Assembly (NCBI RefSeq): GCF_039932285.1
Contig: NZ_JBDTQE010000006.1
Location: 1,582-65,581, forward strand
Reading direction: 5' to 3'
Origin: Flavobacterium sp.
Lineage (GTDB): Bacteria > Bacteroidota > Bacteroidia > Flavobacteriales > Flavobacteriaceae
DNA length: 64,000 nucleotides
The notes beneath the pieces were generated by a model. It did no database searches, was not told the DNA's origin, and was given only the letters and a program-made list of their open reading frames with translations. The stretch's first letter is position 1. Every line of letters begins with the position of its first letter. The position numbers and the translations under genes are program-made. Positions 1 to 64,000 of this stretch are shown here, piece by piece.

Positions 1-1758
1 AATAGAATTATCTTTTTTTGTTATAAAAATGTCTAAAGTAGGAGTGTACCCAATTGTACTGTCTAAACTGTTTTGGATTCCGTTTTTAATTTCAATATTT
101 TCAATTTTGTCTCCAAAATGGTTTTTACATAGGATAATAATATCTTGTCTAGTTACGACTCTATGATTGGATATGAGGTTTTCTCTATAAGCATAAATCT
201 TATCAGAGTTAGATAACTCGTCTTTACCTCCTTGAGTTGTTGACAAAAGGATAATGTTGTCTTTTTCAAAATCAGAGCCTTTATGAAGGGCAAACTTTGA
301 AAAAGTGTTAATTTTATTTGCAGCCTCACCATTTGTGGTCCAATATTTTGTAAATAAATTACCTTTGTCTTTTTTACTTTTGGAATCAAATACCAAATAG
401 GGAGTATTGCTGTTTTTTGAACCTATTGCTGCAATTTTATTTTTAAATCGTGATATAATTTGGTTAATTTCTTTTAGATTATTGTCTGTAAAATCATGTC
501 CTAATCTTGTAAAAGCCGAAGCTTCATCTCGAATTAAATCAATTAAGTAATTAATTTCTTCAGTGGCATTTCGTTCATCAAAACGTGCAACACCACCAAA
601 ACGCAAATAGGCAAAATCATCCTCGTCCGAAGAGTCTTTATCTTTATTATTTACGATAATTACTTCTCTATTACTATCATCTGAAACTGAAAATAATTCT
701 AAAAAATAATCATCATTTAGAATTAGAGGATAAATATTAAGTAAATCCTTTATTTTTCCTTGTGTTTCATTTAATTTTTTATTGATGATTGGAAAGCAAT
801 TATTGGCACAAAATATTTCAGAAAGAATATTTGGCCCTATTACATTAGGGAATTCAACTCTTAGCCAAAGTAATTTTTCGTCGGTTATTTTCTTAATGTC
901 TTCTTTTGCAAATAAATCTTTAAATTCTTTTGGTAAGTCATATTTTCCGTCATCGATGGTAATAATATCTTCGATAGTGATAAAATTGCTTCTATAATAT
1001 TCGTTAATATGTTCTTGAACTTTATCTATGTAGTGAAAATCCTGTTGCATTAACTCATTTTCATAAGTTTTTTTAGTTTCTTCGTAATTATACCCTTTTT
1101 TTGTAGATAATTGCAAATCATTTAAAAACCATTTTGCTCTTGGTAAAAAATGATAAAAAACATCTCTATCTATGCTATTTTTAAGATGAAAATAAAACAT
1201 TAAATCTTTTATAATTCCTTCGCCTTCGTGTTGAAGTCCAATCCAAATAGTGCTATGTGGATACGGACTTTTATATTTACTACTTGATAAAACTTCGCGA
1301 AATTGCTCTTTAACAACTTCTTGAATTCCATTTGGAAGTACAACGTAGTTTATTTTATTTCGATTTAATTTTACGGCTTTTGTAGGCCCAAAAAAGTAAT
1401 TTTTTATTGTACTCTCCGTTGGATTGTATGGATTTAGTTCTTTTCGCTGAAAATAAAACTGGTGGTAGTCATTTGTAATAGTATCGTTTTCTACAGGATA
1501 AGCTCTTAAAATCCCTCTTGCTCCTGTTGCTCTTGAAGAAGTTACAGGAGTTAGAATTTCAATAAGTCTTTCTGTGATGCGTCTGCGACTCGAGAAAATT
1601 TCATGTGATATATTCTCAAGTTCTTTAGCACAAACGTCAAAAAGAAGATTTACAATGGGGTCAAAAACATTTTCAAGCTCCACATCAGTATAGCCCCACT
1701 GTTTAGCAGCTCGTTTAAGTAATCGGTCTTTAATTTGGTCTTTTGATAAATGATTCAT
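1..1758 (-). CDS. tssF: T6SS baseplate subunit TssF, partial (runs off the left edge; not in the ORF track)
   Basis: Hand translation from the ATG at 1758 gives MNHLSKDQIKDRLLKRAAKQWGYTDVELENVFDPIVNLLFDVCAKELE, a Bacteroidota TssF-type N-terminus. The same frame is open at 1-60 (STIGYTPTLDIFITKKDNSI). It lies directly downstream of tssE. Confidence 0.85.
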   Translation of the reverse strand, partial: MNHLSKDQIKDRLLKRAAKQWGYTDVELENVFDPIVNLLFDVCAKELENISHEIFSSRRRITERLIEILTPVTSSRATGARGILRAYPVENDTITNDYHQFYFQRKELNPYNPTESTIKNYFFGPTKAVKLNRNKINYVVLPNGIQEVVKEQFREVLSSSKYKSPYPHSTIWIGLQHEGEGIIKDLMFYFHLKNSIDRDVFYHFLPRAKWFLNDLQLSTKKGYNYEETKKTYENELMQQDFHYIDKVQEHINEYYRSNFITIEDIITIDDGKYDLPKEFKDLFAKEDIKKITDEKLLWLRVEFPNVIGPNILSEIFCANNCFPIINKKLNETQGKIKDLLNIYPLILNDDYFLELFSVSDDSNREVIIVNNKDKDSSDEDDFAYLRFGGVARFDERNATEEINYLIDLIRDEASAFTRLGHDFTDNNLKEINQIISRFKNKIAAIGSKNSNTPYLVFDSKSKKDKGNLFTKYWTTNGEAANKINTFSKFALHKGSDFEKDNIILLSTTQGGKDELSNSDKIYAYRENLISNHRVVTRQDIIILCKNHFGDKIENIEIKNGIQNSLDSTIGYTPTLDIFITKKDNSI

Positions 1759-1765
1759 AATTTAT

Positions 1766-2197
1766 TTACTTAAAAGAAAATGGAGCTAAATAATAGGAAC
1801 TTTTGTAATAATAAGGTTGATTCGTCTGTTTGATAATGCCATAAACGATAATATCTAATCTTTTTTTTACTCTAATGCTTAATTCATGGCTTAATGTATC
1901 TTCAACAACTCCTAACTCTACATTGGTAATTATAAGGCGTTTTTCGTATTTTTTTACTTTGTCAAATATTGATTCTTTAATTAGATCTTTTAACTGATTT
2001 GGATTGGCTAACTGATTAAAATCAGTTTCCCAAATTTCGGTTCCAAAATCTTCGTCATATTTATATTCGCCAAATGTTGTGCTGATGATCAAAGAAATAA
2101 ATTGAGCTAAAGATTCTTCGATGGTTACTTTTCTAGAATCTTCCCCTATAGTGAGTTTTTTGAAATCAAATGGGATTTTATAAAATAGCTCCTTCAT
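1766..2197 (-). CDS. tssE: T6SS baseplate gp25/GPW-like subunit TssE
   Basis: 143 aa with a gp25-like pattern (GEYKYDEDFGTEIW, YEKRL) between tssH and tssF. Confidence 0.85.
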   Translation of the reverse strand: MKELFYKIPFDFKKLTIGEDSRKVTIEESLAQFISLIISTTFGEYKYDEDFGTEIWETDFNQLANPNQLKDLIKESIFDKVKKYEKRLIITNVELGVVEDTLSHELSIRVKKRLDIIVYGIIKQTNQPYYYKSSYYLAPFSFK

Positions 2198-4640
2198 TTA
2201 TTTTTTCGAATTTAATTTCGTTATTTTCATCTAAAGTTACTTTTAAATGATCTCCTTTTTGAATTTCGTTAGAAATTATCATTCGTGATAAAGGTCTTTT
2301 TAGAAGTGTTCTTATATTTCCTTTGATTGGTCTTGCACCATATTCGCTACTAAATCCTATTAATGCAATTCTTTCTTTGTCTTCTGCAGAAATCTCTAAG
2401 GAAATCTCTAATTTTTCTAATAATTGAAGAAGTTCTTTCTTTAGATGAATATCAAAGATACGAGCCACACTTTTTGAACTAATAGGTGCAAAAGGGATTA
2501 TCTCGGTCAATCGACCTAAAAATTCAGGACGGAAATAACCTGTCATAATTTGAATTAAATCATTCGATTTAGGGATTACCTCTTTCTCAAATGATTTGAC
2601 AATAAAATCTGAACCAATATTTGAGGTAAATAGGATTACAGAATTTGAAAAATCGCCTTCTTTCCCTAATCTGTCATGTAATTTCCCTTCATCTAATATT
2701 TGCAAGAAAACGTCAAAAACCGATTTGTGTGCTTTTTCAATTTCATCAAATAGTACTATTGAGTAGGGTTTTTGTCTAATTTTATTTACTAATAAGCCAC
2801 CTTCCTCATATCCTACATATCCTGGAGGCGCACCATAAAGTAGTGCTGCGGAATGTTCTTCTTTAAATTCAGACATGTCCAATCGAATGATTGCATTCTC
2901 GTCTCCAAAAAGGAAATCTGCCATCGATTTTGCTAATTCTGTTTTACCTGTTCCTGTTGGCCCTAAAAAGAAAAATGAGCCAATTGGTTGTCCTGGTTTT
3001 GTAAGTCCTGATCGTGATTCTAAAATAGCATCAGAAACTACTTTTACAGCGTGATCTTGACCTATTACTCTTTTTTTGAGCATATTTTCAATATCGAGTA
3101 GTTTTTCTCTTTCGTCAGATTTTACTTTGCCTGCAGGTATTCCTGTGATTCCAGAAACGACAAGTGATAAGTGAGACGGGAATACTTTGTTTTCTTGTTT
3201 TTCTAACTCTTCGAGAGTATTAAGCAAGCTTTTTATATGATCTAATTTTTTATCTTTTTCGTGTAAAGTGGGATAAATAGTTATGCTTTCGTCGACTTCG
3301 TTAAATAAGTTACCTGACTTTTTTATAACATCGTTGTATAACCAATCTATTTTTTCAATTTCATCTTCTTTGAGATTGGGTAATGATTCTAATTGAATTT
3401 TTAATTCAGGAAGTTCTTTCTTAATAGTTTCTTTAGCCACTTTAAGTGACGACATAGTTCTATCAATCAAATCTAAAGCCGAATCAGGTAATGATTTTTC
3501 TTTTAAATATCGTTTAGATAATCGAATAGCTTCCTTAATACCATCTTCATCTATTGAAAAATTATGATGTTTTTGATAATGACTAATCACATTATTAATC
3601 ATTCTAAAGGCTAAATCTTGCTGAGGTTCTTGTATTTCTAGTGTTTCGAAACGTCTTGATATAGCATCGTCTTTACCCAATGTTTTTCTATATTTTTCGG
3701 TAGTCGTGGCTCCTATAAAAGTAATGTCACCCTTTGAAAGTTCAGATTTTATAATACTCGCAATGCCGCTTCCTTGATTTGAGTCAAATAATTCGTGAAT
3801 ATCATCAATAAATACAATAGGTTTGTCGTATTTTTTTAATTCATTAAATATTTTTTGCAAACGATCTTCAACTTCTCCTTTATAAGAAGCGCCTGCAAAT
3901 AACGCTCCAATATTTATTTCAAATACTGAAGCATTGTGAAATGAAGATAGAATAGTTTTATTGGCAATTTTATGACAAAATCCTTCTACTAAAGTCGATT
4001 TTCCTACACCAGGTTCGCCAGTAATGATAACGTGAGGTTTTAATCTTCTATTTAAGATTTCGGTAATTATTTTTAGTTCTTCATCGCGACCAATAATCGA
4101 AAAAATATCGTCTGTTTTTGTTTTGTTTATTTTATTGATGCAGTATTTATCTAATACTGACGAATTTCCTCTAGAGGATGAGTTCGTTGAAGAAGATGAA
4201 GAGCCTGAATTTTGTGAAATTGTATTTCCTTCAATCAGTATATCTTTTAATGAGGTTGGATTTATAGGTAAGGATTTTAACTGGTCGTGATTAAATCCTA
4301 TTCCTGGGGTTACTAAGGTAATAAGCAAGGTATTAAAATCTACTTCGGTACCAAAGTTTTTTGCAATAATTTCGGCTTCTTCAAAAACAGCAATTGCCGC
4401 ATTATCGGCAGCTGGATCTTCTGTTGGTTTCGAAACTTTTGGCAATTCATTGATGCGTACATCTGCCCATTCATCAATATAAAAAACATCGACACCTTTG
4501 CTGTCTAATAGTTTTAAAAAATCAAATTGCGGGTTTAATAAAGCTTTTAAAATATGCGATGCACTATATTTTTGATTCAGATTTTCTTTAGCAAATTGTT
4601 TTGCAACGTGAACAACCTGAGGTATTTCTTCTTGCCCCAT
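2178..4640 (-). CDS. tssH: T6SS ClpV/TssH AAA+ ATPase
   Basis: Two Walker A motifs (GEPGVGKS, GPTGTGKT), ClpB-like motifs (RVIGQDHAV, RLDMSEF, LFDEIEKAH, FRPEFLGRL), and T6SS context. Confidence 0.92.
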   Translation of the reverse strand: MGQEEIPQVVHVAKQFAKENLNQKYSASHILKALLNPQFDFLKLLDSKGVDVFYIDEWADVRINELPKVSKPTEDPAADNAAIAVFEEAEIIAKNFGTEVDFNTLLITLVTPGIGFNHDQLKSLPINPTSLKDILIEGNTISQNSGSSSSSTNSSSRGNSSVLDKYCINKINKTKTDDIFSIIGRDEELKIITEILNRRLKPHVIITGEPGVGKSTLVEGFCHKIANKTILSSFHNASVFEINIGALFAGASYKGEVEDRLQKIFNELKKYDKPIVFIDDIHELFDSNQGSGIASIIKSELSKGDITFIGATTTEKYRKTLGKDDAISRRFETLEIQEPQQDLAFRMINNVISHYQKHHNFSIDEDGIKEAIRLSKRYLKEKSLPDSALDLIDRTMSSLKVAKETIKKELPELKIQLESLPNLKEDEIEKIDWLYNDVIKKSGNLFNEVDESITIYPTLHEKDKKLDHIKSLLNTLEELEKQENKVFPSHLSLVVSGITGIPAGKVKSDEREKLLDIENMLKKRVIGQDHAVKVVSDAILESRSGLTKPGQPIGSFFFLGPTGTGKTELAKSMADFLFGDENAIIRLDMSEFKEEHSAALLYGAPPGYVGYEEGGLLVNKIRQKPYSIVLFDEIEKAHKSVFDVFLQILDEGKLHDRLGKEGDFSNSVILFTSNIGSDFIVKSFEKEVIPKSNDLIQIMTGYFRPEFLGRLTEIIPFAPISSKSVARIFDIHLKKELLQLLEKLEISLEISAEDKERIALIGFSSEYGARPIKGNIRTLLKRPLSRMIISNEIQKGDHLKVTLDENNEIKFEKINEGAIL

Positions 4641-4695
4641 AGTTTTTTAGTTTGTGTTTGTTTAATTATCCCCAAATAATCAAGCAATGTTTTGT

Positions 4696-5199
4696 TTATT
4701 CTGATTTAGCATTAGCAACCTTGATGTCTATGATAAGATCGTCTATGCGTTTTTGCTTGTCTCTATTTTCTTGAGTAAGTTGGTCAATCGTACTTTTACA
4801 ATCGGAATATTGTACCACGTCTTTTTTAGAATTTACTAAATCTTGTACGTTCACAATAATACGTTCATATAATTTTGAACTTAATGTGTCATCCGGGATT
4901 TCTTTGCTTAAATCACCTAGTTTTTGACTAATGTTTTGTTCTATATAAGTTGCTCTTTCGGGAGTTTTTTGCATAGAATCTAATAGCTTAGTAATGTTTT
5001 TAAACTCATCAGAAAATTTTTGCTGATAATTAAGTTGTTTGATCATTCTTTCGTTTTCACTTCGTAAAACCTCATTTTCTTTCATAGGAAGTTTGAAGTT
5101 AAAAAATAATGCAAAAACAAAAATTCCTGCTGAAATGACAAACATTCCAAGAAACATTAAAAATGCTGAGTAACGCTCTTTTTTATTTAAAATATCCAT
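4696..5199 (-). CDS. tssO: T6SSiii membrane complex protein TssO
   Basis: N-terminal NKKERYSAFLMF followed by one TM helix and a coiled coil; size and position match Bacteroidota TssO. Confidence 0.7.
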   Translation of the reverse strand: MDILNKKERYSAFLMFLGMFVISAGIFVFALFFNFKLPMKENEVLRSENERMIKQLNYQQKFSDEFKNITKLLDSMQKTPERATYIEQNISQKLGDLSKEIPDDTLSSKLYERIIVNVQDLVNSKKDVVQYSDCKSTIDQLTQENRDKQKRIDDLIIDIKVANAKSE

Positions 5200-5206
5200 A
5201 ATAAAA

Positions 5207-6385
5207 TTAATCTGCTAAAAATGTTGGTGATGAATTTGATGGCTTGTTATCGTTGCTAAAGACTGAAGTGCTTTTGTCGTTTTTTAAAACATTTTCGTTT
5301 ACAAAAATTCCAGTATCTCTTTTTCTTCCTATATAATCTAATTGATTTAAAATAGAATAAAGGTTGTCTATTTTTGAAATAAAGTAATTGGTTTGATCTA
5401 CAGTTTCTCTAATGTCAAAAGGTTTATATTTAACATTTATAGCATCTGTAAACAAACGTTCAAAGTCCCCACTTTTTGTATCAGTCCATTCTGAAAAATA
5501 ATTAAATAACATTTCCTTACCGTCACCTGAAAAAGTGTCAAAACAATTTTTTAAGGTTCTAGCAAATCCTACTATATTGCTTAAAATGTCTATGGGTTTT
5601 GTGTTGTAATTTGTCCATTTATTCATTGTAATATGTTTTTCAACATAATTTAATGACTTGTTACAGGCTTCAAGAACCATACTAGCAATTACGTTTTCAT
5701 CTTCTGCGGTGCTTCTAAACTTTATTTTTTGTATGATTTGTACGGAATAGAATTCTATTTGTTTAAAAAACAAATCATAATTTTCAAATAAACTAATTAA
5801 ATTTGAATGACTATTTACAGTTAAGCAAGGTGGAATATAATCTGTTAGAATTTCATAACTATCTGATGATGTTTTAAATTTTGCTATTGGGAATTGTAAA
5901 GCACCAATATTATTTTGATTTACATCACTTTCTATTACAGTTGTAAAAAAATATTTTGACCTCGCGTAAGGAAACCTAGGTGGAGTTTCTAACATATTTT
6001 GTTCTCCAGATGGGATTCTATGATACGGGTCTACGTTTAGAAGCAAGTAATAGTTATTTTCTTTAAAATCAAAATCTTTCAATTCTATCTTTTCAGAAAA
6101 AGAACCTGTTAAATCGGTGATCTCTATTCGTCCTCCAGAAGGAGTTACTGCTTTAAGCATTTTTATGTCGATACTCAACTCATTGTGTGTATCAATAGAA
6201 ATTGAATATTGAAAAGGGCTCGATAAATTAGTGCTTAACAATCCGTAGTTTAAATCGCTGGTTTCAAGATTTCTTGCATCACGAACTAAATCTTCAATAT
6301 TGTCTTGCAATTCAATAAAATGATTTTTATTGATTTTCATTCCTTCAATCCAGTTTACTGGAAAGTGTTTTATGTTTTCTGCCAT
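5207..6385 (-). CDS. tssK: T6SS baseplate subunit TssK
   Basis: N-terminal VNWIEGMKINKNHF motif typical of TssK; T6SS operon context. Confidence 0.8.
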   Translation of the reverse strand: MAENIKHFPVNWIEGMKINKNHFIELQDNIEDLVRDARNLETSDLNYGLLSTNLSSPFQYSISIDTHNELSIDIKMLKAVTPSGGRIEITDLTGSFSEKIELKDFDFKENNYYLLLNVDPYHRIPSGEQNMLETPPRFPYARSKYFFTTVIESDVNQNNIGALQFPIAKFKTSSDSYEILTDYIPPCLTVNSHSNLISLFENYDLFFKQIEFYSVQIIQKIKFRSTAEDENVIASMVLEACNKSLNYVEKHITMNKWTNYNTKPIDILSNIVGFARTLKNCFDTFSGDGKEMLFNYFSEWTDTKSGDFERLFTDAINVKYKPFDIRETVDQTNYFISKIDNLYSILNQLDYIGRKRDTGIFVNENVLKNDKSTSVFSNDNKPSNSSPTFLAD

Positions 6386-6398
6386 ACTTCTAATTTTT

Positions 6399-7262
6399 TT
6401 ATATTCTTTGACAAATTATTGTTTCTCCATCTTTAATATTATTAGTATCTATGGCTAATTCGGGGTCTATATATTCTGCTGAACCAAACCATTTTGGTTT
6501 GGTATGAAAATACCATCCATAGGGTTGCTGTTTTTCATCAAGATGATTAATCTTGCCATTTGGGTTTTTTTCGTTATAATCATTGATGAAATAATAAAAT
6601 AATCGACCAAAATCAAATGCCCTTGGCGCCTTTACTTTAAAATTAATAATGTCTTTATCATTTGATTTTTTTTGAAAAACTAGATTCAAAATAATAACGT
6701 TACGCATCTCTGATGCCTGTGGAGCTGGATATACTGAATTTAGAGGATAAAACCATCTTTTGTGTAACTTGGCAGGAATCGAGATAGCAGTTTCAAATAA
6801 AATGTAACACAAAGTTGGAATTATAAAAAATAACAAGGTAGCTATTAAATAGGTTAAATAGTCTAATTCTCCAAAAAAGCTCGCAATGATTGATATAAAA
6901 GCAGCAATAAATAAGGCTGTTACAGATGAAATTGCTATTTCTGTAAATATTTTTTTCGCTTCAAATTTTTTAAAATAAATTCGAAATAACCTAAAATGAA
7001 TTGCTCCTGTAATTGCAAAATAGACTTGAAATGCTACAAATCGTTGCGAAACTATTACATCTTTTAGATTATATAAAATGCTAGAAAATACCACAAAGAC
7101 TAATACTTGAGCGAGTATGTAATAAAAATATTTTTTCTTTTCTTGTTTTAACTTTGGGGTTTTAGCACTTATTAACATTGTAAGCATAACTGCTATTGCT
7201 ATAATTATAAGTGCATAAATTAATGCTTCGCCTCCATTTAGTTTCGGTAAAAAACGTCTCAT
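6399..7262 (-). CDS. tssN: T6SSiii membrane protein TssN
   Basis: About five TM helices followed by a soluble C-terminal domain (KRWFYP, FGRLFYYFINDYNEKNP); 287 aa. Confidence 0.8.
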   Translation of the reverse strand: MRRFLPKLNGGEALIYALIIIAIAVMLTMLISAKTPKLKQEKKKYFYYILAQVLVFVVFSSILYNLKDVIVSQRFVAFQVYFAITGAIHFRLFRIYFKKFEAKKIFTEIAISSVTALFIAAFISIIASFFGELDYLTYLIATLLFFIIPTLCYILFETAISIPAKLHKRWFYPLNSVYPAPQASEMRNVIILNLVFQKKSNDKDIINFKVKAPRAFDFGRLFYYFINDYNEKNPNGKINHLDEKQQPYGWYFHTKPKWFGSAEYIDPELAIDTNNIKDGETIICQRI

Positions 7263-7263
7263 T

Positions 7264-8190
7264 TTATATTGTTGTTGAAATTCCTAATCTTGATTTGTAG
7301 CTGTCTTCTTCTATTGTAAATTTTTCATCATCCGAGTTTAATTTGATGTCAAACGAAAATTGCACATGAAATGGTAAAAATAAATTAAAAAATGTAGTAA
7401 TGAAGATTTCCATTGATTGATTTTGAAAAAAATATTTTAAATTTTCAGACTCTTTAAGTGGACCAACACTAAAATTGTATTTTTTTAGATAAATTCGTTC
7501 ACTACTTTCTAACGTTGTGTTGACTCCTAATAGCATATCTGAACTTATAGAATTCACATCATACGCATAATCTAGCTTGATATATGAGGAAGTATAATTT
7601 ACTTCTTCTTGTATTATGTTTTCTAATATATTTACAACCGTTTCAATGCTTTGGTCATTACTTTGATTTTGTTTTAAAAGAGCATAAAAGAGCTTGACAA
7701 TTAGTTTGTCAGGAATACTATTATCTACGGCTAGTATTGTTCGAATAATATCGGCAATTTCATTAGAATTTAATTTTGAAAAAAACTCAGATTCAAAACT
7801 TTCTATGAGATGTCTAAATCGAAAAAACTCATTTTCTATTGGGTTAAAAAAATGGCGAGCTTCTTTTTCTTCTTTTTTTCTGTTTTTAAATTCTTCTACA
7901 GGATTATTTCCTTTATTTCGGTCTCTATAATCATGAGATATGCTTTCAGGTAAAATGTCATAAAAACCATCCCTGCTAATTTCGATATTTACAACGTCCT
8001 TGTTAATTGCGTCATAATCGATATTCATTTTGTCTTTTCTAAAATTTCTATAAAAAAGACCATTTGATTTAACAACAATATTGGAGTCAATAACATTACT
8101 TTCAAGTAAGGCATTGAAAATAATTTCCGCTTTTAAATCAAACGAAGTTAAATGTCTATGATTAGTAATAATTGATGTGTTTTTTTTCAT
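7264..8190 (-). CDS. tssG: T6SS baseplate subunit TssG
   Basis: ISRDGFYDILPESISH and ARHFFNPIENEFF motifs resemble Bacteroidota TssG. Confidence 0.75.
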   Translation of the reverse strand: MKKNTSIITNHRHLTSFDLKAEIIFNALLESNVIDSNIVVKSNGLFYRNFRKDKMNIDYDAINKDVVNIEISRDGFYDILPESISHDYRDRNKGNNPVEEFKNRKKEEKEARHFFNPIENEFFRFRHLIESFESEFFSKLNSNEIADIIRTILAVDNSIPDKLIVKLFYALLKQNQSNDQSIETVVNILENIIQEEVNYTSSYIKLDYAYDVNSISSDMLLGVNTTLESSERIYLKKYNFSVGPLKESENLKYFFQNQSMEIFITTFFNLFLPFHVQFSFDIKLNSDDEKFTIEEDSYKSRLGISTTI

Positions 8191-8196
8191 AAAGCA

Positions 8197-8772
8197 TCAC
8201 TTTTTTAGCCTTACAGCTCCAACATAAGATTTTTGCCAATAATGCTTTTTTAAGCTCCCAATAGAACAACCCTCGGTAGAACTTGCTCCAAAAAACTTAT
8301 CGTTTTTTAAATAAATTCCAACGTGAGAAACCACTTGGTCGTCTTTAATTTTAAAGAAAACCAAATCTCCTTCTTCCAGTGGTTGTCCTTCTTTAATCAT
8401 TTTAAAACGTTTGTCACCATACATCTCAGTTGATGTTCTAGCTAATTTTGTATCATAAACATATTTATAGAGTTCTTGCATAAGAGCAGAACAGTCTACA
8501 CCATTTTTATTTACTCCGCCTAATAAATAAGTTGTTTCTTCCCAGCTTTTTATAAAAATATATAATTTTTCGTTTGTTATTGCTTTTTTATCAACATTAA
8601 GTTTTTTTGAAAAATAAGTAATTTCCTCATTTGAAAGGGTTTTCTTGTAATCATATACTACTCTTTCATTACTATTAAAATTAAGTCTGTTTACATCATT
8701 GTCTGTAATTATAGGCTTTGATTTGCATGAAAGAAGAGAAATAATAATAATAATTGATAAAAATCTTAACAT
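8197..8772 (-). CDS. NlpC/P60 (C40) peptidoglycan peptidase lipoprotein
   Basis: Lipobox LLSC; catalytic GVDCSAL and SHVGIY motifs; LEEGDLVFF. Confidence 0.85.
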   Translation of the reverse strand: MLRFLSIIIIISLLSCKSKPIITDNDVNRLNFNSNERVVYDYKKTLSNEEITYFSKKLNVDKKAITNEKLYIFIKSWEETTYLLGGVNKNGVDCSALMQELYKYVYDTKLARTSTEMYGDKRFKMIKEGQPLEEGDLVFFKIKDDQVVSHVGIYLKNDKFFGASSTEGCSIGSLKKHYWQKSYVGAVRLKK

Positions 8773-8952
8773 ATTGTGATAATTTACAAAAAAAATAAAG
8801 CTTATTTTACAAAAGTCAACAATTACAATGAAATAATCAAATCAAATATGCGTTTTTTACAATTAATTAAAATGCATAGACTTATTAATTAGTTAATATC
8901 TGATTTTTTTGACTATACTAGAATATAATAACGTTTGATGGCGATAAAAAAG

Positions 8953-8982
8953 TTTGAATATTCAATATTTTTTATAAATTTG
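8953..8982 (+). promoter_or_regulatory. Bacteroidota housekeeping sigma promoter for the tssP-tssB-tssC arm
   Basis: TTTG (8953-8956), an 18-nt spacer, then TAAATTTG (8975-8982), which fits the -33/-7 consensus TTTG...TAnnTTTG. Confidence 0.55.
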
Positions 8983-9009
8983 AACAAAAGAATAAATATC
9001 AAATTAGTA

Positions 9010-9948
9010 ATGAACAAGAACACTCAAATTAAAACGCATTTTGACAATAAAATTTTAGGTTTTTTTATGGTTTTTTTTACTTTATCTTGTTTACTACTAT
9101 TGTATAAAAAGCAAAATCAAGACAATTGCGATATTTCTGGTTTCGAAATAGAATCAAAAGGATTTAAAGCAAAAGAATTAATAACATTTTCGGATACCAC
9201 AAAGAATGCATCTAAATGGGAATGGAATTTTGGAGATGGGAGTAAATCATCATATCTTTCAAAAGTATCTCACTCCTATGAAAAAGAAGGAAAATATACT
9301 GTAAAATTAATGGTTGGTCAATCTTGTGTTGTAGATAAGGAAATTACAATTTTTCCGTTTGAAGAGGAAATAGATAATTCATTAATGCCTAATTTTTATG
9401 CGCCATCAAAAATTATAGTTGGAGAACCTACAACATTTAAAGACTTAACACCCCACGCAAATTCTTGGCAATGGAAGTTTGGAGATGGAAGTAGTGAAGG
9501 AAGACAATTTGATGCAACAGAAAAAAACCCTACCTATGTGTTTAAAACTTCTGGAGCAAAAAAAGTAACTCTTGCAGTAAATGGGAATTATAAATACGTA
9601 AAAAAAATAGACGTATTTGTTCAAATGCCTAAAGTGAAAGAAGAGGTTGTTGAGGTTGTGAAAATGAAAGCAAAAAAAGAAAGAGGACCTGAGAAAAAAG
9701 GAGTTACGGAGTTTGATATTGAGGCCATGATGAATGGAATTGCAGAGAATCAATTAACCTATAGGAATTTTTCTAGATATTTTTGTAAAGACGCAATGCC
9801 AGAAGTGCATTTAAAAGACGCTAAAATATTATCACTAAAAGAGTTAGATGAAAATATTAGAGGGAAAAGTATAAAAATCAAGAAAATAGTCATTCAAAAA
9901 GATGATGATGGTTGTGTGACTAGAATTGATGCAAACTACAAAAATTAA
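9010..9948 (+). CDS. tssP: T6SSiii PKD-domain membrane protein TssP
   Basis: N-terminal TM helix and two PKD repeats (WEWNFGDG, WQWKFGDG). Start moved from 8935 to the ATG at 9010 because the predicted promoter lies inside the longer ORF. Confidence 0.7.
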   Translation: MNKNTQIKTHFDNKILGFFMVFFTLSCLLLLYKKQNQDNCDISGFEIESKGFKAKELITFSDTTKNASKWEWNFGDGSKSSYLSKVSHSYEKEGKYTVKLMVGQSCVVDKEITIFPFEEEIDNSLMPNFYAPSKIIVGEPTTFKDLTPHANSWQWKFGDGSSEGRQFDATEKNPTYVFKTSGAKKVTLAVNGNYKYVKKIDVFVQMPKVKEEVVEVVKMKAKKERGPEKKGVTEFDIEAMMNGIAENQLTYRNFSRYFCKDAMPEVHLKDAKILSLKELDENIRGKSIKIKKIVIQKDDDGCVTRIDANYKN

Positions 9949-9982
9949 ACAACAACAAATAATAACTTAAACATACTAAAAA

Positions 9983-10453
9983 ATGGCAACAAATAGATTT
10001 TCCTCAAGCTTTGGGATAGGCGGAAATGAAGTTAGAGTTGAAGGTCAAGAGGGGATGCTTGAAATTCAACAAAACAAAACTTTAATCGCACAAAAGCTTA
10101 CCACAAAAACACCTACAAGACCAGAAATTGTTACTGGTTTAAAAAATATGGATGAAGTTTTTGAGCACTTTGATCCTAAAGTAGATTTGGCTTTCGAAGA
10201 TGAAAAAGGACAAAATGTAAAAGAGCAACTTATATTTAAAAACGTTGGTGATTTTTCATTAAGTGGAATGACTAATCAAAGCCCTTTTTTAAGCGATTTG
10301 CAAATTAAGAATGAGCAATATAAAAAATTGATCAAACAACTTAAAACAAATAAAATTTTAAAATTAGCTTTACAAGATCCAGAGGCAAAAAATGCAATAC
10401 TAGATTCAATAGAGTCTTTAATAAAAGAAATTGAACAATCTGATAAACAATAA
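9983..10453 (+). CDS. tssB: T6SS contractile sheath small subunit TssB
   Basis: Bacteroidota TssB-like N-terminus (FGIGGNEV) and position immediately upstream of tssC. Confidence 0.85.
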   Translation: MATNRFSSSFGIGGNEVRVEGQEGMLEIQQNKTLIAQKLTTKTPTRPEIVTGLKNMDEVFEHFDPKVDLAFEDEKGQNVKEQLIFKNVGDFSLSGMTNQSPFLSDLQIKNEQYKKLIKQLKTNKILKLALQDPEAKNAILDSIESLIKEIEQSDKQ

Positions 10454-10458
10454 ACGAT

Positions 10459-11823
10459 ATGAGTCAAGAAAAAGCAAATTCGGCTGCAAATAGTAGTAAA
10501 GAAGCTAAAGAAGTATCTTCTTTATCATTAGAACAACAATTAGAATCGTTTATACAATATGGTGGTTTTGATTTATTAGAAGGATCTATAGATGGTGTTC
10601 AAAACCTGAATCCAGAGAGAAAAGCACGAAAAAATATTTTTTTAAGTGAAAGCGGAAAAAAAGCAGAAAGAGAAACTCTTAAAAAAACATTGCAACTTTG
10701 GGCAGATTCATTAAAAGCATCTGATAATTTAGTTGACTTAGTAAATGATTGTTCTGAAAAAGCAGACGCAGTTGAAAAAACTTTAAAAAAGAATTTAGCA
10801 ATTGCTGTAGAAGAGATAAAAGAACTAGAGCAAAATTATCGAACAATTTCATTGTTTTATAAAAATACAGAAGAAAGTAAGATTAAAAATATTTCTATAA
10901 TGAATGCCGAGCTAGATCAACTTAAAGATTTAGACAATTCTCGTTTTATAGACAATATAGAAGAAGAATTAGTAAATGGTTTTGACCGACTAGATTTAAG
11001 ACAAAACTATTCATTACTAGTAATTCCAGGATATTTAGGTTCAAATAAAGTTATTGAAAAATGGGGAAAAATAGCTTATGAAAATAAAGTAATGTTAATT
11101 ACCGACTTTCAGCATTTAGATGAACCAGATGATGTTATGGAAATGTTTGAAGCAGCTAACTTAACAGGAGGTGATACTTATAGATCTAATGTCATGATGG
11201 CCTGTAACTGGTTAGTAGGTAGAGGAAAACACGACGAAATTGATGAGGAAGAAGATTTATATTTGCCACCATCAGCAGCATTAGCTGGGAAAGTATACAA
11301 TACATTGATGTCTCAAGTTACAGCAGGTAAAAAACACGGAGGAATAAATGAAGTAGATGGCGTTAAATTCGATTTAAAGAAAAGCGAAATAGCTAATCTT
11401 GAAAATATGGGATTAATTCCTATGGTAAATGAATATGGTAAAGTGATGGCATTTTCAGCAAAAACCTTATTTAATGGAGATAACTTAGGGCTACAAACTT
11501 ACTCAGTTGTTCGTGTCTTTGATTATGTTACTAAAGTTTTAATGGATTTTTTAAATCGTAGAGCCTTTGAAAACTTTAATTCAACAACCAAAAAAGAAAT
11601 TTTGGGACAAATTGTTAAATTTTTAGACAGCGTTTCTGGTCCAGGAAAATTAATTGAAGATTTTGATATCAAAAGATTCGAGCAAGACCCTAATCAAAAA
11701 GACAGGATTTTTGTAGATATAAGGTTAAAACCATATTTTCCAGCTAAAAACTTTTTAATCCGTATGGACGGACAAAAAGGAGATGATGGAAACGAATGGG
11801 ATACAGAATACGCTAACGTTTAA
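10459..11823 (+). CDS. tssC: T6SS contractile sheath large subunit TssC (DUF5458-like)
   Basis: 454 aa with GGFDLLE, CNWLVGR, PPSAALAGK and SVVRVFDYV motifs of Bacteroidota TssC. Confidence 0.9.
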   Translation: MSQEKANSAANSSKEAKEVSSLSLEQQLESFIQYGGFDLLEGSIDGVQNLNPERKARKNIFLSESGKKAERETLKKTLQLWADSLKASDNLVDLVNDCSEKADAVEKTLKKNLAIAVEEIKELEQNYRTISLFYKNTEESKIKNISIMNAELDQLKDLDNSRFIDNIEEELVNGFDRLDLRQNYSLLVIPGYLGSNKVIEKWGKIAYENKVMLITDFQHLDEPDDVMEMFEAANLTGGDTYRSNVMMACNWLVGRGKHDEIDEEEDLYLPPSAALAGKVYNTLMSQVTAGKKHGGINEVDGVKFDLKKSEIANLENMGLIPMVNEYGKVMAFSAKTLFNGDNLGLQTYSVVRVFDYVTKVLMDFLNRRAFENFNSTTKKEILGQIVKFLDSVSGPGKLIEDFDIKRFEQDPNQKDRIFVDIRLKPYFPAKNFLIRMDGQKGDDGNEWDTEYANV

Positions 11824-11836
11824 ACACACACAAACA

Positions 11837-11868
11837 ATTAAATCGTTTAACGGTGTTATTAAATCGTT
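11837..11868 (+). repeat. Perfect 11-bp direct repeat ATTAAATCGTT with a 21-bp period upstream of tssD1
   Basis: Copies at 11837-11847 and 11858-11868. Confidence 0.7.
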
Positions 11869-11975
11869 AAAAATCAATTATTTGTAAAAATAATAATTTT
11901 GTATTAAAATAAAAGGTCATATATTAGCATAGTTCAAATCAAATAAACATTTATAAATCAAATAAACTTAAAATT

Positions 11976-12365
11976 ATGTCATTTAAATCTAAATTAAGCG
12001 TTGGGGGAAAAGAGCTTAACATTTTAAACGCTTCGTATGAGCTTTTTCAAGAAATTGACGCTACAGGTCGTCCATCTTCTGTAACAAGAGGCGGGTCAAT
12101 CACTGTTACAGTAGAATCTACAGGAGATTCATTCTTTTTTGAGTGGATGACTGATAATTTTGACCGAAAAGATGGGTCAATTTTATATGTAAAGCGTGAT
12201 ACTGATGCAAAATTAAAAGAAGTAAAATTTACAGAAGCCTATATGGTTAAGTACAGAGAAAACTTTGATGCTTCTGGAAACAATCCATTAACAGAAACTT
12301 TTACAATTTCTGCACGTGAAATGACAATCGGAGAAGGTAAACTTGTTAATGAATGGACATCATAA
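11976..12365 (+). CDS. tssD: T6SS tube protein TssD/Hcp, copy 1
   Basis: 129 aa with DATGRPSS..RGG, FFFEWM and FTEAYMVKYRENF motifs of the Bacteroidota TssD family. Confidence 0.9.
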   Translation: MSFKSKLSVGGKELNILNASYELFQEIDATGRPSSVTRGGSITVTVESTGDSFFFEWMTDNFDRKDGSILYVKRDTDAKLKEVKFTEAYMVKYRENFDASGNNPLTETFTISAREMTIGEGKLVNEWTS

Positions 12366-12390
12366 TAAAAGAGTCATTCTAATATTATAG

Positions 12391-12430
12391 TAATAATAAA
12401 GGGATCGTTTAGGCTTTCCCTTTATTGTTA
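12391..12430 (+). terminator. 14-bp hairpin between tssD1 and tssD2 (terminator or RNA-stabilising stem)
   Basis: TAATAATAAAGGGA (12391-12404) pairs with TCCCTTTATTGTTA (12417-12430) with one G-U pair; no clean U-tract follows. Confidence 0.55.
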
Positions 12431-12471
12431 TTAGATGTGTTACTTTTAATATTAATTTAACCTTATTTATT

Positions 12472-12867
12472 ATGTCTTTTTTAGCAAAGCTTGAAATTGA
12501 TGGAGAAACAATGAATGTCTTAGAGTTCAATTGTTCTATACGACAAGAATTGGATAAAAGCGGAAAGCCTTCTGCAGATCCTAATGGAGGAAATATTAGA
12601 CTGTTAGTTGAATCTACAAAAAGCACTTTGTTATTTGATTGGATGGTAAGTCATTCTCAAACTAAAAATGGTAAAGTTACTTTTTATAGAAGAGATGCTG
12701 TTTCTAAAATGAGAGAACTCGAATTTAGCGAAGCCTATTGTGCAAGTTATGACGAAATATTTATAGCAGACAACAATACACCAATGCAAATTCAATTTTC
12801 TATTTCAGCTAAGGAAATAGCTATGAATGGTTCGAAATTGACTAGAAACTGGCCTTTGAAATTCTAA
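12472..12867 (+). CDS. tssD: T6SS tube protein TssD/Hcp, divergent copy 2
   Basis: 131 aa with DKSGKPSADPNGG, LFDWM and FSEAYCASYDE; same family as copy 1 but clearly diverged. Confidence 0.88.
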   Translation: MSFLAKLEIDGETMNVLEFNCSIRQELDKSGKPSADPNGGNIRLLVESTKSTLLFDWMVSHSQTKNGKVTFYRRDAVSKMRELEFSEAYCASYDEIFIADNNTPMQIQFSISAKEIAMNGSKLTRNWPLKF

Positions 12868-12873
12868 TTTGTT

Positions 12874-13806
12874 ATGGACGAACTTGAATCTAATTTCTTT
12901 CTGTCATTAAGTATTCATTTTGGCGGGGGTAAATCCTATTTTAGTGGCACTGCCGGTATGGGCGTGAGTAAAAAACTTGGATCTATCGATCCTGGTGTAA
13001 ACTTAGCTGTAAATTTTTATAACGGAGGAATAGGAACGTTAGAAAATTCAAATAAAGTTCATTTTGATACTGTTTTAACCGGGAAATTAACCGCAGGAGC
13101 AGGTAAAGGAAATCCTATGGATATTTACCCATTACATATAGATTCTGGAACAGGACTTGTAGATAATTATAAGTATTCAGCAACATTAGGAACCAATTTT
13201 ATTCTTAATAATAGTGGCAGAAATCAGCAGGTAGGATTTCTTCAGTTAAGGGTAGAAGATTTTAGTTTTCAAACTTATAACGATTTTGGGGGTTTCAAGA
13301 AAATAGGAATTAGCGACGGTTATGATCGCTGGTGGACTGGAGGCGGAAACATAACTTTAGGAGCTAAAAATAGTAATTATCAGTTTGTAGTTGCAAGTGA
13401 TGTTTTTACCGCAGATACTGATTCTGAAAATAGATTAGACAGAGAAAATGCTGATAATAATTTAGCAGAGTTTAACAAGAATAATCCAAACGGAGGATTT
13501 GAGAAATTCAAAAAAAGAATTACTGGATATACACCAACTAAAGCTTCAGAAGTAGATGAAACTTTCGTAAAAGAAATGCGAAATGACACATGGACTCCTA
13601 ATCAACACTCTTTTAATCTAAATCAAGGAAGAACATCTTTCGGATTAAAAACGCCACAAGGGTCATTTAGAGCAAATCATCTTGGAAGTAATGATATGTG
13701 GAGCCAAGATATGATTCATAGAACTATAAATTTTCATTTAATTCCTTCGGAACGTGAAAATCAATGGGAATTTCAAGGGGCTTCAAATATAAATAGTGAG
13801 TTCTAA
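12874..13806 (+). CDS. Putative T6SS effector, Ntox23-like / LpxR-like beta-rich domain
   Basis: No signal peptide; directly after tssD2 and overlapping a lipoprotein gene by one base; ND, DGYDRWWTG and QDMIH motifs. Confidence 0.65.
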   Translation: MDELESNFFLSLSIHFGGGKSYFSGTAGMGVSKKLGSIDPGVNLAVNFYNGGIGTLENSNKVHFDTVLTGKLTAGAGKGNPMDIYPLHIDSGTGLVDNYKYSATLGTNFILNNSGRNQQVGFLQLRVEDFSFQTYNDFGGFKKIGISDGYDRWWTGGGNITLGAKNSNYQFVVASDVFTADTDSENRLDRENADNNLAEFNKNNPNGGFEKFKKRITGYTPTKASEVDETFVKEMRNDTWTPNQHSFNLNQGRTSFGLKTPQGSFRANHLGSNDMWSQDMIHRTINFHLIPSERENQWEFQGASNINSEF

Positions 13807-14378
13807 TGAAAAAAATGTTTTGGAAAACATTATTACCAGTTCTTTTTCTACAATCTTGCGGTCCAAAATTTTATGTAAAAAATGATTTCACGTTTTTTGA
13901 TAAAAATTTCGAATTAGATGAAAGTTCTTTGTTAAAAACAAATGGAATTTATGTATTAGATAATATTTGGTCTAGCAAAAATGGAGGAGAAATTTTACCT
14001 ATTAAGAGTAATAAAATATATCAATTTTACAAAACAGGACAATCAAATTTTTGGTTTGATAATGGTTTAAAATCTAATGATGATTATCTGTTGTTTTTAG
14101 AAAAAGAAAATATTAAAAGTAGTAATAGTCAAAGTACTTTATTTCAAGGTTATTATAAAATCAATAAAAATCAAATTATCATTCAAAATGTAAATACTTC
14201 CTTGAAAAGATTTAATTATACCTACGGTTTTATTGAATCAAATAAACTCATTATTGTTAAAGAGGATATTATTGAAGGAAATGGAAAATTTGACAACAAA
14301 TATTTCACAAATACCTATAAAGAAACTTATATATTTAAGGAACTAAAAACCACGAAAAAAATAATTCCAAATTGGTAA
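13806..14378 (+). CDS. Putative immunity lipoprotein
   Basis: Lipobox LFLQSC; coupled to the upstream effector gene. Confidence 0.65.
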   Translation: MKKMFWKTLLPVLFLQSCGPKFYVKNDFTFFDKNFELDESSLLKTNGIYVLDNIWSSKNGGEILPIKSNKIYQFYKTGQSNFWFDNGLKSNDDYLLFLEKENIKSSNSQSTLFQGYYKINKNQIIIQNVNTSLKRFNYTYGFIESNKLIIVKEDIIEGNGKFDNKYFTNTYKETYIFKELKTTKKIIPNW

Positions 14379-14410
14379 AAGTCCTCTAAATTTTAAAATG
14401 TATAGAAATT

Positions 14411-15121
14411 ATGAATAAAATAACCATCATAGTTTTAATTATTGTTACACTTACCAGTAGTAAGAGTGTTTGTCAAAATACTAGTATACAGCAATTTGAT
14501 GATGTTTATAAAAAAGAAATTTTATTAGAAAACAATGCGCTTTCTGAAAGAATTTTAAAATTCCCTCAAGATATAATTAGGTTAAATGAGGAAACAAAAA
14601 TAGCATTACGGAAAAAAGATTTCACAGCAGCTTACGAACTTGGTGTTAAAATAGACAAAATGATGCCTAACAATGAAGATGTGAAAAATTTTTTAGGTAA
14701 GATGTCTTCTAAATTAGGTAATAGTTCAAAGGCTCTATTCTATTTCGACGAAGCTTTAAGAATTAACCCATTAGCAAAGTGGATTTATATAAATAAGAGT
14801 ATTGCACTCTCTGAAATTGGAAAAAATAGTGAAGCGCTACAAACTATAAATATATTAATAGAAAAATATCCCAACTGGTTTATCGCTTATAATATAGAAG
14901 GAGCACTATTTTCAAATATTAATCAAAAAGACAAAGCAATTTTAGCCTATTCAAAGGCTATAGAACTTGAACCCAATAGTGCTCAAGTACTAACAAATAG
15001 AGGTAATGTATATTTAGAAAAGAATGAAATTGATAAAGCAAAAGCAGATTTTGAAAAAGCATTATCTATTCAGCCTAATTATGAAATTGCAAATCAGAGA
15101 ATTAATTTTCTAACAAAATAA
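14411..15121 (+). CDS. Exported tetratricopeptide-repeat protein
   Basis: Signal peptide followed by several TPR motifs (AILAYSKAIELEPNSAQVLTNRGNVY, AKADFEKALSIQP). Confidence 0.8.
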   Translation: MNKITIIVLIIVTLTSSKSVCQNTSIQQFDDVYKKEILLENNALSERILKFPQDIIRLNEETKIALRKKDFTAAYELGVKIDKMMPNNEDVKNFLGKMSSKLGNSSKALFYFDEALRINPLAKWIYINKSIALSEIGKNSEALQTINILIEKYPNWFIAYNIEGALFSNINQKDKAILAYSKAIELEPNSAQVLTNRGNVYLEKNEIDKAKADFEKALSIQPNYEIANQRINFLTK

Positions 15122-15188
15122 GCTCATAAAAAATCTATACATTTCTTTTTAAAGAACAAACAACAACAAATTAACTAAAAATTACGCT

Positions 15189-17036
15189 ATGCCAATTAGT
15201 ACAAAAATTTCGATACAAATAGACGGGGAAGATTTGACAAGATTTTCTAAATTGGTTATCAATCAAAAAGTGCATACACACCACAAATTTTCACTTTTGC
15301 AACCCCTTCCAAAAGAGTTTATAGACCAGGCGATAAATAAAACACAAGGTTATATAGGGAAGACTATTGTCATAAAAATAGAGCCAAATAACATGCGTAC
15401 AAATTCCCCGTTAAGTTTTATTGGTGTTATTACCGAAGCACAAATGGTACGTGCTTCAGGAGCCGCTGGAGGAATCATTATCAACGGATATAGTCCAACT
15501 ATCTTGATGGAAGGAGCGCCCAATATAAAATCATTTAGTACACAATCCCTTTCTGATATTGTTAAGGAAGTTGCAGGAAAGTATAAAGAAAAAAGCGTTC
15601 AACCCTCAGTTTCTATTCAAAATGATACCACCTTACCGTATACAGTTCAATACGGAGAAAGTGATTATGGATTTTTAGCTAGAATGGCACAAAAAAAAGG
15701 ACAATGGTTTTATTATAATGGAGAAGAATCTTTTTTTGGTAAACCAAAATCAAAAACATTCACTTTAGAGTATGGACGCTCTTTGCATAGTTTTAATATC
15801 GAAATGAGAGCCAAGCCACTTGGTTTCGAGTATATAGGATATGATGCCAGTACTGCAGAAACACAAAAAGCCAATTCGACAGAAATAAATTACCAAGCGC
15901 AAGGTTATGCCAAGTCTGTTTTTGATTCTTCAAAAAAAATGTTTCCAGAAGTCTCTACTTTGTTGTATAACAATGCTATAGAAGAAGGAAATTCACGAAC
16001 ACACTTAGTAGATAGAGTAACCACTCAACTGCAATCACGGGCAGCCGATTTAGTTACCGCCAAAGGCGAAAGTGACGAAACAGGATTGAGAATAGGTGAT
16101 GTGGTATCTATACATGAACCTGCTTTTTCAATGACAGGCAATGCAATAGATGGACTAAAAGAGCAAAATTTCGGGAACTATATCCTTACCGATATTACCC
16201 ATGTATGTGATGAGTCTGGATCATATCACAACACCTTCGATGCAGTACCAGAAAGCGTGCTGTGTCCACCTTACGGTGATGTTTACAGTATTCCAACTGC
16301 AAACACACAACCCGCAAAAGTAGTAGACAATAATGACCCAGCAGGATTAGGAAGAGTAAAAGTAACTTTTGCATGGCAAGAAGGTAAAGATACACCATGG
16401 TTAAGAATGATAAATCCCCATGCAGGAGGAGGTAAAGGAATGTATTTCATTCCAGAAATAGGTGAAGAAGTATTGGTTGCTTTTGAAAATGGTAATGCCG
16501 AAAAACCTTTTATTCTTGGATCAATGTATAACGGAGCAGAAAGTTCTAGTTATGCAAGCTCTGGTAATGACCAAAAAGTCATTCAAACCCGTTCAGGGAC
16601 TAAAATCATTATGAATGATGCCGAAGGAAGTGTTTTTATTGAAGATCCTTCAGGTAACACTTGGATCATGGATGGTAAAGGCAATATTAATGTGAATGCA
16701 CCTAATGATATTACTATGAACGCAGGAGGAAGTATTAGTATGACGGCAGGACAAAACATTAATTCATCTGCGAGTTTAAATATTGTTGAAAGCGCTGGGG
16801 TAGACAAATCATCTTCAGTGGGAATGATGCATAATATGTTTGTAGGAGGAAACAGCATGGTAAATGTTGTAGGTAATTTAACCGAATATATTACAGGTAA
16901 TATGGAATCACATACCGAAAAAGATAGAGTAACTAACAGTAAAAAAGGCATAGAGTCTACCACTGAAGGAGAAATGGCGAAACATTCCAAAAAAGAAGTA
17001 AAACTCAATAGCGCTGAAAAGTCAAAACTTTTTTAA
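15189..17036 (+). CDS. tssI: T6SS spike protein VgrG/TssI
   Basis: QYGESDYGFLARMA motif, gp5 OB-fold (DPAGLGRVKV, PEIGEEVLVAFENG) and a C-terminal beta-helix. Confidence 0.93.
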   Translation: MPISTKISIQIDGEDLTRFSKLVINQKVHTHHKFSLLQPLPKEFIDQAINKTQGYIGKTIVIKIEPNNMRTNSPLSFIGVITEAQMVRASGAAGGIIINGYSPTILMEGAPNIKSFSTQSLSDIVKEVAGKYKEKSVQPSVSIQNDTTLPYTVQYGESDYGFLARMAQKKGQWFYYNGEESFFGKPKSKTFTLEYGRSLHSFNIEMRAKPLGFEYIGYDASTAETQKANSTEINYQAQGYAKSVFDSSKKMFPEVSTLLYNNAIEEGNSRTHLVDRVTTQLQSRAADLVTAKGESDETGLRIGDVVSIHEPAFSMTGNAIDGLKEQNFGNYILTDITHVCDESGSYHNTFDAVPESVLCPPYGDVYSIPTANTQPAKVVDNNDPAGLGRVKVTFAWQEGKDTPWLRMINPHAGGGKGMYFIPEIGEEVLVAFENGNAEKPFILGSMYNGAESSSYASSGNDQKVIQTRSGTKIIMNDAEGSVFIEDPSGNTWIMDGKGNINVNAPNDITMNAGGSISMTAGQNINSSASLNIVESAGVDKSSSVGMMHNMFVGGNSMVNVVGNLTEYITGNMESHTEKDRVTNSKKGIESTTEGEMAKHSKKEVKLNSAEKSKLF

Positions 17037-17038
17037 GA

Positions 17039-18367
17039 ATGACAAGGATTAGAAATGTACAAGGTAAAATAACCGAAACCACTGGAGGCAATGATATTTC
17101 TTATGCTCAAGAAAGTATTGTGCTTAATTCTCATAAAGCTATAAGTGTAAAAGGAGAAGAAAAAGGAGTGAGTTTCCAGAAACCAAAAAGTTATAAACCT
17201 AAAACTGATTTACTTGTAACAAAAGTTGAAGGGCCATATGATGAAAAAGATAAACTTGTAAAAGTTGTCAAAAAAGGATTTTTTTATACATATAAGGCAA
17301 GTTTGTCTAGAGAACCAAAACCCGAAGAAATAAAAATGTTAAGATGGGCATCAAAAAATGATGACGGAAAAACTAATGAATTATCAGGTGTTTCAACACA
17401 CAATGCATTAGTAAAAGATAAAATAATTATTGGAATTGCAGTAAATCAAGATTGTGATAAGGTTAGAATCTATGCTTATTATAAAAAAGAAGATGAAAAA
17501 GCAAGTGTTGTAACAGATGTGGAAAATATTGAAATTTTATTGATTGTAGGTACAGAACAACATTCTCAAACTTATGGTAATAAACTAATGTTTCCAGCAC
17601 AAGCTGTTAGAGAGGTTAGGGAAAGTTATAAACACAATAAAAAAGTAACTATTGTTATTTTCACTGATGGATTTAATGCTTTAGAATTAAGTACAATAGA
17701 AAAAGATTCCAAAAAAATAAACAGTTTAGTAAATTTTAAAAAAATTAATTCCATAACACAATTAATAAGCTATATAAATAATGGAGAAGGTTCAAATACT
17801 AGGGATAAAGTTAAAGTAGGTATTGTTAAAATCTTTTCTCACGGTTTACCCAGTATTCTTGATTTTGGGTTAGATGGGAGTAATAGCAAGTCACAAAGAT
17901 TTGAAATTTCTCATATAGCAAAGTTAAAAGTTGACTCATTTACCAAAAAAGCAGAAATTTATTCTTACGCATGTAGGACAGGTAATGCCGATGATAGACT
18001 TGTAGCCTATAGCGATAATTATGAATATGAGCAAGATTGGGTTAAGATTGTAAAACCTGAGGAGAGTTTGGCTCAAAAATTAAGTGATCATTTAGATGCT
18101 AGAGTACATGCCTTTTTAAGAAGAAGTAATTATACATCTACTTGGGTAGAGGGCGGTGATGAAAGTTACAAAAAGAAATATATAACAATAGAAGATGAAG
18201 AGGTTAGTAATCCTATAAATCCTAAAGACTGGTTTAGAAAAGGTTGGGATGATGCTTTGTGGAATCCTGAAGGCGGATATTCAAAACCTGCATCTGGAAA
18301 GACCCCTGGAGGACTTTTGCCTTCAGGAATGTATGTGTTTGAGAAAGGTAAAAAACCAAGTAAATAA
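17039..18367 (+). CDS. Putative VgrG-associated effector with a C-terminal His/Cys (caspase-haemoglobinase-like) domain
   Basis: Starts 2 nt after vgrG; no signal peptide; FSHG and YACRTG motifs; followed by a membrane protein gene. Confidence 0.6.
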   Translation: MTRIRNVQGKITETTGGNDISYAQESIVLNSHKAISVKGEEKGVSFQKPKSYKPKTDLLVTKVEGPYDEKDKLVKVVKKGFFYTYKASLSREPKPEEIKMLRWASKNDDGKTNELSGVSTHNALVKDKIIIGIAVNQDCDKVRIYAYYKKEDEKASVVTDVENIEILLIVGTEQHSQTYGNKLMFPAQAVREVRESYKHNKKVTIVIFTDGFNALELSTIEKDSKKINSLVNFKKINSITQLISYINNGEGSNTRDKVKVGIVKIFSHGLPSILDFGLDGSNSKSQRFEISHIAKLKVDSFTKKAEIYSYACRTGNADDRLVAYSDNYEYEQDWVKIVKPEESLAQKLSDHLDARVHAFLRRSNYTSTWVEGGDESYKKKYITIEDEEVSNPINPKDWFRKGWDDALWNPEGGYSKPASGKTPGGLLPSGMYVFEKGKKPSK

Positions 18368-18369
18368 TT

Positions 18370-18798
18370 ATGAAAAAACTAAATATATATAAGATTTTTT
18401 TTACCATTCTGTTAGTTTACGTTTTGACATTCATTCATACTTATTTAAGTATGAATGAATATTCAAACAATTCATCTTCTGCTTGTTTTGGATGTTCATA
18501 TATTGAAGAAATACTAAGATATAGTTTTATTTCTTTGTTTCTTATTCCAATACTGATTATTGCAAATAGGGTTAAAACAACCAATAAAACTAAAATAATC
18601 TTACTGACATTCTTTTTTATCATATTTTTATTTGTAGTAAACACTAGTCTTTTTGATGCAAGAGTTGCTTCTTGGAGTACTTATACTAATGTTGAATTAT
18701 ATATTTCAGTGTTTAGAAAAATGATTATTTCTGGATCTTTTTTTGGACTTATTTTTTATTTTTATTTGAAGTTTTTTTATTTAAAGTCTAACTATTGA
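18370..18798 (+). CDS. Putative membrane immunity protein
   Basis: 142 aa with 3-4 hydrophobic helices and a CxxC loop (SACFGCSY); starts 2 nt after the effector. Confidence 0.55.
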   Translation: MKKLNIYKIFFTILLVYVLTFIHTYLSMNEYSNNSSSACFGCSYIEEILRYSFISLFLIPILIIANRVKTTNKTKIILLTFFFIIFLFVVNTSLFDARVASWSTYTNVELYISVFRKMIISGSFFGLIFYFYLKFFYLKSNY

Positions 18799-18808
18799 TT
18801 CTTTAATT

Positions 18809-19390
18809 TTGAAAAAAATTATATTTATAACAACAGTAATTATAGTACTTTTTTTTATTTTAAAAATTGTCAAAGAAATCAACTGGAATTCAAAACATGA
18901 AGTAGGAGAGATACTCGATAATTATAATGATGTAAAAGTATATTACAATGGTGGAGTAAGTAATACTGAAGGAAGAAATATGACTAAAGACGGCTACAAT
19001 ATTGGCATGAAATATCAGTGTGTCGAATTTGTAAAACGATACTATTATGAACATTTTAATCATAAAATGCCTGACACATATGGCAATGCCAAAGACTTTT
19101 TTGCCAAAGGTGTTAAAGATGGAGAAATGAATACTAAAAGAGACCTTTTGCAATATGTTAATCCTAGTAAAGTCAAGCCAAAAGTAGATGATATTATTAT
19201 TTTTGATAAATCAATATTAAATTCTTACGGTCATGTAGCCATTGTTTCCAAAGTGGAAAATAATTATATTGAAATTGTTCAACAAAATCCAGGTCCTTTT
19301 AGAAACTCAAGAGATACTATTATGCTGAAAGTAAATAATAACTTATGGTTATTAGATAATGACAGAATTCTTGGCAGGTTAAGTAAGTGA
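18809..19390 (+). CDS. CHAP-domain amidase with an N-terminal signal/anchor
   Basis: YQCVEFVKRYY (Cys), YGHVAIV (His) and QQN motifs; hydrophobic N-terminus; TTG start. Confidence 0.85.
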   Translation: MKKIIFITTVIIVLFFILKIVKEINWNSKHEVGEILDNYNDVKVYYNGGVSNTEGRNMTKDGYNIGMKYQCVEFVKRYYYEHFNHKMPDTYGNAKDFFAKGVKDGEMNTKRDLLQYVNPSKVKPKVDDIIIFDKSILNSYGHVAIVSKVENNYIEIVQQNPGPFRNSRDTIMLKVNNNLWLLDNDRILGRLSK

Positions 19391-19607
19391 TTTTTTATGA
19401 AAATGATTTAAAGGCAAAATTTGCTGAGTTGAAAATATCCGAACATATGATAAAAAAACATGGATGATTTAACTAAGATTTTTAATAGTTTTAAATATTA
19501 TAAATAAAAAGAAATAAAATAATTTTATAGTTCGAATTCATTGGACGATTGTTGTAAATTTTAATAAGAATAACAATATTTTTCTAAATCAAAAACATTA
19601 TTATCGA

Positions 19608-20399
19608 ATGGCAATAAACACAAAGGATATATTAATAAACAACACCATTTATTCTAATTTTCAGGACTTTAATAAAGTTTATAATGTAGAAATTACCATT
19701 AAAAGCGATGACGAAAATATAAACATAATTACTTATAAATCGTATGTTTCTTATTTTAAAGAGATTACAAATTCTTATTTTTTGGTTCAAGTAATTATAA
19801 AAGATTTTTTGCTTAATTTTAATGAACCAGATTCGGCTATGGAAAAACTAGCATTAAGATGTAGAGAAGCAATTGAAAAATGTATTTTTAGAGTAAGCAG
19901 TAAAAACGAAATTTTAGATATTGACAACCATTCAGAAATTCTTGGAGCTTGGCAAAAAATAAAAGAACAATTAAGACAAGAAAATGAAGGACAAACATTT
20001 GAAAAGTATATTTATTTATTTGAAAACAGTATAAAAAACAAAGATACTTTACTATTAAGAATCAAGAAAAATCTATTCATTAACCAGTATTTTTTTCCTA
20101 TTTTTGAAGAATACTATCACGGATTAAAGAAAAAAAATATTGAAGAATTTAATTTTTTCAATCTTGATTATAAAGAAGAAGTACTTTTAGAAATTGAAAA
20201 TGAAGGAAAATTCGACAAAGAGAGGAAAGTTACAATTTCAAAAAAAATAATTAGAACAGAAAGTAATACAGAACAAATTCCAATAGAGGAATATGAAGCA
20301 CAATATATTTTAGACAATGATTTATCGTTAGAAAAAATACAAGGAAAATTTTCAAATAACGGAATGAATTATTCTTACACTATAGAAAATGAAGTATAA
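19608..20399 (+). CDS. Hypothetical cytoplasmic protein upstream of the PAAR-like gene (candidate adaptor)
   Basis: 263-aa ORF with no signal peptide and no family recognised. Confidence 0.6.
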   Translation: MAINTKDILINNTIYSNFQDFNKVYNVEITIKSDDENINIITYKSYVSYFKEITNSYFLVQVIIKDFLLNFNEPDSAMEKLALRCREAIEKCIFRVSSKNEILDIDNHSEILGAWQKIKEQLRQENEGQTFEKYIYLFENSIKNKDTLLLRIKKNLFINQYFFPIFEEYYHGLKKKNIEEFNFFNLDYKEEVLLEIENEGKFDKERKVTISKKIIRTESNTEQIPIEEYEAQYILDNDLSLEKIQGKFSNNGMNYSYTIENEV

Positions 20400-20444
20400 A
20401 ATAATGAAGCAATTCATTTCAGTTGCTAAAATAAAATAAAAGAA

Positions 20445-20921
20445 ATGGCAGAAAAACATATAGTGTGCCACGGAGCAATTTGCATGTGCAATTTTGGTGC
20501 AACACCAGACAAGTTAGTGGTAAAGTCCCATAAGAAGGAATTTATCAATGATAAGAACGGGAGCAAAAAATTAATTGCTTCAGACAAAGAACTTGGACCA
20601 ACCTTCGAGAAAAACACCTTTGGACCCTGTCAGAAACAACCTATGGGCAATAGTTACAAACCTTGCCAGGCGGTAGTAACAAAGTGGAGCGGATTTTATG
20701 AAAAAGTAATCCTTGAAAACAAAGGGAAAATACTATTAGAAGATGCAAAAGCAACCTGTCCAATAGGTGGTTCAGATTGTATAAAAATTACTTTTCACGG
20801 ACAAGTAAATGCACCAGAGGCAAGTAGCGCAAAAAATGCCAACCCAGAAATTATGTCAGCACTTAATCCAATGGTCGATATGGAGGAATTTGAAGACCAA
20901 GACGCACCTTATTACAGTTAA
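20445..20921 (+). CDS. DUF4280 PAAR-like spike tip protein
   Basis: VCHGAICMCNFG, FGPCQKQ, KPCQAVVTKW and ATCPIGG Cys pattern of DUF4280. Confidence 0.88.
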   Translation: MAEKHIVCHGAICMCNFGATPDKLVVKSHKKEFINDKNGSKKLIASDKELGPTFEKNTFGPCQKQPMGNSYKPCQAVVTKWSGFYEKVILENKGKILLEDAKATCPIGGSDCIKITFHGQVNAPEASSAKNANPEIMSALNPMVDMEEFEDQDAPYYS

Positions 20922-20923
20922 TT

Positions 20924-23590
20924 ATGAAAGGAATAGCAAAAATTAAAGGTCCTAAAAACCCTATCGTTGGGAAAGATGCTGTTTATGAAGTAGTAGAGTT
21001 TCATAAAGGAACCGTAGTCGTGAATCCAAATACTATAAAGTGGAAAATTTTTAAGAAAAAAGACAATCATTGGGTTGAGGCCAAAGGAAATGAAAAAACA
21101 GGAAAAAAAGTAACATTTAACTTTTCCCAACATTCTTACGGTAAGGACGTATTAGTAGAAGCTTATTTATTTGAGCCTGAAATAAAATCACCTCCAGGAA
21201 TGATTGTAAAACCAGTAATGGGCGAAAGAAAACTACTCAAAGTAGAGATCAAAAATGCCGATGGTGGTGCATTAACTAAGAAGCCCAAGTATGGCGAAAG
21301 CATCATGGTGCAAGCCACTACCGAAAACATGTTAGGCGAAAACCTAAAAATGAGCATATGGGAACGCGACACACTTACAGACGAAGGTCACGATCCTAAG
21401 GGAAATACAAAATTATGGGATGGTAATGTCAAAATTAAAAATGATGGGATTGCCAAAGAAAAAGTAGTTTTAACACCAGGTATGGCAATGTTAGCCAATA
21501 AAAGTTTGATGGAAGGCGGCGAGCACGAGTACTACTTATTAGTAGAAGCCGAAAAAAAAGCCAAAATATCAAATACGGTTGCAGTACAAAATACGGAGAT
21601 AGTATTAAGTCCTAATGTTCCTAAAAAATCTGTTCCAGCACCAACACCAAAACCACAAGAACCTTCAATGCTTGAGCAAATTGAGCTAAAAATTAAAGAT
21701 CTTATAGGTTGGGACAGTAAACCACCAGGAGGGAATAATAAAGCAGTTGTTGAGGATGGAAAAACCCCTAAGGTAGAAGGTATTATTACTGCCTATTTTG
21801 CTAAGGAAGAATTTACAAAAGAAGGTTCAGAAACTGCGGGGCAATATAAATACAAATTTCAAAGTAGTAATACTAATATTGACAAAGACAAGGTAGCAGG
21901 AATCATTAAAAAAAGGGTTGATATAGATGTAAAAGTTGATAAAAAGTATTCCAAACATGAGGATATTAAAAATGCACTAACAATAACTACATACAAAAAA
22001 GGAGATTTTATTTCTTTTAATTTATATAAATTAGAAGCTAATTTTGTAAAAATAACAAATGCTCCTTTAGAAGAAGTGTTATACGTTGTCGTAAATACAT
22101 ATTTATTAGATGGAAAAGAAGTTACTATTGAAATAAAAGAAAAAGAAGTAATTTTGGTTGGTGCTGATGCAAATTTACCTGTGTTAGAAGGAAAAGAAAA
22201 TGGAAGTGAAATTACAATATTGAAAACAAAAGTAGAAAAAGGAATTGCCAAAGTAAAAATAAAAATTCGCCCTAAGACAGATGAAACATTAGCTACTTGG
22301 AAAGAAAAACTAACTGGAATAAAAGACGGAACCTACAAGTATAAATTTGTCAATAATAATACCACTACTACATCTGAACAAAAGAAAATTGCAGCTAATG
22401 CTATTGCTAATAAAATAAAAGACACACTTGCTGGAAAGAAAAAATTTACAAAAGTAGATGCTATTGAAAAATCTTTAACAAAGTCAGTATATAACAAAGA
22501 CGAGGAAATTACTTTTGATGTATATAAAAGTGTTATAGGAAATCTATGGTTAAACGCGGAATGTCAAGGTGACACTAAAAAGCATAAAGGAGAGTTTTTG
22601 AAAAGGGATGGAGAGTATTTTGTGATTGGTCAAAAGTGTGAATGCGAAGCAAGAATAAAAGCTTTTATGAGAATGTTACGTATTGGAGAAGGAACAGAAG
22701 GAGATGGAGGTTACACAACTCAATATAGCGGAACACAATTTAGCGATATGAGCAAGCATCCTGAAAATGTTATTACAGCTGGCAACTATTCGTCTTCTGC
22801 TGCAGGAGCTTATCAAATCATGAGGTATACATGGTGGTGGTTAGGTGGGGAAAAATTGACTGAAAACAATACAAAAGCTGGTGTTTATGAAGAAAATCAT
22901 GATTATATTAAAAAGTATAGCATTCCTGATTTTACTCAAGAATCTCAAGACAAATTATGCGTCATTATATTAAAGCATAAAAGACCAGGAAGTATTGAGT
23001 TAATAACGTCTAATAAAACGAAGGAAGCATTAGAAAAATATGGTAGTTATGAATGGGCTAGTTTGCCACCAGGTAGATATGGACAGCCAGCACAAACAAT
23101 GGAAAATGCCTTGTCTAAATATGAAAAATTTTTAAAAGAAGAATTAGAAGGAAAAACGAATTTATATTTAAAAAATGGATTTGCCAAAGAATTTAATATT
23201 GTTTGTAATTGTAAAAAAGCATCAGCAAAGACAGGATATGATATAGATGCAGCAGTAACGTATATTGAATCTCATGCAGAGGCTAGTTCAACTTCTGCTT
23301 GTGCAAAATATGTTAGACAGGCTGTTGAAGCTGGAGGACTTACGTCAAATGCTTCACCAAGAAATGCACTAAACTATTTTACAATTCTAAAAGATTTAGG
23401 TTTTACGGAACTTCAAACAACTAGCTATATAAAAGGAGATATTGTAGTTTTTGACGGAGTCGAAGGTCATCAATACGGACACATTGCTATGTGGACAGGT
23501 ACGCAATGGATTTCTGATTTTAAACAAAATAGTATAATCGTAAACACCGCATACAATAATGGTCAAAGTTCAATTTTTAGATGGCAATAA
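20924..23590 (+). CDS. T6SS peptidoglycan effector: lambda-lysozyme-like (GH104) domain plus C-terminal NlpC/P60-CHAP-like amidase
   Basis: LRIGEGT, SSAAGAYQ, DFTQESQD and EWASLP..YGQ match lambda R lysozyme motifs. CAKYVRQA, GDIVVF, YGHIAM and WISDFKQ form a Cys/His amidase. Confidence 0.8.
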   Translation: MKGIAKIKGPKNPIVGKDAVYEVVEFHKGTVVVNPNTIKWKIFKKKDNHWVEAKGNEKTGKKVTFNFSQHSYGKDVLVEAYLFEPEIKSPPGMIVKPVMGERKLLKVEIKNADGGALTKKPKYGESIMVQATTENMLGENLKMSIWERDTLTDEGHDPKGNTKLWDGNVKIKNDGIAKEKVVLTPGMAMLANKSLMEGGEHEYYLLVEAEKKAKISNTVAVQNTEIVLSPNVPKKSVPAPTPKPQEPSMLEQIELKIKDLIGWDSKPPGGNNKAVVEDGKTPKVEGIITAYFAKEEFTKEGSETAGQYKYKFQSSNTNIDKDKVAGIIKKRVDIDVKVDKKYSKHEDIKNALTITTYKKGDFISFNLYKLEANFVKITNAPLEEVLYVVVNTYLLDGKEVTIEIKEKEVILVGADANLPVLEGKENGSEITILKTKVEKGIAKVKIKIRPKTDETLATWKEKLTGIKDGTYKYKFVNNNTTTTSEQKKIAANAIANKIKDTLAGKKKFTKVDAIEKSLTKSVYNKDEEITFDVYKSVIGNLWLNAECQGDTKKHKGEFLKRDGEYFVIGQKCECEARIKAFMRMLRIGEGTEGDGGYTTQYSGTQFSDMSKHPENVITAGNYSSSAAGAYQIMRYTWWWLGGEKLTENNTKAGVYEENHDYIKKYSIPDFTQESQDKLCVIILKHKRPGSIELITSNKTKEALEKYGSYEWASLPPGRYGQPAQTMENALSKYEKFLKEELEGKTNLYLKNGFAKEFNIVCNCKKASAKTGYDIDAAVTYIESHAEASSTSACAKYVRQAVEAGGLTSNASPRNALNYFTILKDLGFTELQTTSYIKGDIVVFDGVEGHQYGHIAMWTGTQWISDFKQNSIIVNTAYNNGQSSIFRWQ

Positions 23591-23599
23591 ACAATAATT

Positions 23600-24484
23600 A
23601 TGAAAAAAGCAGCACTATTTTTATTTATAATAATAACACAATCTTGTTTTAAAAAAACAGATAACGTAGTTAAAACAGATGATCAAGTTTTAAAAGCAAC
23701 TACAAATGCTATTGAATTGGTTGAAGTTAGTGATTCAGTAGCTAAAGATTTGAAATCTTTTTATACATCATACATTTCAGAAAACGCCAAAAATGTGGTA
23801 GATAGAAGCTTTTTAAAAGAGTTAAAAAATAAATATGTAACACAAAGTTTTTTAAACAAACTTCAAAAATTAGAATTAGATTATGATCCTTTCGTTAATG
23901 CACAAGATTATAATTCCGAATGGATAAAAAATTTAGGAATAATTAAAGATAATTCAAAAGAAAATACCTATAACGTAATTATTACAGATAATGGTGTAAG
24001 AACTAATATTTTATTAGTTCTTAAAAAAGAACAAAATCAGTATAAAATTGACGATATAGCTAATTTGCCTAATAATACAATTGTTGCTGATAAAATCGAA
24101 AATTACTCGCAAGAAGAAGTTACTGGTATATGGAAGACAGTTTGTCAAGCTAATAAAACTGCTTTATTAGCTAATGATTCTTCACATGGTTATCTTGATG
24201 TTTATATTAATAATGATTATGCTAGAGTTGCTGTAGAAATAGTCAATAATACTGATGTAAAATACTCTGTTCTTACTGGTATCACTAGATACAATAAGTT
24301 TGTTAATTGGCTTTATATATCAAATGACAGTATAGTTTGTAAAGTTAAAAGAACAAATGAAAATGAACTTGAATTAGAATGGCTAGGTTTCTATAACAAG
24401 AAAACCAAAAAGAGAGAAATGGTCAAAAATCCATTTAATAATGAGATTAAAACTAATTTAGTTGAATTAAGAAAATGTCAATAA
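23600..24484 (+). CDS. Immunity lipoprotein with a DUF3828-like N-terminal domain and a second beta domain
   Basis: Lipobox ITQSC; FYTSY...KYVT...LDYDPFVNAQD is typical of DUF3828; directly after the effector. Confidence 0.7.
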   Translation: MKKAALFLFIIITQSCFKKTDNVVKTDDQVLKATTNAIELVEVSDSVAKDLKSFYTSYISENAKNVVDRSFLKELKNKYVTQSFLNKLQKLELDYDPFVNAQDYNSEWIKNLGIIKDNSKENTYNVIITDNGVRTNILLVLKKEQNQYKIDDIANLPNNTIVADKIENYSQEEVTGIWKTVCQANKTALLANDSSHGYLDVYINNDYARVAVEIVNNTDVKYSVLTGITRYNKFVNWLYISNDSIVCKVKRTNENELELEWLGFYNKKTKKREMVKNPFNNEIKTNLVELRKCQ

Positions 24485-24494
24485 ATTAGTATAG

Positions 24495-24700
24495 AGATAC
24501 ACTTATTTATTATTTGCAATCTTTTTTAACTATCAGCATAAATAGCAATAAAAACATGACTAATGATAAATGACATGTCCTTATTGCTATTAAACACAGT
24601 AGTTTCTTTCAATTCTCAGGTTAATGAAAAAAGATTATATTTGAGAATTGATTCAAGTAAAACAACAATAAAGTTAATTTGTGATTATGAAGAAGAATAA
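24495..24700 (+). pseudogene. Decayed lipoprotein 5' remnants, copy 1 of a ~200-bp degenerate duplication
   Basis: TTATTGCTATTAAACACAGTAGTTTCTTTCAATTCTCAGGTTAAT...GTAAAACAACAA aligns with 25636-25749; frameshifts and stops are present. Confidence 0.65.
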
Positions 24701-24703
24701 CAA

Positions 24704-25525
24704 ATGAAAAATAATTTTTTAATATACATATTAATTTTACTTTTTTTTAGTTGCAAACAATCAAATCAAGAGTTAGATAATGCTTCAATTAAGGGAAATG
24801 ATAGTTTAAAAATTGATTCTTTAAAAATAATATCTGATACGAATATAACTTTACCAAAAAACAGTGAAAAATCTTTTACTTTTGAATGTGGTTCAGGTTG
24901 CGCTATGACCTATGATGAAATTTCTAGAAAGAAAAATAAAGGAAGTTATGAATTAAAATATAAAGTGACCCAGTATGTTAATGAAAAAATTGAAGATGAA
25001 TATTTTGAAACTTATGTTTTTGAACAAAATATTAATGGAAGGTTAGAAAGCATTCATTTGTTAGGTAAAGATGAAAATATTTTATTGGACGAAAGTTCAT
25101 TAATTAAAAATAAATTCAAAGAAATAGGGAGTATTTTTTTTAGAGATGATAATTTAGATACGTCACAGCAAAGCACAATTAAATTTGTTGTAGAAGAAAA
25201 ACCATACAAGTTACTTGAAGTTCCTTTTGATTTAAAAAAGTATATTGACAATTTACCACAAAAAATTAAGAATTCCTATAATCCATCAAATGGTTTGATA
25301 GATTATTTAGTGAAAAATGGTTATGAAGGGGAAAATTATAGTTGTAATTTTTTAAAAATATCAGAAAAATCTTCGGACTTATTGGTTTCTATTTCTAGAG
25401 GAGATTCCCAATATTTTTTAATTATAAAATCTGATAACACCAAATTCTTATCTTATAAGGAGATTGGAAGCATTGGAGAGGAGACTAAATATTTTAGAAT
25501 AGATAATAATTACGATGTCAAATAA
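24704..25525 (+). CDS. Orphan immunity-like lipoprotein, probably C-terminally truncated
   Basis: Lipobox FFSC. The end YFLIIK...YFRIDNNYDVK* aligns with YFLVTI...SFTIDEDYTI of 27600-28205 but stops earlier. Confidence 0.65.
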   Translation: MKNNFLIYILILLFFSCKQSNQELDNASIKGNDSLKIDSLKIISDTNITLPKNSEKSFTFECGSGCAMTYDEISRKKNKGSYELKYKVTQYVNEKIEDEYFETYVFEQNINGRLESIHLLGKDENILLDESSLIKNKFKEIGSIFFRDDNLDTSQQSTIKFVVEEKPYKLLEVPFDLKKYIDNLPQKIKNSYNPSNGLIDYLVKNGYEGENYSCNFLKISEKSSDLLVSISRGDSQYFLIIKSDNTKFLSYKEIGSIGEETKYFRIDNNYDVK

Positions 25526-25528
25526 AAC

Positions 25529-25750
25529 ATGAGATATATTAACTGCAATCTTAATTTTAACTATAAGTACAAATAGTTTTAAAAACGCGACTAACGAGAA
25601 TGAATTAAGCACACATGAGAAAGTTAATATGCGCATTATTGCTATTAAATATAGTAATTTCTTGCAATTCACAGGTTAATAAAAAGATTATATTGGAGAA
25701 TGGATAGAAGTAAAACAACAAAAAAATGAATTTGTGGTTATGAAGGAGAA
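25529..25750 (+). pseudogene. Decayed lipoprotein 5' remnants, copy 2
   Basis: The ATG at 25615 reads MRKLICALLLLNIVISCNSQVNKK (lipobox VISC), then a frameshift in the A-run leads into DYIGEWIEV. Confidence 0.65.
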
Positions 25751-25835
25751 ATTTTGAAAGTTTCTGATTATTCAATTTTTGAGCACGGAGTGATGGAGAA
25801 TTCAAATTAATTAATAACAATTATAAATTTACTCT

Positions 25836-26771
25836 ATGTACAAACTTAATTATAAATTCCTAGGAATTTTTACGCTCTTTATCTTAATAATCTCGTGTAA
25901 AAATGATTCAGCATCAATTGTTAACAGTCAAATTGATGGTAATATAGAAAGTAAAGAGGTAGCTTCTGTTTCATTAGGAGACTCATTAATTTCTCAGTCA
26001 GATTTTGTAAATAAAATTAATTCAAACATTGATTTTAAGGAAAAAAGAGCTACGATATCAAAAATAAAATATGATTTCAACAAATATACCTCCTGGACAG
26101 ACAATACAACAGAAGAAAAACAGCTTGAGGATATTGGTTTAAAATTTAAAAAGGAGAGCCAGATTAAAAATGATGCTGATATTTATATTAATATAGGACT
26201 TATTGTTAGTAAAAATAATAAGCAAACAGATAAACTTACCGTTTACAAACAAGAAAATTATGCGGAAGCATTGGTTGCGGTTAGTCAATACTTTTATGTA
26301 GATGGTAATTTAAATTTATGGACATTAGGAATAGAAGAAGATGAAGAAGGAATATATGTTAAATCTTGGAATCAATACAAAATTGAAAAAGAAACTGGAA
26401 AAATTAAACTAGTAAAAGAAAATATAAAGGTTAAAAAAGAGGTTGCAACTGAGACAAGTAATAATTGGACTGGCAAATATTTTTTCGAAAAAACAAATAG
26501 AGATGAATTGAAAACCAGCTTTAACATCACAATAAATGATTTAAATTTAATATCACTAATTTATATTAGTGATGATGAAAAACCTGAAACATATAAAAAT
26601 CTTAAAGCTGAAAAACTTGATGATGATAAAATAAAAATTACTTTTAATAAAAAGTATAGAGACATGGGTATTATATATATACAAAAATCTGAAAATGATT
26701 ATATAATTTCAGGAGACGCCATATCAAACATCAATCCGGGTAATGATGAGTACCCTTTGAAAAGAATATAA
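25836..26771 (+). CDS. Orphan immunity-like lipoprotein (two domains)
   Basis: Lipobox IISC; C-terminal domain begins WTGKYFFE. Confidence 0.65.
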   Translation: MYKLNYKFLGIFTLFILIISCKNDSASIVNSQIDGNIESKEVASVSLGDSLISQSDFVNKINSNIDFKEKRATISKIKYDFNKYTSWTDNTTEEKQLEDIGLKFKKESQIKNDADIYINIGLIVSKNNKQTDKLTVYKQENYAEALVAVSQYFYVDGNLNLWTLGIEEDEEGIYVKSWNQYKIEKETGKIKLVKENIKVKKEVATETSNNWTGKYFFEKTNRDELKTSFNITINDLNLISLIYISDDEKPETYKNLKAEKLDDDKIKITFNKKYRDMGIIYIQKSENDYIISGDAISNINPGNDEYPLKRI

Positions 26772-26820
26772 ATAAGATAATCTATTATAAGTGTGATAAT
26801 AGGATTAGTACAAAATAACC

Positions 26821-27591
26821 ATGATTAAAATATTTAACTTGTTAATTCTAGGTTTATTTTTTATATGTAGCAAAAACAAAACTACTGTAGATAATGATAA
26901 AATAAATTTAGTGAATCTCAAAATTGAGAATACCATAAATAAAGATTTTAATGGTATTTGGAATTATGAATTTAATTCTGATGAAAATGAATTACTTAAT
27001 AAAACTTTTGAGTTGAAATTAATAACTGAAAAAGATATTATTAAAGCTCAGTATTGTGCTATAACTAAAGGGGGTCGTAAAATTGATTGTAACGACAAGG
27101 TAGTTTATAACATAAATGGTAATATAAAAAACAATATTGCTTATGTAGATTTCAAAGGTTTTTTTGACATTAAAGCAAAGGGAAAAGCAAAAATTTATTA
27201 TGAAGGGAACAATCTAATATGGGAAATAATTAGTGTAGAAGGCGAAATTTTTGCTCCTAAAAAAGCTATTTTAAATCCTGTCAAATCAAGTGAAAATACT
27301 ATCGAAGGTTTATATGTTTTAAAAACATGTGAAGGCTCAAGGTTTAAAATAAAAATCATTAAAAAAGATAACGCTTTCGAGTATTCTATTTTAGATCAAA
27401 AAAAATCAATAAGTAAAGGATTAGTTAAAATTGAAAAGGATAAAAATAAAACGTATTTAACTTTTGGGAAAATACAAGGAATATATGATGATGCAAATAA
27501 GATACAGATTCAAAATTATGGCAATTCTATGAATGAGTATGCACACTTTACTCAATGTGATGAAAAGTATCTGTCTTTTATTAAACAATAA
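26821..27591 (+). CDS. Orphan immunity-like lipoprotein (two GxW/GxY-initiated beta domains)
   Basis: Lipobox-like FFIC; domains begin FNGIWNY and IEGLYVL; paired cysteines. Confidence 0.6.
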   Translation: MIKIFNLLILGLFFICSKNKTTVDNDKINLVNLKIENTINKDFNGIWNYEFNSDENELLNKTFELKLITEKDIIKAQYCAITKGGRKIDCNDKVVYNINGNIKNNIAYVDFKGFFDIKAKGKAKIYYEGNNLIWEIISVEGEIFAPKKAILNPVKSSENTIEGLYVLKTCEGSRFKIKIIKKDNAFEYSILDQKKSISKGLVKIEKDKNKTYLTFGKIQGIYDDANKIQIQNYGNSMNEYAHFTQCDEKYLSFIKQ

Positions 27592-27599
27592 AATTAAAA

Positions 27600-28205
27600 A
27601 TGAAACACTTAAAAAGTAAACTTATATTAATATTTTTGATATTAATTACTGTTACAACTAGTTGTAAAAATAATGACACTAAATCAGAGGATACAAAAAC
27701 AACAAAGACGGATGATAGTAAGATAAAATTCGAAATAATTAAAGGTACTAAGGATACTTTACAAAAAGATAATTGTATCATTGAAAGTAATTTTTTACTC
27801 CCTTACGCAAAAAAAACAGACATAAAAAAAGTTGCCTATAATAATTTGAAGTGCAATATACGTGGTGTTGAAGAGTTATTATGTGGAGAAAAAAATCTGC
27901 GATATATATCTTTGCCAAGTTTTAAAAATATAAAAGTAATTCTTGTACCTATGGATTGTGGGGATTTTAATTATCGTTATTTTTTAGTTACTATATTTCA
28001 AAATAAAGTAGTTTCAAAGCAATATGTTGAAGGGGAATGGTACGAACCTGGTGATGATAGCTATAAAGAAGTTACTAGTTTTACAATAGATGAAGATTAT
28101 ACAATCACAATTACAACAAATGCTATTGAAAGTGGTCAAAGTTCTATAAAAGAAAATTTAAGGTTTGAGATTTTTGAGCATGGTGTTTTGAAAAGAATTA
28201 ATTAA
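27600..28205 (+). CDS. Orphan immunity-like lipoprotein
   Basis: Lipobox TTSC; last intact gene of the array. Confidence 0.65.
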   Translation: MKHLKSKLILIFLILITVTTSCKNNDTKSEDTKTTKTDDSKIKFEIIKGTKDTLQKDNCIIESNFLLPYAKKTDIKKVAYNNLKCNIRGVEELLCGEKNLRYISLPSFKNIKVILVPMDCGDFNYRYFLVTIFQNKVVSKQYVEGEWYEPGDDSYKEVTSFTIDEDYTITITTNAIESGQSSIKENLRFEIFEHGVLKRIN

Positions 28206-28229
28206 TCTATGAATATGTTTAAATAACTC

Positions 28230-28260
28230 AAAACGGTCTAAACAACCGTTTTTTTTCTTT
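28230..28260 (+). terminator. Rho-independent terminator of the T6SS effector arm
   Basis: AAAACGGT-ctaaaca-ACCGTTTT followed by a T-run. Confidence 0.75.
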
Positions 28261-28294
28261 GAAATTTTCTAGAATAAGATAAAAGTACAATAGT

Positions 28295-28731
28295 AGCAGG
28301 AATGACAATTTTAGTCAATAAAAGTTTGATGGAAGGCGGCGAGCATGAATACTACCTACTAGTAGAAGCCGACAAAAAATCTAAAATATCAAACACGGTT
28401 GCAGTGTAAAATAAGGAAATAGTATTAGATCCTAATGCCCCTAAAAAAATCTGCACCATCACCAAAACCAAAAAAACCTCTAATACTCGAGTAAATTCGG
28501 CCAAAAATAAAAGGACTTGTAGGTTGAAACAAAGTAACTTTGGTGGGACTAGAGAAGCGATTCTAGATGATAGGAGAATTCCTAAGTTATAATGATTGTT
28601 GTGGACTATTTGCTAAGGAAGAATTTAAAAAAAAAGACTCTGAAACTACTGAGCAATACAAATGTAAATTTCAAGATAACAATACCACTATTGATAACTA
28701 TAAGGGAGCAAGGATCATTAAAAAAAGGTTA
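28295..28731 (+). pseudogene. Degenerate ~440-bp copy of an internal part of the 888-aa effector gene (about 21475-21920)
   Basis: AATAAAAGTTTGATGGAAGGCGGCGAGCA...GTAGAAGCCGA...ATCATTAAAAAAAGG are collinear with the effector gene; CAA->TAA and TGG->TGA stops plus an extra A. Confidence 0.85.
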
Positions 28732-28752
28732 ATTTTTTATTTTCTAGAAAAT

Positions 28753-28787
28753 CTTCATTTAATCTTCATCTAACAGAAATACTTTTG
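28753..28787 (+). promoter_or_regulatory. CTTCAT-N5-CTTCAT tandem repeat plus -7 box (TACTTTTG) for small peptide 1
   Basis: CTTCAT at 28753 and 28764; TAnnTTTG at 28780-28787. Confidence 0.75.
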
Positions 28788-28827
28788 GTTTATAAATAAT
28801 TCAATTTATAAATTAAAACCCAATGTC

Positions 28828-28995
28828 ATGAAAAAAGTATTTTTGTTAGCAGCATTATTTTTAGGAACAACTGCAATGGTAAACGCACAAACTGAACCAG
28901 CTAAAAAAGAAGTAAAGAAAGAAGCTAAAGCAACTAAAAAAGTTGTAAAAAAAGAAGTGAAAGCTACAACAGAGGCTGTAAAGGCAAAAAAATAA
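28828..28995 (+). CDS. Small exported Lys-rich peptide 1 (55 aa; not in the ORF track)
   Basis: MKKVFLLAALFLGTTAMVNA|QTEPAKKEVKKEAKATKKVVKKEVKATTEAVKAKK, with its own promoter and terminator. Confidence 0.8.
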   Translation: MKKVFLLAALFLGTTAMVNAQTEPAKKEVKKEAKATKKVVKKEVKATTEAVKAKK

Positions 28996-29017
28996 TTAAA
29001 CTTGTTTAACTGCTTTG

Positions 29018-29047
29018 AAACCGACAAAATTATTTGTCGGTTTTTTT
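29018..29047 (+). terminator. Rho-independent terminator
   Basis: AAACCGACAAA-atta-TTTGTCGGTTT followed by a T-run. Confidence 0.85.
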
Positions 29048-29172
29048 GTTGCTTTAAACTTAAAACTCCTCTAAGAAATCCAGCTTAAAACATAAAAATA
29101 AGTTAACATACTTATTGTGTATTGAAAAGAAGGCGATTACTTCATTAACTTTAATCAAAAATATATAAAATT

Positions 29173-29709
29173 ATGAAGACAGACACCCAGAATATTCTAA
29201 AATCCGAAAAAAATCAACTAGTAAAACTTCAAAATATAGTAAATAATACTATTGATGAAGAAAAGTTAATTATAAAAAATTTGCTACATCAACCCGAAGA
29301 AATACTTACAAAAGGGCAATCTATTTCGGATAAAGTAGCATCATTTGGAGGAAGTTGGAAATTTATCATTCTGTTTGGCATCGTTCTTTTTGTATGGATT
29401 TTATTTAACACAATAACACCTAAAATATTTAATTTTGATCCGTATCCATTTATTTTAATGAATCTTATTTTGTCTTGTATTGCGGCATTACAAGCTCCAA
29501 TTATTATGATGAGCCAGAATAGACAAGAAGAAAAAGACAGAAAACGAGCAGAAAATGATTATTTAATTAATTTAAAATCTGAATTAGAACTAAGGAGTCT
29601 GCATCAAAAAATTGATTTACTTTTAGAAGAACAAATCAAAGTTTTATTTGAAAGTCAAGCAAAACAACTTGAAATTTTAAAATCGATCGAAAAAAAGATT
29701 AAAATATGA
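29173..29709 (+). CDS. DUF1003 membrane protein
   Basis: VASFGGSW, FDPYPFILMNLILS and QAPIIMMSQNRQ are diagnostic DUF1003 motifs. Confidence 0.9.
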   Translation: MKTDTQNILKSEKNQLVKLQNIVNNTIDEEKLIIKNLLHQPEEILTKGQSISDKVASFGGSWKFIILFGIVLFVWILFNTITPKIFNFDPYPFILMNLILSCIAALQAPIIMMSQNRQEEKDRKRAENDYLINLKSELELRSLHQKIDLLLEEQIKVLFESQAKQLEILKSIEKKIKI

Positions 29710-30380
29710 ATATTCTTATTGTAGAAGATAACATAGAATTAGCAAAAGAAGTAAGTCATTTTCTTTCTAATTCAGGACATATTTGCAAAATTTCAAACAA
29801 TTGTAATGAAGCGTATGAAGAAATAAATAGTAATGATTATGATGTTATACTATTAGATTTGGGCTTACCAGATGGAACCGGATTCGATATTCTTAAATCC
29901 GTTCGAAAAACGGCTTCTAAAACGGCAATCATTATCATTACAGCGCGAGGCGAACTTGACGATAGGATAAATGGTTTGCATTTAGGAGCCGATGATTATC
30001 TCACCAAACCGTTTGCGCTTACCGAACTTCAAGCGCGATTATTTGCGGTAATTAGACGAATTCATGGGTTCACAAATAATGAATTAAAAGTGCATGATTT
30101 CAGTATTCAATTGCAAGATTACAAAGTTAGTTTTAATGATATTTTAATCAATTTAACCAAAAAGGAATTTGATATTTTTCAGTATTTAGTTTTAAATAAG
30201 AATAGAGTAATTACCCGTTTACAACTTACTGAGCATGTTTGGGGAGATATTCTTGAGGTTAATTCTGATTCTAATTTTATCGATGTTCATGTGCGTAATC
30301 TGAGAAAAAAACTAGACAAACATTCTAAAATAGATTGGTTTGAAACCGTTAGAAATGTAGGTTATCGAATAAACATTTAA
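29706..30380 (+). CDS. OmpR-family response regulator
   Basis: LIVED, LLDLGLPD, GADDYLTKPF and a winged-helix C-terminus (ETVRNVGY). Confidence 0.92.
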   Translation: MNILIVEDNIELAKEVSHFLSNSGHICKISNNCNEAYEEINSNDYDVILLDLGLPDGTGFDILKSVRKTASKTAIIIITARGELDDRINGLHLGADDYLTKPFALTELQARLFAVIRRIHGFTNNELKVHDFSIQLQDYKVSFNDILINLTKKEFDIFQYLVLNKNRVITRLQLTEHVWGDILEVNSDSNFIDVHVRNLRKKLDKHSKIDWFETVRNVGYRINI

Positions 30381-30383
30381 GAA

Positions 30384-31715
30384 ATGAAAATAAAGCACCA
30401 ACTTGCCATTTTTAATGCCATTTCGAGATTAATTCTCATACTAATATTATGGTTTGTATTGCCTATTTTGGTTCAAAAAGTAGTTTATCATAACACAAAT
30501 AAAAATTTACTAGAGAAGAAAGAAAAGTTTGTAAAAAACCTTGATAAACAAGAAATTTATGATTTTATAGTTAGAAATGACACGACCGAAACGTATTCCA
30601 GTTTTTCGACTTTACATAGCGAGTTTTTACAATTATATCAAATATCGAAAGAAGATTTTTCGAAAAAAGATCTTTTTTTGAAAGAAAACCGCACCATCGA
30701 AAATGAAGAAAATGAATATTTAATTCTGCAACATGATTTTGTTTATGACAAAATATTCTACGAACTCGAAATTGGTTCAAATCTTTCCGAAATTAACGAT
30801 TTTACACATGTAATTCGGCTTTTTATCATCGCAGTATTGCTTGTAATAGTCGTTTTTACTTTCTTGATTGATACTTTTTATATCGAATATTTACTAAAAC
30901 CTTTTTATAAAATTATTGATAAAAAAATTCGTCATGTAAATGAACCCGAAAATTTTGACAGTGCTCCAATTATTGCTCATTCTTCCGATTTTCAGGAGTT
31001 AGACACTGTTCTTAACGAAATGATGAACAGAATTAATGACCTTTTCAAAAAAGAAAAACAATTTATTGCTAATGTTTCACACGAATTATTAACACCAATT
31101 GCATTGTTAAAAAGCAAATTTGAAAACTTAATTCAAAATGAATCGCTCGATGACAATGCAATAGATAAAATTTCTAGTTCGCTAAAAACGCTAGATTTAT
31201 TAAAGAAAGTCATTAATAATTTGTTGTTAATTTCTAGAATTGAAAACAATCAATATTTAATAAATGAAAAAGTTAATTTGGAAGAATTGTTTTCGGAATT
31301 AATAGAAAATTTAGAAGATCGAATTAACGAAAAAAAATTAATTGTAACAAAAAACATCAAACACGAAATTAATTTTACAGGAAACAAAACCCTCATGCAC
31401 GTTTTGTTATACAATTTATTAGTAAATGCTATAAAATACAATAATCAAAACGGAAATATTTCCATTTCAGACGAATTTGTAAACGAAAAATACTGCGTTA
31501 TAATAAAAGACTCAGGAATTGGAATCGATGAATTACAGTTAAAAAATATTTTTGAGCGCTTTACTAGATTTAGTCACAATCACGAAGGACATGGTTTAGG
31601 GCTCGCAATTGCTAGTAGTATTGCTCACTTTCATAAGGTAGAAATCAATGTTATTTCAGAACCTAATATAGGAAGTTCTTTTTGCCTAATATTCCCTGAT
31701 TTCGGTAAAAGTTAA
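30384..31715 (+). CDS. Sensor histidine kinase
   Basis: Two TM helices flanking a periplasmic domain; H-box FIANVSHELLTP; N-box NLLVNAIKY; G boxes DSGIGI and GLGL. Confidence 0.92.
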   Translation: MKIKHQLAIFNAISRLILILILWFVLPILVQKVVYHNTNKNLLEKKEKFVKNLDKQEIYDFIVRNDTTETYSSFSTLHSEFLQLYQISKEDFSKKDLFLKENRTIENEENEYLILQHDFVYDKIFYELEIGSNLSEINDFTHVIRLFIIAVLLVIVVFTFLIDTFYIEYLLKPFYKIIDKKIRHVNEPENFDSAPIIAHSSDFQELDTVLNEMMNRINDLFKKEKQFIANVSHELLTPIALLKSKFENLIQNESLDDNAIDKISSSLKTLDLLKKVINNLLLISRIENNQYLINEKVNLEELFSELIENLEDRINEKKLIVTKNIKHEINFTGNKTLMHVLLYNLLVNAIKYNNQNGNISISDEFVNEKYCVIIKDSGIGIDELQLKNIFERFTRFSHNHEGHGLGLAIASSIAHFHKVEINVISEPNIGSSFCLIFPDFGKS

Positions 31716-31736
31716 ATTTCTCTTAAGCCTTATAAT

Positions 31737-31771
31737 CTTCATCTAAACTTCATTTTCTGATTATACATTTG
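31737..31771 (+). promoter_or_regulatory. CTTCAT-N5-CTTCAT tandem repeat plus -7 box (TACATTTG) for small peptide 2
   Basis: CTTCAT at 31737 and 31748; TAnnTTTG at 31764-31771; same spacing as at 28753. Confidence 0.75.
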
Positions 31772-31832
31772 ATTTATAATTATGGGGACAATAATTATAA
31801 AACTAAAAAAATAACCATTAAATCTAAAAAAG

Positions 31833-32003
31833 ATGAAAAAATTAGTAATGTTAGTTGCAGTAATAGGATTTTCTGCAATGTCTTTCGCTCAAGATGCTTC
31901 GGCTACAAAACCAGCTAAAAAACACCACAGAAAACACCACAAAACTGAGATGAAAAAAGAAGCTGCTGCAAAACAAGAAATGGCAACTCCAGCAAAAAAA
32001 TAA
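31833..32003 (+). CDS. Small exported Lys/His-rich peptide 2 (56 aa; Asr-like; not in the ORF track)
   Basis: MKKLVMLVAVIGFSAMSFA|QDASATKPAKKHHRKHHKTEMKKEAAAKQEMATPAKK. Confidence 0.8.
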   Translation: MKKLVMLVAVIGFSAMSFAQDASATKPAKKHHRKHHKTEMKKEAAAKQEMATPAKK

Positions 32004-32053
32004 TTTAATTTTCTAATTGCTTTGTATTAAGGTTAAGCTATTAAATCATGAAG

Positions 32054-32096
32054 GATAGTATTCGAAAAGTGTTTTCGAATACTATCTTTTCTTTTT
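32054..32096 (+). terminator. Rho-independent terminator
   Basis: Perfect 15-bp stem GATAGTATTCGAAAA-gtg-TTTTCGAATACTATC followed by TTTTCTTTTT. Confidence 0.85.
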
Positions 32097-32176
32097 AATA
32101 AACATCTCAAAAAATCGAATAAATTATTTTAGATTGAATCAAGATTTAAAGTAATTTTGCAAATCAAAACAATCAA

Positions 32177-32947
32177 ATGTTACTAATAGATACTCATACC
32201 CATTTATATTCCTCAGAATTCGATTCCGATCGAGACAAAATGATTCAGAATGCGATTTCAAAAGGAGTTTCTAAACTTTTTATTCCATCGATAGATGCTA
32301 GTTATACTCAAAAAATGTATGATTTAGAGGCAAAATATCCTGAAAATATTTTTCTAATGATGGGTTTGCATCCGTGTTATGTAAAAGAAAATTATCTCGA
32401 AGAATTGCAACATATAGAAACTGAATTAACGAAAAGAAAATTTTCTGCTATTGGCGAAATTGGTATAGACTTATATTGGGACAAAACCACTTTAGATATT
32501 CAGAAAAAAGCTTTTCAGTACCAAATACAATTGGCAAAAAAGTATAAATTACCGATAAATATTCATGGACGCGATGCTTTCGATGAAATTTTCGAAGTCC
32601 TTGAACTTGAAAAAAGTGACGATTTGTTTGGGATTTTTCATTGTTTTTCAGGAGATTACGAACAAGCTTTAAAAGCTATTTCTTATAATATGAAACTCGG
32701 AATTGGGGGTGTTGTCACTTTCAAAAACGGAAAAATAGATCAGTTTTTACATCAAATAGACATTGAAAATATCGTTCTAGAAACCGATTCTCCTTATCTT
32801 GCACCCGCTCCTTTTCGTGGAAAACGAAATGAAAGCGCTTATGTAACTTTGGTTGCCGAGAAATTATCGGGAATTTACAATCTTCCAGTAGAAGAAATTG
32901 CTAGAATTACGACTAAAAATGCTTTGTCCATTTTTAGAAACTGTTAA
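32177..32947 (+). CDS. tatD: TatD family hydrolase
   Basis: IDTHTHL, GLHP, IGEIGID, FHCFSG, LETDSPYLAP and RGKRNE motifs. Confidence 0.95.
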   Translation: MLLIDTHTHLYSSEFDSDRDKMIQNAISKGVSKLFIPSIDASYTQKMYDLEAKYPENIFLMMGLHPCYVKENYLEELQHIETELTKRKFSAIGEIGIDLYWDKTTLDIQKKAFQYQIQLAKKYKLPINIHGRDAFDEIFEVLELEKSDDLFGIFHCFSGDYEQALKAISYNMKLGIGGVVTFKNGKIDQFLHQIDIENIVLETDSPYLAPAPFRGKRNESAYVTLVAEKLSGIYNLPVEEIARITTKNALSIFRNC

Positions 32948-32998
32948 TTATATTTGAAAAAAAAATCCGTTCTTTGTAGGAATAATTTAAGTTACAAC

Positions 32999-34132
32999 AT
33001 GTCAAAATTTGATAATATTCGTCCTTATTATGATGCCGAAGTAAACCAAGCTTTACAAGCATCTTTAAAACATCCTATGCTTAAAGCAATGATGAATTTT
33101 GCTTTTCCAGGAGTTGATGATGAAGTCTGGAAAAATCAACTTCGTAAAACGCATTCTATAAGAGATTTTCAATGTAATTTTATATACGAAACTATTCAAA
33201 AAGTACTTGAAAAAAGTTCCGAAGGTCTTTCTACGTCAGGTTTCGAGAAATTAGAAAAAAATACAGCTTACCTTTTTATATCAAACCATCGCGATATAAT
33301 TTTGGATACTTCTTTGCTAAATGCCGCGCTTTTCGAACATGAATTAGTTATGACAGCATCTGCAATTGGAGACAATTTAGTAAAGAAAGATTTTTTGAAA
33401 TCACTTTCAAGATTAAATCGAAATTTTATTGTTCAAAGAGGATTATCACCAAGAGAATTGCTGCAAAGTTCACATTTAATGTCGGAATATATTGAGCGAT
33501 TATTATTACACGAAAACCGTTCTGTCTGGATTGCGCAACGTGAAGGAAGAACAAAAGATGGTAATGATGCAACCAATTCTGGCGTGCTAAAAATGCTAAC
33601 GATGGCTTCCAATAAAGATGCTATGGATTATTGTAAGGAAATAAAAATAGTTCCCGTTTCTATTTCTTACGAATATGACCCTACCGATGCACTAAAAATG
33701 CCACAACTTATGGCAGAAGCCAATCAGGAAACCTACGTTAAAAGTGGGAATGAAGATTTTCAAAATATTTTGAGCGGCATTCTGGGTCAGAAAAAACGAA
33801 TTCACATACATATTGGGGATATTTTAGATGCTGAATTAGATATAATTAAAGAAGAATTTTCAAATACAAATAAGCAAATTCAGGCTTTGACACAAATTGT
33901 TGACGAATCGATTTTGAAGTCTTATAAATTGTGGACAACAAATTTTATAGCTTACGATATATTATATAAAACAGACGAATTTTCGAACCATTATACCGAA
34001 AATGAAAAATCATTATTTGAACGTCGTTTAGAGCTAAAAATAGATGCTAAAAACACACAAATGGTAGAAAGTTTCCTTGCTATGTATGCCAATCCTGTAG
34101 TGAACAAAATGAAATATAATGATGCTGTCTAA
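32999..34132 (+). CDS. Glycerolipid acyltransferase (PlsC/GPAT superfamily)
   Basis: HxxxxD motif SNHRDIILD and IAQREGRTKDG; likely start MSKFDNIRPY at 32999. Confidence 0.85.
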   Translation: MSKFDNIRPYYDAEVNQALQASLKHPMLKAMMNFAFPGVDDEVWKNQLRKTHSIRDFQCNFIYETIQKVLEKSSEGLSTSGFEKLEKNTAYLFISNHRDIILDTSLLNAALFEHELVMTASAIGDNLVKKDFLKSLSRLNRNFIVQRGLSPRELLQSSHLMSEYIERLLLHENRSVWIAQREGRTKDGNDATNSGVLKMLTMASNKDAMDYCKEIKIVPVSISYEYDPTDALKMPQLMAEANQETYVKSGNEDFQNILSGILGQKKRIHIHIGDILDAELDIIKEEFSNTNKQIQALTQIVDESILKSYKLWTTNFIAYDILYKTDEFSNHYTENEKSLFERRLELKIDAKNTQMVESFLAMYANPVVNKMKYNDAV

Positions 34133-35150
34133 AGCCAATATACTTCTCATATATACGGGCGGAACCATAGGAATGGTAAAGGATTTTGAAACTGGTGTTC
34201 TCAAGGCGTTCAATTTTAAGAAATTACTAAAAAACATTCCCGAACTCAAATTATTAGACTGTAATATCGCAACAGTTTCGTTCGACAAGCCTATCGATTC
34301 TTCGAATATGAATATTGAGAAGTGGAAAAAAATAGCGATTATTATCAAAGACAATTATGATAATTATGATGGTTTTGTTGTTTTACACGGATCAGACACC
34401 ATGTCATATTCCGCATCAGCATTAAGTTTTATGTTAGAAAACCTAAACAAACCAGTTGTTTTTACAGGTTCTCAATTGCCTATTGGAGATTTAAGAACTG
34501 ATGCTAAAGAAAATCTAATCACAGCTATTCAAGTTGCATCGCTAAAAAACAAAAACAAGTCAATCATCAATGAGGTTTGTTTGTATTTCGAATACAAATT
34601 GTATCGTGGCAATAGAACCACAAAAATAAGTGCCGAACATTTTAGTGCTTTTGCTTCGCCAAATTTCCAAGCATTAGCAGAATCTGGGGTTCATTTGAAT
34701 GTTAATGAAAATATTTTATTAAAAAATACATCTACTAAAAAACTAAAAGTAAACACCAATTTTGATGACAATGTAGTCATTATTAAAGTTTTCCCCGGTA
34801 TTAATGAAAAAGTGATTCAAACTATTTTATCCATTTCAAATCTAAAAGGAATCGTATTAGAAACCTATGGTTCAGGCAATGCTCCCACCGAAAAATGGTT
34901 TATCAATTTACTTGAAAACGCCATCAAAAACGGATTGTATATTATAAATGTAACCCAATGTTCAGGTGGAAGTGTCAATATGGGTCAGTACGAAACTAGT
35001 TCACAACTCAAACAAATTGGTGTTGTCTCGGGAAAAGATATCACTACCGAAGCAGCTATTACAAAACTCATGTATTTGTTAGGACAAAAAGTAGCGCCAA
35101 ATGTATTCAAAACCATATTTGAAACTTCTTTGCGTGGCGAGATGAATTAA
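34119..35150 (+). CDS. ansA: Type I L-asparaginase
   Basis: IYTGGTIGM, LHGSDTMSY, FTGSQLP and ETYGSGN motifs. Confidence 0.93.
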   Translation: MMLSKANILLIYTGGTIGMVKDFETGVLKAFNFKKLLKNIPELKLLDCNIATVSFDKPIDSSNMNIEKWKKIAIIIKDNYDNYDGFVVLHGSDTMSYSASALSFMLENLNKPVVFTGSQLPIGDLRTDAKENLITAIQVASLKNKNKSIINEVCLYFEYKLYRGNRTTKISAEHFSAFASPNFQALAESGVHLNVNENILLKNTSTKKLKVNTNFDDNVVIIKVFPGINEKVIQTILSISNLKGIVLETYGSGNAPTEKWFINLLENAIKNGLYIINVTQCSGGSVNMGQYETSSQLKQIGVVSGKDITTEAAITKLMYLLGQKVAPNVFKTIFETSLRGEMN

Positions 35151-35205
35151 TACAATAATTGTTTACTTCTCAAGAAATTTATTCTTTTATTTGCAAAATA
35201 TAAAG

Positions 35206-35290
35206 AGAGGGGTGGCCGAGTGGCTGAAGGCGCACGCTTGGAAAGCGTGTATATGGCAACATATCGTGGGTTCGAATCCCATCTCCTCTG
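35206..35290 (+). tRNA. tRNA-Ser(GGA)
   Basis: Acceptor AGAGGGG/CTCCTCT, anticodon arm CACGC-TTGGAAA-GCGTG, long variable arm, T-arm GTGGG-TTCGAAT-CCCAT; CCA not encoded. Confidence 0.95.
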
Positions 35291-35292
35291 CT

Positions 35293-35325
35293 AAAAAAAA
35301 CCTAAATGTAAGTTTAGGTTTTTTT
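35293..35325 (+). terminator. Terminator after the tRNA
   Basis: A8-CCTAAA-tgtaag-TTTAGG-T7. Confidence 0.8.
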
Positions 35326-35687
35326 GTTTTTTCATACTTATTCTATTTATGGGTATGGATTGTAAATTTGAGTTATCGAGTTAAAACTAAATGAAATAAA
35401 ATTTTTAATTAATCAGTTAGGTGTAGCTATTTGAACAATATCAATCTATTTTATTTAAAATTTTTTAACTTTGATAAAATATCAATTTATGTTCAAAAAT
35501 AAAAGAGAGCTTTTCTTGTTGTTTTGGAAGGAATATACCCTGATCAATTGCTTTAAATCTAGTCATTTATTTAGCACATGATGTAATAAAAAAGCATATT
35601 TCGAAAGATTGGTAAATAATAAAAACCAATTTTATAAAATGGAAGAATATCTTTATATTTGCAAGACTAAACAAGTACAAAACCGCA

Positions 35688-36395
35688 ATGAAATACAAAA
35701 GAATTCTTCTAAAATTAAGCGGCGAAGCGCTAATGGGCGACCGTCAATATGGAATAGATCCAAAACGTTTAGCAGAATATGCTGATGAAATAAAACAAAT
35801 TCATGATTTAGGAGTTCAAATAGCTATAGTTATTGGAGGAGGAAATATTTTTAGAGGTATTGCAGGTGCTAGTAATGGCATGGATAGAGTTCAGGGAGAT
35901 TATATGGGAATGCTTGCTACGGTTATAAACGGTATGGCTTTGCAAGGGGCACTCGAAGAAAAAGGTATGCTTACTCGTTTGCAAACAGCTTTAAAAATCG
36001 AAGCCATTGCTGAACCTTACATCAAAAGAAGAGCAGTAAGACATTTAGAAAAAAATAGAATTGTAATTTTTGGAGCAGGAACAGGAAATCCTTATTTCAC
36101 AACCGATACAGCGGCAGTTTTAAGAGGTGTTGAGGTAAATGCAGATGTCATCCTCAAAGGAACTCGTGTAGATGGTATTTATTCTGAAGACCCAGAAAAA
36201 AACAAAGACGCCGTGAAATTTGATTACATTTCATTTGAAGATGTAATCAAAAAAGGTTTAAATGTAATGGATACCACGGCATTTACCTTAAGTCAAGAAA
36301 ATAAATTACCTATTATTGTTTTTGATATGAATAAAGAAGGGAATTTACTTAAAATTTGCAAGGGAGACAATATAGGAACAGTAGTAAATATATAA
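35688..36395 (+). CDS. pyrH: UMP kinase
   Basis: [21 protein letters not shown] and PYFTTDTAA motifs. Confidence 0.98.
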
Positions 36396-36466
36396 TACAA
36401 TTATTAGATTATTAGAGAATTCGATTTTTCAAAAAATTTAACAATCCAAAAATCCAACAAAATAAA

Positions 36467-37030
36467 ATGACTGAAGAAATTGAATTTATACTAGATAGTA
36501 CAAAAGAATCTATGGAAGGTTCTATTGCTCATTTAGAAAAAGAGTTTTTAAATATTCGCGCAGGAAAAGCTTCTCCAGCTATGTTAGGAAGTGTTTTTGT
36601 AGATTATTATGGCTCGGCAACACCACTTTCGCAAGTAGCAAAAATTAGTGTGCCAGATGCTAGAACAATTACATTGCAACCTTTTGAAAAAAATATGTTA
36701 CAAGTAATTGAAAAAGCAATTATGATAGCCAATATTGGCTTCAATCCAATGAATAATGGAGATGTTATCATAATTAGTGTTCCGCCACTAACTGAAGAAA
36801 GAAGACGTGAATTAGCAAAACAGGCTAAAACTGAAGCCGAAGATGCTAAAATAGGTGTTCGTAACGTTCGTAAAGACGCTAATTCGGATATCAAAAAATT
36901 AGAAAAAGACGGAACATCTGAGGATATTTGTAAAACAGCCGAAGAAAGCGTTCAGAAACTAACCGATACCTTTATCAGAAAAATAGATGAATTATTAGTT
37001 GTTAAAGAAACAGAGATAATGAAGGTTTAA
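36467..37030 (+). CDS. frr: Ribosome recycling factor
   Basis: IRAGKASP and VPPLTEERRREL motifs; follows pyrH. Confidence 0.98.
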   Translation: MTEEIEFILDSTKESMEGSIAHLEKEFLNIRAGKASPAMLGSVFVDYYGSATPLSQVAKISVPDARTITLQPFEKNMLQVIEKAIMIANIGFNPMNNGDVIIISVPPLTEERRRELAKQAKTEAEDAKIGVRNVRKDANSDIKKLEKDGTSEDICKTAEESVQKLTDTFIRKIDELLVVKETEIMKV

Positions 37031-37050
37031 CTTTTACTAACAATTAGTAC

Positions 37051-37090
37051 AAAATACCGTTAAGTTTGAAAAAACTTAACGGTATTTTTA
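37051..37090 (+). terminator. Terminator of pyrH-frr
   Basis: Perfect 17-bp stem AAAATACCGTTAAGTTT-gaaa-AAACTTAACGGTATTTT. Confidence 0.85.
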
Positions 37091-37186
37091 TATTAAATAG
37101 AAAATAATGGTTTTGTATTGATATTTTTAATATTTTTGATATCCTTACAACATAAATCTATTTTTGATTTTTAAAATTCACCTACG

Positions 37187-38269
37187 ATGAATGTAAAAAA
37201 AATACTTCTTAATGCTCTTTTTTTATTATTCTTTTTTCAAAGCGCATTATTCTCGCAAGAAACTACCGAAAACTTATTTGCAGGAATCGAAATTGGTAGT
37301 AAAGGTATAAAAATGTCCGTTTTAGATGTCAAAAATATTAAAAGAGGGGATTTTGTCATTAAGTCTTATTGGTCTGAAAATGTTGGTATTGCACGAGGAA
37401 TAGCTATAGATGGTAATTTAGCTAAAGAAGATATTGAAAAGACGGCATTAGTAGTTTTATCTAATTATTCAAAAATTAAAAATGATTTTAAAGTAACTGA
37501 CGAAAATATTTTTATAGTTGGATCTTCTGGAGTTGCAATGGCAAAAAATACTCAAGAATTAGCTGATAAGATAAAATTATTAACGAATAAAACATTAGAT
37601 TTTATTGATGCGCAGACAGAAGGAAAAATGCTGCTAAAAGGTTGTGTGCCACCTTCAGACTATAAAGATTCTATGATTTTGGATATAGGTGGAGGAAATA
37701 CTAAAGGAGGATATATCGATGTAAGAAATAATGATGCTTTTGTATTTTTTCCATTAAGTGTAAGTTACGGAACCATAACATTAACAGAAGCGGTAATAAA
37801 AAAAACAAGAAAAGATGACATTTCAGAATATAATGAAAAATCATTTGGATTTCTTCCTACATTAAGAGATCAGATAAATGCCATGTATGGCACTAGTCCG
37901 GTAGCTTTAGAGAAAGAAAAAGTATTCATGTCCGGTGGTGCAGTGTGGGCTTTTTACACGCTTTATAATGGTGTTGCTAAAGAAACCTTTAATAAATTTA
38001 ATCTAGAGGATGTTCTTAATTACGATGCGATTTTAAAAAATAATTTTAGAAAATTTGAAGAATTAGCAAAAACTGACAAAGATGCAGAGCGTGTTTTAAA
38101 AACCTATTCGCAAAAATATTTAATCTCAGGAAGTAATATTCTTCTAGTTTGTCTGGAAGCAATTCCAGAGATCAATGATAAAAAGTTATATTTTGCTAAA
38201 GAAGGCCAGATAGCATGGTTAGTATCTTATATTGCCGACAGGTCTAAGAAAATTAAAAAAATTTACTAA
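37187..38269 (+). CDS. Exported Ppx/GppA-like (ASKHA-fold) phosphatase homologue
   Basis: Signal peptide ending ALFS|Q; IEIGSKG, TEGK and LDIGGGNT motifs. Confidence 0.65.
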   Translation: MNVKKILLNALFLLFFFQSALFSQETTENLFAGIEIGSKGIKMSVLDVKNIKRGDFVIKSYWSENVGIARGIAIDGNLAKEDIEKTALVVLSNYSKIKNDFKVTDENIFIVGSSGVAMAKNTQELADKIKLLTNKTLDFIDAQTEGKMLLKGCVPPSDYKDSMILDIGGGNTKGGYIDVRNNDAFVFFPLSVSYGTITLTEAVIKKTRKDDISEYNEKSFGFLPTLRDQINAMYGTSPVALEKEKVFMSGGAVWAFYTLYNGVAKETFNKFNLEDVLNYDAILKNNFRKFEELAKTDKDAERVLKTYSQKYLISGSNILLVCLEAIPEINDKKLYFAKEGQIAWLVSYIADRSKKIKKIY

Positions 38270-38346
38270 ATTGATTAAATTATAACAAAAAAACATCAGT
38301 ATAGACAGAGTCCCCATAATGTCTAATTGATAAAAAAACAAATAAC

Positions 38347-39636
38347 ATGAAAAGTTATTTAAATACCTACTTTGATAACTTTAGAGGATTTTCGAGAGAA
38401 GTCTGGGTTTTAACGTTAATTACTTTCATAAATCGTGCAGGCGCAATGGTTATGTTGTTTTTGACAAAATATATGCACGAAAATCTTTTTTTTAGCCTAA
38501 ATCAAATAGGATGGATGCTCGTTTGTATAGGAGTTGGGGCTTTGTTTGGGAACTGGCTAGGAGGAAAGCTAACAGATCGATTAGGGTTTTATACAATCAT
38601 GTTAGCGAGTCTTTTTCTAACGGGTTTTGGTATTATTTCGCTAATGTTCTTATATGATTTTGTAGAAATATGCGTTGGTCTATTTATAGTAACAGCTATT
38701 GCCGATATGTATAAACCAGCAATGTATGTTGCTGTGTCAAATTTTACAAATAAAAAAAATAGAACTAGAGCGCTAACACTAGTAAGATTAGCAGTAAACT
38801 TAGGTATAGTTTCAGGACCAATTATTGCAGGACTAGTTATACAAAAAGATAACTATGATATGCTTTTTTGGATAGATGGTTTAACTTGTGTGCTTGCAAT
38901 TTCTATTTTTATGTTAGTAATAGATGAAAGTAAAATATACAAAGCCAGAAAAAAAATAAATAGAGACAGGGAAAAAGAAGGAGTAATAGAAATAAATAGA
39001 AAAGCAGATATAAGTTTTATAATTTTCTTATTTGCTAGTTTTTTAACTGCCTTTTTATTCTTTCAGTTATTTACAACAATTCCACTATATAACTCTGATA
39101 AGCTAAAACTTGATGAGTTTCAAATAGGATTGCTTTTAGCTTTAAATGGGTTGTTGATCTTTCTTTTTGAAATGCCACTCATTGGTTTCCTAGAAAAAAC
39201 TACTGCTCAACCAACTAAAATTATTTTATTTGGGTCTGTATTTATGACTTCTGGATTCTTCTTTTTACTTTTTTCTAAGTCTGTACCGGTGTTAGTTATA
39301 AGTATTTTTCTCATAACTTTGGGACAGATATTGCTTTTTTCATTTTCTAATACTTTTGCATTTAGTAGAGCTGTTCAAGGAAAGGAAGGAAAATATATGG
39401 CTTTTTACGCTATGAGTTTTAGTGCTGCGCAAATATTAAGTCCAAAAGTAGGATTTAGTGTAATTGAAAAATTTAGTTATTTGTCAAATTGGCTATTAAT
39501 GGGTTTTATAGGATTAATAGCGATCTCTCTCTATTATAAATTAGATAAAAATATTAAATTTGAAAGAATTGCTAAAGATCTTCAAAAGCCTACATTAATT
39601 AGTGATTTAAATAACAATATCAAAAAAATAGCATAA
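38347..39636 (+). CDS. MFS transporter
   Basis: About 12 TM helices; MFS motif A GGKLTDRLG. Confidence 0.9.
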   Translation: MKSYLNTYFDNFRGFSREVWVLTLITFINRAGAMVMLFLTKYMHENLFFSLNQIGWMLVCIGVGALFGNWLGGKLTDRLGFYTIMLASLFLTGFGIISLMFLYDFVEICVGLFIVTAIADMYKPAMYVAVSNFTNKKNRTRALTLVRLAVNLGIVSGPIIAGLVIQKDNYDMLFWIDGLTCVLAISIFMLVIDESKIYKARKKINRDREKEGVIEINRKADISFIIFLFASFLTAFLFFQLFTTIPLYNSDKLKLDEFQIGLLLALNGLLIFLFEMPLIGFLEKTTAQPTKIILFGSVFMTSGFFFLLFSKSVPVLVISIFLITLGQILLFSFSNTFAFSRAVQGKEGKYMAFYAMSFSAAQILSPKVGFSVIEKFSYLSNWLLMGFIGLIAISLYYKLDKNIKFERIAKDLQKPTLISDLNNNIKKIA

Positions 39637-39643
39637 AAAAAGA

Positions 39644-40531
39644 ATGTCAAAAAAAGTCAAAAAAAGTCAGAATAATAAAAGCTTTAAAATCATAATAATT
39701 TTACTAGCTTTATCAATGCTTGGAAGTCTTTTTTATATTTCTAAATTATCTAGCAAGTCTAAAAGAACTATTATAGAGCTTAGAGAAGAAAAAGCAAATA
39801 TGCTCAATGATTTAGAAAAATCTCAATTATTTTTAAAACAAGTAATCACTTCAAATAAATCATTATCAGGAAAATTACTCTCAGAACAAAATAAAGTACA
39901 ACAACTTATAATCAATTTACAGAAGAAAGAAGTTACTGAGAAAACAATTATAGATTATAAACAAAGTACAAGCGATATAGATAATAGGATTAAGTCACTA
40001 CTTAATGAAATAGACTCTTATAAAGATAAAATAGATAGTACAAACCTTGTGTTAAATAAAACTAATGTTGTTTTAATTAAAGAGAAAATAAAAAATGATA
40101 CACTGGTGGTTTCTAATAAAAAATTAACAAAGAAAATTACCGATGCAACAAAATTGTATTTTTATAATTTACAAACAGTATTTCTAAAATTAAAAAGCTC
40201 TGGAAAACAAACCGAAACAGATAAAGCAAGTAGGGTAAATCTAATAAAAATTAGTTTTATGATTGCAGAAAATGATTTGAGTAAATCCACTACCAAAGAT
40301 TTTTATGTGCAAATAATAGATAGTAAAAGCAATGTTTTGGGGGATAAAAATATTCAAAAATTTGGAGATGACATTTTAACTTACAGTGCTTTATTAAAAG
40401 TTAAGTATGAGAATAAAACTATAAAAGTTGAAGGGGAAATACCTGTAACAAATTTAAATGAAGGGGTCTTATTTATTAATGTTTTCGATAAATCTAAGTT
40501 AATCCTGAAATCCACTGTTACACTATCGTAA
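39644..40531 (+). CDS. Membrane-anchored coiled-coil protein
   Basis: N-terminal TM helix, long heptad region and a C-terminal beta domain. Confidence 0.6.
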   Translation: MSKKVKKSQNNKSFKIIIILLALSMLGSLFYISKLSSKSKRTIIELREEKANMLNDLEKSQLFLKQVITSNKSLSGKLLSEQNKVQQLIINLQKKEVTEKTIIDYKQSTSDIDNRIKSLLNEIDSYKDKIDSTNLVLNKTNVVLIKEKIKNDTLVVSNKKLTKKITDATKLYFYNLQTVFLKLKSSGKQTETDKASRVNLIKISFMIAENDLSKSTTKDFYVQIIDSKSNVLGDKNIQKFGDDILTYSALLKVKYENKTIKVEGEIPVTNLNEGVLFINVFDKSKLILKSTVTLS

Positions 40532-40621
40532 CAAGTTTTTTTTAAAATCACATAACTATTTCTATTTATTATTTAATACAACTATATTTGTACATTCCTT
40601 CAAAAAAGGGATTAAAAAATT

Positions 40622-42874
40622 ATGATCTTAAAAAGACAGCTTCCTTTTATATGCTTTTTTATTACGCTCTTTGTTAATATAAAAACTACTGGACAAGTGA
40701 GTTCATCTACGGGCGATAGTATTATCAAAAAAGTAAATCTTTATAAATCTGATAATGAAGCCAAAAACTATGAAATTATAGCCTATAATAAACTCATTAT
40801 AACTGCAAACCCTGACTTAATACAAGGAAGGATAGACTCTATTTTTATTACTAAACGAGATAAGAAAATTTTATCTAGAATAGATTCTTCCGATTATAAT
40901 TTTAAAAGAATTGTCTCGAAGCAGCACTTATATCAGGTAGAAAAAACATCAAAATATCAAATAATTAATAACCAACGGAAAGAAAGGATTCTAACTACAA
41001 AAATGGCAGGTTTTAGAGAGCCTATTTTTGAATATTTTGCGCTTCAATTACAACCTTTTTCTGTTTATGATGATAATTATTCGCTGGTAGAAAAAGAATA
41101 TGTAAGTCCAATTTCTGCAAAAGGATTGAAAAAATACAATTACACTTTTTTAGGAAATTCTTTTTTAGAAAATAGAAAGGTTTATAAAATTTCATTCTTG
41201 CCAAAACAAAAATCTAAAACTGACCAGTTGACGGGTACTTTTTTTATTGATGCAGAAAAATTTAGTATCGCTAAAGTTGAGTTAAGAATTTCGGGATTAA
41301 TACAAATAAAATCCAATCATTATTTTGAGTATAATAAAGAACTAGATAATTGGTTTCCAATAAAAAGTAATCTTTCTATAAGAAAAGGGAACAGTAAAGC
41401 GCCAATAAAAATACTTGGAGAAACAATTACTTTTGAAGGAACAGATTCAAAGTTAAATCCCGAGGGCAAAAAATATGCCTCAGATTTTGTTGAGATAAGA
41501 TCTAATACAAACTATTTTGATCCAAAATTCAACAAAGTATCAAAAATAAAACATCCAGATATTGCTATAACAATAAGCGAAAATGCTATTTCAAAAAATG
41601 AATCACTTTGGTACAATTATTTTAATGATTCGACAGACGTGAGAAGTAGCGCAACCTATTTTTCATTAGATAGTTTAATTCAGAAAAGAAAGTACGAAAA
41701 AAAGATTAAAATTGGTAGAAAAGTACTAAAAGGCTATTATCCTATTGGTTTTTTCGATGTCGATTTGCGTTATATTTTTCGTTATAACAATTACGAAGGA
41801 TTTAGATTAGGATTGGGAGGTGTAACTAACGAAAAATTAGCCAAGAATTATAAGCTAGAAGGATATTATGTTTACGGAACAAAAGATGGTTTTTTTAAAG
41901 GTTTTATTTCTAATTCATTTCGAGTAGATAATCGTTCGGAAACTTGGTTGGGTTTATCATATAAAGACGATGTAAGTGAAATTGCAAGCACATCTTTTGA
42001 GATAGACAAACCAACTTTCAAAATTTACGATCCAAGACCACTTAATCTAAGTACTTTTTATAATCATGTTACGTGGAAAGGATTTGTAGAAACTAAAATT
42101 ATTCCAAAAACCGAAAGTATTTGGCAAATTACACAAAGCGATATAACTCCCAGATTCGATTATAATTACAAACTAAACGATAATTTATATACAAATTTCA
42201 AATCTACTTTACTAACAGTTTCCTTACAATGGAGTCCGTTTAGTAAATACATGCAAACACCAAATAAAACAATCGAAATAAATAAAAGATATCCAAAATT
42301 TACTTTTCAGTTTTCAAAAACAATACCTAAATTATGGAATAATGATTTCGATTTTGGTAAAGTAGATTTTAGATTTGATTATCAAAAAAAAATTAACTCA
42401 AACCATAAATTAAAGTTTCTTTTTGAAGGGGGTTATGCTTTTGGAGACATTCCAATTACACATGTTTATAATCATTCGCCAAATAATTTATTAAAAGACA
42501 AGATTATACAACGAATTACTTTTGCAGGGAGAGATAGTTTTGAAACAATGTATTTTAATGAATTTTTCTCTAATAAGTATGCCTTTTTTCAATTAGAACA
42601 TCAATTTCCTAAATTCGAAATTACTAAAAGAATAAAGCCAGTTTTCTCTCTTATTACTAAATATGGTATTGGAAGTCTAGATAATCCAGAGAGACATCTA
42701 AACATAAACTTTAAAACCCTAGAAAAAGGTTATATGGAATCTGGATTTGAGTTAAACCAGATTTATAGAGGCTTGGGATTTGTAGCTTTTTACAGATACG
42801 GACCTAATCAATTGCCAAATTTTGAAGACAATATAGCAATAAAACTAAGTGTTAAAATAGATTTAGGTCTTTAG
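40622..42874 (+). CDS. DUF5686-like outer-membrane beta-barrel protein
   Basis: Signal peptide, YNNYEGFRLGLGG motif and a C-terminal GYMESGFEL...FYRYG barrel end. Confidence 0.7.
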   Translation: MILKRQLPFICFFITLFVNIKTTGQVSSSTGDSIIKKVNLYKSDNEAKNYEIIAYNKLIITANPDLIQGRIDSIFITKRDKKILSRIDSSDYNFKRIVSKQHLYQVEKTSKYQIINNQRKERILTTKMAGFREPIFEYFALQLQPFSVYDDNYSLVEKEYVSPISAKGLKKYNYTFLGNSFLENRKVYKISFLPKQKSKTDQLTGTFFIDAEKFSIAKVELRISGLIQIKSNHYFEYNKELDNWFPIKSNLSIRKGNSKAPIKILGETITFEGTDSKLNPEGKKYASDFVEIRSNTNYFDPKFNKVSKIKHPDIAITISENAISKNESLWYNYFNDSTDVRSSATYFSLDSLIQKRKYEKKIKIGRKVLKGYYPIGFFDVDLRYIFRYNNYEGFRLGLGGVTNEKLAKNYKLEGYYVYGTKDGFFKGFISNSFRVDNRSETWLGLSYKDDVSEIASTSFEIDKPTFKIYDPRPLNLSTFYNHVTWKGFVETKIIPKTESIWQITQSDITPRFDYNYKLNDNLYTNFKSTLLTVSLQWSPFSKYMQTPNKTIEINKRYPKFTFQFSKTIPKLWNNDFDFGKVDFRFDYQKKINSNHKLKFLFEGGYAFGDIPITHVYNHSPNNLLKDKIIQRITFAGRDSFETMYFNEFFSNKYAFFQLEHQFPKFEITKRIKPVFSLITKYGIGSLDNPERHLNINFKTLEKGYMESGFELNQIYRGLGFVAFYRYGPNQLPNFEDNIAIKLSVKIDLGL

Positions 42875-42877
42875 TAA

Positions 42878-45148
42878 TTAAGGCTTTATAATTAGTACAG
42901 ATGGTAAGTTACTTAGCCAGACGCTCTGAGAATCAACTAGTTTTTTCCAGCTATCAAGACTAATCATCATTAAATCTTGTTTGATTAAGAATGGTTTTAA
43001 AATTTGATAATCACTAACTAAAGTAATGTTATCTGGATAGGTCACTTCTAAGGTTTCGATAGCATTTTTTACTAAAAAATTATTTTTAATCTGATTGTTT
43101 ACATCAATAATCTTGATTTTAGAATTATTATTATAAATAAACTTTTGAATATAGTCTACTAAAAAAGCATCTTCATTTCCGAAAAATGGGACGAAAATTT
43201 TATCAGTATAGCTTAATTCATTATCCACAAGAATACCTAACGGCATTTTGTTTTTAGCAATAATTTGACGTGTTCTTTCGTCAAAAATTGAATTAGTAAA
43301 TAAGCCTTCTTTTCCTGTTATTTTGTCAAGTAATCTATCTGGATTTATGATTCTTGTTGTAAATCCTAGTACTTTTCCGAGCAAAGTTCCTTCAAAAATA
43401 GACTTTCCTAAACCTACCAAAAGTAAATCATAGTCTCCTTGATTTGCTATTTCAGCAATATCGGTTTCAATATCTGTTGTAGCTTTAAAGATGGTGTTTA
43501 TGTCTTGGTTTAATAATTTAGATTCTTCAAGAATAGGAATGAAGGTTTCTTCCTCGTATTCCTCAAGATTAAAGCCATGCATTTCATCACTTACAGATAA
43601 ATGCATAGCCGTTATGGTAGATACATCTTTTTGTTTTTTAATTAAACTATTTGCTAATCGAAGTAATGATTTTCCTTTTTCGTAGTTTCCAAAAGATATA
43701 AGGATCTTATATTTATTAGAATCAATATCTTCTTCATTAGTTAGTAGGTTTTTAGATTTAAAAATATAATTTATCAAATCTAGTGCAGGTCCAGTCATAA
43801 ATGTAGTAACTAATGCCATAATGACCATCATGGTAAATATTTCTGAATTTAGAACACCCAAATCATATCCAATATTTAGAACCACTAGTTCCATTAGTCC
43901 ACGTGTGTTCATTAATGCGCCAATGGTTAAACTATCTTTCCAGTTTTGCCCTACAAATTTTGCAGCAAGTGCGCTTCCTAAAAATTTCCCGACAACTGCA
44001 ACTAAAATAATAAATCCCGTAATTTCCCATAAATATGGATCATTAATTAATCCTATTTGTGTGCGCAATCCTGTAAAAACAAAAAACAATGGAAGCAAAA
44101 GAATCAAGGCCACATCTTCAACTTTTTCGATAAATACATTTCTAAATTTAGATACGTCCGGCATAATAACACCTGTCATAAAAGCTCCGAAAAGTGCATG
44201 AATTCCAATTACTTCAGTGCAATAAGAGGACAGGATAAGTGTTAGAAAAAAAATAGCTACAACTGGTTTGCTTAGATTTTCATTATTGGAATATAAATCT
44301 CCAACTCTTTTAAAAAAAGGTTTTACAATAAATAACATGAGTAAAACATAAAGTATAGCTAAACCTATAACATAAAGAGAGCTTATAAATGTTCCTGCTT
44401 TTACAATGGCAATAACTGCAGCAAGCAAACACCAAGCAGTAATGTCATCGGCTGCAGCGCAAGTAATAACGATACTGCCTAATTTTGTTTTATGAATGCC
44501 TCTTTCTTGTACAATTCTTGCCAAAACAGGAAATGCAGTGATACTCATAGAAATCCCCATAAATAAACTAAAAGAAAGAAATTCGACACCTTGTGGTGCA
44601 AACTTATAATAAACAAAATAGGCTAGTGAGATTCCCAGTGCAAACGGAATAACTATACTAGCATGACTTATAACGACAGCTTCATTAGCTTTATTTTTTA
44701 GTACTTTTAGGTCTAACTCCATTCCTATGACAAACATAAAAAGGATTAACCCAATTTGGCTTAAGAATTGAAGGTTTCCAAGTGATTCTGCTGGAAATAA
44801 TGCCAATGAAAACCCAGGAAAGTACATTCCTACAACGGATGGACCTAGAAAAATACCTGCAATTATTTCTCCAATTACAGATGGTTGACCAATTTTTTTG
44901 AAAATCCAACCAAAAAAACGAGCGACAATAATTATGGTGATTATTTGACCTAATAAAATAGCTAAAGGATGATGAAGATTGTGAGTGAGTGACTCTAAAA
45001 ACTGATTCCATTGGGTGTTTTTTGATGTAGGAGCTATAACGCTTCTCCCAATTTCAAGGTTTTTACCTTGACCAACAACCCAATAAATTAAAGCTGTAAA
45101 AACACCAGTAACGGTAAAATAGAACAATGCATTTTTTAAATTTTTCAT
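42878..45148 (-). CDS. CPA2 cation:proton antiporter with a C-terminal USP-like domain
   Basis: GQPSVIGEIIAGIFLGPS, TAFPVLARI, AAADD and MNTRGLMELVV motifs; likely start MKNLKNAL. Confidence 0.9.
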   Translation of the reverse strand: MKNLKNALFYFTVTGVFTALIYWVVGQGKNLEIGRSVIAPTSKNTQWNQFLESLTHNLHHPLAILLGQIITIIIVARFFGWIFKKIGQPSVIGEIIAGIFLGPSVVGMYFPGFSLALFPAESLGNLQFLSQIGLILFMFVIGMELDLKVLKNKANEAVVISHASIVIPFALGISLAYFVYYKFAPQGVEFLSFSLFMGISMSITAFPVLARIVQERGIHKTKLGSIVITCAAADDITAWCLLAAVIAIVKAGTFISSLYVIGLAILYVLLMLFIVKPFFKRVGDLYSNNENLSKPVVAIFFLTLILSSYCTEVIGIHALFGAFMTGVIMPDVSKFRNVFIEKVEDVALILLLPLFFVFTGLRTQIGLINDPYLWEITGFIILVAVVGKFLGSALAAKFVGQNWKDSLTIGALMNTRGLMELVVLNIGYDLGVLNSEIFTMMVIMALVTTFMTGPALDLINYIFKSKNLLTNEEDIDSNKYKILISFGNYEKGKSLLRLANSLIKKQKDVSTITAMHLSVSDEMHGFNLEEYEEETFIPILEESKLLNQDINTIFKATTDIETDIAEIANQGDYDLLLVGLGKSIFEGTLLGKVLGFTTRIINPDRLLDKITGKEGLFTNSIFDERTRQIIAKNKMPLGILVDNELSYTDKIFVPFFGNEDAFLVDYIQKFIYNNNSKIKIIDVNNQIKNNFLVKNAIETLEVTYPDNITLVSDYQILKPFLIKQDLMMISLDSWKKLVDSQSVWLSNLPSVLIIKP

Positions 45149-45309
45149 AAAAAAATAAGACAATTATCAGCTTTATATTCTACAAAGATGACGAAATTAC
45201 CATACAAATAAAAACATAAATTAGATTAATCATGTAAATTTATTGTTAGATAATGATCTAAATAAAAGTTTTGTTTTATTTAACTAAATTTTAGTGCTTT
45301 TAATTACCT

Positions 45310-47748
45310 TTGCATTCTTTTTTAAGCTTTATGAAAAAAATGTTAAGTATAGGATTTTGGGAGTTTATTGCCAGAGTAATCCTCAGAAATAGAATTGTTT
45401 TTTTATCAGGAATTGTAATTATTACTGTTCTGTTTGCTATGCAATGGAAAAACATCAAATTTACTCATTCAGAAGCGAATCTCTTGCCTGATGATCATCC
45501 AGTTAACATTGAATACAAAGCCTTTCTTGATAAATTTGGCGAAGAAGGAAATCTTATTGTTGTTGGCGTAAAAGACACAACTTTTTTTACTCCAAAAGTA
45601 TTTAAGGCTTGGAATAAATTAATGACCGAATTACAAAACGACAAAGAAGTAGAGCTCGTTGTTTCTGTAAATGATTTAAAAAAGCTTCAAAAAAACGAAA
45701 CTAGAAAATCGTTTGAACTGGTTCCTTTCATTAATCCATTACAAACGTTAGATAAAAAATACCTGCGGGATATAAAAAATGAATTATTTCAAAAAATGCC
45801 TTTTTACGAAGGATTGCTTTATAACAAAAAAAGCGGGTCTATTCGTTCAGCCATATATTTAGATAAAAAAATTGTAAATACCATTATCCGAAAAGAATAT
45901 GTTTTAGATAAGTTTATCCCTAAAATAAAAGCTTTCGAAAAAGAAACAGGAGTTGATCTTCGTGTTTCTGGAATGCCTTACATTAGAACCTTGAATGCAC
46001 AAAGTATTGTTGACGAAATTGGTTTATTTGTTGGCGCAGCATTATTTATAACATCATTAATTTTCTTTTTCTTTTTCAGATCACTTCGAGCCACATTAAT
46101 ATCAGTATTGATTGTAATTATTGGCGTGATGTGGACTTTTGGGTTATTGGGATTATTAAATTATCAAATCACAGTTTTAACCGCCGTAATTCCTTCTTTG
46201 GTTATTATTATTGGAATCCCAAATTGTATTTTTCTCACCAATAAATACCAACAAGAATATCAAAATCATGGCAACAAAGGACGTGCTTTGCAACGCGTTA
46301 TTACAAAAGTAGGAACAGCAACTTTAATGACAAATCTAACGACAGCTGCTGGATTTGCTACATTTATTATTACCAATAGTGAAATTTTAAAAGAATTTGG
46401 TATCATTTCTTCTATTAGTATCATCGCATTATTCTTCTTGTGTTTGAGTATCATTCCTATTTTCTATAGTTATCAACCAGCTCCTCAACCCAAACATTTA
46501 GAACATTTAAACCGAAATTATACTCGTGCTTTCATGTCATGGATTGAAAAAACGGTTAAGTATAAAAGAACACAAATCTATATTGTGTCCATAACTTTGT
46601 TTTTCGTAAGTACTTTTGGCGCTTTACAAATAAAAACCTCTGGAAGTTTAATTGAAGACATGCCTAAAAAGACTGATTTTTTTAGAGACATTGTTTTCTT
46701 CGAAAAAGAATTTGATGGAGTGATGCCTTTAGAAATAACCATTGACACCAAAAGAAAACAAGGGGTTTTAAAACTTTCTACCTTGCGAAAAATGGATGAG
46801 CTTCAAAAAACAATCGAAGAAATTCCAGAACTATCCAAACCCATTTCTATTTTAAATTTGGTTAAATATTCCAAACAAGCCTATTACAACGGAAATCCAG
46901 AATATTACGAATTGCCTTCCTCGCAAGAGCAAGCATTTATAGCGAGTTATGCCAAAAATACTTTTAAAGGAAACAAAAAAGATATCATGAAAAGCTATGT
47001 TGACAAAGGTGGTCAAACGGCTCGAATAACTACTTTTATGAGAGATATTGGCACAGGAAATATGGCCAAAATTGAAAACAAACTTTGGAAGAAAATAAAT
47101 CAGGTTTTTCCTCCAGATAGATTTACAGTACACATTACCGGAAAAGCATCTGTATTTGAAAAAGGAACGAAATATTTATTAGACAATTTGGTTACTTCTT
47201 TACTTTTTGCCATTTTCCTTATCGCCATGTTAATGGTTTTTATGTTTCGCTCTTTCAAAATGGTAGTAGTTTCGTTAATTCCAAATATTTTACCTCTAGT
47301 AATCACTGCTGGTTTAATGGGATATTTTGGAATTCCATTAAAACCATCAACAATATTAGTATTTAGTATCGCTTTTGGACTTTCTGTAGATGACACAATA
47401 CACTTTTTGGCACAATACCGTCAAGAATTAAACCATCACAACTGGAAAATAAAAAAATCAGTTTATGCTACTTTAAAAGAAGCTGGTGTTAGTATGTTTT
47501 ATACTTCAGTCGTATTATTTTCTGGTTTTTCAGTTTTTATGCTATCTAGTTTTGGAGGAACAATTGCATTAGGTGGATTAATCGCCATGACTTTAGGATT
47601 CGGAATGTTGTCTAACTTGATGTTACTACCAGCTTTAGTTCTAACATTAAATAAACGATTAGCAAACGAACAAGAATTCATAAAACCTAGAATCGATGTT
47701 TTGGAACATACCGATGAAGAAATTGATGAGTTAGAAAGAAAAAAGTAA
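45310..47748 (+). CDS. MMPL/RND family transporter
   Basis: Two sets of TM bundles with large periplasmic loops; FGLSVDDTIHF motif. Confidence 0.88.
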   Translation: MHSFLSFMKKMLSIGFWEFIARVILRNRIVFLSGIVIITVLFAMQWKNIKFTHSEANLLPDDHPVNIEYKAFLDKFGEEGNLIVVGVKDTTFFTPKVFKAWNKLMTELQNDKEVELVVSVNDLKKLQKNETRKSFELVPFINPLQTLDKKYLRDIKNELFQKMPFYEGLLYNKKSGSIRSAIYLDKKIVNTIIRKEYVLDKFIPKIKAFEKETGVDLRVSGMPYIRTLNAQSIVDEIGLFVGAALFITSLIFFFFFRSLRATLISVLIVIIGVMWTFGLLGLLNYQITVLTAVIPSLVIIIGIPNCIFLTNKYQQEYQNHGNKGRALQRVITKVGTATLMTNLTTAAGFATFIITNSEILKEFGIISSISIIALFFLCLSIIPIFYSYQPAPQPKHLEHLNRNYTRAFMSWIEKTVKYKRTQIYIVSITLFFVSTFGALQIKTSGSLIEDMPKKTDFFRDIVFFEKEFDGVMPLEITIDTKRKQGVLKLSTLRKMDELQKTIEEIPELSKPISILNLVKYSKQAYYNGNPEYYELPSSQEQAFIASYAKNTFKGNKKDIMKSYVDKGGQTARITTFMRDIGTGNMAKIENKLWKKINQVFPPDRFTVHITGKASVFEKGTKYLLDNLVTSLLFAIFLIAMLMVFMFRSFKMVVVSLIPNILPLVITAGLMGYFGIPLKPSTILVFSIAFGLSVDDTIHFLAQYRQELNHHNWKIKKSVYATLKEAGVSMFYTSVVLFSGFSVFMLSSFGGTIALGGLIAMTLGFGMLSNLMLLPALVLTLNKRLANEQEFIKPRIDVLEHTDEEIDELERKK

Positions 47749-47756
47749 ATTTTCAC

Positions 47757-48482
47757 CTAATCTAAGGATTTTAATAGCTTTTCAACTTGAGTATAATCTT
47801 CATAATCTGAAGGAATTGTTAGTAAGATTGCTTTACAAGACTTATAATCTTTTTGTTTAAGTTTAGATAATGCTAAATACCAAGTTGCAGTATTTTTATA
47901 AATAGATTTCCCATTTATAATGTCATTTAAAACTATTTCAGAATCTGCAAATCGATTTTCTTCAAGTAATGAAATGGCATAAAAATATTTAATTTCTGGT
48001 CTTGGATATTCTTTTATAACCAACTCAAAATTAATAATTGCTTTTTTATAGTCTTTTTTGTTAAAAGCATCTTGTGCTAGCTTTAGTGATTTAACAAGAT
48101 CACCGCGTTCTGTAAAATGAGCTTCTTCATGTTTATTAAAATCTCCATATTCCGGATTGTCATTTTGAAAAAGGTGTAAACCAAAAAATAAAACAAAAAC
48201 TGCTGCAATAGCATATATATAAGTTCTTAATTGAATTGTTTTACCTTTTTTAGATTTATTTTCTACTAATGATTCTTTAGCAATCGCCTTCAAGTTTTCT
48301 TTGAATGCAACTGTTTCTGGCGAAAATTTAATTTTTAAAAACCGATTTGATTCTTTGTAGGTTTCAAATTTTTCTTTAAAATCTATATCATTTTGAAGTC
48401 GATTTTCAAATATTATTATCTCTTCCGATGAAAATTCGTTACTAAGATAATTTTCAAATGACAGGTATAATTCTTCGTTCAT
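47757..48482 (-). CDS. Putative anti-sigma factor (cytoplasmic domain, TM helix, periplasmic TPR)
   Basis: ENYL..E.S.EE...FE.RL..D N-terminus, TM YIYAIAAVFVLFFGLHLF and TPR-like C-terminus; coupled to the ECF sigma gene. Confidence 0.7.
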   Translation of the reverse strand: MNEELYLSFENYLSNEFSSEEIIIFENRLQNDIDFKEKFETYKESNRFLKIKFSPETVAFKENLKAIAKESLVENKSKKGKTIQLRTYIYAIAAVFVLFFGLHLFQNDNPEYGDFNKHEEAHFTERGDLVKSLKLAQDAFNKKDYKKAIINFELVIKEYPRPEIKYFYAISLLEENRFADSEIVLNDIINGKSIYKNTATWYLALSKLKQKDYKSCKAILLTIPSDYEDYTQVEKLLKSLD

Positions 48483-48485
48483 GAT

Positions 48486-49097
48486 TTAGGATTTTAATGA
48501 TTTGTATTTATTTGATTGCTGAATCATTTCTGTAAGTTGTCCTGTGCAAAGTGATTTTTTCTTGCGCACATAGCCATAGGTAACATTTAGCTTTTGCGCT
48601 ACTTCTTCCATTGTTTTTGTTACAAAACTTAGCTTGAGTACTTCTTGGCATTTTTCTCCTAATTTTCCAAACATTTCTTCAAATAATGATTGTTTCTCTT
48701 CAAAAATTTCAGTTTGGTTTGCCATTTCTGCTGTCGATTCATCTTTATATACACTATCATCACTTATTGTTACCTCTTTATTTGTAGCTTTTTTTATTTC
48801 GTTAAGCCAACGCCTTTTACACAATAAGAAAAAATAAGCATCAAAAGGACATGTGAGTTGTAATCCTTTAGTTTTTGCTTGATTATAAATTGTAATCAGT
48901 ACATCTTGAATGACATCTTGGGCACGATCTTCATCTCCAGAATTTGTTTTGATATAGTAAATTACTTTAGGCGTAAATTTTTTATATATAGATTGAATTA
49001 CAACTGAATTGTTATTGGCAAGGCCGTCAACATAAAGCTGATCCTCATGGCTAGAACCTGAAAGAGAACCAGACGGAGTAATAGTGTTGTTTGGCAT
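48486..49097 (-). CDS. ECF RNA polymerase sigma factor
   Basis: Region 2 AQDVIQDVLI...KRRWLNEIK and region 4 TMEEVAQKLNVTYGYVRKKKSLC; likely start MPNNTI at 49097. Confidence 0.88.
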   Translation of the reverse strand: MPNNTITPSGSLSGSSHEDQLYVDGLANNNSVVIQSIYKKFTPKVIYYIKTNSGDEDRAQDVIQDVLITIYNQAKTKGLQLTCPFDAYFFLLCKRRWLNEIKKATNKEVTISDDSVYKDESTAEMANQTEIFEEKQSLFEEMFGKLGEKCQEVLKLSFVTKTMEEVAQKLNVTYGYVRKKKSLCTGQLTEMIQQSNKYKSLKS

Positions 49098-49120
49098 AAA
49101 AAACTTTTTTCGAAAATAAT

Positions 49121-49205
49121 AAAAAAAAAGGTAACAAAATAAATACTCTGTTGATATGAATATATAAACGATGAATAACAACATCAAAAACTAGAAATCA
49201 TGAAA
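49121..49205 (+). promoter_or_regulatory. Duplicated promoter/5'UTR, copy 1 (GGTAAC-N15-TTGATA)
   Basis: GGTAAC at 49130, TTGATA at 49151; homologous to 49822-49906. Confidence 0.7.
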
Positions 49206-49811
49206 TTAGAAATTAAAAAAGTAGGAACATTAGCTTTATTAGCCATTACATTAGCAAGTTGCTCACCAAGTAATCCACCATTGCCACTTCCTCCTCCTTC
49301 GGCTTGTAATACGGTAGGAACAGATTTTCAAAACTTGTATGCTGCAACTCTAGCAAGCAATGCTCTTTATGATAATTATCTCACAATGGATTTAGTTACT
49401 CACGAATATACTTTTACAGTTAGTACAAATAAAACTGTTTGTACACTTGGATATCAAGGGAACGCAACTCTTTTTGCGAGTAGTATTCCTTACACGATGG
49501 AGATTTATAATAATACAACTAGTACTATGGTTTATTCTGGAAACATTGTCTTTAATTCTGCCTCGACCGATTATCAACCTATTACGCCAACGCCTCTTGT
49601 TGCTGGAAATAGCTACACAATTAGACGAAATGCTAATAACTATCTTGGAAACATTGGAAACACAATAGGTAGAATTTGCAGAAAAAACGCTGGTCCAAAC
49701 CAATATCCTGCTACTAATGGTGTATTGACTATTACGGCTTCTAATTTTTATGGAAGTGGAGGTCCAGTACCTAATTACGGAATTCCTTGTATAGACATTG
49801 TATTTCAATAA
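49200..49811 (+). CDS. Lipoprotein with a possible DUF4082-like beta-sandwich
   Basis: Lipobox LASC, Pro-rich linker and PITPTPLVAGNSYTI. Confidence 0.6.
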   Translation: MKLEIKKVGTLALLAITLASCSPSNPPLPLPPPSACNTVGTDFQNLYAATLASNALYDNYLTMDLVTHEYTFTVSTNKTVCTLGYQGNATLFASSIPYTMEIYNNTTSTMVYSGNIVFNSASTDYQPITPTPLVAGNSYTIRRNANNYLGNIGNTIGRICRKNAGPNQYPATNGVLTITASNFYGSGGPVPNYGIPCIDIVFQ

Positions 49812-49821
49812 AAAAATAATT

Positions 49822-49906
49822 TAAAAAAGAGGTAACAATATCAAACCATAATTGATATAACTATACAAACAAATAATAACAATATTAAAACATTAGAAAT
49901 CATGAA
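49822..49906 (+). promoter_or_regulatory. Duplicated promoter/5'UTR, copy 2 (GGTAAC-N15-TTGATA)
   Basis: GGTAAC at 49831, TTGATA at 49852. Confidence 0.7.
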
Positions 49907-50885
49907 AAATTTTAAAAACATTTCACTAGCAGTATTAGCAACAGCGTCATTAATAAGTTGTAGTAAGAATGATGATGAACCTATTCAAGAATTACCACCA
50001 TCATCTCAAGAATTTCAAGGAATTAGAGAAACAGCTTTGCAACATCAAACACAATCTTTTACTGCAACGGCAGGAACAGGAGTTATTACATTAACATCGG
50101 CAAAAGGAGTTACAATAACTCTAAACGGAAACAATCTTACAAAAAATGGTAATCCTGTAACAGGAAGTTTCGATATAAAGTTTATAGAACTTTTCGACAA
50201 AGGAACTATGTTAGTAACAAACAAACCGACAATGGGAGTTATGCCAAGTGGTGATAAAGGAATTCTAATTTCGGGTGGAGAATTTTACATAAATGCAACA
50301 CAAGGTGGAGTACAATTAGCAACACTGTCATCGATACAGCTAAATGTACCAAATAGCCTATCAGGAGACCCTCTAGATAACACAATGATGTTTTGGACAG
50401 GAGATACAACAGATGCCGATAATTTAGTTTGGAAAAGAGATGCAGGAGCAGCAACAGGAGTTCAAGGTGGAGCTGTGGGATTCAATCAAAATAGTTACAA
50501 TATGTCTTTTGGAAACTTCGGTTGGACAAATATAGACCGTTTTTATAACGACCCTAGACCAAAAACTCAAATACTAGCTACTGTTCCGGCAGGATATGAT
50601 AATACAAATAGCTCTATTTACTTATCTGTAGATGGTGAAGGTCAAAATCAATTAGCAAAATTTGATACATACAATGCAACAACACATCAGTTTAGCGAAC
50701 ATTATGGTCAAATTCCGATTGGGTTATTATGTCATGTCATTTTTGTAACCGAAGAAAGCGGACAATGGAGATACGGTATAAAAGCAGTAACTACAACAGC
50801 AGGAGCCGTTTATTCATTCTCACTTGCCGAAACAACGGTAGGAACTGAAGCCCAAATGATTGCGGCCATAAATGCAATACAATAA
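49902..50885 (+). CDS. Probably surface-exposed lipoprotein with a ZU5/FAM171-like beta domain
   Basis: Lipobox LISC followed by SKNDDE (acidic Bacteroidota lipoprotein export signal); LISGGEFYI and FGWTNID motifs. Confidence 0.6.
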   Translation: MKNFKNISLAVLATASLISCSKNDDEPIQELPPSSQEFQGIRETALQHQTQSFTATAGTGVITLTSAKGVTITLNGNNLTKNGNPVTGSFDIKFIELFDKGTMLVTNKPTMGVMPSGDKGILISGGEFYINATQGGVQLATLSSIQLNVPNSLSGDPLDNTMMFWTGDTTDADNLVWKRDAGAATGVQGGAVGFNQNSYNMSFGNFGWTNIDRFYNDPRPKTQILATVPAGYDNTNSSIYLSVDGEGQNQLAKFDTYNATTHQFSEHYGQIPIGLLCHVIFVTEESGQWRYGIKAVTTTAGAVYSFSLAETTVGTEAQMIAAINAIQ

Positions 50886-50963
50886 AAGTTTAGTTTGCTT
50901 GGTTAATTTAGAAAAAGTGATGGTTTCTCTGTCACTTTTTCTTACATTTATAAATAATTTGAT

Positions 50964-51117
50964 GCTATTTCCTGCACACGAGCCTGAAAGTGCGAACTGG
51001 CGAAGCAATGCGTTGCAATCTTTTTTTCGGAGAAAAACCTCAAAAAAGGATTTTCACTTCAAACGAAGTTCACTGAACTCCTTTGGTAATAGAGATATAA
51101 GTGAAGTAATTAGGGCT
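50964..51117. repeat. REP/MITE-like intergenic element
   Basis: GC-richer intergenic stretch with an imperfect hairpin (ATCTTTTTTT...AAAAAAGGAT). It resembles, from memory, an interspersed repeat of Flavobacterium genomes; this was not verified. Confidence 0.4.
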
Positions 51118-51134
51118 GAAAAAAATGAGTTATT

Positions 51135-53093
51135 ATGAAACAGTTTCTATCAATCACCATTCTTATACTATTTTTTTGTTTTCCTGAACTCGCTAAAGGA
51201 CAAACAAAAGTAAAAGATACTATAACTCGTAGAGCAACTATTGGATACGACAAGAACGGAAATCAAGTATCTCTAAAGCCTGAAACACCGCCGCTAATAC
51301 AAATAGCTGGTGCGCCAAAAGCAAGCTATTCCTATTTATGGGAAATGGGAGACGGAAATTATAGCAAAGAAGTAACGCCCAAACATGTTTACAAAAAAAA
51401 AGGAGAGTATAAGGTAAACCTTTCAGTTACGAATAATTATGACAACGGAAAGCCACCCAAAACTCGACCTAGAACAGTTGTAGTAAATGACATAAGCAAT
51501 ACAGAATTTTCTGAAATTGCTTCATTACAAGATACCACACAATATAAAATATTCAATAATCGCGAACCAGTTCCAGAAGAAGAAATGGTTATTGTTGTTA
51601 GTTACAAAAATCCCTTAAATTATGTAACTAACGGAAAATTATATTTCTTTTATAACGATAAGGAATTTAAAAATAATAATTTCGAATTGCTAGAAACCAG
51701 AACCCATTTTGGAGAAAAAGAAGTAATAGAAGACGGTTTTGCTTGTTCGGACGAAATCAATAATTCTTATGAGAATGTAGCTTCTACAATTTCAATACCA
51801 ACATTTATAAATTCATTTTTAATAGAAGAAAACCTAGATTTGACATTGTTAGAATCTAAAACATTATTTAGAAATGTAAAAATTTTAGAGTTTGATAATA
51901 TGAATGCTAATGAAACTCGTAACCTATTTTTCACATTCAAAACAACTCCAGAAATGATCAAAGATACTTCGGCAACTGTAAAAATGCGAGGTGTTTATGT
52001 CCCTGACAGAAATTACAAAAATCATAAAACGAAAACACTCGAAATGGAAATTGTAACTTCTCATGATCCAAATAAAATGTCTAGTAATGCAGCATTTATG
52101 AACTATAGGTTGGTGAGATTTAAAAAGATAAATTTTAAAACGCGTTTTCAAAATGATGGAGAAGGTCCAGCGAGAACGATTCGATTGGAAACCGATATTC
52201 CTGATATGTTTGACAAAAAAACATTACAAATTGTTGATTCCTATCCAAAATGTCCTATTTGTCCAAAAGGAAATGAAGTGAATTATAGTTGTTTAGACAC
52301 TATTATCAAGCAGAAACAAATATATTTTACTTTCAAGAATGTTTATCTTCCAGGAAGTACACAAAAAAATGTGACAGAAAAAGATAGTACAAAAGGTTTT
52401 GTAAAATATACGATGAGTTTTAATAAAGATTTTCATAAGCAAAATACCCGAAGTAAAACTGCTATTATTTTCGATAAAAACGAACCTGTAATTACAAATT
52501 ATGCAACAACAAGATTTTTGCCAGGTATTTCTATTGGAGCAAAAACTGGATATAATTTATTTACAAATTTAGAAAACTCTAAGAGTTATTTTGTTGCCGC
52601 TACAATTTCGCCTTACAAATCCTATCGTTGGTATTGGCAAATCGAATGGCAAAATAATTTTCATAAATACGATTCTAAATCATTGAAAAACAATGAACTA
52701 GTAAATCCTAATGGTACTGTATTACAACTCCAACAAACAACATTAACGACAAGTTTTGATAATTTAGTCATGGAAATACCAGTTTTAATAAAGTATAATA
52801 TTAATAATTATTTTGGTTTTGGAGTGGGAATACAAAATGGAATAAATATTTCTGAGAAACAAAGTTTACTAACAAATGTTAAGCTTTATGAAGGGGCTAA
52901 TACCAATGTTTTACTTAAAGAAAACAACAAAATAACTGAGGGAAAACAATCTTTTTCTAATTATAAATCGGGAGTTTTATTAGATTTTACAGCTGGTTTT
53001 TCTAGAATAGGTCCAAGTTTAGGTGTTAGATATAATTTAAGTCTCGAGAAAAATTTTAACTATTTACAATTTTATGGAATTTGGAAATTCTAA
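51135..53093 (+). CDS. Exported PKD + DPN-motif adhesin-type domain protein with a C-terminal outer-membrane beta-barrel
   Basis: Signal peptide; YLWEMGDG (PKD); TSHDPNK...RFQNDGEGPA...TAIIFDKNEPVITN; barrel-like C-terminus ending YLQFYGIWKF. Confidence 0.65.
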   Translation: MKQFLSITILILFFCFPELAKGQTKVKDTITRRATIGYDKNGNQVSLKPETPPLIQIAGAPKASYSYLWEMGDGNYSKEVTPKHVYKKKGEYKVNLSVTNNYDNGKPPKTRPRTVVVNDISNTEFSEIASLQDTTQYKIFNNREPVPEEEMVIVVSYKNPLNYVTNGKLYFFYNDKEFKNNNFELLETRTHFGEKEVIEDGFACSDEINNSYENVASTISIPTFINSFLIEENLDLTLLESKTLFRNVKILEFDNMNANETRNLFFTFKTTPEMIKDTSATVKMRGVYVPDRNYKNHKTKTLEMEIVTSHDPNKMSSNAAFMNYRLVRFKKINFKTRFQNDGEGPARTIRLETDIPDMFDKKTLQIVDSYPKCPICPKGNEVNYSCLDTIIKQKQIYFTFKNVYLPGSTQKNVTEKDSTKGFVKYTMSFNKDFHKQNTRSKTAIIFDKNEPVITNYATTRFLPGISIGAKTGYNLFTNLENSKSYFVAATISPYKSYRWYWQIEWQNNFHKYDSKSLKNNELVNPNGTVLQLQQTTLTTSFDNLVMEIPVLIKYNINNYFGFGVGIQNGINISEKQSLLTNVKLYEGANTNVLLKENNKITEGKQSFSNYKSGVLLDFTAGFSRIGPSLGVRYNLSLEKNFNYLQFYGIWKF

Positions 53094-53103
53094 ACACATC
53101 TAA

Positions 53104-55686
53104 ATGAGATTTTTTCACCTTCTTTTTTTATTTACTCAAATGGCTTTTTCTCAAGTTTCTCAGGTTACTTTAGAAGATAAAATTTATAATGCTGTCGATG
53201 TTTTTGTAGCAAATCCAAATGCTGAAAATTTAAGGAAACTAGAAATTGAAGAAAACTTTTTTAACGCAAAAACAAAACCTGAATTTCTAGCTTTAGTAAT
53301 ATTAAACTGTAATAAAGCATATTTCGAGAATCAATTTAGTTTGACCAATAAAGCTATTTCAACATACGAAAAAGCTTGGCAACTATACCAGAAAAATAAG
53401 CTTTCTAATTATGATATTACTGAATATTGTTTGAAACCTTTAGGAAATCTCTATACCATTATTGGCGACTATGATAGTGCGGAAAACACGATAAAACAAT
53501 ACTTCTTCATTGCAAATATCGATGAAAATCAGCAACAAAAAATCAGCGCAATCCTTAATTTATCTAATGTATACCAAAGTTCTGGAAAAAGTGATTTAGC
53601 CATTATATTAATAGAAAAAACACTTAAAACAGAAAAGCTAACACCAAGCCAAAAAGGAATGTTATTAAATAATCTAGGAACAAATTATCTAATAACTAAA
53701 AATAATGAGAAAGCTAAAAAGGCTTTAGAAACATCAATAAAGTTATTAAGTGGGAATAAATTACAATCGCAAAATTTATCGAATGCCTTTAGGAATTTAT
53801 CTCAAATTTACAGTCAAGAAAAAAACTTTGTATTAGCTAATTCTTATTTTGAAAAAGCCCAATCCGAATTCATAAAAACTAAAAATCAAGAACCTCGAAA
53901 AATAGCCAAACTTTTTTATGAAAAGGCATTGTTGTTTTTTGAACAAAATAGGATTAATGATGCAAAACTTTCTATTAATGAAGTTTATAAAGTTTTAATT
54001 CCCAATTATAATAGCAAAAATATTTTACCCAACCAGAAATCACTTTATGCCGAAACTCTTTTACTAGATGTTTTAGACCTACAAGCTGTAATCTTACTAA
54101 AAGAAAATAAGCCTAAAACAGCATTAGAGAGTTATATGCTTTCTTTTTACATAGAAGATTTGTTTCAGTCATTATTAGTGTATGAGAATTCTAAAATTAT
54201 ATCTCAAACAAGAATTAGAAGTCGAGCCGAAAAATGTATTGAGATTTATGATTATTTGTATCAAAAAGAAAAAAATGGCAGTTATGTAGAAAAAGCTTTT
54301 TTGTTGTCTGAAAAAACGAAATCGATTGTTTTAAAAAATTACATTAGTCAAGGTAAAACCATTTCCAAAGAAGAAAAAGTTATTTTAGAACAACTTCAAA
54401 ATTGGAATAATACAATTGTAAGAGAACAACAAAAACTAGGATTGGCAGATATTTCAAAAATAAATTTTGCTATAAAAAAGCAGAATGAATTGATGCTTTT
54501 GTTAAAATCTATTAAGTCTAAATATAGAAATTCATCGAAGGAAAATATAAATTTGATAAGTCTGTTTCAAAAATTGGATAAAGACAAAGCGATTCTAATT
54601 TCTTATTTTTCAGGTGCAGAAAACATGTATTCGTTTACTTTGCAAAATCATAAAATAAAACTTCAAAAAATAGAGAATGCAAACCAATCTAATTCTTCGA
54701 TTAGAAGGTTTATTACTTATTTTAGTGATGCAAACGCAATAACAAATGATGTTAGCGGTTATAATAATTTGGGAAATCAGGTTTATAAATATCTGAAATT
54801 ACCACAAAAATCAGAAGACAAAAACCTAATAATTATTCCTGACGGAATTCTAAATTTCTTTCCTTTTGAAGCAATGATAACAGAAAAAAGTACTACCACA
54901 AATTTTGCTAAAATGCATTATTTGCTCAATGATTTTGTTATTGGGTATAACAATTCGGTTTCATTTTACTTAGATGAGAAACCATTTCAATATCCAAAAG
55001 AAACTATTTTAGGTGTTTTTCCAATTTTTGAAAACTCAAATTTAGAGTTGTCTTTTTCGAAAAAGGAATTAGAGAATCTAAAAAACGGTTTTGAAGGTAA
55101 ATATTTAGAAAAAAGTGAGGCTACATTTAAAAATTTTAAGGCTAATGCATCACATTTTTCTATCCTTCATCTTTCAACACATGCATCGTCTGGTAATGTT
55201 GATGAACCTGCAAGTATACGATTTTATGATCAGGAGATATTGTATTCTGAGTTATATAATTTAAATATTAACCCTAATTTAGTTGTGCTTAGCGCTTGCG
55301 AAACGGGTTTGGGAAAACTATATAAATCTGAAGGAGCGATGAGTGTCGCAAGAGGCTTCCAGTTTGCAGGATCTCAAAATATATTATTTTCGTTATGGAA
55401 AGTAAATGATTATACGACTTCTCTTTTTATGGATAAATTTTATAAAAACATAAAAAAAGGGAATTCTTATTTTGGATCTAACCAGCAAGCAAAATTAGAT
55501 TTCCTAAAGGATAAATCTATTTCAAATGCTAAAAAATCCCCTTATTATTGGAGCGCTATGATTTATTATGGCACTTTAGAAAATGTAAATACAACAAATT
55601 ACTGGATTTGGATTTCAGTGGTTGGAATATTGATTGTTTTTTTATTCTGGTTTTTATATAGAAAAAAATTGAACTTTAATATGTGA
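53104..55686 (+). CDS. TPR-CHAT (caspase-like) protease with signal peptide and C-terminal TM anchor
   Basis: TPR region; CHAT motifs IIPDGILNFFPFEAM, HLSTHA (His), VVLSACETG (Cys) and SLWKVND; C-terminal YWIWISVVGILIVFLFWFLYRKK. Confidence 0.88.
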   Translation: MRFFHLLFLFTQMAFSQVSQVTLEDKIYNAVDVFVANPNAENLRKLEIEENFFNAKTKPEFLALVILNCNKAYFENQFSLTNKAISTYEKAWQLYQKNKLSNYDITEYCLKPLGNLYTIIGDYDSAENTIKQYFFIANIDENQQQKISAILNLSNVYQSSGKSDLAIILIEKTLKTEKLTPSQKGMLLNNLGTNYLITKNNEKAKKALETSIKLLSGNKLQSQNLSNAFRNLSQIYSQEKNFVLANSYFEKAQSEFIKTKNQEPRKIAKLFYEKALLFFEQNRINDAKLSINEVYKVLIPNYNSKNILPNQKSLYAETLLLDVLDLQAVILLKENKPKTALESYMLSFYIEDLFQSLLVYENSKIISQTRIRSRAEKCIEIYDYLYQKEKNGSYVEKAFLLSEKTKSIVLKNYISQGKTISKEEKVILEQLQNWNNTIVREQQKLGLADISKINFAIKKQNELMLLLKSIKSKYRNSSKENINLISLFQKLDKDKAILISYFSGAENMYSFTLQNHKIKLQKIENANQSNSSIRRFITYFSDANAITNDVSGYNNLGNQVYKYLKLPQKSEDKNLIIIPDGILNFFPFEAMITEKSTTTNFAKMHYLLNDFVIGYNNSVSFYLDEKPFQYPKETILGVFPIFENSNLELSFSKKELENLKNGFEGKYLEKSEATFKNFKANASHFSILHLSTHASSGNVDEPASIRFYDQEILYSELYNLNINPNLVVLSACETGLGKLYKSEGAMSVARGFQFAGSQNILFSLWKVNDYTTSLFMDKFYKNIKKGNSYFGSNQQAKLDFLKDKSISNAKKSPYYWSAMIYYGTLENVNTTNYWIWISVVGILIVFLFWFLYRKKLNFNM

Positions 55687-55729
55687 GTTAGTAAAGAATA
55701 AAAATCTATATGTTGTATAAAATTAGCTA

Positions 55730-56077
55730 TTAGTTCCTTTGAACTAATGATTCTTTAGACCATTTTTTTACTTCAGCGATTTGATTATTAGAGTAATCAA
55801 CTTCGTTTAATGTATTTTGATTCCAAAAAAACCATTTACCAGTTTTTACACCTTGGTTATATTCACCTTGTGATAGTTTTTCTCCAATCTCAGTAAATGA
55901 AACCCATTTTCCTTGAACTTTTCCATCTTTGTAAAAACCTGTTTGTTTTATTTGACCATTATCATGATAATAAGTGACCTTAACTAGATTTCCTTCGATT
56001 TCATATTTTGGTTCAATAGGTTGAGCAAAAATAACTCCTGACAACATCAAAACAGTTAACATTATATACTTTTTCAT
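55730..56077 (-). CDS. Small exported MORN-variant repeat protein
   Basis: Signal peptide AQ; YYHDNGQIKQTGFYKDGKVQGKW repeats. Confidence 0.75.
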   Translation of the reverse strand: MKKYIMLTVLMLSGVIFAQPIEPKYEIEGNLVKVTYYHDNGQIKQTGFYKDGKVQGKWVSFTEIGEKLSQGEYNQGVKTGKWFFWNQNTLNEVDYSNNQIAEVKKWSKESLVQRN

Positions 56078-56151
56078 AGCTTTGGGTTTTTATTGTTAAA
56101 CAATTATATAATCAAATATATAAATTATTTTACAATAAAAAAACTTTTACT

Positions 56152-56167
56152 TAACAATTTAGTAACA
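56152..56167 (-). promoter_or_regulatory. Pho-box-like direct repeat TGTTA-N6-TGTTA
   Basis: The minus strand reads TGTTA CTAAAT TGTTA; -7 box TATATTTG at 56120-56113. Confidence 0.55.
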
Positions 56168-56328
56168 TTAGATAAAATTTAACATTGCAAGTTGTTTCTA
56201 ACCTTTTTGGAATTATTTTTTTATTACTTTTTTACAAAATAAAACGGTTGCAAGAATTTCTTGCAACCGCCATTTTTATTATCAATAAAAGGATATTTCT
56301 ATTTTTGCAAATTTGCAGAAAATATGTT

Positions 56329-57534
56329 TTATTGAATTAAGTTTACACCGTCAACTGTTGACCAAGCTCCACCAACTAATGAGCTGCATCCTGTTGCTGA
56401 TGCATTAGTTGACCAATTTGCAACTGGGAAAGATACAGATATAGCAGCAGATCTTCCAATTGGAGTTAAAATGTTAGTATTAGTTACCTTAACATTCGTA
56501 ACTTTAATTTTAGATCCGTTTACTTGATTTGTATTTGTAGTAGTATCTTCAATTCTAACAACAGCACCATCATAAGTAACAGCTGGTGTTGCTGTGGTAG
56601 TTAATCCAAGGTAGCCATCTATTATAATATTATCAAAAAATCCATTTCCTTCTTTCTTGAATTGGAAAGCATCAACTTCATTGTTATCAATCTCAGAGCG
56701 ACATCCAGCGGCTCTTTTTAAAGTGATGTTTGAAACAACTGGATAATATGTATTGTTTTGGCTTGAAGCTTCTATTTCCATACCGTAGTTTGCTTTTCCA
56801 GTTTGGTATCCATACCAATTTGAATTATTTTGACCTTGCCATCCATCTTGCCAGTCGAATGCATCATCATAGTTACCGTAAGATATTAAATTAGTAGCAC
56901 TTACTGTTCCTCCAAAAAATTCATATCCATCATCAGCACCTTTATATGATACTAAGTGATCTAAGGTTGTTCCAGATCCGCAAGAATAAAATGTAAATCC
57001 ATTATTTTCTTTTACGCCTGAAGCTATTTGTGATCCAGCATACTCTACACGAGCATAATGCAACGATCCTCCATTGTGAGCAGGATTTGTTCCGCCATAT
57101 ACAATGTTATTACCATCTTCAGAAGTTGATGTTGTAGCACCACCAGCTGCATTTATTGGTGCATCACCATACATAATGATTCCACCCCATTTTCCAGGAA
57201 TTTTAGATACTTCCGTAAATACAACTGGACTAGAAGCTGTACCGTTTATGATTAATTTACCTCCGTTTAGTACAACTAAAGCGTTGTCTGTTGCAACAGT
57301 TCTGTCACAAGTTATTGTTGATCCAGCATCAAATGTTACTGTTACACCAGAGTTTATTTTTACAATTCCAACTAAAGAATAGTTTCCGTATGCGTAAGTA
57401 GTATTTGTTGTAATTGTACCTGTAATTGTACCTGAAGCAGGAGTAGTAATTGGTGTTGCTGTCTCGTCATCGCTACTTGTACAACCTGTAAAGATTGAAG
57501 CTATTATGCTTAAGCTAAAAATTAATTTTTTCAT
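56329..57534 (-). CDS. Surface lipoprotein with a probable parallel beta-helix
   Basis: Lipobox FTGC followed by TSSDDE export signal; WGGIIMYG, GSLHYARVEYAG and DDGYEFFGG repeats. Confidence 0.75.
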   Translation of the reverse strand: MKKLIFSLSIIASIFTGCTSSDDETATPITTPASGTITGTITTNTTYAYGNYSLVGIVKINSGVTVTFDAGSTITCDRTVATDNALVVLNGGKLIINGTASSPVVFTEVSKIPGKWGGIIMYGDAPINAAGGATTSTSEDGNNIVYGGTNPAHNGGSLHYARVEYAGSQIASGVKENNGFTFYSCGSGTTLDHLVSYKGADDGYEFFGGTVSATNLISYGNYDDAFDWQDGWQGQNNSNWYGYQTGKANYGMEIEASSQNNTYYPVVSNITLKRAAGCRSEIDNNEVDAFQFKKEGNGFFDNIIIDGYLGLTTTATPAVTYDGAVVRIEDTTTNTNQVNGSKIKVTNVKVTNTNILTPIGRSAAISVSFPVANWSTNASATGCSSLVGGAWSTVDGVNLIQ

Positions 57535-57588
57535 TGTGTTGTAGATTTTAATTGTTTTGACAAAAATACTTCTACATACTTTTACAAA

Positions 57589-57621
57589 AGTTATCTAAAT
57601 ATTATATGATGGTTATCTAAA
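57589..57621 (+). promoter_or_regulatory. Three 11-bp-period repeats upstream of the lipoprotein gene
   Basis: AGTTA-TCTAAA-TATTA-TATGAT-GGTTA-TCTAAA; minus-strand -7 box at 57568-57561. Confidence 0.45.
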
Positions 57622-57680
57622 ATCAATTAAAACATCAATCTAATGTTAAGTGTATGCGGTCATTTTTTAATAACAATAAA

Positions 57681-57706
57681 AAAAGCACTGAAATTTCAGT
57701 GCTTTT
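57681..57706 (-). terminator. Palindromic terminator downstream of the TonB receptor gene
   Basis: Perfect palindrome AAAAGCACTGAAATTTCAGTGCTTTT with an adjacent A-run (U-tract on the minus strand). Confidence 0.8.
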
Positions 57707-57728
57707 ATATCTATAATTTTATATTTCT

Positions 57729-60533
57729 TTAGAAGGTATAACCTAAATTTAAGCCAAAACCAATTCCTTTTTTATAACTATCGTTTATCAAAGAGGTTTC
57801 ATCTATTTTGATAATTCCTTCATTACCAAATTCACGTTTTCTAGAAGTATCTAATAAATTAGTTGCAGAGAATTTAACATCAAAATGTTCCGATAATTTA
57901 CTTCCCCAAACAAAGTCTAATTGCTGGTATGGTAATTCATAAGTATTGTCATGTTTGTTTGTTCCTACAGCATAAATTCTTTTTGAGAAAACGGAATAAA
58001 CTAATGAGATTGTATTACTCCAATTTTTATCAAAATTAAATTGATATTTTAAATCTGAATTTAAAATCCATTTTGAAGCACCTTGTAAATCTCTAGTTTT
58101 GTGTGTTTCAATAGATGGAATGTCGTGAGTTATATCTCCATTTTCATCTTGTGAATCGTATGTAGGGCTAACTTTGACTTTAGTTGACATTAATGAAGCA
58201 TTAAAGCCAAGAGAAAAATCTGATAAATTTTTGTTTATTCTTTCTAAGTCAACTATAAATTCAGCTTCTGCTCCATAAAGATTTGCAGAATCAGAATTTA
58301 AAAAAGTGGTTATTGTAGATGTTGTTGCGTTTGAAACATAAGTTCTTTCAATAGGATTTTTTAGATATTTTGTAAAGACTCCAAAAGCAAATAGTTCTTT
58401 AGCTGTTGGAAAAATTTCAAATTTTAAATCAGCATTATAATTATCACTGTTCTTTAATAATGTATTTCCTTGAATAGAAGTGCCATCAGCATTCAAATAA
58501 GTTAGTGGAAAAGATTCCATTACAACTGGTTTTGTATAGGTTTTACTGGCAGCAAATCGGATATTTGCTTTTTCAGTAACGCCATATTTTATGTTAAGAG
58601 AGGGCAAATAATATAAATTATCGTAATTTCTTTTTTTGAATGGCGCAGTTTGTATTCCTAAACCTCTGTATTTTGTTTGACGATTATTAAGTTCTACTCT
58701 CAAACCTCCGTTTATTTCCCATTTACTGCCAAATTTTAGTAATAAATTAGCATAACCAGCATTTGTAAATTCGATAAGTTTTACTTTATAATTTGCATTT
58801 GAATTCTCAACAAAAGAGAAGTTGTTTGCGTTTAAATCATTACTGATTTGTGGATCAATATTGTTTAAGTTGGTTGTAAATCCACCAATACTAGATTGTG
58901 ACGATATAAAACGGTATGAGCTTTCCATTTCAGACATATTTCCGTTATATCCGACACTTAGTTTGTTTTGCTTGTCTTTTTTTCCAAATTTCAAACTGTA
59001 TTCACCTAATCCAGAAAAGAATTTATTTCCATCGATCGTTAAGTATTGTCGTAAGAAATTAGTTGATCCATAAGTGGTTGTAATTTTTCCATCTAGTGCA
59101 GTTCCTTCAAAAGCTTTTCTGTCTGGTTGCGAAAATTTTGTGTTTGCAGCAGATATTCCTCCTTTAAAAATTTGGCTCTTATCTTTAGCCAAAGCATATT
59201 CACCAAGTAATTGGGCATTTAGATAATCAGTTTTAGTTAACTGATTTGTTCTAATAAGATGGTTTGGGTCATCAGTATTAGCTTTAGCGATTCCGAATTG
59301 GTCTTTTATAGAATTTTCATTTGTTTTAATATAAAAAGTATTAAGTGTCAACTTCAATCTGTTGGTATTAAAATTCAAACCTATTAATGACGTTATTGTG
59401 TTTTTGTATAAATATTCGGTACTGGTAAAATTATTAAAAAACTTGAATCCTAATGTTTGATCATCTATAGTTCTTTCTAATCCTGATTTTATAGCGTATT
59501 TATTGTCAAAATTTAAAGAAAGTAAATAAGAGAATTTCTTGTCATTTTTTAAATCAAATTTTTCTGAATGTAAGAAACTTATACTTGAATTTAAGGGGCT
59601 CTTTGTTTCAGTAGCATTAAAACCACTTTTGAAATATTTTTTTGAATCTTCAGTGGTAAATGTATAACTACGAGGCACACTTCCTAAAATACTTGGCAGT
59701 TCTCTGTCTTTTCCATTAAATCCAAAAAAGCCTTTTGTGTTGTCTGCATCTTCTGAGATTAAAAAATCATTTAAATTATTGTTAGTTGTAAAGTTTGTAC
59801 CAATATTTATTTTTGTGATACTTTTTGAACCTTTTGAAGTTTGAATGTTAAAAGTTCCTCCTGCAAAATCTCCATAAATATTAGGATTAAAAGTTTTATA
59901 AACATCAATAATACTTACTATGTCTGTTGGGAATAAATCTAAAGGAATAATTTTTGTAAATGGATTATTAGTTGGAGCGGCCAAGTCATTAATTAATAAA
60001 TTATTGTAGCGATCTTCTAATCCACGAACAAATAATCCACGAGATTCTACTTTGCTAATTCCAGTAATTTTTGTTAAACCAGCTTCCACATCGCTAATTC
60101 CTTTTCTTGACATTTCTTGTGATCCAATGCTCTGCTTAATTTCAGTTGCTTTCTTTTGATCTAGTAACAACGCAGTTTCTTTTTCACGACTAATTGTAGC
60201 TTTTACAACAACATCTTCTATTGTCACACTTCCCGAGCCAAGAGTCTCATTTATAATTACTTTTTCGTTTGGTTGTATTGTAAATGTTTTTGTTATAGAT
60301 TCATAACCTAAAAAACTAAAAATTATAGTATAATTCCCTTGCGGAATTTCGATAGCATATTTACCAGCAATATCTGATGTAGCACTATAAGTAGTTCCTT
60401 TTATCGTAATATTTGCAAATGGTAGAGGTTCTCCTTTAAGGTCTTTATCAGATAAAATTCCCATAACAGTACCGTTTTGAGAGAATGATAATAAAGTAAA
60501 AAATAAGAATAAAATTGATAATTTAAATTTCAT
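57729..60533 (-). CDS. TonB-dependent receptor with an N-terminal carboxypeptidase-regulatory-like domain
   Basis: GEPLPFANITIKGT, plug FVRGLEDRYN...IPLDLFP and a C-terminal LNLGYTF barrel end. Confidence 0.92.
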   Translation of the reverse strand: MKFKLSILFLFFTLLSFSQNGTVMGILSDKDLKGEPLPFANITIKGTTYSATSDIAGKYAIEIPQGNYTIIFSFLGYESITKTFTIQPNEKVIINETLGSGSVTIEDVVVKATISREKETALLLDQKKATEIKQSIGSQEMSRKGISDVEAGLTKITGISKVESRGLFVRGLEDRYNNLLINDLAAPTNNPFTKIIPLDLFPTDIVSIIDVYKTFNPNIYGDFAGGTFNIQTSKGSKSITKINIGTNFTTNNNLNDFLISEDADNTKGFFGFNGKDRELPSILGSVPRSYTFTTEDSKKYFKSGFNATETKSPLNSSISFLHSEKFDLKNDKKFSYLLSLNFDNKYAIKSGLERTIDDQTLGFKFFNNFTSTEYLYKNTITSLIGLNFNTNRLKLTLNTFYIKTNENSIKDQFGIAKANTDDPNHLIRTNQLTKTDYLNAQLLGEYALAKDKSQIFKGGISAANTKFSQPDRKAFEGTALDGKITTTYGSTNFLRQYLTIDGNKFFSGLGEYSLKFGKKDKQNKLSVGYNGNMSEMESSYRFISSQSSIGGFTTNLNNIDPQISNDLNANNFSFVENSNANYKVKLIEFTNAGYANLLLKFGSKWEINGGLRVELNNRQTKYRGLGIQTAPFKKRNYDNLYYLPSLNIKYGVTEKANIRFAASKTYTKPVVMESFPLTYLNADGTSIQGNTLLKNSDNYNADLKFEIFPTAKELFAFGVFTKYLKNPIERTYVSNATTSTITTFLNSDSANLYGAEAEFIVDLERINKNLSDFSLGFNASLMSTKVKVSPTYDSQDENGDITHDIPSIETHKTRDLQGASKWILNSDLKYQFNFDKNWSNTISLVYSVFSKRIYAVGTNKHDNTYELPYQQLDFVWGSKLSEHFDVKFSATNLLDTSRKREFGNEGIIKIDETSLINDSYKKGIGFGLNLGYTF

Positions 60534-60617
60534 TAGTAGTTGTGTTTAAATTTCTGCAAAGGAAATGTTTGTATGTAAAGATGTTGTCAAGCAAATATTA
60601 AGAATTTGTTTTATGTG

Positions 60618-60633
60618 TGTTAATTAAATGTTA
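60618..60633 (+). promoter_or_regulatory. Pho-box-like direct repeat TGTTA-N6-TGTTA in the divergent receptor/regulator promoter
   Basis: TGTTA ATTAAA TGTTA. Confidence 0.55.
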
Positions 60634-60713
60634 TGAGATTAAATTTATGTAATCTTGATTTTTTTAGTTTAAAATATATTTACATTTACATCATAAAAAA
60701 GCTAATTTTCAAT

Positions 60714-61400
60714 ATGAAAAAGAAAGAAATAAGAATTTTACTTGTCGATGATGAACCAGATATCTTAGAAATTGTAGGTTATAATTTATCGCAAGAAGGA
60801 TATCAAATTTTTACCGCTGAAAACGGAAAAGAAGCAGTACAGAAAGCTAAAAAACACAATCCACACCTTATTATTATGGATGTCATGATGCCAGAAATGG
60901 ATGGTATGGAAGCCTGTGAAATTATTAGAAAAGTCCCTGAATTAGACAATGTGATTATTACTTTTCTTACTGCAAGAAACGAAGATTATTCCCAAGTGGC
61001 AGGATTTGATGCTGGTGCTGACGATTATATTGCCAAACCCATAAAACCTAAGCTATTGGTTAGTAAAGTAAAGGCTTTGTTGCGAAGAATTAAAGAAGAA
61101 GAAACTCCAAAAAACGAAACGTTAACCATAGGTGATATCGAGATAAACCGTGAAGAATATAAGGTCATAAAAGATGGTATCGAAATTATTTTGCCTCGTA
61201 AAGAATTTGAATTGTTTTACTTGCTTGCATCAAAACCTGGAAAAGTTTTCAAGAGAGAAGAAATCCTAGATAAAGTTTGGGGTTCTGAAGTGGTAGTTGG
61301 AGGAAGGACTATTGATGTTCATATAAGAAAACTGAGAGAAAAAATAGGCGACGAATATTTTAAAACTACCAAAGGAATAGGTTATAAATTTGAATTGTAA
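60714..61400 (+). CDS. OmpR-family response regulator, PhoP/PhoB-like
   Basis: LLVDDE, IMDVMMPEMDG, GADDYIAKP and RTIDVHIRKLREK; real start MKKKEI at 60714. Confidence 0.9.
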   Translation: MKKKEIRILLVDDEPDILEIVGYNLSQEGYQIFTAENGKEAVQKAKKHNPHLIIMDVMMPEMDGMEACEIIRKVPELDNVIITFLTARNEDYSQVAGFDAGADDYIAKPIKPKLLVSKVKALLRRIKEEETPKNETLTIGDIEINREEYKVIKDGIEIILPRKEFELFYLLASKPGKVFKREEILDKVWGSEVVVGGRTIDVHIRKLREKIGDEYFKTTKGIGYKFEL

Positions 61401-62459
61401 ATGAATTTTAATTTCAAAAAAACATACAAATTTGCGGTAATATCAGCATTATACATAACCTTTTTTGCAACAGGATTCCTTTGTGTATTAGATTATTTTT
61501 TTATAAAATTAGAAGTTAATAATCTAATTTTAGTAGCTTCAATTTTTAGTATTTCAATTTATGTCTTTGCTCTTTTTTTGATGCAATATCGTACAGAAAA
61601 ATTTATTTATCAAAGAGTTAAAAAATTGTATGACGATGTTTCTTTTTTAGATTCTAATTTCTTTTTAAAGCAACCTATTAGTACTGATTTGACTGAAATA
61701 ACTAGTCAAATGCAACGATTTGCCACTGATAAAAAACTAGAAATTGAAACCCTAAATGATCGAGAAGAATTTAGAAGGGAATTTCTAGGAAATGTTTCGC
61801 ACGAGTTAAAAACACCATTGTTTACCGTTCAAGGCTATATTTCGACCTTACTAGATGGCGCGATGAAAGATAAGGTAATTCGTAAAAAATATTTGGAACG
61901 TGCCGAAAAAGGAGTAGAGCGACTCATATATATTGTTGAAGATTTAGATACGATTGCAAAATTAGAAATATCAGAAGGAAAAATTGAAATGACTAATTTT
62001 GATATAGTAAGCCTGATTCAAGGTGTATTTGATTTACTTGAAATGAAAGCTAATAAAAAAGAAATTATGCTTTCTTTCGATTCTAAATACCACAAACCCA
62101 TTATGGTTTTAGGCAATCATGAAAAGATACAGCAAGTAGTTACAAACCTTGTTGAAAATTCGATAAAATATGGAAAAATAGGAGGCTCAACAGAAATATG
62201 TATCGACGAGATTGTTAATAACAAAATTTTAATAAACGTAAAAGATAACGGTGAAGGCATAGAAAAACAAAATATTTCTAGACTTTTTGAACGGTTTTAT
62301 AGGGTAGATAAAAGCGGAGCTCGTTCCGAAGGTGGCTCTGGACTTGGTTTAGCTATCGTAAAGCATATTATTGAAGCTCATAATGAAAAAATATTTGTAG
62401 ACAGTAATTTTCGTGTAGGATCTGAATTTTCATTTACACTTCAAAAAGCATTTAACTAA
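61401..62459 (+). CDS. Sensor histidine kinase, PhoR-like
   Basis: Two close TM helices; EFLGNVSHELKTP, NLVENSIKYG, RLFERFYRVDK and GSGLGLAIVKH. Confidence 0.9.
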   Translation: MNFNFKKTYKFAVISALYITFFATGFLCVLDYFFIKLEVNNLILVASIFSISIYVFALFLMQYRTEKFIYQRVKKLYDDVSFLDSNFFLKQPISTDLTEITSQMQRFATDKKLEIETLNDREEFRREFLGNVSHELKTPLFTVQGYISTLLDGAMKDKVIRKKYLERAEKGVERLIYIVEDLDTIAKLEISEGKIEMTNFDIVSLIQGVFDLLEMKANKKEIMLSFDSKYHKPIMVLGNHEKIQQVVTNLVENSIKYGKIGGSTEICIDEIVNNKILINVKDNGEGIEKQNISRLFERFYRVDKSGARSEGGSGLGLAIVKHIIEAHNEKIFVDSNFRVGSEFSFTLQKAFN

Positions 62460-62587
62460 AAGTCAACTTTTATTTAAAATGCAAGATTAAGAATAAATTT
62501 ACATCACTTTATTCTTAATTAACCGAGTCTAGATTTTAGTATAATTACAATTCGAAACTGGCTTTTAGCAATAAAAGTCAGTTTCTT

Positions 62588-63646
62588 TTATTTCTGTTTA
62601 TCTAAAATTTCAAAAAGAGATTTCCAATCTATTTTAGTATTAAAATCTTTTAATCCTTTATATAAATCTACTTGTAATAATTCTTTTGCTGTAAATTTAT
62701 CTTGAGTGCTATAAGGTACTAAACCTTCTTCTTTATATTTTTTAGCTAAATATTCTTGTTCATATTGCCCTGGCGTAGGTATAAAAAAAGCCTTTTTTTC
62801 TAGTTGTGCTAAATCCATTACAGTTGTATAACCAGATCGGCACAAAATCAGTTCGCTTTCGTTAAAAGAATTTTCAAGTTCCTCAGAATTCATGTAATTA
62901 TAAAAAGTTATTTGATTCTTAGTTTCAACAATTTGTTTTGCTTCGATTTTACCTTTTATGAAAATAATTTTACCAGCGTAATTCTCTAATTCCACGATTA
63001 ATTTTTCTTCCAGAAAAGTACGTTGAGGTTCTGGTCCAGACAAAATAACCATCAAGTCATATTTTTTTTCTAATGATTTTTTGTGTAATCTACTCAGTGG
63101 TCCAATATATTTTATGGTTTTAATTTTTTGAGACAAATGACCTAAATCTCCAGTAAGATTGGGAATGGTATTTACATCAGGAACCCAACATTTATCATAT
63201 TTTTTTATAATATATTGATGCATTTTGCTGGTGAGCCAAGTAGTATTTCCTGTCATCACATTAAGTTGGTGCGTGATAAAAATAGATGGAATTTCCTTGT
63301 TATGAACACCTAATCGGTTGTCTGAAATTATACCAGAAATATTATATTCTTTTATAATTTTATTAATTAATTTTTTCTCCGAAAGTATAGCGCCTACCAT
63401 TTTTGGGCTATTGGCTACCATTTTTAGTTTAAAAAACATTCCGTTTTTCGGATATTCAATATGATAGGAAGGCAATGCTATCGATTGAAGTTGTGGAAAT
63501 TCTTTGCGTAATATTTCTAAAGCAACACCATCAGAAGCTAAAATAGGAGTGTAGCCATTTTCTTGAAGTGCTCTAATAATTGGAATGCATCGTGTGGCAT
63601 GACCTAAACCCCAATTGAGTGGTGCGACGAGAATGTTTTTGCTCAT
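62588..63646 (-). CDS. GT-B glycosyltransferase (GT28/MurG-like C-terminus)
   Basis: WGLGHATRC, CRSGYTTVMD and PTPGQYEQ motifs. Confidence 0.85.
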   Translation of the reverse strand: MSKNILVAPLNWGLGHATRCIPIIRALQENGYTPILASDGVALEILRKEFPQLQSIALPSYHIEYPKNGMFFKLKMVANSPKMVGAILSEKKLINKIIKEYNISGIISDNRLGVHNKEIPSIFITHQLNVMTGNTTWLTSKMHQYIIKKYDKCWVPDVNTIPNLTGDLGHLSQKIKTIKYIGPLSRLHKKSLEKKYDLMVILSGPEPQRTFLEEKLIVELENYAGKIIFIKGKIEAKQIVETKNQITFYNYMNSEELENSFNESELILCRSGYTTVMDLAQLEKKAFFIPTPGQYEQEYLAKKYKEEGLVPYSTQDKFTAKELLQVDLYKGLKDFNTKIDWKSLFEILDKQK

Positions 63647-64000
63647 TGTTTTTTTAATAGCGTGATAAATTGTTCTGCAAGTTCATTTTCATATTCAAAA
63701 TGCATTTCTTCTTCTTTTAGCGCTTCGTTTGGAGTGTGTTTATAAATCTTCCATTTTTTATTATTGTATTCTAATGCAGTTAAGTTTTCTATCCAATCGC
63801 CAGAATTCAAATATATTGTGCTGCCTTTTTCGGTTTCAACTTGTTCCATTTTTGGTTCATGAATGTGTCCGCAGATTACATAATCATAGTTCTTTTCGAT
63901 AGCTAAATCTATACAAATTTTCTCAAAGTTAGTTATAAACTTAACTGCTGATTTTACATTATCTTTAATTTTTTTAGAAAGCGAATAAGGTTCTTTATTC
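63643..64000 (-). CDS. LpxH/PlcP-like calcineurin-type phosphoesterase, partial (5' end beyond the window)
   Basis: Hand translation gives SLSKKIKDNVKSAVKFITNFE...YDYVICGHIHEP...YLNSGDWIENLTALE. Confidence 0.8.
   Translation of the reverse strand, partial: NKEPYSLSKKIKDNVKSAVKFITNFEKICIDLAIEKNYDYVICGHIHEPKMEQVETEKGSTIYLNSGDWIENLTALEYNNKKWKIYKHTPNEALKEEEMHFEYENELAEQFITLLKKQ

Follow-up and report, generated by a model that had tools for sequence, protein, structure and literature searches.

Gene layout of the locus

The window analysed here is a stretch of 64,000 nucleotides from a Flavobacterium sp. genome (positions 1,582 to 65,581 of contig NZ_JBDTQE010000006.1, assembly GCF_039932285.1). 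It contains a T6SS-iii cluster of the Bacteroidota with genes for TssE, ClpV, TssO, TssN, a PKD protein, TssB, TssC, two Hcp proteins and VgrG. Directly 3′ of the second Hcp gene lies an open reading frame of 310 amino acids, the putative effector that is the subject of this study, followed by genes for a lipoprotein and a TPR protein (Table 1).

Hcp2 ends seven bases 5′ of the effector ATG and so leaves no room for an N-terminal extension, and the close homologs also lack a signal peptide, because all of them start with MDELE or MNELD. A preliminary description of this DNA had taken the protein to be without a signal peptide and its gene to be coupled to that of the lipoprotein; the second point is borne out by the one-base overlap at position 13806 between the effector TAA stop and the lipoprotein ATG.

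Table 1. Features of the effector module, with positions in the window and the evidence for each assignment.
Feature	Position	Strand	Evidence
Hcp1 (TssD), main tube protein of the T6SS-iii cluster	11976..12365	+	PF17642 TssD, E 1.1e-47
Hcp2 (TssD2), divergent Hcp paralog	12472..12867	+	PF17642, E 1.6e-45
Ntox23-family putative effector, 310 aa, no signal peptide, predicted 12-stranded outer-membrane-type beta-barrel	12874..13806	+	PF15528, E 4.4e-10; AF2
Effector residues 1-127, six barrel strands	12874..13254	+	AF2 strands; hhalign
Effector residues 128-310, LpxR-like half: six strands, helical insert, putative catalytic helix	13255..13803	+	fragment model; hhalign
N136-D137, end of strand 7; proposed counterpart of LpxR Ca2+ ligands N9/D10	13279..13284	+	conservation; hhalign
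D148-G-Y-D151-R152-W-W-T155-G-G, loop and start of strand 8; T155 is the proposed counterpart of LpxR T34	13315..13344	+	conservation; hhalign
D176-V-F-T179, end of strand 9	13399..13410	+	conservation; hhalign
Residues 180-250, loop of ~70 residues with helical insert, in the place of LpxR loop L2	13411..13623	+	AF2 helices
Q278-D-M-I-H282-R-T-I, helix 272-284 after strand 11; proposed counterpart of Q118/H122 and the LpxR L3 helix	13705..13728	+	conservation; hhalign
190-aa lipoprotein, candidate immunity protein	13806..14378	+	lipobox Cys18; synteny
236-aa TPR protein with signal sequence	14411..15121	+	TPR_1 E 2.6e-23
VgrG (TssI) spike protein, downstream module boundary	15189..17036	+	Phage_base_V E 1.4e-24; Phage_GPD E 1.4e-16

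The effector belongs to the Ntox23 family

The effector matches the Ntox23 model (PF15528) with 40.4 bits against a cut-off of 26.2, over residues 41-209, which is all that the Pfam model spans of a domain of ~310 residues. Ntox23 has been described as an all-beta domain with ND, DxxR and H motifs and without a named activity (Zhang et al, 2012; PMC3482391), as the preliminary description had it, and we found no assignment of a fold or activity to Ntox23 in the literature searched. The effector has the ND, DxxR and H motifs and a mostly beta model. A script located all the motif residues listed in Table 1 at the positions first reported for them.

No variation is seen among 47 homologs at N136-D137, D148/D151-R152 and H282. 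Across 187 relatives, conservation reaches 98% for N136, 99% for D137 and D151, 94% for R152 and T155, 95% for T179, and 97% for each of N250, Q278 and H282, and there is no conserved serine nucleophile. A pattern of the motifs shared with LpxR, built after the fact, finds one match in its strict form and two in its loose form among the 3,180 open frames of the genome; the loose form matches 168 of 198 Ntox23 relatives and 128 of 129 LpxR proteins. The effector motifs are not a product of chance.

Some relatives are fused to RHS/SpvB/TcdB carriers, several of them to RHS-type pre-toxin regions and one to a SpvB/TcdB/RHS protein of 3,309 amino acids, and these fusions mark the domain as a toxin domain; unlike them, the copy studied here stands alone beside Hcp. 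Of the distant relatives, about half stand alone and carry a signal peptide instead of being toxin fusions, and in many distant relatives the helical insert is missing or much shorter. The chain ends in Phe in 49 of the 68 cargo-clade members vs 14 of 110 other relatives, and whether the effector carries a C-terminal beta-signal for BAM is ambiguous.

Predicted fold of the effector

The full-length AlphaFold2 model (pLDDT 90, pTM 0.87) has 12 strands, the first six of which span residues 4-17, 22-33, 38-49, 63-83, 96-112 and 118-127, and the insert between residues 180 and 250 forms helices at 187-203, 209-218, 229-236 and 242-245. The loops are long at one end of the barrel and short at the other, with the exception of one 12-residue loop. 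All 19 Foldseek matches with E ≤ 1e-3 are outer-membrane barrels, and the model resembles channels and secretion barrels of 12 to 18 strands, such as invasin/intimin beta-domains, OmpG, FapF and OccD. The effector is thus predicted to be a 12-stranded outer-membrane-type barrel, a fold that had gone unnoticed in the preliminary description. In several strands, the side presumed to face lipid is no more than moderately hydrophobic; this is compatible with a membrane barrel without deciding the matter.

The modelled C-terminal half resembles LpxR

[quoted passage not shown] That comparison came out differently for the whole protein and for its C-terminal part. For the full-length model, the top 50 Foldseek matches comprise generic outer-membrane barrels only and do not include 3FID, which led us to the idea of a permutation and to a separate model of residues 128-310 (pLDDT 83.7), within which all the motifs lie. 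With this fragment, 3fid_A ranks first of 350,542 PDB chains (probability 0.96, E 0.026, TM 0.40), a match that is marginal in absolute terms (rmsd 7.2 Å, 11% identity, aligned part of LpxR not reported). The runner-up is about 10 times worse (E 0.29) and other membrane barrels are about 100 times worse (E > 2). OMPLA is absent from the Foldseek matches listed for the full-length model and for residues 128-310.

Roles of the residues in question have been described for LpxR, including N9 and D10 as Ca2+ ligands (10.1101/309096; PMC3486919), and in Yersinia LpxR each of the substitutions N9A, D10A, S34A, Q118A and H122A abolishes activity (PMC3486919). When LpxR acts in E. coli, hexa-acyl lipid A yields a product of m/z 1360 (PMC3486919). 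The LpxR L3 helix comprises residues 110-126 (10.1101/309096). The 3FID sequence reads GQEVQNRAHRIIG at the Q118/H122 site, and the numbering T34, Q118 and H122 of the preliminary description agrees with it. Profile alignment with hhalign pairs N136/D137 with N9/D10, DRWWT155GG with DKYYTNG (T34), and Q278xxxH282 with the QxxxH of Q118/H122. The DKYYTNG of this pairing comes from Flavobacterium LpxR homologs, so that the common pattern is the seven-residue D-[KR]-[YW]-[YW]-T-x-G, and D176-V-F-T179 is aligned with I/V-Y-N/S-P at the end of LpxR strand 3. The strand context is also equal in the two proteins, as ND ends a strand, Thr starts the next one, and QxxxH lies in a loop helix after the fourth strand past the ND strand. 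Top structural match, motif pairing and strand context together support the LpxR-like reading in silico.

The placement of this half, which the preliminary description had missed, differs: it is C-terminal in the effector vs N-terminal in LpxR, with the ND motif at 51% of the length vs 10%. In half-to-half comparisons by hhalign, only the effector C-terminal half vs the LpxR N-terminal half gives a signal (score 28.5, P 6e-4), against 10.6-12.9 for the other three combinations and 17.3 ± 2.7 for block-shuffled controls. Residues 1-127 vs the LpxR C-terminal half score 12.9, equal to the shuffled mean of 12.9, and show no detectable similarity. In native order the whole profiles score 25.0, and permutation at residue 127 brings this to 30.4, compared with 14-16 for reversed LpxR and 17-18 for block-shuffled LpxR (maxima 22.4 and 26.0), and the hhalign probabilities for effector vs LpxR are low, at 3-29%. 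The homologs listed for LpxR, at least 120, were near-identical Flavobacterium proteins, so the LpxR profile is shallow (Neff 3.3). A strict circular permutation of LpxR is not proven, given that the N-terminal half scores like the controls and that permuting brings so small a gain.

The effector lies outside the Pfam LpxR family, a point the preliminary description had overlooked: the LpxR model (PF09982) finds nothing in it at E ≤ 1. There is likewise no LpxR match for the effector in NCBIfam, and no match to it in PDB searches by single sequence or by profile. The whole genome has no LpxR match, also when an LpxR HMM of our own is run against all of its frames; of 31 related genomes, the search for the LpxR family recovers true homologs in 10.

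The lipoprotein and Hcp2 accompany the effector

The gene order TssC-Hcp1-Hcp2-toxin-lipoprotein-TPR-VgrG is kept in about 18 other genomes, mostly Flavobacterium. Among 22 loci with a close toxin homolog, the lipoprotein gene comes next after the toxin gene in 19 and the TPR gene follows the lipoprotein in 20 (34-45% identity). Identities to the proteins of the window are 82-95% for TssC, 58-85% for Hcp1 (with orthologs in the same place), 56-85% for Hcp2, 48-84% for the toxin and 36-69% for the lipoprotein, which by this comparison is a fast-evolving partner gene beside the effector.

The lipoprotein has a signal sequence ending in ...LFLQSC, in which the lipobox Cys18 is invariant in 20 homologs, and a conserved C-terminal PNW; it has no Pfam, NCBIfam or PDB match. 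An orphan copy occurs in the gammaproteobacterium Nitrincola at a locus without toxin or T6SS genes, with 32% GC vs 50-52% in the flanks and a proteobacterial lipobox, LSGC. This copy is horizontally acquired. The earlier suggestion that the lipoprotein serves in immunity gains from both the conserved synteny and the orphan copy, and we take the protein to be the probable immunity partner of the effector. Two other leads were set aside: one homolog is named 'LPS export ABC transporter p...' in UniRef, which Pfam does not support, and homology to the lipoproteins of ~325 amino acids whose genes lie 3′ of those for barrels with signal peptides is unproven (BLAST E 0.12-0.65, hhalign P 0.019).

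Hcp1 and Hcp2 of this genome share 38% identity. An Hcp2 ortholog lies directly 5′ of the toxin gene in 20 of 20 close-homolog loci with enough upstream DNA, and in 30 sampled relatives that lack a close toxin homolog, no Hcp is more than 48% identical. Across the sampled relatives, any homolog is present in just one of 30 and Hcp in five. This distribution suggests that Hcp2 may be a dedicated carrier or chaperone of the toxin, and in Bacteroidales minor Hcp paralogs carry specific effectors, which change conformation to fit the Hcp pore (PMC13035841).

Discussion

We think it reasonably probable that the open reading frame downstream of Hcp2 encodes an antibacterial cargo effector of the T6SS-iii, an LpxR-like acyl hydrolase of envelope lipids, with the adjacent lipoprotein as its immunity protein. 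The family membership, predicted fold, best structural match, motif alignment, conservation and synteny on which this reading draws all come from computation. In the literature that we searched, no T6SS effector is said to be LpxR-like or to deacylate lipid A.

How would such an effector work? In the pathway that we infer, which covers catalysis, Ca2+ dependence, substrate, site of action, Hcp2 loading and immunity, the effector would be made in the cytoplasm without a signal peptide, carried by the Hcp2 encoded just upstream, probably in a non-native conformation, and delivered by the T6SS into the envelope of a neighbouring Gram-negative cell. There it would fold as a 12-stranded membrane-type beta-barrel with the invariant polar residues all at one rim, that of the long loops, so that the C-terminal half would rebuild the LpxR active site. 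N136, D137 and T155 may then hold Ca2+ and polarise the ester carbonyl, while H282, helped by Q278 on the loop helix, may act as the general base that activates water. Removal of ester-linked acyl chains, either the acyloxyacyl group of lipid A or those of a phospholipid, would damage the outer membrane, and sister cells would be protected by the periplasm-facing lipoprotein. Among the points against this reading is that bacteria with LpxR withstand its activity, so lipid A deacylation alone may not be toxic.

Could the target be something other than a lipid? A barrel-scaffold hydrolase acting on peptidoglycan, a lipoprotein or a protein of the envelope, with a likeness to LpxR that is convergent or confined to the scaffold, would sit well with the weak sequence signal (hhalign probability at most 29%), with a barrel of which one half is unrelated to LpxR by hhalign, and with the invariant D148, D151, R152, R116/N117/Q118 and N250, which have no established LpxR counterpart. 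Against this, the motif spacing in strands equals that of LpxR, LpxR is the top structural match of residues 128-310, and the pattern around the Thr is common to the effector and the Flavobacterium LpxR homologs, and we regard a non-lipid target as unlikely.

Pore-forming T6SS effectors exist, and the full-length model does look like channels and secretion barrels in the Foldseek comparison. The protein might therefore insert into the membrane and kill by a pore or by membrane disturbance, without catalysis, its LpxR-like residues being structural or ligand-binding. We hold this to be quite improbable, since a set of invariant Asn, Asp, Asp, Arg, Thr, Gln and His residues at one rim, kept in 187 diverse relatives, is rare in pore formers, since the catalytic half searched alone places LpxR on top and not channels, and since the conserved residues align with five LpxR residues essential for activity (PMC3486919). 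Alternatively, the barrel might join the lipoprotein and the TPR protein as clade-specific structural components of the Flavobacterium T6SS-iii in the outer membrane, instead of being half of a toxin-immunity pair. In about 18 other genomes the three genes do keep their place, flanked by hcp and vgrG, and Flavobacteriales often lack recognisable TssO, TssQ and TssR (PMC10781749). Such a role is very hard to reconcile with a barrel that, without a signal peptide, cannot reach the outer membrane of its producer via Sec, with homologous domains that are C-terminal cargo of RHS/TcdB-type polymorphic toxins, with the gammaproteobacterial orphan lipoprotein whose locus lacks toxin and T6SS genes, and with the single homolog in 30 sampled relatives, five of which have Hcp.

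On the LpxR-like effector reading, several known systems are informative. LpxR itself (PF09982; Salmonella 3FID), a lipid A 3'-O-deacylase that removes the 3'-acyloxyacyl group in a Ca2+-dependent reaction, shares with the effector a 12-stranded outer-membrane-type barrel, predicted in the case of the effector, an ND motif ending a strand, an aromatic-Thr-x-Gly at the start of the next strand and a QxxxH[RH] loop helix four strands on. It differs in that its catalytic half follows a Sec signal peptide at the N-terminus, whereas that of the effector is C-terminal in a protein without signal peptide, and in lacking the helical insert that the effector has in its L2-equivalent loop. LpxR resides in the outer membrane of its producer and remodels the lipid A of its own cell, whereas the effector would be a T6SS weapon with relatives on RHS carriers. 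Ntox23 as described is, like the effector, all-beta, found in Bacteroidota and linked to RHS/TcdB in relatives.

The T6SS lipase effectors Tle1-5 are envelope-lipid esterases with an adjacent gene for a periplasmic or lipoprotein Tli immunity protein, and the proposed effector would resemble them as a T6SS-delivered lipid esterase with a neighbouring immunity gene. The Tle proteins are, however, soluble enzymes of the alpha/beta-hydrolase or PLD type that use Ser or HxKxxxxD catalysis, whereas the effector is a predicted barrel with putative PLA2-like chemistry of His and Ca2+. OMPLA (PldA), the outer-membrane phospholipase A, is a barrel of 12 strands; it cleaves the acyl esters of lipids with Ca2+ as cofactor, and its uncontrolled activity damages the envelope. 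The effector would share with it the strand number and the putative Ca2+-dependent acyl-ester hydrolysis. OMPLA works as a dimer with a Ser-His-Asn triad, whereas the effector has no conserved serine nucleophile. For the mode of loading, the closest case is Bte1 with its Hcp2-Hcp3 heterohexamer in the T6SS-iii of Bacteroidales, where the effector gene also lies beside a co-evolving minor Hcp paralog (PMC13035841; PMC13213661). The locus described here differs in having only two Hcp genes and a 34-kDa predicted membrane barrel as cargo, for which loading onto Hcp2 is an assumption of ours.

A wider proposal is more doubtful, and we offer it tentatively. Ntox23 domains might in general be outer-membrane barrel enzymes used as weapons, which reach the periplasm of the prey in an unfolded state through Hcp2 or RHS/Tc-type cocoons, insert into the outer membrane from inside, alone or via the BAM of the prey, and deacylate lipid A or other outer-membrane lipids by a permuted LpxR site. 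The outer membrane would then be protected from its periplasmic side by the immunity protein, whose value would explain why a gammaproteobacterium captured its gene from a Flavobacterium, and the many relatives with signal peptides would be outer-membrane enzymes of the Bacteroidota with a permuted LpxR-like build, a family so far undescribed.

In conclusion, Ntox23 has in the literature searched stood since 2012 as a toxin domain without fold or activity, and the present analysis, if correct, would give it a testable chemistry, acyl-ester hydrolysis by His and Ca2+. The folds known from T6SS and RHS effectors would come to include a membrane beta-barrel, which would raise the questions of how Hcp carries a 34-kDa barrel protein and how the barrel enters a foreign membrane. 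A permuted relative of LpxR, widespread in Bacteroidota, would be defined, along with a case of an immunity gene crossing phyla. The predicted barrel fold and the likeness of its C-terminal half to LpxR suggest a lipid-cutting weapon of new build.

The toxin gene lies in a conserved T6SS module

The window carries a T6SS-iii cluster, the type VI secretion system of Bacteroidota, with genes for TssE (gp25-like), ClpV, TssO, TssN and an NlpC/P60 protein on the minus strand, and for a PKD-domain protein (TssP-like), TssB, TssC, two Hcp proteins, the toxin, a lipoprotein, a TPR protein and VgrG on the plus strand. As the Hcp2 gene ends at 12867, no upstream extension of the toxin ORF is possible, and base 13806 belongs both to the toxin stop and to the start codon (ATG) of the lipoprotein gene.

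Features of the toxin locus and of related loci
Feature	Position (strand)	Product or remark
Hcp1	11976..12365 (+)	
Hcp2	12472..12867 (+)	candidate toxin carrier
Toxin	12874..13806 (+)	310 aa, Ntox23 (PF15528)
Last toxin codon	13801-13803	Phe310
Lipoprotein	13806..14378 (+)	190 aa, putative immunity protein
TPR protein	14411..15121	signal sequence
Three genes 3' of VgrG	17039..19390	possible effector-immunity set
DUF4280 to DUF3828 genes	20445..24484	probable cell-wall effector set
Lipoprotein homolog	L017 6001-6597	Nitrincola-type contig
Direct repeats around it	L017, about 5830-5905 and 6715-6795	~75 bp
P0075 locus	L011 6001-8018	toxin relative with signal peptide
P0077 locus	L016 574-2556	toxin relative with signal peptide

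The toxin neighbours are kept in 22 related genomes with a close homolog, mostly Flavobacterium, the others being Moheibacter and Apibacter. The full order TssC-Hcp1-Hcp2-toxin-lipoprotein-TPR-VgrG is found in about 18 of them, the remaining loci being cut off or missing one member. Hcp2 is a separate paralog (38% identity to Hcp1 of the same genome). Wherever a locus extends far enough upstream, the gene immediately before the toxin is an Hcp2 ortholog (56-85% identical); 30 sampled relatives had no close toxin homolog, and none of their Hcp proteins exceeded 48% identity to Hcp2. This genome comparison fits a role of Hcp2 as a dedicated toxin carrier, a role that minor Hcp paralogs have been shown to play in Bacteroidales (PMC13035841).

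The TPR protein follows the lipoprotein in 20 of the 22 close-homolog loci (34-45% identity), and may serve as an adaptor or chaperone, or as a second immunity protein. Directly 3' of VgrG come three genes, the first for a 442-aa protein without any family match, the second for a hydrophobic 142-aa protein in which several membrane segments are predicted, and the third for a CHAP-domain protein whose N-terminus has a hydrophobic segment; together they may form a second, VgrG-linked effector-immunity set. Farther on, a DUF4280 (PAAR-like) protein, a protein of 888 aa whose C-terminus weakly matches Amidase_5, a peptidoglycan hydrolase family, and a DUF3828 protein probably represent a PAAR-linked cell-wall effector with its own immunity protein.

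The toxin is a member of the Ntox23 family

The toxin belongs to Ntox23 (Pfam, E 4.4e-10), originally described as an all-beta family of Bacteroidetes with ND, DxxR and H motifs, links to RHS and TcdB/TcaC proteins and no activity (PMC3482391). Each motif listed in the preliminary description is present at the residue it named. The observation made there that the toxin lacks a signal peptide extends to the close homologs, all of which start with MDELE or MNELD and thus have none. Close homologs number 77, mostly from Flavobacterium, and 219 relatives were found among 1.84 billion representative proteins searched. In an alignment of 187 relatives the top conserved positions, each at 90-99%, are G54, D65, G75, Q118, N136, D137, D148, D151, R152, T155, G156, G157, T179, N250, Q278 and H282. 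Judged from this alignment, the motifs are the signature of the Ntox23 family.

Relatives are of three kinds: stand-alone proteins without signal peptide adjoining Hcp, like the window toxin; C-terminal domains of RHS-type carriers; and, in about half of the distant set, stand-alone proteins of ~310-340 aa that begin with a typical signal peptide. P0147, a metagenomic protein of 3,309 aa, is a giant SpvB/TcdB/FG-GAP/RHS protein with a C-terminal Ntox23-like barrel domain (residues 3059-3230); this use of the barrel as cocoon cargo implies delivery in an unfolded state. The genes of two signal-peptide-bearing relatives, P0075 and P0077, lie outside T6SS clusters and are each followed directly by a gene for a ~325-aa lipoprotein (P0344 and P0346, respectively). 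The similarity between these two lipoproteins is weak (E 0.001), and neither shows clear homology to the window lipoprotein. Phe is the terminal residue in 49 of 68 members of the T6SS-cargo clade versus 14 of 110 other relatives. The Phe of the cargo clade is reminiscent of the C-terminal Phe of outer-membrane proteins that BAM recognises; the residues preceding it fit the BAM signal only partly.

The toxin is predicted to form a membrane-type barrel

Structural evidence throughout consists of predictions. The AlphaFold2 model of the full-length toxin, built from a 47-sequence alignment (pLDDT 90, pTM 0.87), has 12 strands, a helical insert inside loop 180-250 and a helix (272-284) carrying Q278 and H282. 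Tracing of the strands shows short connections of 4, 12, 2, 7 and 2 residues at the barrel end with both termini, and long ones of 4, 13, 5, 16, 71 and 25 residues at the opposite end, where all invariant polar residues are located. Such asymmetry is typical of outer-membrane proteins. All 19 Foldseek matches to the PDB with E <= 1e-3 are outer-membrane barrels, including the beta-domains of invasin and intimin (TM 0.45/0.55), OmpM1, FapF, OccD, CdiB and OmpU.

The putative catalytic half resembles LpxR

In LpxR, the Ca2+ ligands are N9, D10 and T34, and the base is H122, located in helix 110-126 of extracellular loop L3 (10.1101/309096); activity is abolished by each of N9A, D10A, S34A, Q118A and H122A (PMC3486919). 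The ND motif ends strand 1 in LpxR and strand 7 (130-136) in the toxin, the Thr starts strand 2 and strand 8 (T155), and QxxxH lies in the helix after strand 5 and strand 11, respectively, so that the strand-counted spacing of the motifs is identical. In LpxR, however, this block precedes six or seven strands, whereas in the toxin six strands precede the block, and likeness in linear order is therefore expected for the toxin C-half only.

The preliminary description had proposed comparing predicted models with the Salmonella LpxR structure 3FID, and the outcome differs between the models: 3FID is not among the 50 Foldseek matches listed for the full-length toxin, but for residues 128-310 modelled alone (pLDDT 83.7, secondary structure unchanged from the full-length model) 3fid_A is the best of 350,542 PDB chains (prob 0.96, E 0.026; TM 0.40 over 201 columns). 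The runner-up has E 0.29 and prob 0.23; among other membrane barrels, OprB, OmpF and NanC do best, at E 2.2-2.7. The E-value of this model-based match is modest, yet 3FID is the sole entry that the hypothesis had named beforehand.

Sequence profiles point the same way. The Pfam LpxR model (PF09982) has matches in 10 of 31 related Flavobacteriales genomes (including G001, G003, G008, G011, G012, G015 and G017; loci L001-L009) and found no LpxR-family gene in the window's genome. Homologs taken with this model from related Flavobacterium genomes match 3FID (E 7.6e-15) with T34, Q118 and H122 aligned, and gave a shallow profile. Hhalign of Ntox23 against this profile pairs F-Q-T-Y-N-D with F-I-S-D-N-D, D-R-W-W-T-G-G with D-K-Y-Y-T-N-G, V-F-T-A with V-Y-N-P and S-Q-D-M-I-H with T-Q-R-S-F-H. 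The score against the shallow profile is 25.0 in native order (P 0.014), 30.1-30.4 when the toxin profile is permuted at residues 84-129 (P 0.002) and 22.2-23.6 for cuts after residue 152 (152-272); reversed LpxR gives 14-16, and LpxR shuffled in 12-column blocks 17-18 +/- 2 (maxima 22.4 and 26.0). By halves, the signal is confined to the toxin C-half versus the LpxR N-half (28.5, P 6e-4; shuffled 17.3 +/- 2.7), the other three combinations scoring 10.6-12.9, with toxin N-half versus LpxR C-half no better than shuffled. The putative catalytic half is thus either a relative or a close mimic of LpxR, and the whole barrel may be a true circular permutation of LpxR. A pattern made from the shared motifs occurs in 168 of 198 Ntox23 relatives, 128 of 129 LpxR proteins and 1-2 of the 3,180 frames of the window's genome, with ND at 51% of protein length in Ntox23 and 10% in LpxR. 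The toxin stands outside the Pfam LpxR family: it gives no match to the HMM, has its halves in a different order and lacks a signal peptide. It probably works like LpxR.

The lipoprotein as putative immunity protein

Of all module members, the lipoprotein evolves fastest (36-69% identity). Its homologs keep the lipobox Cys and a C-terminal PNW, and it matched no known family. A 45% identical homolog in the gammaproteobacterium Nitrincola has coaBC and radC as its neighbours and no toxin in its vicinity, has a GC content of 32% (50-52% in the flanks) and is bracketed by direct repeats; it looks like an immunity gene captured across phyla by a prey lineage. Its lipobox is of proteobacterial type (LSGC) and is followed by Ser. 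By the Lol sorting rule, Ser at +2 directs lipoproteins to the periplasmic face of the outer membrane, where the Nitrincola protein would thus be placed.

Proposed mechanism and implications

We consider it fairly probable that the toxin is a T6SS cargo that would fold into a membrane-type barrel within the target envelope, where its LpxR-like Ca2+/His site would hydrolyse lipid acyl esters, and that the lipoprotein would block it in kin cells. LpxR is tolerated by its own producers, and killing may therefore call for phospholipase A activity of wider range or for a very high level of activity. It is unlikely that the toxin is instead a hydrolase of a non-lipid target, its likeness to LpxR being limited to a shared scaffold, and slightly more doubtful still that the predicted barrel is a pore without catalysis. 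That the toxin is a structural component of the secretion machine is highly improbable, since it lacks a signal peptide and has RHS-fused relatives, and since the lipoprotein also occurs as an orphan.

T6SS lipase effectors are already known, but these are soluble enzymes of other folds, unlike the membrane-type barrel predicted here; in the papers searched, Ntox23 has neither a fold nor an activity assigned to it, and no T6SS effector is described as LpxR-like. With the present reading, the uncharacterised Ntox23 toxin family gains a precise, testable hypothesis. A further question is how one cell could deliver a barrel membrane protein into another.

Follow-up and report, generated by a model that had tools for sequence, protein, structure and literature searches.

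Ig-like domains in two T6SSiii effectors of Flavobacterium and their relation to Bacteroides fragilis spike cargo

Two effectors at one spike locus

MIX, FIX, and RIX are N-terminal marker domains of proteobacterial T6SS effectors. A possible counterpart was proposed in a preliminary description of a 64,000-nt stretch of a Flavobacterium sp. genome (GCF_039932285.1, NZ_JBDTQE010000006.1:1582-65581; the whole stretch is referred to here as the window), in which two effectors with different toxins, EffA and EffB, appeared to share an N-terminal Ig-like domain, perhaps for loading T6SSiii cargo. We asked whether the two segments are related, what they suggest about loading, and whether the domain can serve as a Bacteroidota effector marker.

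The T6SSiii set within the window includes genes for TssN, TssB/C, two TssD, ClpV, and VgrG. The gene order at the locus is vgrG, EffA, immunity gene, BtapC/Ate3-like adaptor, DUF4280 tip, EffB, and immunity gene (Table 1), and each effector gene follows a spike gene, as had been described: EffA comes after vgrG and EffB after DUF4280. At the latter junction, a TAA stop codon, 2 bases, and an ATG follow one another. A frameshift artifact as the origin of the DUF4280/EffB split was rejected, because the split is conserved in L035 to L044 and other genomes. The toxin domains do differ: EffB has a lambda-lysozyme-like and a Tae4-like domain, with a weak Pfam match to Amidase_5 in the Tae4-like region, while EffA residues 161 to 442 have no match in Pfam, NCBIfam, or the PDB.

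Table 1. Features of the effector locus (positions in the window)
Feature	Position	Strand	Evidence or remark
VgrG spike protein, 615 aa	15189..17036	+	Pfam Phage_base_V 1.4e-24, Phage_GPD 1.4e-16; NCBIfam VgrG models
EffA, whole, 442 aa	17039..18367	+	Directly after vgrG (15189-17036)
EffA leader ("module a"), residues 1-56, VgrG-like repeat segment	17039..17206	+	Common to P0013/P0014/P0015
EffA Ig-like beta-sandwich domain, A-type, residues 58-160	17210..17518	+	AlphaFold, Foldseek, hhalign
EffA variable C-terminal toxin region, residues 161-442	17519..18367	+	Swapped in relatives keeping the N terminus
Putative EffA immunity gene, 142 aa	18370..18798	+	Position alone; no family match (Pfam, NCBIfam)
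BtapC/Ate3-type T6SS adaptor homologue, 263 aa	19608..20399	+	phmmer vs PDB 9jg8_A
PAAR-like spike tip, DUF4280, 158 aa	20445..20921	+	Pfam DUF4280 2.2e-19
EffB, whole, 888 aa	20924..23590	+	Directly after DUF4280 (20445-20921)
EffB Ig-like domain 1, B-type, residues 1-95	20924..21208	+	AlphaFold; profile match to BtpeA
EffB beta-sandwich domain 2, residues 100-225, in constant N-terminal region	21221..21598	+	AlphaFold
EffB lambda-lysozyme-like (lytic transglycosylase) toxin domain	22649..23125	+	phmmer 1am7/3d3d, E 7e-9, residues 576-734
EffB Tae4-like amidase toxin domain	23249..23557	+	phmmer 4hz9, E 1.8e-16, residues 776-878
DUF3828 protein, putative EffB immunity	23600..24484	+	Pfam DUF3828 2.8e-12; role by position

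EffA and EffB share a remote Ig-like domain

Both sequence strings behind the proposal are present. EffA residues 58 to 150 carry LLVTKVEGP...GFFYTYKAS...LRWASKNDD...VRIYAYYKK, and EffB residues 4 to 86 carry IAKIKGP...GKDAVYEV...IKWKIF...LVEAYLFEPE; the homologous segments span EffA residues 58 to 160 and EffB residues 1 to 95. The N-terminal placement holds for EffB but not for EffA, where the domain sits behind a separate leader.

Pairwise BLASTP of EffA against EffB gave no N-terminal alignment, shallow family HMMs searched in the window's own genome gave no cross-match at an E value of ≤10, and HMMER alone did not link P0001 to P0002. Profile-profile similarity, on which the proposal had been staked beforehand, was present (hhalign P of 1e-4, probability of 55 to 58%). 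As the profiles of the EffA (A) and EffB (B) families were deepened, P fell from 0.032 to 0.0065 and then to 1.2e-4, with a probability of 54.6% over 84 columns for the deepest pair; a second run gave 57.6%, with P of 1e-4 over 83 columns. The alignment is full length in a single register, the one originally proposed, with an identity of ~18% and an indel of 8 residues, absent from some members of the A family. MAFFT alone gives the same register, in which the residues G, G, W, A, and Y do not vary in either family. In 200 column-shuffle controls the mean score was 11.4 (standard deviation of 2.2, maximum of 22.1), against a real score of 28.2. The A profile gave P of 0.2 against EffB domain 2 and 0.79 against the DUF3828 protein, and the PKD protein of the window gave about 0.2 to 0.41 (0.41 with the A profile). 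The B profile also matches "short" A-family members over their full length, L005 with 24.2 bits and L034 with 21.3 bits, and these act as bridges.

Pfam, including its Ig, Big, and PKD families, and NCBIfam gave no match at an E value of ≤0.1 for either N-terminal segment. AlphaFold models both as two-sheet sandwiches with an identical strand order, with a pLDDT of 73 to 85 over most of EffA residues 58 to 150 (about 80) and of about 88 for EffB domain 1, and Foldseek returns Ig V/I-set matches, in agreement with the Ig-like nature first suggested. For the EffA model these are antibody V and titin I-set domains (E values of 2e-4 to 2e-3; target-normalized TM of 0.43 to 0.58 against single-domain targets), a resemblance at the level of a generic fold only.

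The profile scores, the lower controls, the bridges, the invariant columns, and the common strand order support the conclusion that the EffA and EffB segments are remote homologues in one superfamily with an Ig-like fold. The alternative, that two unrelated small beta-sandwiches of similar strand periodicity and composition came to look alike by convergence or chance, would account for the negative BLASTP and shallow HMM searches, the ~18% identity, and an hhalign probability below 60%. It is nonetheless very improbable, as the A-B score climbs monotonically with profile depth, the alignment keeps one register over its full length with an indel that some A-family members lack, and shuffles and other beta-sandwiches score far lower; moreover, both profiles independently find the same segment of B. 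fragilis BtpeA (see below), and both families occur in the same class of gene neighborhood.

The logic is that of MIX, FIX, and RIX, a conserved N-terminal module before polymorphic toxins that can be used for genome mining. Unlike MIX and RIX, the Flavobacterium domain is Ig-like and goes with T6SSiii and a BtapC-type adaptor, and no sequence relationship to their motifs was found: the MIX motif hRxGhhYhh is absent from the EffA and EffB domains, which have no Pfam match, and there is no arginine-rich RIX N terminus, with 2 arginines among the first 60 residues of EffA and 0 among those of EffB.

Distribution and gene context of the domain family

The domain profile retrieves 346 protein clusters. 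L006 to L011 were discarded as false matches from an unrelated protein family of ~250 aa, and L020, L022, L054, and L055 as false or too weak and partial. A-family members were seen in Flavobacterium, Chryseobacterium, and Pedobacter. A match at an E value of ≤0.001 was obtained in only 9 of the 400 Bacteroidota genomes sampled, the window's own among them; 7 of the 9 belong to the window's own order, and the 2 others have weak partial matches. Detection by sequence was largely confined to Flavobacteriales, and of the proposed Bacteroidota T6SS marker the link to T6SSiii stands but the phylum-wide reach does not.

As predicted, the profile matches almost always have a gene for VgrG, DUF4280, the adaptor, or Hcp as a neighbor. 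In Chryseobacterium, Pedobacter, and Flavobacterium, A-type genes follow Hcp-VgrG immediately or at one gene's distance, with DUF4280 encoded downstream of them, and B-type genes always directly follow DUF4280 in relatives with an assignable upstream gene. One relative is an Hcp fusion. Chryseobacterium giants are 1,400-residue DUF4280 fusions with several tandem copies of the domain, an arrangement that resembles a stalk more than it does one docking site. Four attachment modules were found ahead of the domain: the leader, DUF4280, Hcp, and a 130-residue domain of no named family. Some same-genus relatives have a LysM-like segment there.

Behind this constant end the C termini are polymorphic, as had also been foreseen. 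Similarity ends at residues 165 to 177 in EffA relatives and at residues 275 to 295 or 574 in EffB relatives. Domain identity remains at 60 to 73% while the toxins change, and EffB domain 2 is conserved along with domain 1. Relatives keeping the EffA N terminus have DUF3289, Amidase_2, and others in place of its C terminus, and the family as a whole carries M23, lysozyme, GH19, Tae4, TseH, Tlde1, Amidase_3, glucosaminidase, and DUF3289 domains. Since the domain is tied to T6SSiii cargo and stands before polymorphic toxins, it can be used for mining toxins, as suggested. In about half of the members sampled, the C-terminal region has no assigned family, so the profile, which has no Pfam or NCBIfam equivalent, is a practical handle on new antibacterial toxins of environmental Bacteroidota.

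Most of the identifiable C termini, all those named for the whole family except DUF3289, are peptidoglycan hydrolases. Together with the LysM-like segment, this would suit a domain that works in the target cell, for example by binding the cell wall or envelope and so placing periplasm-acting toxins, in the way of carbohydrate-binding modules. We consider this quite improbable: the domain resembles no known binding module in Pfam, and across recombination junctions it stays with the attachment module and not with the toxin class. Neither DUF3289 nor the unassigned EffA toxin is a known cell-wall enzyme.

Relation to the B. fragilis spike-cargo complexes

In B. fragilis, effectors with N-terminal beta-sandwiches are described as loading via a BtapC/Ate3 adaptor and a DUF4280 tip (PMC13699834, PMC13402684). 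The GA3 complex BtpeA-BtaeB-BtapC on VgrG is available as PDB 9JG8, 9JG9, and 9JDH (Li et al., Cell Host Microbe 2025;33:1901, via PMC13699834), and BtapC is described as mediating cosecretion of BtpeA and BtaeB (PMC13699834). In a second system, Bte3 has three modeled N-terminal beta-sandwiches before its toxin, which were given no function, and its secretion needs Ate3 and Pte3; orthologous adaptors were reported in Flavobacterium columnare (PMC13402684, 2026).

The Flavobacterium locus has the same parts: a T6SSiii locus with VgrG, a BtapC/Ate3-type adaptor beside the tip, and a DUF4280 tip adjoining an effector. The adaptor matches 9jg8_A, "Bacteroides T6SS Adapter Protein C" (phmmer E value of 2.3e-5, residues 48 to 208), and is kept upstream of DUF4280 in nine relatives (L024, L036, L044, L051, L053, L064, L068, L069, and L072). 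The tip matches BtpeA (9jg8_B) residues 1 to 138 with an E value of 1.8e-18. The post-PAAR segment of BtpeA in 9JG8, residues 163 to 251, corresponds to the Ig-like domain, as found with the B profile (E value of 0.011; hhalign P of 7.8e-6), the A profile (hhalign P of 1e-4), and a joint A+B HMM (28.8 bits). A-family profiles run against PDB sequences gave spurious matches or none. The best PDB matches of the EffB two-domain model by Foldseek are the BtaeB N-terminal domain (NTD) 9jdh (E value of 2.3e-6), the nearest structure to this tandem beta-sandwich N terminus, and 9jg8_C; TM for BtaeB-NTD is modest (0.43 query normalized, 0.30 target normalized). Neither 9jdh nor 9jg8 is among the top 50 Foldseek matches of the EffA model, where generic Ig domains appear instead. 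Homology to the BtpeA/BtaeB domains is well supported for the EffB N-terminal beta-sandwich and has weaker support for that of EffA.

Both systems have two effectors at one vgrG locus, and the Bte3-Ate3-Pte3 layout is likewise an effector-immunity pair, three open reading frames (ORFs) including the adaptor and DUF4280 tip, and a second effector-immunity pair; Bte3 is likened to EffA and EffB by published description and gene layout. Sequence identity between the B. fragilis complex and the Flavobacterium locus is very low. Tip and effector are fused in BtpeA but are separate genes in Flavobacterium, so that DUF4280 plus EffB equals a split BtpeA. Unlike its B. fragilis counterparts, EffA combines a VgrG-like leader with the same Ig domain and is encoded before the adaptor. 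The toxins are lysozyme/Tae4 and the unassigned EffA domain here versus DUF3289 in BtpeA. The proposal is not new as an idea, the arrangement having been solved in B. fragilis (9JG8, 9JDH) with the same adaptor and tip as here. Because it is already solved in gut Bacteroides, with adaptor/tip loading of beta-sandwich effectors published in 2025 and 2026, the domain has its use as a marker but does not amount to a new principle. It does join VgrG-adjacent and PAAR-like-linked effectors in one domain family with a solved member, which yields a concrete and testable hypothesis on the coloading of paired effectors in T6SSiii.

How the domain may take part in loading

The ~55- to 56-residue EffA leader shares 49 to 91% identity with P0013, P0014, and P0015, which have no Ig domain; of these, P0013 and P0014 are encoded immediately downstream of VgrG. 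The leader HMM matches the C-terminal repeats of VgrG (residues 497 to 613); modeled alone by AlphaFold, the leader is disordered, with a pLDDT of about 30. It is probably a VgrG-docking element, and the VgrG-proximal marker in EffA is more likely this leader than the Ig domain. We rejected the Ig domain as the sole loader of EffA because leader-only relatives sit after VgrG; P0013 and P0014 also argue against it as an essential one.

Building on the homology, fold, gene contexts, polymorphic C termini, and adaptor and tip homology established above, we give a probability of about 60% to the following reading. One superfamily of ~95-residue Ig-like beta-sandwiches lies in the delivery end of T6SSiii effectors, and the locus is the Flavobacterium counterpart of the spike-cargo system of B. 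fragilis. The domain would always stand between a machine-attachment element and an exchangeable toxin. For EffA this element is the 55-residue VgrG-like leader and for EffB the separate DUF4280 gene; BtpeA and the Chryseobacterium giants have the DUF4280 tip fused on, and in the one remaining fusion the element is Hcp. EffA and EffB would most likely ride on one VgrG/DUF4280 spike, EffA anchored by a leader that prolongs the VgrG beta-helix and EffB retained by the tip and adaptor. The role of the Ig-like domain would be that of a spike-proximal docking or scaffold domain contacted by the adaptor or tip; we infer that it makes the loading contact itself.

The domain could instead be a passive spacer or "pre-toxin" scaffold, which keeps the toxin apart from the spike-binding element or steadies the fusion junction without specific contacts. 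Its occurrence behind four different attachment modules, the tandem arrays in the 1,400-residue fusions, and its being optional in leader-bearing effectors would all agree with this. We regard it as unlikely, however. In EffB-type split systems the domain is at the extreme N terminus, right after a separate DUF4280 gene, and therefore some part of this region must attach noncovalently. In addition, the matching BtaeB NTD was crystallized as a unit, with its 253-residue chain present in the spike complex, and the domain keeps 60 to 73% identity despite toxin change.

A more far-reaching form of the spike-docking reading is tentative. There the Ig-like domain would be a common handle for a BtapC-type adaptor or DUF4280 tip, one adaptor could coload VgrG-anchored (EffA-type) and tip-anchored (EffB-type) cargo on the same spike, and the domain would be a general marker for mining spike-borne T6SSiii cargo in Flavobacteriia and Sphingobacteriia and, in a divergent form, in Bacteroidia. 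Ahead of the Chryseobacterium DUF4280 fusions are ORFs of 265 to 290 residues that are probable BtapC homologues; hhalign gave a P of only 0.0085, and an intermediate, L064, gave a match with an E value of 4.4e-7.

Homology of the EffA and EffB Ig-like domains

EffA (442 residues) and EffB (888 residues) are encoded in the T6SSiii locus within positions 1 to 28000 of the window, in a 2.9-Mb, 29% GC, Flavobacterium-type genome. The preliminary description had proposed by eye that the two effectors share an N-terminal domain, and both strings that it quoted were found in the translations. A BLASTP comparison of EffA with EffB showed no similarity in the quoted segments, and HMMs built from close relatives of either effector did not cross-match the other within the genome, so the likeness lies below pairwise detection. 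The A family (Ig-like domain of EffA, residues 58-160) and the B family (domain 1 of EffB, residues 1-95) were deepened independently by a family-level genome search, a genome-contig scan, and a metagenome scan. The hhalign P value for the two domains fell from 0.032 with the first profiles to 0.0065 with deeper ones and 1.2e-4 with the deepest (probability, 54.6%; 84 of 95 columns). A second run with separately built A and B alignments gave a probability of 57.6% and a P value of 1e-4 over 83 columns. The register was the one originally proposed; most A members carry a single insertion of 8 residues.

The controls were clearly below the real pair, which scored 28.2. Column shuffles of either profile (200) gave means of about 11 (standard deviation, 2.2) with maxima of 22.1 and 19.4, and a reversed profile scored 9.6. 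The A profile gave P values of 0.2 against the second β-sandwich of EffB, 0.41 against the PKD protein of the locus, and 0.79 against the DUF3828 protein. The insertion is missing from three relatives (L005, L013, and L034), which are securely A members because they have the leader of EffA, and in L005 its toxin too. At full length, L005 and L034 matched the B profile with 24.2 and 21.3 bits. MAFFT alone, run on the pooled families, returned the same register, with G8, G23, W46, A89, and Y90 invariant in both. AlphaFold2 predicted both domains as β-sandwiches with an identical order of elements (pLDDT of about 75-85 for the A domain and about 88 for B domain 1), and in Foldseek the A model fell among Ig V/I-set domains. 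A chance likeness, which the blank pairwise comparisons would permit, is very improbable against the profile alignments, their controls, the bridging members, MAFFT, and the models. We therefore regard the two segments as remote homologues within one Ig-like superfamily. The position assigned to the shared domain is right for EffB, where it is N-terminal, but not for EffA, where it begins at residue 58.

Features of the T6SSiii locus in the window
Feature	Position	Strand	Remarks
ClpV	2178-4640	-	
TssN	6399-7262	-	
TssB	9983-10453		
TssC	10459-11823		
Two TssD/Hcp genes, one Ntox23 effector	within 1-28000		
VgrG	15189-17036		directly before EffA
EffA	17039-18367		142-residue ORF next, then CHAP-domain ORF
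CHAP-domain ORF	18809-19390		193 residues; Pfam 7.9e-16
BtapC/Ate3 adaptor homologue	19608-20399		263 residues; match to 9jg8 chain A
DUF4280	20445-20921		upstream of EffB
EffB	20924-23590		DUF3828 protein next
λ-lysozyme-like and Tae4-like amidase domains of EffB	22649-23557		1am7, E 7e-9; 4hz9, E 1.8e-16

The EffA leader

The first 56 residues of EffA form a separate module. Three related proteins (P0013, P0014, and P0015) have only this leader in common with EffA and part from it afterwards; P0013 is 91% identical to it over 53 residues, and the genes of P0013 and P0014 lie immediately downstream of VgrG. A leader HMM matched the C-terminal repeats of the VgrG in the window (residues 497-613), and the leader modelled alone was disordered, features that fit strand addition to the VgrG β-helix. 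For VgrG-linked cargo, the leader may serve as a better marker than the Ig-like domain. It alone also marks other VgrG-adjacent effectors, namely these three proteins (loci L045, 4249-5757, and L046, 8001-9398).

Relation to the Bacteroides fragilis cargo complex

The best PDB matches of the two-domain EffB model were 9jdh (E value of 2.3e-6), described as "T6SS effector BtaeB-NTD from Bacteroides fragilis," and chain C of 9jg8, the "cargo complex (BtpeA-BtaeB-BtapC) bound to the VgrG spike." The N-terminal profile of EffB matched residues 163-251 of BtpeA (9jg8 chain B), a DUF3289 protein, and the DUF4280 protein of the window matched BtpeA residues 1-138 (1.8e-18). The unannotated ORF upstream of DUF4280 matched BtapC (9jg8 chain A; 2.3e-5) and is, by this match, a homologue of the B. 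fragilis adaptor BtapC/Ate3; it is kept upstream of DUF4280 in many relatives. From the tip, Ig, and adaptor matches, DUF4280 and EffB (20445-23590) together are a split BtpeA-type tip-effector fusion. In BtpeA, tip and Ig domain are part of one protein, whereas here they are encoded by two genes, joined by TAA, two bases, and ATG. The split is kept in relatives, two of which (L036 and L044) have both ORFs in one frame with a single stop codon between them. BtpeA 163-251 also aligned with the A profile (hhalign P value of 1e-4; probability, 57.5%) and with the joint HMM (28.8 bits), so both families lead to one domain whose structure has been solved.

BtpeA and BtaeB are secreted together as a pair through the action of BtapC (PMC13699834, citing Li et al. 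2025). The related effector Bte3 has three N-terminal β-sandwiches and requires an adaptor (Ate3) and a DUF4280 tip (Pte3); free-living Bacteroidota, Flavobacterium columnare among them, have orthologues of adaptor and tip (PMC13402684). The Ig-like domain is a new and unannotated member of a kind of arrangement that had been described before.

Genomic context and distribution

A-type genes lie directly downstream of Hcp-VgrG, or separated from it by one small ORF, in nine Chryseobacterium genomes, one Pedobacter genome, and Flavobacterium-like contigs; an ORF of about 270 residues and a DUF4280 gene or fusion come 1-4 kb further on. Wherever the gene immediately upstream of a B-type gene could be assigned, it was DUF4280, the sole exception being L043, where the upstream ORF is not recognisably DUF4280. 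Chryseobacterium, Pedobacter, and other genera have DUF4280 fused to giant ORFs of about 1335-1435 residues (L025-L033, L061, L064, and L075), with several tandem repeats that show the B-type W...EAY signature. A 467-residue protein (L062, 7192-8592; also L004) combines an Hcp/TssD-like N terminus with the A-type Ig domain and further C-terminal sequence, and is a specialised Hcp effector. T6SS genes were present within 10 kb in at least 13 of the 18 regions fetched around unbiased genome-search matches, a few being orphans; the homologues are thus associated with T6SS loci. Two B-type effectors from genomes of the same genus (L051 and L057) have an N-terminal LysM-like segment of about 75-95 residues ahead of the Ig domain.

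A joint A/B profile (A5) searched against 1.84 billion representative proteins matched 346 clusters at E values of ≤1e-3 (86 at ≤1e-10). Among the best 150 of the 346, the domain was at the extreme N terminus in 78, behind about 55 residues in 47 (leader detectable in 27), and behind an unassigned, roughly 130-residue domain in 11. That domain is conserved (P0104, P0109, P0113, P0125, P0133, and P0157) and may be another attachment module. Pfam annotation of 75 of the best 150 gave M23 (14), DUF3289 (6), phage lysozyme (4), and GH19 (4), with single cases including Tae4, TseH, Tlde1, Amidase_3, muramidase, glucosaminidase, M91, and DUF5675. The specificity of the profile is not perfect, since a few giant Big_2/LapA-type proteins were among its matches.

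Among 400 sampled Bacteroidota genomes, 9, including that of the window, had a match at an E value of ≤0.001. Matches were present in 3 of 15 genomes of the same genus, in 3 of 3 from one other-named family within the order, and in 0 of 87 from the largest sampled family. Two matches outside the order were weak and partial and were not counted as family members. The domain had been put forward as a candidate marker of Bacteroidota T6SS effectors; it can be used to mark T6SSiii cargo, but as a sequence marker it is essentially flavobacterial and does not extend across the phylum.

Role of the Ig-like domain

The Ig-like domain lies between attachment module and toxin, and synteny with VgrG, adaptor, and tip is conserved. 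It is probably part of the delivery end. EffA would dock on VgrG via its leader, EffB would be held by the DUF4280 tip and the adaptor, and the Ig-like domain would provide a spike-proximal docking or scaffold surface, possibly a handle by which one adaptor co-loads both effectors. Two findings weigh against the domain as a strict loader: some leader-bearing effectors have no Ig domain, and the fused giants have it in tandem arrays. That the domain is a passive spacer is unlikely; a function in the target cell is less probable still. The interpretation in the preliminary description was right in part: the Ig-like domain is not the sole determinant in EffA, and its role in loading is putative.

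Polymorphic toxin ends

Other EffA relatives keep leader and Ig domain and diverge at residues 165-177, ending in DUF3289, Amidase_2, or other domains. EffB relatives share two β-sandwich domains and a linker up to residues 275-295, some also the middle repeats up to residue 574, and end in M23, GH24, GH108, or chitinase-like domains. EffA and EffB can therefore be classed as polymorphic toxins in which the constant N-terminal part is nested. EffB also has two internal "YKYKF..." repeats (about residues 300-370 and 465-535). The CHAP-domain ORF lies between the adaptor gene and the putative immunity gene of EffA, and may be a small effector or a remnant. The C-terminal region of EffA (17519-18367) had no match in Pfam or PDB; its SHG...YACRTG motifs recall a caspase-like His/Cys dyad, and in another genus (L005) the EffA toxin also stands behind a short A-type domain.

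What the first reader, a model, noticed from the sequence alone, without database searches (positions are those of the whole stretch)
28753..32096. Two-component module flanked by two peptide genes with identical promoter architecture
Seen: both small peptide genes are preceded by CTTCAT-N5-CTTCAT-N10-TAnnTTTG. The repeats lie at 28753/28764 with a -7 box at 28780, and at 31737/31748 with a -7 box at 31764. Both genes end in strong terminators. Between them lie DUF1003, an OmpR-family regulator and a kinase. Established: OmpR/PhoB regulators bind tandem direct repeats with an 11-bp period, and TAnnTTTG is the Bacteroidota -7 element. Inference: this is a compact regulon in which the local response regulator activates two exported peptides, and the motif is its candidate binding site. 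I know of no description of it.
Basis: partly seen in the sequence, partly recalled or inferred. Interest (0 to 1): 0.78.

Follow-up and report, generated by a model that had tools for sequence, protein, structure and literature searches.

The report
Flavobacterium sensor system driving polycationic peptides
A sensor kinase/regulator pair found in about a fifth of Flavobacterium species is flanked by genes for small, exported, lysine-rich peptides, each behind the same almost invariant tandem-repeat promoter, which is most likely the regulator's binding site in an undescribed cell-envelope stress response.

Summary
CTTCAT-N5-CTTCAT-N10-TAnnTTTG occurs exactly twice in the 2.89-Mb genome, at 28753 and 31737. 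Each copy precedes a monocistronic gene for an exported peptide that ends in a terminator.

- 41 of 201 genomes of the genus carry the kinase orthologue, and all 41 have the motif beside it. A 42nd motif genome has the regulator orthologue next to its motif.
- None of 299 other genera of the family has the motif or the kinase.
- Among 79 loci chosen by the kinase alone, 78 have the full motif just after the kinase gene.
- The regulator's DNA-binding domain is almost invariant across 80 orthologues.

The repeats fall at about -39 to -23, over the -33 region and 10 bp from the -7 box, as in PhoB-type activated promoters. The half-site resembles the PmrA box.

The mature peptides are about 45 residues, 32% lysine, net +8 to +10, with a PAKEVKATKH core and no known family. 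In relatives the same motif also precedes MprF, an LtaS/OpgB-like transferase, KdsA and a PepSY-like protein. This points to envelope-charge stress.

Binding, the signal and the peptide function are all untested. I found no prior description.

The parts
28728..28732 (+). GTTAA upstream element of promoter 1, 25 nt before the first CTTCAT. A weak ATTAAA lies 11 bp further up, at 28717-28722.
   Evidence: GTTAA lies at -25/-26 from the repeat start in 69/70 upstream and 78/78 downstream sites of relatives. What binds it is unknown.
28753..28769 (+). Tandem direct repeat CTTCAT-TTAAT-CTTCAT, the predicted regulator operator of promoter 1, at about -39 to -23.
   Evidence: The position relative to the start site assumes the TAnnTTTG box spans -12 to -5 (PMC9723704).
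28780..28787 (+). -7 box TACTTTTG of promoter 1. The predicted transcription start is near 28792.
   Evidence: The sigma-A consensus TAnnTTTG spans -12 to -5 in Flavobacterium. The start site was not measured.
28828..28995 (+). Peptide gene 1, 55 aa. Sec signal MKKVFLLAALFLGTTAMVNA, then a 35-aa mature peptide with 13 Lys and net charge +8 (Lys/Ala type).
   Evidence: Homologues behind the same motif occur in about 100 loci. No Pfam or NCBIfam family matched.
29017..29051 (+). Intrinsic terminator of peptide gene 1.
   Evidence: 12-bp stem plus T run, dG -15.2, z -4.5.
29102..29153 (+). Candidate weak promoter of the DUF1003-regulator-kinase operon: GTTAA (29102-29106), a single CTTCAT (29140-29145) and a -7-like TAACTTTA (29146-29153).
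   Evidence: The same GTTAA-N38/39-TAAnTTTA layout lies upstream of the regulator gene in relatives, and the stretch is 81% identical in L051. Its function is inferred only.
29173..29709 (+). DUF1003 membrane protein. Its stop overlaps the regulator's start. It is a lineage-specific insertion.
   Evidence: Pfam PF06210, 134.5 bits. It is present only here and in L051 among related loci.
29706..30380 (+). OmpR/PhoB-family response regulator, 224 aa. The predicted phospho-acceptor is D51 and the recognition helix is SNFIDVHVRNLRKKL.
   Evidence: The DNA-binding domain is invariant in 80 orthologues.
30384..31715 (+). Sensor histidine kinase, 443 aa: TM1, an acidic periplasmic domain (aa 33-140), TM2, a linker, HisKA (H233) and HATPase.
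   Evidence: The sensor domain averages net charge -7.5. The AF2 model has pLDDT 75 and a weak PAS/PDC-like (WalK) match.
31711..31715 (+). GTTAA upstream element of promoter 2. It overlaps the kinase stop codon and lies 26 nt before the repeat.
31737..31753 (+). Tandem direct repeat CTTCAT-CTAAA-CTTCAT, the predicted regulator operator of promoter 2.
31764..31771 (+). -7 box TACATTTG of promoter 2. The predicted transcription start is near 31776.
31833..32003 (+). Peptide gene 2, 56 aa. Signal MKKLVMLVAVIGFSAMSFA, then a 37-aa mature peptide with KKHHRKHHK, net charge +7 and 4 His.
   Evidence: L051 has the orthologue in the same place. No family matched.
32050..32096 (+). Intrinsic terminator of peptide gene 2.
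   Evidence: 19-bp stem, dG -25.6, z -5.1.

Best explanation
This is a two-component envelope-stress module restricted to about 20% of Flavobacterium species.

Proposed mechanism:
1. The kinase senses a periplasmic or envelope cue through a conserved acidic PAS/PDC-like domain. The cue is unknown. Low divalent cations, acid or cationic compounds are the best guesses.
2. The kinase phosphorylates the OmpR/PhoB-family regulator.
3. A head-to-tail regulator dimer binds CTTCAT-N5-CTTCAT at about -39 to -23. There it replaces or overlaps the -33 element, 10 bp upstream of the -7 box.
4. From that position it recruits sigma-A RNA polymerase, as PhoB does at pho boxes.

In this genome the outputs are two monocistronic genes for Sec-exported, disordered, polycationic peptides, paralogues of one family. 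These probably act in the periplasm or outer membrane as charge-shielding or chaperone-like protectants, by analogy with E. coli Asr. In relatives the same operator also drives MprF, an LtaS/OpgB-like transferase, KdsA and a PepSY-like protein. The upstream peptide promoter there also reads through a conserved hairpin into the regulator-kinase operon, giving positive autoregulation.

Shown here: the anatomy, conservation, co-occurrence and composition.
Inferred: binding, activation rather than repression, the signal and the peptide function.
For: Rarity and conservation:
- The motif is unique to these two promoters in the genome.
- It occurs in 43/201 genomes of the genus, nearly always as two same-strand copies 2.2-2.8 kb apart. 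The reversed control gave 0/201, and the motif is in 0/299 other genera.

Link to the two-component system:
- The kinase orthologue is in 41/201 genomes, all of which carry the motif beside it, and in 0/299 other genera. G056 has the regulator orthologue next to its motif.
- In the kinase-anchored sample, 78/79 loci have the strict motif and 79/79 the repeat after the kinase gene. Upstream of the regulator gene, 69/76 have the strict motif.
- The repeat positions are invariant while the spacers vary.
- The regulator's DNA-binding domain is invariant.

Promoter geometry:
- The PmrA box is two hexamers, CTTAAG/xTTAAT, separated by 5 bp and bound head-to-tail (PMC3973317). PmrA is the regulator's best NCBIfam match, although below cut-off.
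- The -7 box spans -12 to -5 (PMC9723704), which places the repeat over the -33 region.
- Only 61/148 sites have TTTG in the spacer, and the window has none.

Gene units and peptides:
- The distance from motif to ATG is almost always 41-46 nt, and the terminators are confirmed.
- The peptides have a signal peptide, are 32% Lys with net charge +8 to +10, lack aromatic residues and share a conserved core.

Wider regulon:
- Extra sites in relatives are all intergenic and co-oriented, in front of MprF, a Sulfatase-family transferase, KdsA, a PepSY-like protein and a small membrane protein.
- A conserved hairpin lies about 80 nt before the regulator gene, and 67/71 of these intergenic regions lack a canonical -7 box.
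Against: - There is no experimental or transcript evidence.
- One genome (G009, 93% complete) keeps a perfect motif and peptide cassette but has no detectable orthologue of the regulator or kinase.
- A second near-invariant element, GTTAA, often present as GTTAAT-N5-GTTAAA, lies upstream and could be the regulator's true or additional site.
- In relatives the spacer is often TTTGT, a possible -33 element. Repression by occlusion therefore cannot be excluded.
- The extra regulon members are absent or lack the motif in this genome. The kdsA and transferase sites carry one mismatch, and each may reflect a single inherited event.
- The peptide function rests on analogy only. There is no sequence match to Asr.
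Confidence: 0.7

Rival explanations
1. The peptides are primarily feedback ligands of the kinase. Once exported, the polycations bind the acidic periplasmic sensor domain and tune its activity up or down, like MgrB on PhoQ or CpxP on CpxA. The module would then be a self-contained feedback circuit and not a protective response.
For: - The sensor domain is conserved and acidic, with mean net charge -7.5 and an invariant IExEENEY patch.
- The peptides carry net +8 to +10 and share a specific conserved core, PAKEVKATKH. This goes beyond mere composition and suggests a defined partner.
- The peptide genes are always glued to the two-component genes.
Against: - The peptide genes are multi-copy and variable in length, at 2-4 per locus. 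That fits dosage of a bulk product better than a ligand.
- One orphan cassette exists without the two-component system.
- No interaction evidence is obtainable here.
- This reading is compatible with, not exclusive of, the best explanation.
Confidence: 0.2
2. The two promoters look alike only because the peptide genes are paralogues made by duplicating a gene together with its promoter. On this view the CTTCAT repeat is not a regulator site, or it is bound by an unlinked factor.
For: - The peptides are clearly paralogous, sharing the signal peptide and core.
- The similarity extends beyond the motif, including GTTAA upstream and TTTATAA downstream.
- G009 keeps the motif without the local two-component system.
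Against: - Shared ancestry alone cannot keep 12 positions invariant in about 150 sites across species whose kinases are only 51-66% identical, while the 5-nt spacer and the 10-nt linker vary freely.
- The same motif sits in front of unrelated genes (MprF, PepSY-like protein, transferase, KdsA).
- Motif and kinase co-occur in 41/41 genomes against 0/158.
Confidence: 0.06
3. The module is a peptide-pheromone (quorum-sensing-like) three-component system. The exported peptides would be autoinducers sensed by the kinase, with the repeat providing the positive feedback loop, as in ComCDE or PlnABCD of Gram-positive bacteria.
For: - The layout is a peptide gene next to a kinase and regulator.
- Direct repeats lie upstream of both the peptide gene and, by read-through, the regulator operon.
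- The mature peptides are cationic.
Against: - The peptides have ordinary Sec/SPase I signals. There is no double-glycine leader and no dedicated exporter or processing gene in any locus.
- A 45-residue polycation has no evident route across the outer membrane.
- The mature sequences are low-complexity and variable in length.
- The regulator is OmpR-type, not LytTR.
Confidence: 0.04

Closest known systems
E. coli Asr with PhoBR/RstAB (acid shock protein)
   Same: Asr is a Sec-exported, Lys/His/Ala-rich, intrinsically disordered periplasmic protein expressed as a monocistronic unit. It is massively induced through OmpR-family regulators and protects the envelope as a chaperone/aggregase (PMC10746267, citing Seputiene 2003 and Ren 2022). 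That PhoB and RstA control it is from my own knowledge.
   Different: - There is no sequence relationship. The Pfam Asr family did not match even at E<=10.
- The peptides here are half the size and occur in 2-4 paralogous copies.
- They are physically flanking their two-component system, whereas asr is unlinked to phoBR and rstAB.
- The signal is unknown.
PmrA/PmrB (BasRS) and its PmrA box
   Same: - The regulator is OmpR-family, and PmrA is its best NCBIfam match.
- The operator is two hexamers separated by 5 bp, bound head-to-tail. CTTAAG/xTTAAT compares with CTTCAT/CTTCAT.
- The regulon theme in relatives is modification of envelope charge.
   Different: - The regulator scores 187 bits against a cut-off of 330, so it is not a PmrA equivalog.
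- The kinase sensor domain is unrelated.
- The half-site differs at position 4.
- The targets are peptides, MprF and an LtaS-like transferase, not arn/eptA.
PhoB pho-box promoters (class II activation)
   Same: Tandem direct repeats with an 11-bp period replace the upstream promoter hexamer and end 10 bp before the downstream element. The pho-box geometry is from my own knowledge.
   Different: - The promoter is the Bacteroidota sigma-A type (-33/-7).
- The half-site is different.
- The regulator is not the Bacteroidota PhoB, scoring 148.6 bits against a cut-off of 270.
CpxP/CpxRA, MgrB/PhoPQ and ZraP/ZraSR (small envelope proteins induced by, and acting on, their own two-component system)
   Same: A small exported protein gene lies next to the two-component system, or is controlled by it, and is among its strongest outputs.
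   Different: Those proteins are folded or membrane-inserted and single-copy. Feedback is untested here, and there is no homology.
GraRS/ApsRS of Staphylococcus aureus
   Same: An OmpR-family system controls mprF and surface-charge genes in response to cationic peptides (PMC3128592, abstract seen; that mprF is a target is from my own knowledge).
   Different: - It is a Gram-positive intramembrane-sensing kinase that works with an ABC transporter.
- It has no peptide outputs.
- MprF carries the motif in only one of the genomes examined here.

Membership tests
OmpR/PhoB family response regulators | An N-terminal receiver domain plus a C-terminal winged-helix Trans_reg_C domain. | tested here: met
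   PF00072 scores 89.6 bits and PF00486 scores 80 bits, both above their gathering scores. The closest solved structures are DrrD, RegX3 and BasR.
PmrA/BasR equivalog | A score above the NCBIfam cut-off for NF007928. | tested here: not met
   187 bits against a cut-off of 330.
Bacteroidota PhoB equivalog | A score above the NCBIfam cut-off for NF053854. | tested here: not met
   148.6 bits against a cut-off of 270.
PorY family sensor kinases | A score above the NCBIfam cut-off for NF052314. | tested here: not met
   243.3 bits against a cut-off of 350.
OmpR-family operator (tandem direct repeat) | Two hexamer half-sites in direct orientation with a period of 10-11 bp. | tested here: met
   CTTCAT-N5-CTTCAT with an 11-bp period is invariant in about 150 sites. 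Compare the PmrA box.
OmpR-family operator (tandem direct repeat) | Specific binding by the cognate phosphorylated regulator. | not testable with these tools
   This needs EMSA, footprinting or DAP-seq.
Class II (PhoB-like) activated promoter | The operator overlaps or replaces the upstream promoter element at a fixed short distance from the downstream element. | tested here: met
   The repeat ends exactly 10 nt before TAnnTTTG in all strict sites. With the box at -12 to -5, the repeat spans -39 to -23. The window promoters have no TTTG at -33.
Class II (PhoB-like) activated promoter | Transcription depends on the regulator, and the start site lies just downstream of the -7 box. | not testable with these tools
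Asr (acid shock protein, Pfam PF06392) | A sequence match to the Asr repeat model. | tested here: not met
   No Asr hit appeared for 7 peptides at E<=10 or.
Asr (acid shock protein, Pfam PF06392) | A Sec signal peptide followed by a polybasic, low-complexity, disordered mature part. | tested here: met
   An SPase I-type signal and a mature part with 32% Lys, 8% Pro, no aromatic residues or Cys, and net charge +8 to +10.
Peptide-pheromone three-component systems (ComCDE/Pln/Agr type) | A dedicated leader (double-glycine or AgrD type) with a linked exporter or processing gene, and usually a LytTR regulator. | tested here: not met
   The peptides have ordinary Sec signals, no transporter gene occurs in about 100 loci, and the regulator is OmpR-type.
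MprF (in the relative G170, as a regulon member) | LPG_synthase_TM plus LPG_synthase_C domains. | tested here: met
   PF03706 scores 68.6 bits and PF09924 scores 190 bits. The NCBIfam bifunc_MprF model scores 579 bits against a cut-off of 600, just below the equivalog threshold.

The most novel reading that the evidence does not exclude
The lysine-rich peptides are not just protectants. They would be self-made polycationic ligands that the kinase's acidic sensor domain reads. That would be a Bacteroidota three-component circuit in which a Gram-negative cell secretes its own CAMP-like peptides into the periplasm, to set or latch the activity of an envelope-charge regulon that includes MprF and LPS/lipid transferases. 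The invariant PAKEVKATKH core would be the recognition epitope.
Probability: 0.15. Interest if true: 0.75.

Novelty: new variant of a known kind. Interest (0 to 1): 0.5.

Why it matters
Regulons of two-component systems in Bacteroidota are almost uncharted. This case offers a nearly invariant operator, a defined promoter geometry on the phylum's unusual -33/-7 promoters, and a very small target set.

It could therefore serve as a clean model for how OmpR-family activators work with Bacteroidota sigma-A. It also defines a new, unannotated family of exported polycationic micro-proteins, present in 2-4 copies per locus in soil and freshwater Flavobacterium. Finally, it links that family to envelope-charge functions (MprF, LtaS/OpgB-like transferase, Kdo synthesis), which suggests a PhoPQ/PmrAB-like response in a phylum where none is described.

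All of this can be tested with standard genetics in tractable Flavobacterium strains.

Tried and rejected
- Wider regulon in this genome: the weight-matrix scan found only the two known sites. The kdsA and sulfatase-family homologues here lack the motif, and MprF and the PepSY-like protein are absent.
- Orthologues outside the genus, sought to test co-variation of half-site and recognition helix: there are none. Neither kinase nor motif occurs in 299 other genera.
- Asr homology: rejected. The TIGR02953 'MXKDX repeat' and Conotoxin hits are sub-threshold noise from the signal peptide.
- A metal-sponge reading based on the His residues: rejected as the conserved function, because 43/77 downstream-type and 11/72 upstream-type peptides have no His.
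- An antimicrobial or membrane-lytic peptide reading: unlikely, because there are no aromatic residues, almost no large hydrophobic residues, and 8% Pro.
- RgzAB of F. johnsoniae is an unorthodox hybrid kinase and is not this module.
- Fold of the sensor domain: only a weak PAS/PDC-like (WalK) resemblance, with E 0.02-0.05 and TM about 0.5. This does not reveal the ligand.
- Literature searches found no description of the module.
- The protein database names the peptides only 'hypothetical protein', plus one stray 'RcnB' label.


Full report
**Observation**

- Site 1 has CTTCAT at 28753 and 28764, and TACTTTTG at 28780.
- Site 2 has CTTCAT at 31737 and 31748, and TACATTTG at 31764.
- Each motif is followed by a short ORF with a Sec-type signal peptide: 28828-28995 (55 aa) and 31833-32003 (56 aa).
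- Each ORF ends in a strong intrinsic terminator: 29017-29044 (dG -15.2, z -4.5) and 32050-32090 (19-bp stem, dG -25.6, z -5.1).
- Between the two sites lie DUF1003, an OmpR-type response regulator and a HisKA/HATPase kinase.

The pattern is rare.
- In the whole 2.89-Mb assembly (31% G+C) the exact repeat CTTCAT-N5-CTTCAT occurs only at these two places, on either strand.
- A 39-nt weight matrix built from relatives' sites scores them at 44.8 and 42.3 bits. Nothing else in the genome exceeds 12 bits.

**Conservation**

The exact 35-nt pattern is present in 43 of 201 genomes of the same genus. It almost always appears as two same-strand copies 2.2-2.8 kb apart, and the reversed control pattern gave no hits. 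It is absent from 299 genomes representing other genera of the family, where the control gave 3 hits.

The kinase has orthologues (51-66% identity) in 41 of the same 201 genomes. All 41 carry the motif directly beside the kinase, and no other genus has such a kinase. Two genomes have the motif but lack the kinase hit:
- G056 is a 73%-complete assembly. It has the regulator orthologue (83% identity) next to the motif at a contig end.
- G009 is a true orphan. It has one motif-plus-peptide cassette between unrelated genes and no orthologous regulator or kinase.

Record titles show that the genus is Flavobacterium. Named species include F. hibernum, F. aquidurense, F. anhuiense, F. pectinovorum, F. 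hydatis and F. saccharophilum, among many others.

The next test avoids circularity, because the 80 loci were retrieved by the kinase protein alone.
- Of the 79 with enough downstream flank, 78 have the strict motif within 330 nt after the kinase gene and all 79 have the repeat. The median distance from the kinase gene to the repeat is 42 nt.
- 69 of 76 have the strict motif upstream of the regulator gene.
- The 12 repeat positions are invariant, while the 5-nt spacer and the 10-nt linker vary.
- The regulator's DNA-binding domain (residues about 150-224) is essentially invariant in 80 orthologues, while the receiver domain varies.

**Anatomy of the module in relatives**

The usual order is as follows:
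1. motif;
2. peptide A, with the signal MRNLLMLLVAVLGTSAMV.A and a core of ..PAKEVKATKHPKHK..;
3. often a second tandem peptide, A2, with no motif of its own;
4. a conserved hairpin, GCTGAT..ATCAGC followed by T6, about 80 nt before the regulator gene;
5. regulator;
6. kinase;
7. motif;
8. peptide B, with mature sequence ..AQTTPA..KEVKATKK..AKK.

The distance from the -7 box to the ATG is almost always 41-46 nt.

Only 4 of 71 peptide-A-to-regulator intergenic regions contain a canonical TAnnTTTG. In two species the motif lies directly upstream of the regulator gene, still with the hairpin in between. The regulator-kinase operon is therefore probably fed by attenuated read-through from the motif promoter, which would give positive autoregulation. 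A weak GTTAA-N38-TAAnTTTA promoter may add to this.

The window's lineage is atypical in three ways.
- A Lys-type peptide lies upstream and a His-rich one (KKHHRKHHK) lies downstream.
- DUF1003 is inserted as the first, translationally coupled gene of the operon. Only the window and its nearest relative L051 (kinase 92% identical) have it.
- Relative to L051, a 440-bp cassette holding a third motif and peptide is missing from the window.

**Promoter geometry**

In Flavobacterium the sigma-A box TAnnTTTG spans -12 to -5 (PMC9723704). This predicts transcription starts near 28792 and 31776, and it places the repeat at about -39 to -23, over the -33 element.
- Only 61 of 148 sites have TTTG in the spacer, and the window's spacers (TTAAT, CTAAA) have none.
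- Tandem hexamers with an 11-bp period that end 10 bp before the downstream promoter element are the geometry of PhoB pho boxes. That comparison is from my own knowledge.
- The PmrA box is CTTAAG/xTTAAT separated by 5 bp and bound head-to-tail (PMC3973317).
- PmrA is the regulator's best NCBIfam match, but at 187 bits against a cut-off of 330. Bacteroidota PhoB scores 148.6 against 270. The kinase's best match, PorY, scores 243 against 350.

The system is therefore a distinct, unnamed OmpR-family pair. I infer class II activation by a phosphorylated regulator dimer. Repression by occlusion is a minor alternative.

**The peptides**

Across about 150 examples the mature parts share these features:
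- length of 43-47 residues;
- 32% Lys, 17-25% Ala, 10% Glu, 10% Thr and 8% Pro;
- no aromatic residues or Cys;
- net charge of +8 to +10;
- a C-terminus ending in K;
- a shared core, P-A/T-K-E-V-K-A-T-K-H.

They match no Pfam or NCBIfam family, including Asr at E<=10. Public records call them hypothetical proteins.

Functionally they most resemble E. coli Asr. I find it holds for composition and logic but not for sequence.

**The sensor**

The kinase's periplasmic domain (aa 33-140) is well conserved and acidic, with mean net charge -7.5 and an invariant IExEENEY segment. An AlphaFold model has pLDDT 75. It shows a long helix, a short helix, a four-stranded sheet and TM2. Its best, weak, PDB matches are the PAS/PDC-like extracytoplasmic domain of WalK. 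This fits a PhoQ-style cation or polycation sensor but does not prove it.

**Wider regulon in relatives**

I allowed one mismatch, or a relaxed second half-site and -7 box, in the 41 genomes that carry the module. This gave few extra sites, against 2-3 control hits. All 11 sites I fetched are intergenic, co-oriented and 16-40 nt from a start codon. Together with the exact site already fetched (L047), they precede the following genes:

| Downstream gene | Genomes | Evidence |
|---|---|---|
| KdsA | 10 | |
| A ~700-aa membrane protein of the Sulfatase family, similar to LtaS/OpgB | 4 | |
| A PepSY-like secreted protein | 3, plus 2 where it lies inside the module | |
| A 121-aa membrane protein | 2 | |
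| An MprF homologue (exact motif, G170) | 1 | |

This theme of membrane and LPS charge and biogenesis supports an envelope-stress role. It is the basis for comparing the system with PhoPQ/PmrAB and GraRS. In the window's own small genome these genes are absent or lack the motif, so here the predicted regulon is just the two peptides.

**Unexplained**

A second element, GTTAA(A/T), lies 25-26 nt upstream of the repeat in 69/70 upstream and 78/78 downstream sites. In upstream sites it is usually duplicated 11 bp further up, as GTTAAT-N5-GTTAAA. It recurs before the regulator gene. In the window it lies at 28728, 29102 and 31711, the last overlapping the kinase stop codon. Similar GTTAAW repeats with an 11-bp period occur at about 9 other places in the genome. 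It could be a second regulator's box, an additional low-affinity site for this regulator, or an UP-like element.

**Verdict**

It is a new variant of a familiar design, in which a two-component system has small exported proteins as its principal outputs. No literature on it was found. Binding, the inducing signal and the peptide function all remain to be tested.

Noticed in passing
window 28728-28732, 29102-29106, 31711-31715; relatives L051-L130: A near-invariant GTTAA(A/T) element lies 25-26 nt upstream of every CTTCAT repeat. In upstream sites it is usually a GTTAAT-N5-GTTAAA direct repeat. It also recurs about 70 nt before the regulator gene. What binds it is unknown.
   Followed up: partly
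G000 contigs C27:3926(-), C11:3914(-), C10:54245/55425, C16:7813(-), C37:22490: GTTAAW-N5-GTTAAW repeats with an 11-bp period, some in triple, occur at about 9 other intergenic-looking places in the window's genome. This may be the box of another OmpR-type regulator.
   Followed up: no
window 29047-29053 compared with L051:731-1172: Relative to its closest relative, the window lacks a 440-bp cassette carrying a third motif, a KIRKHK-type peptide gene and a terminator. DUF1003 is present only in these two genomes and overlaps the regulator's start codon.
   Followed up: yes
L047 (G170:C57:5500-11500): An exact copy of the motif lies 32 nt upstream of an 874-aa MprF homologue (aminoacyl-phosphatidylglycerol synthase/flippase), far from the module.
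   Followed up: yes
L131-L141 (G012, G193, G105, G098, G008, G139, G025, G085): One-mismatch motif copies lie just upstream of KdsA, an LtaS/OpgB-like Sulfatase-family membrane protein, a PepSY-like secreted protein and a 121-aa membrane protein. Each is conserved in several species.
   Followed up: yes
L048 (G009:C3:20000-28000): An orphan cassette of motif and peptide sits between a secreted protein gene and an HMG-CoA-reductase-like gene. The genome has no orthologue of the regulator or kinase and is 93% complete.
   Followed up: partly
L083 (Flavobacterium denitrificans DSM 15936): The downstream repeat is intact, but the -7 box is degenerate (GATCTTTG) and the peptide B gene is deleted, leaving only its terminator. 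This is an example of output loss.
   Followed up: no
L115:1395-1820 and other loci with ~420-nt intergenic regions: A second peptide gene (A2, for example MRNLFIVLAAVLGTTAMVSAQTAPTQAAPAKEVKATKHHK...) follows peptide A directly, with no motif of its own and no terminator between them. Many species therefore have three or more peptide genes per module.
   Followed up: partly
window 28792-28800 and 31776-31785; all relatives: The first transcribed bases after the -7 box are conserved (consensus TTTGatcTaTAAAatAaa) at both upstream and downstream sites. This may be an initiation-region or 5'-UTR element.
   Followed up: no
window 16800-28205: Upstream of the module lies what other first-stage notes describe as a T6SS effector/immunity array. 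Neighbouring genes differ in every relative, so it shows no conserved link to the module.
   Followed up: no
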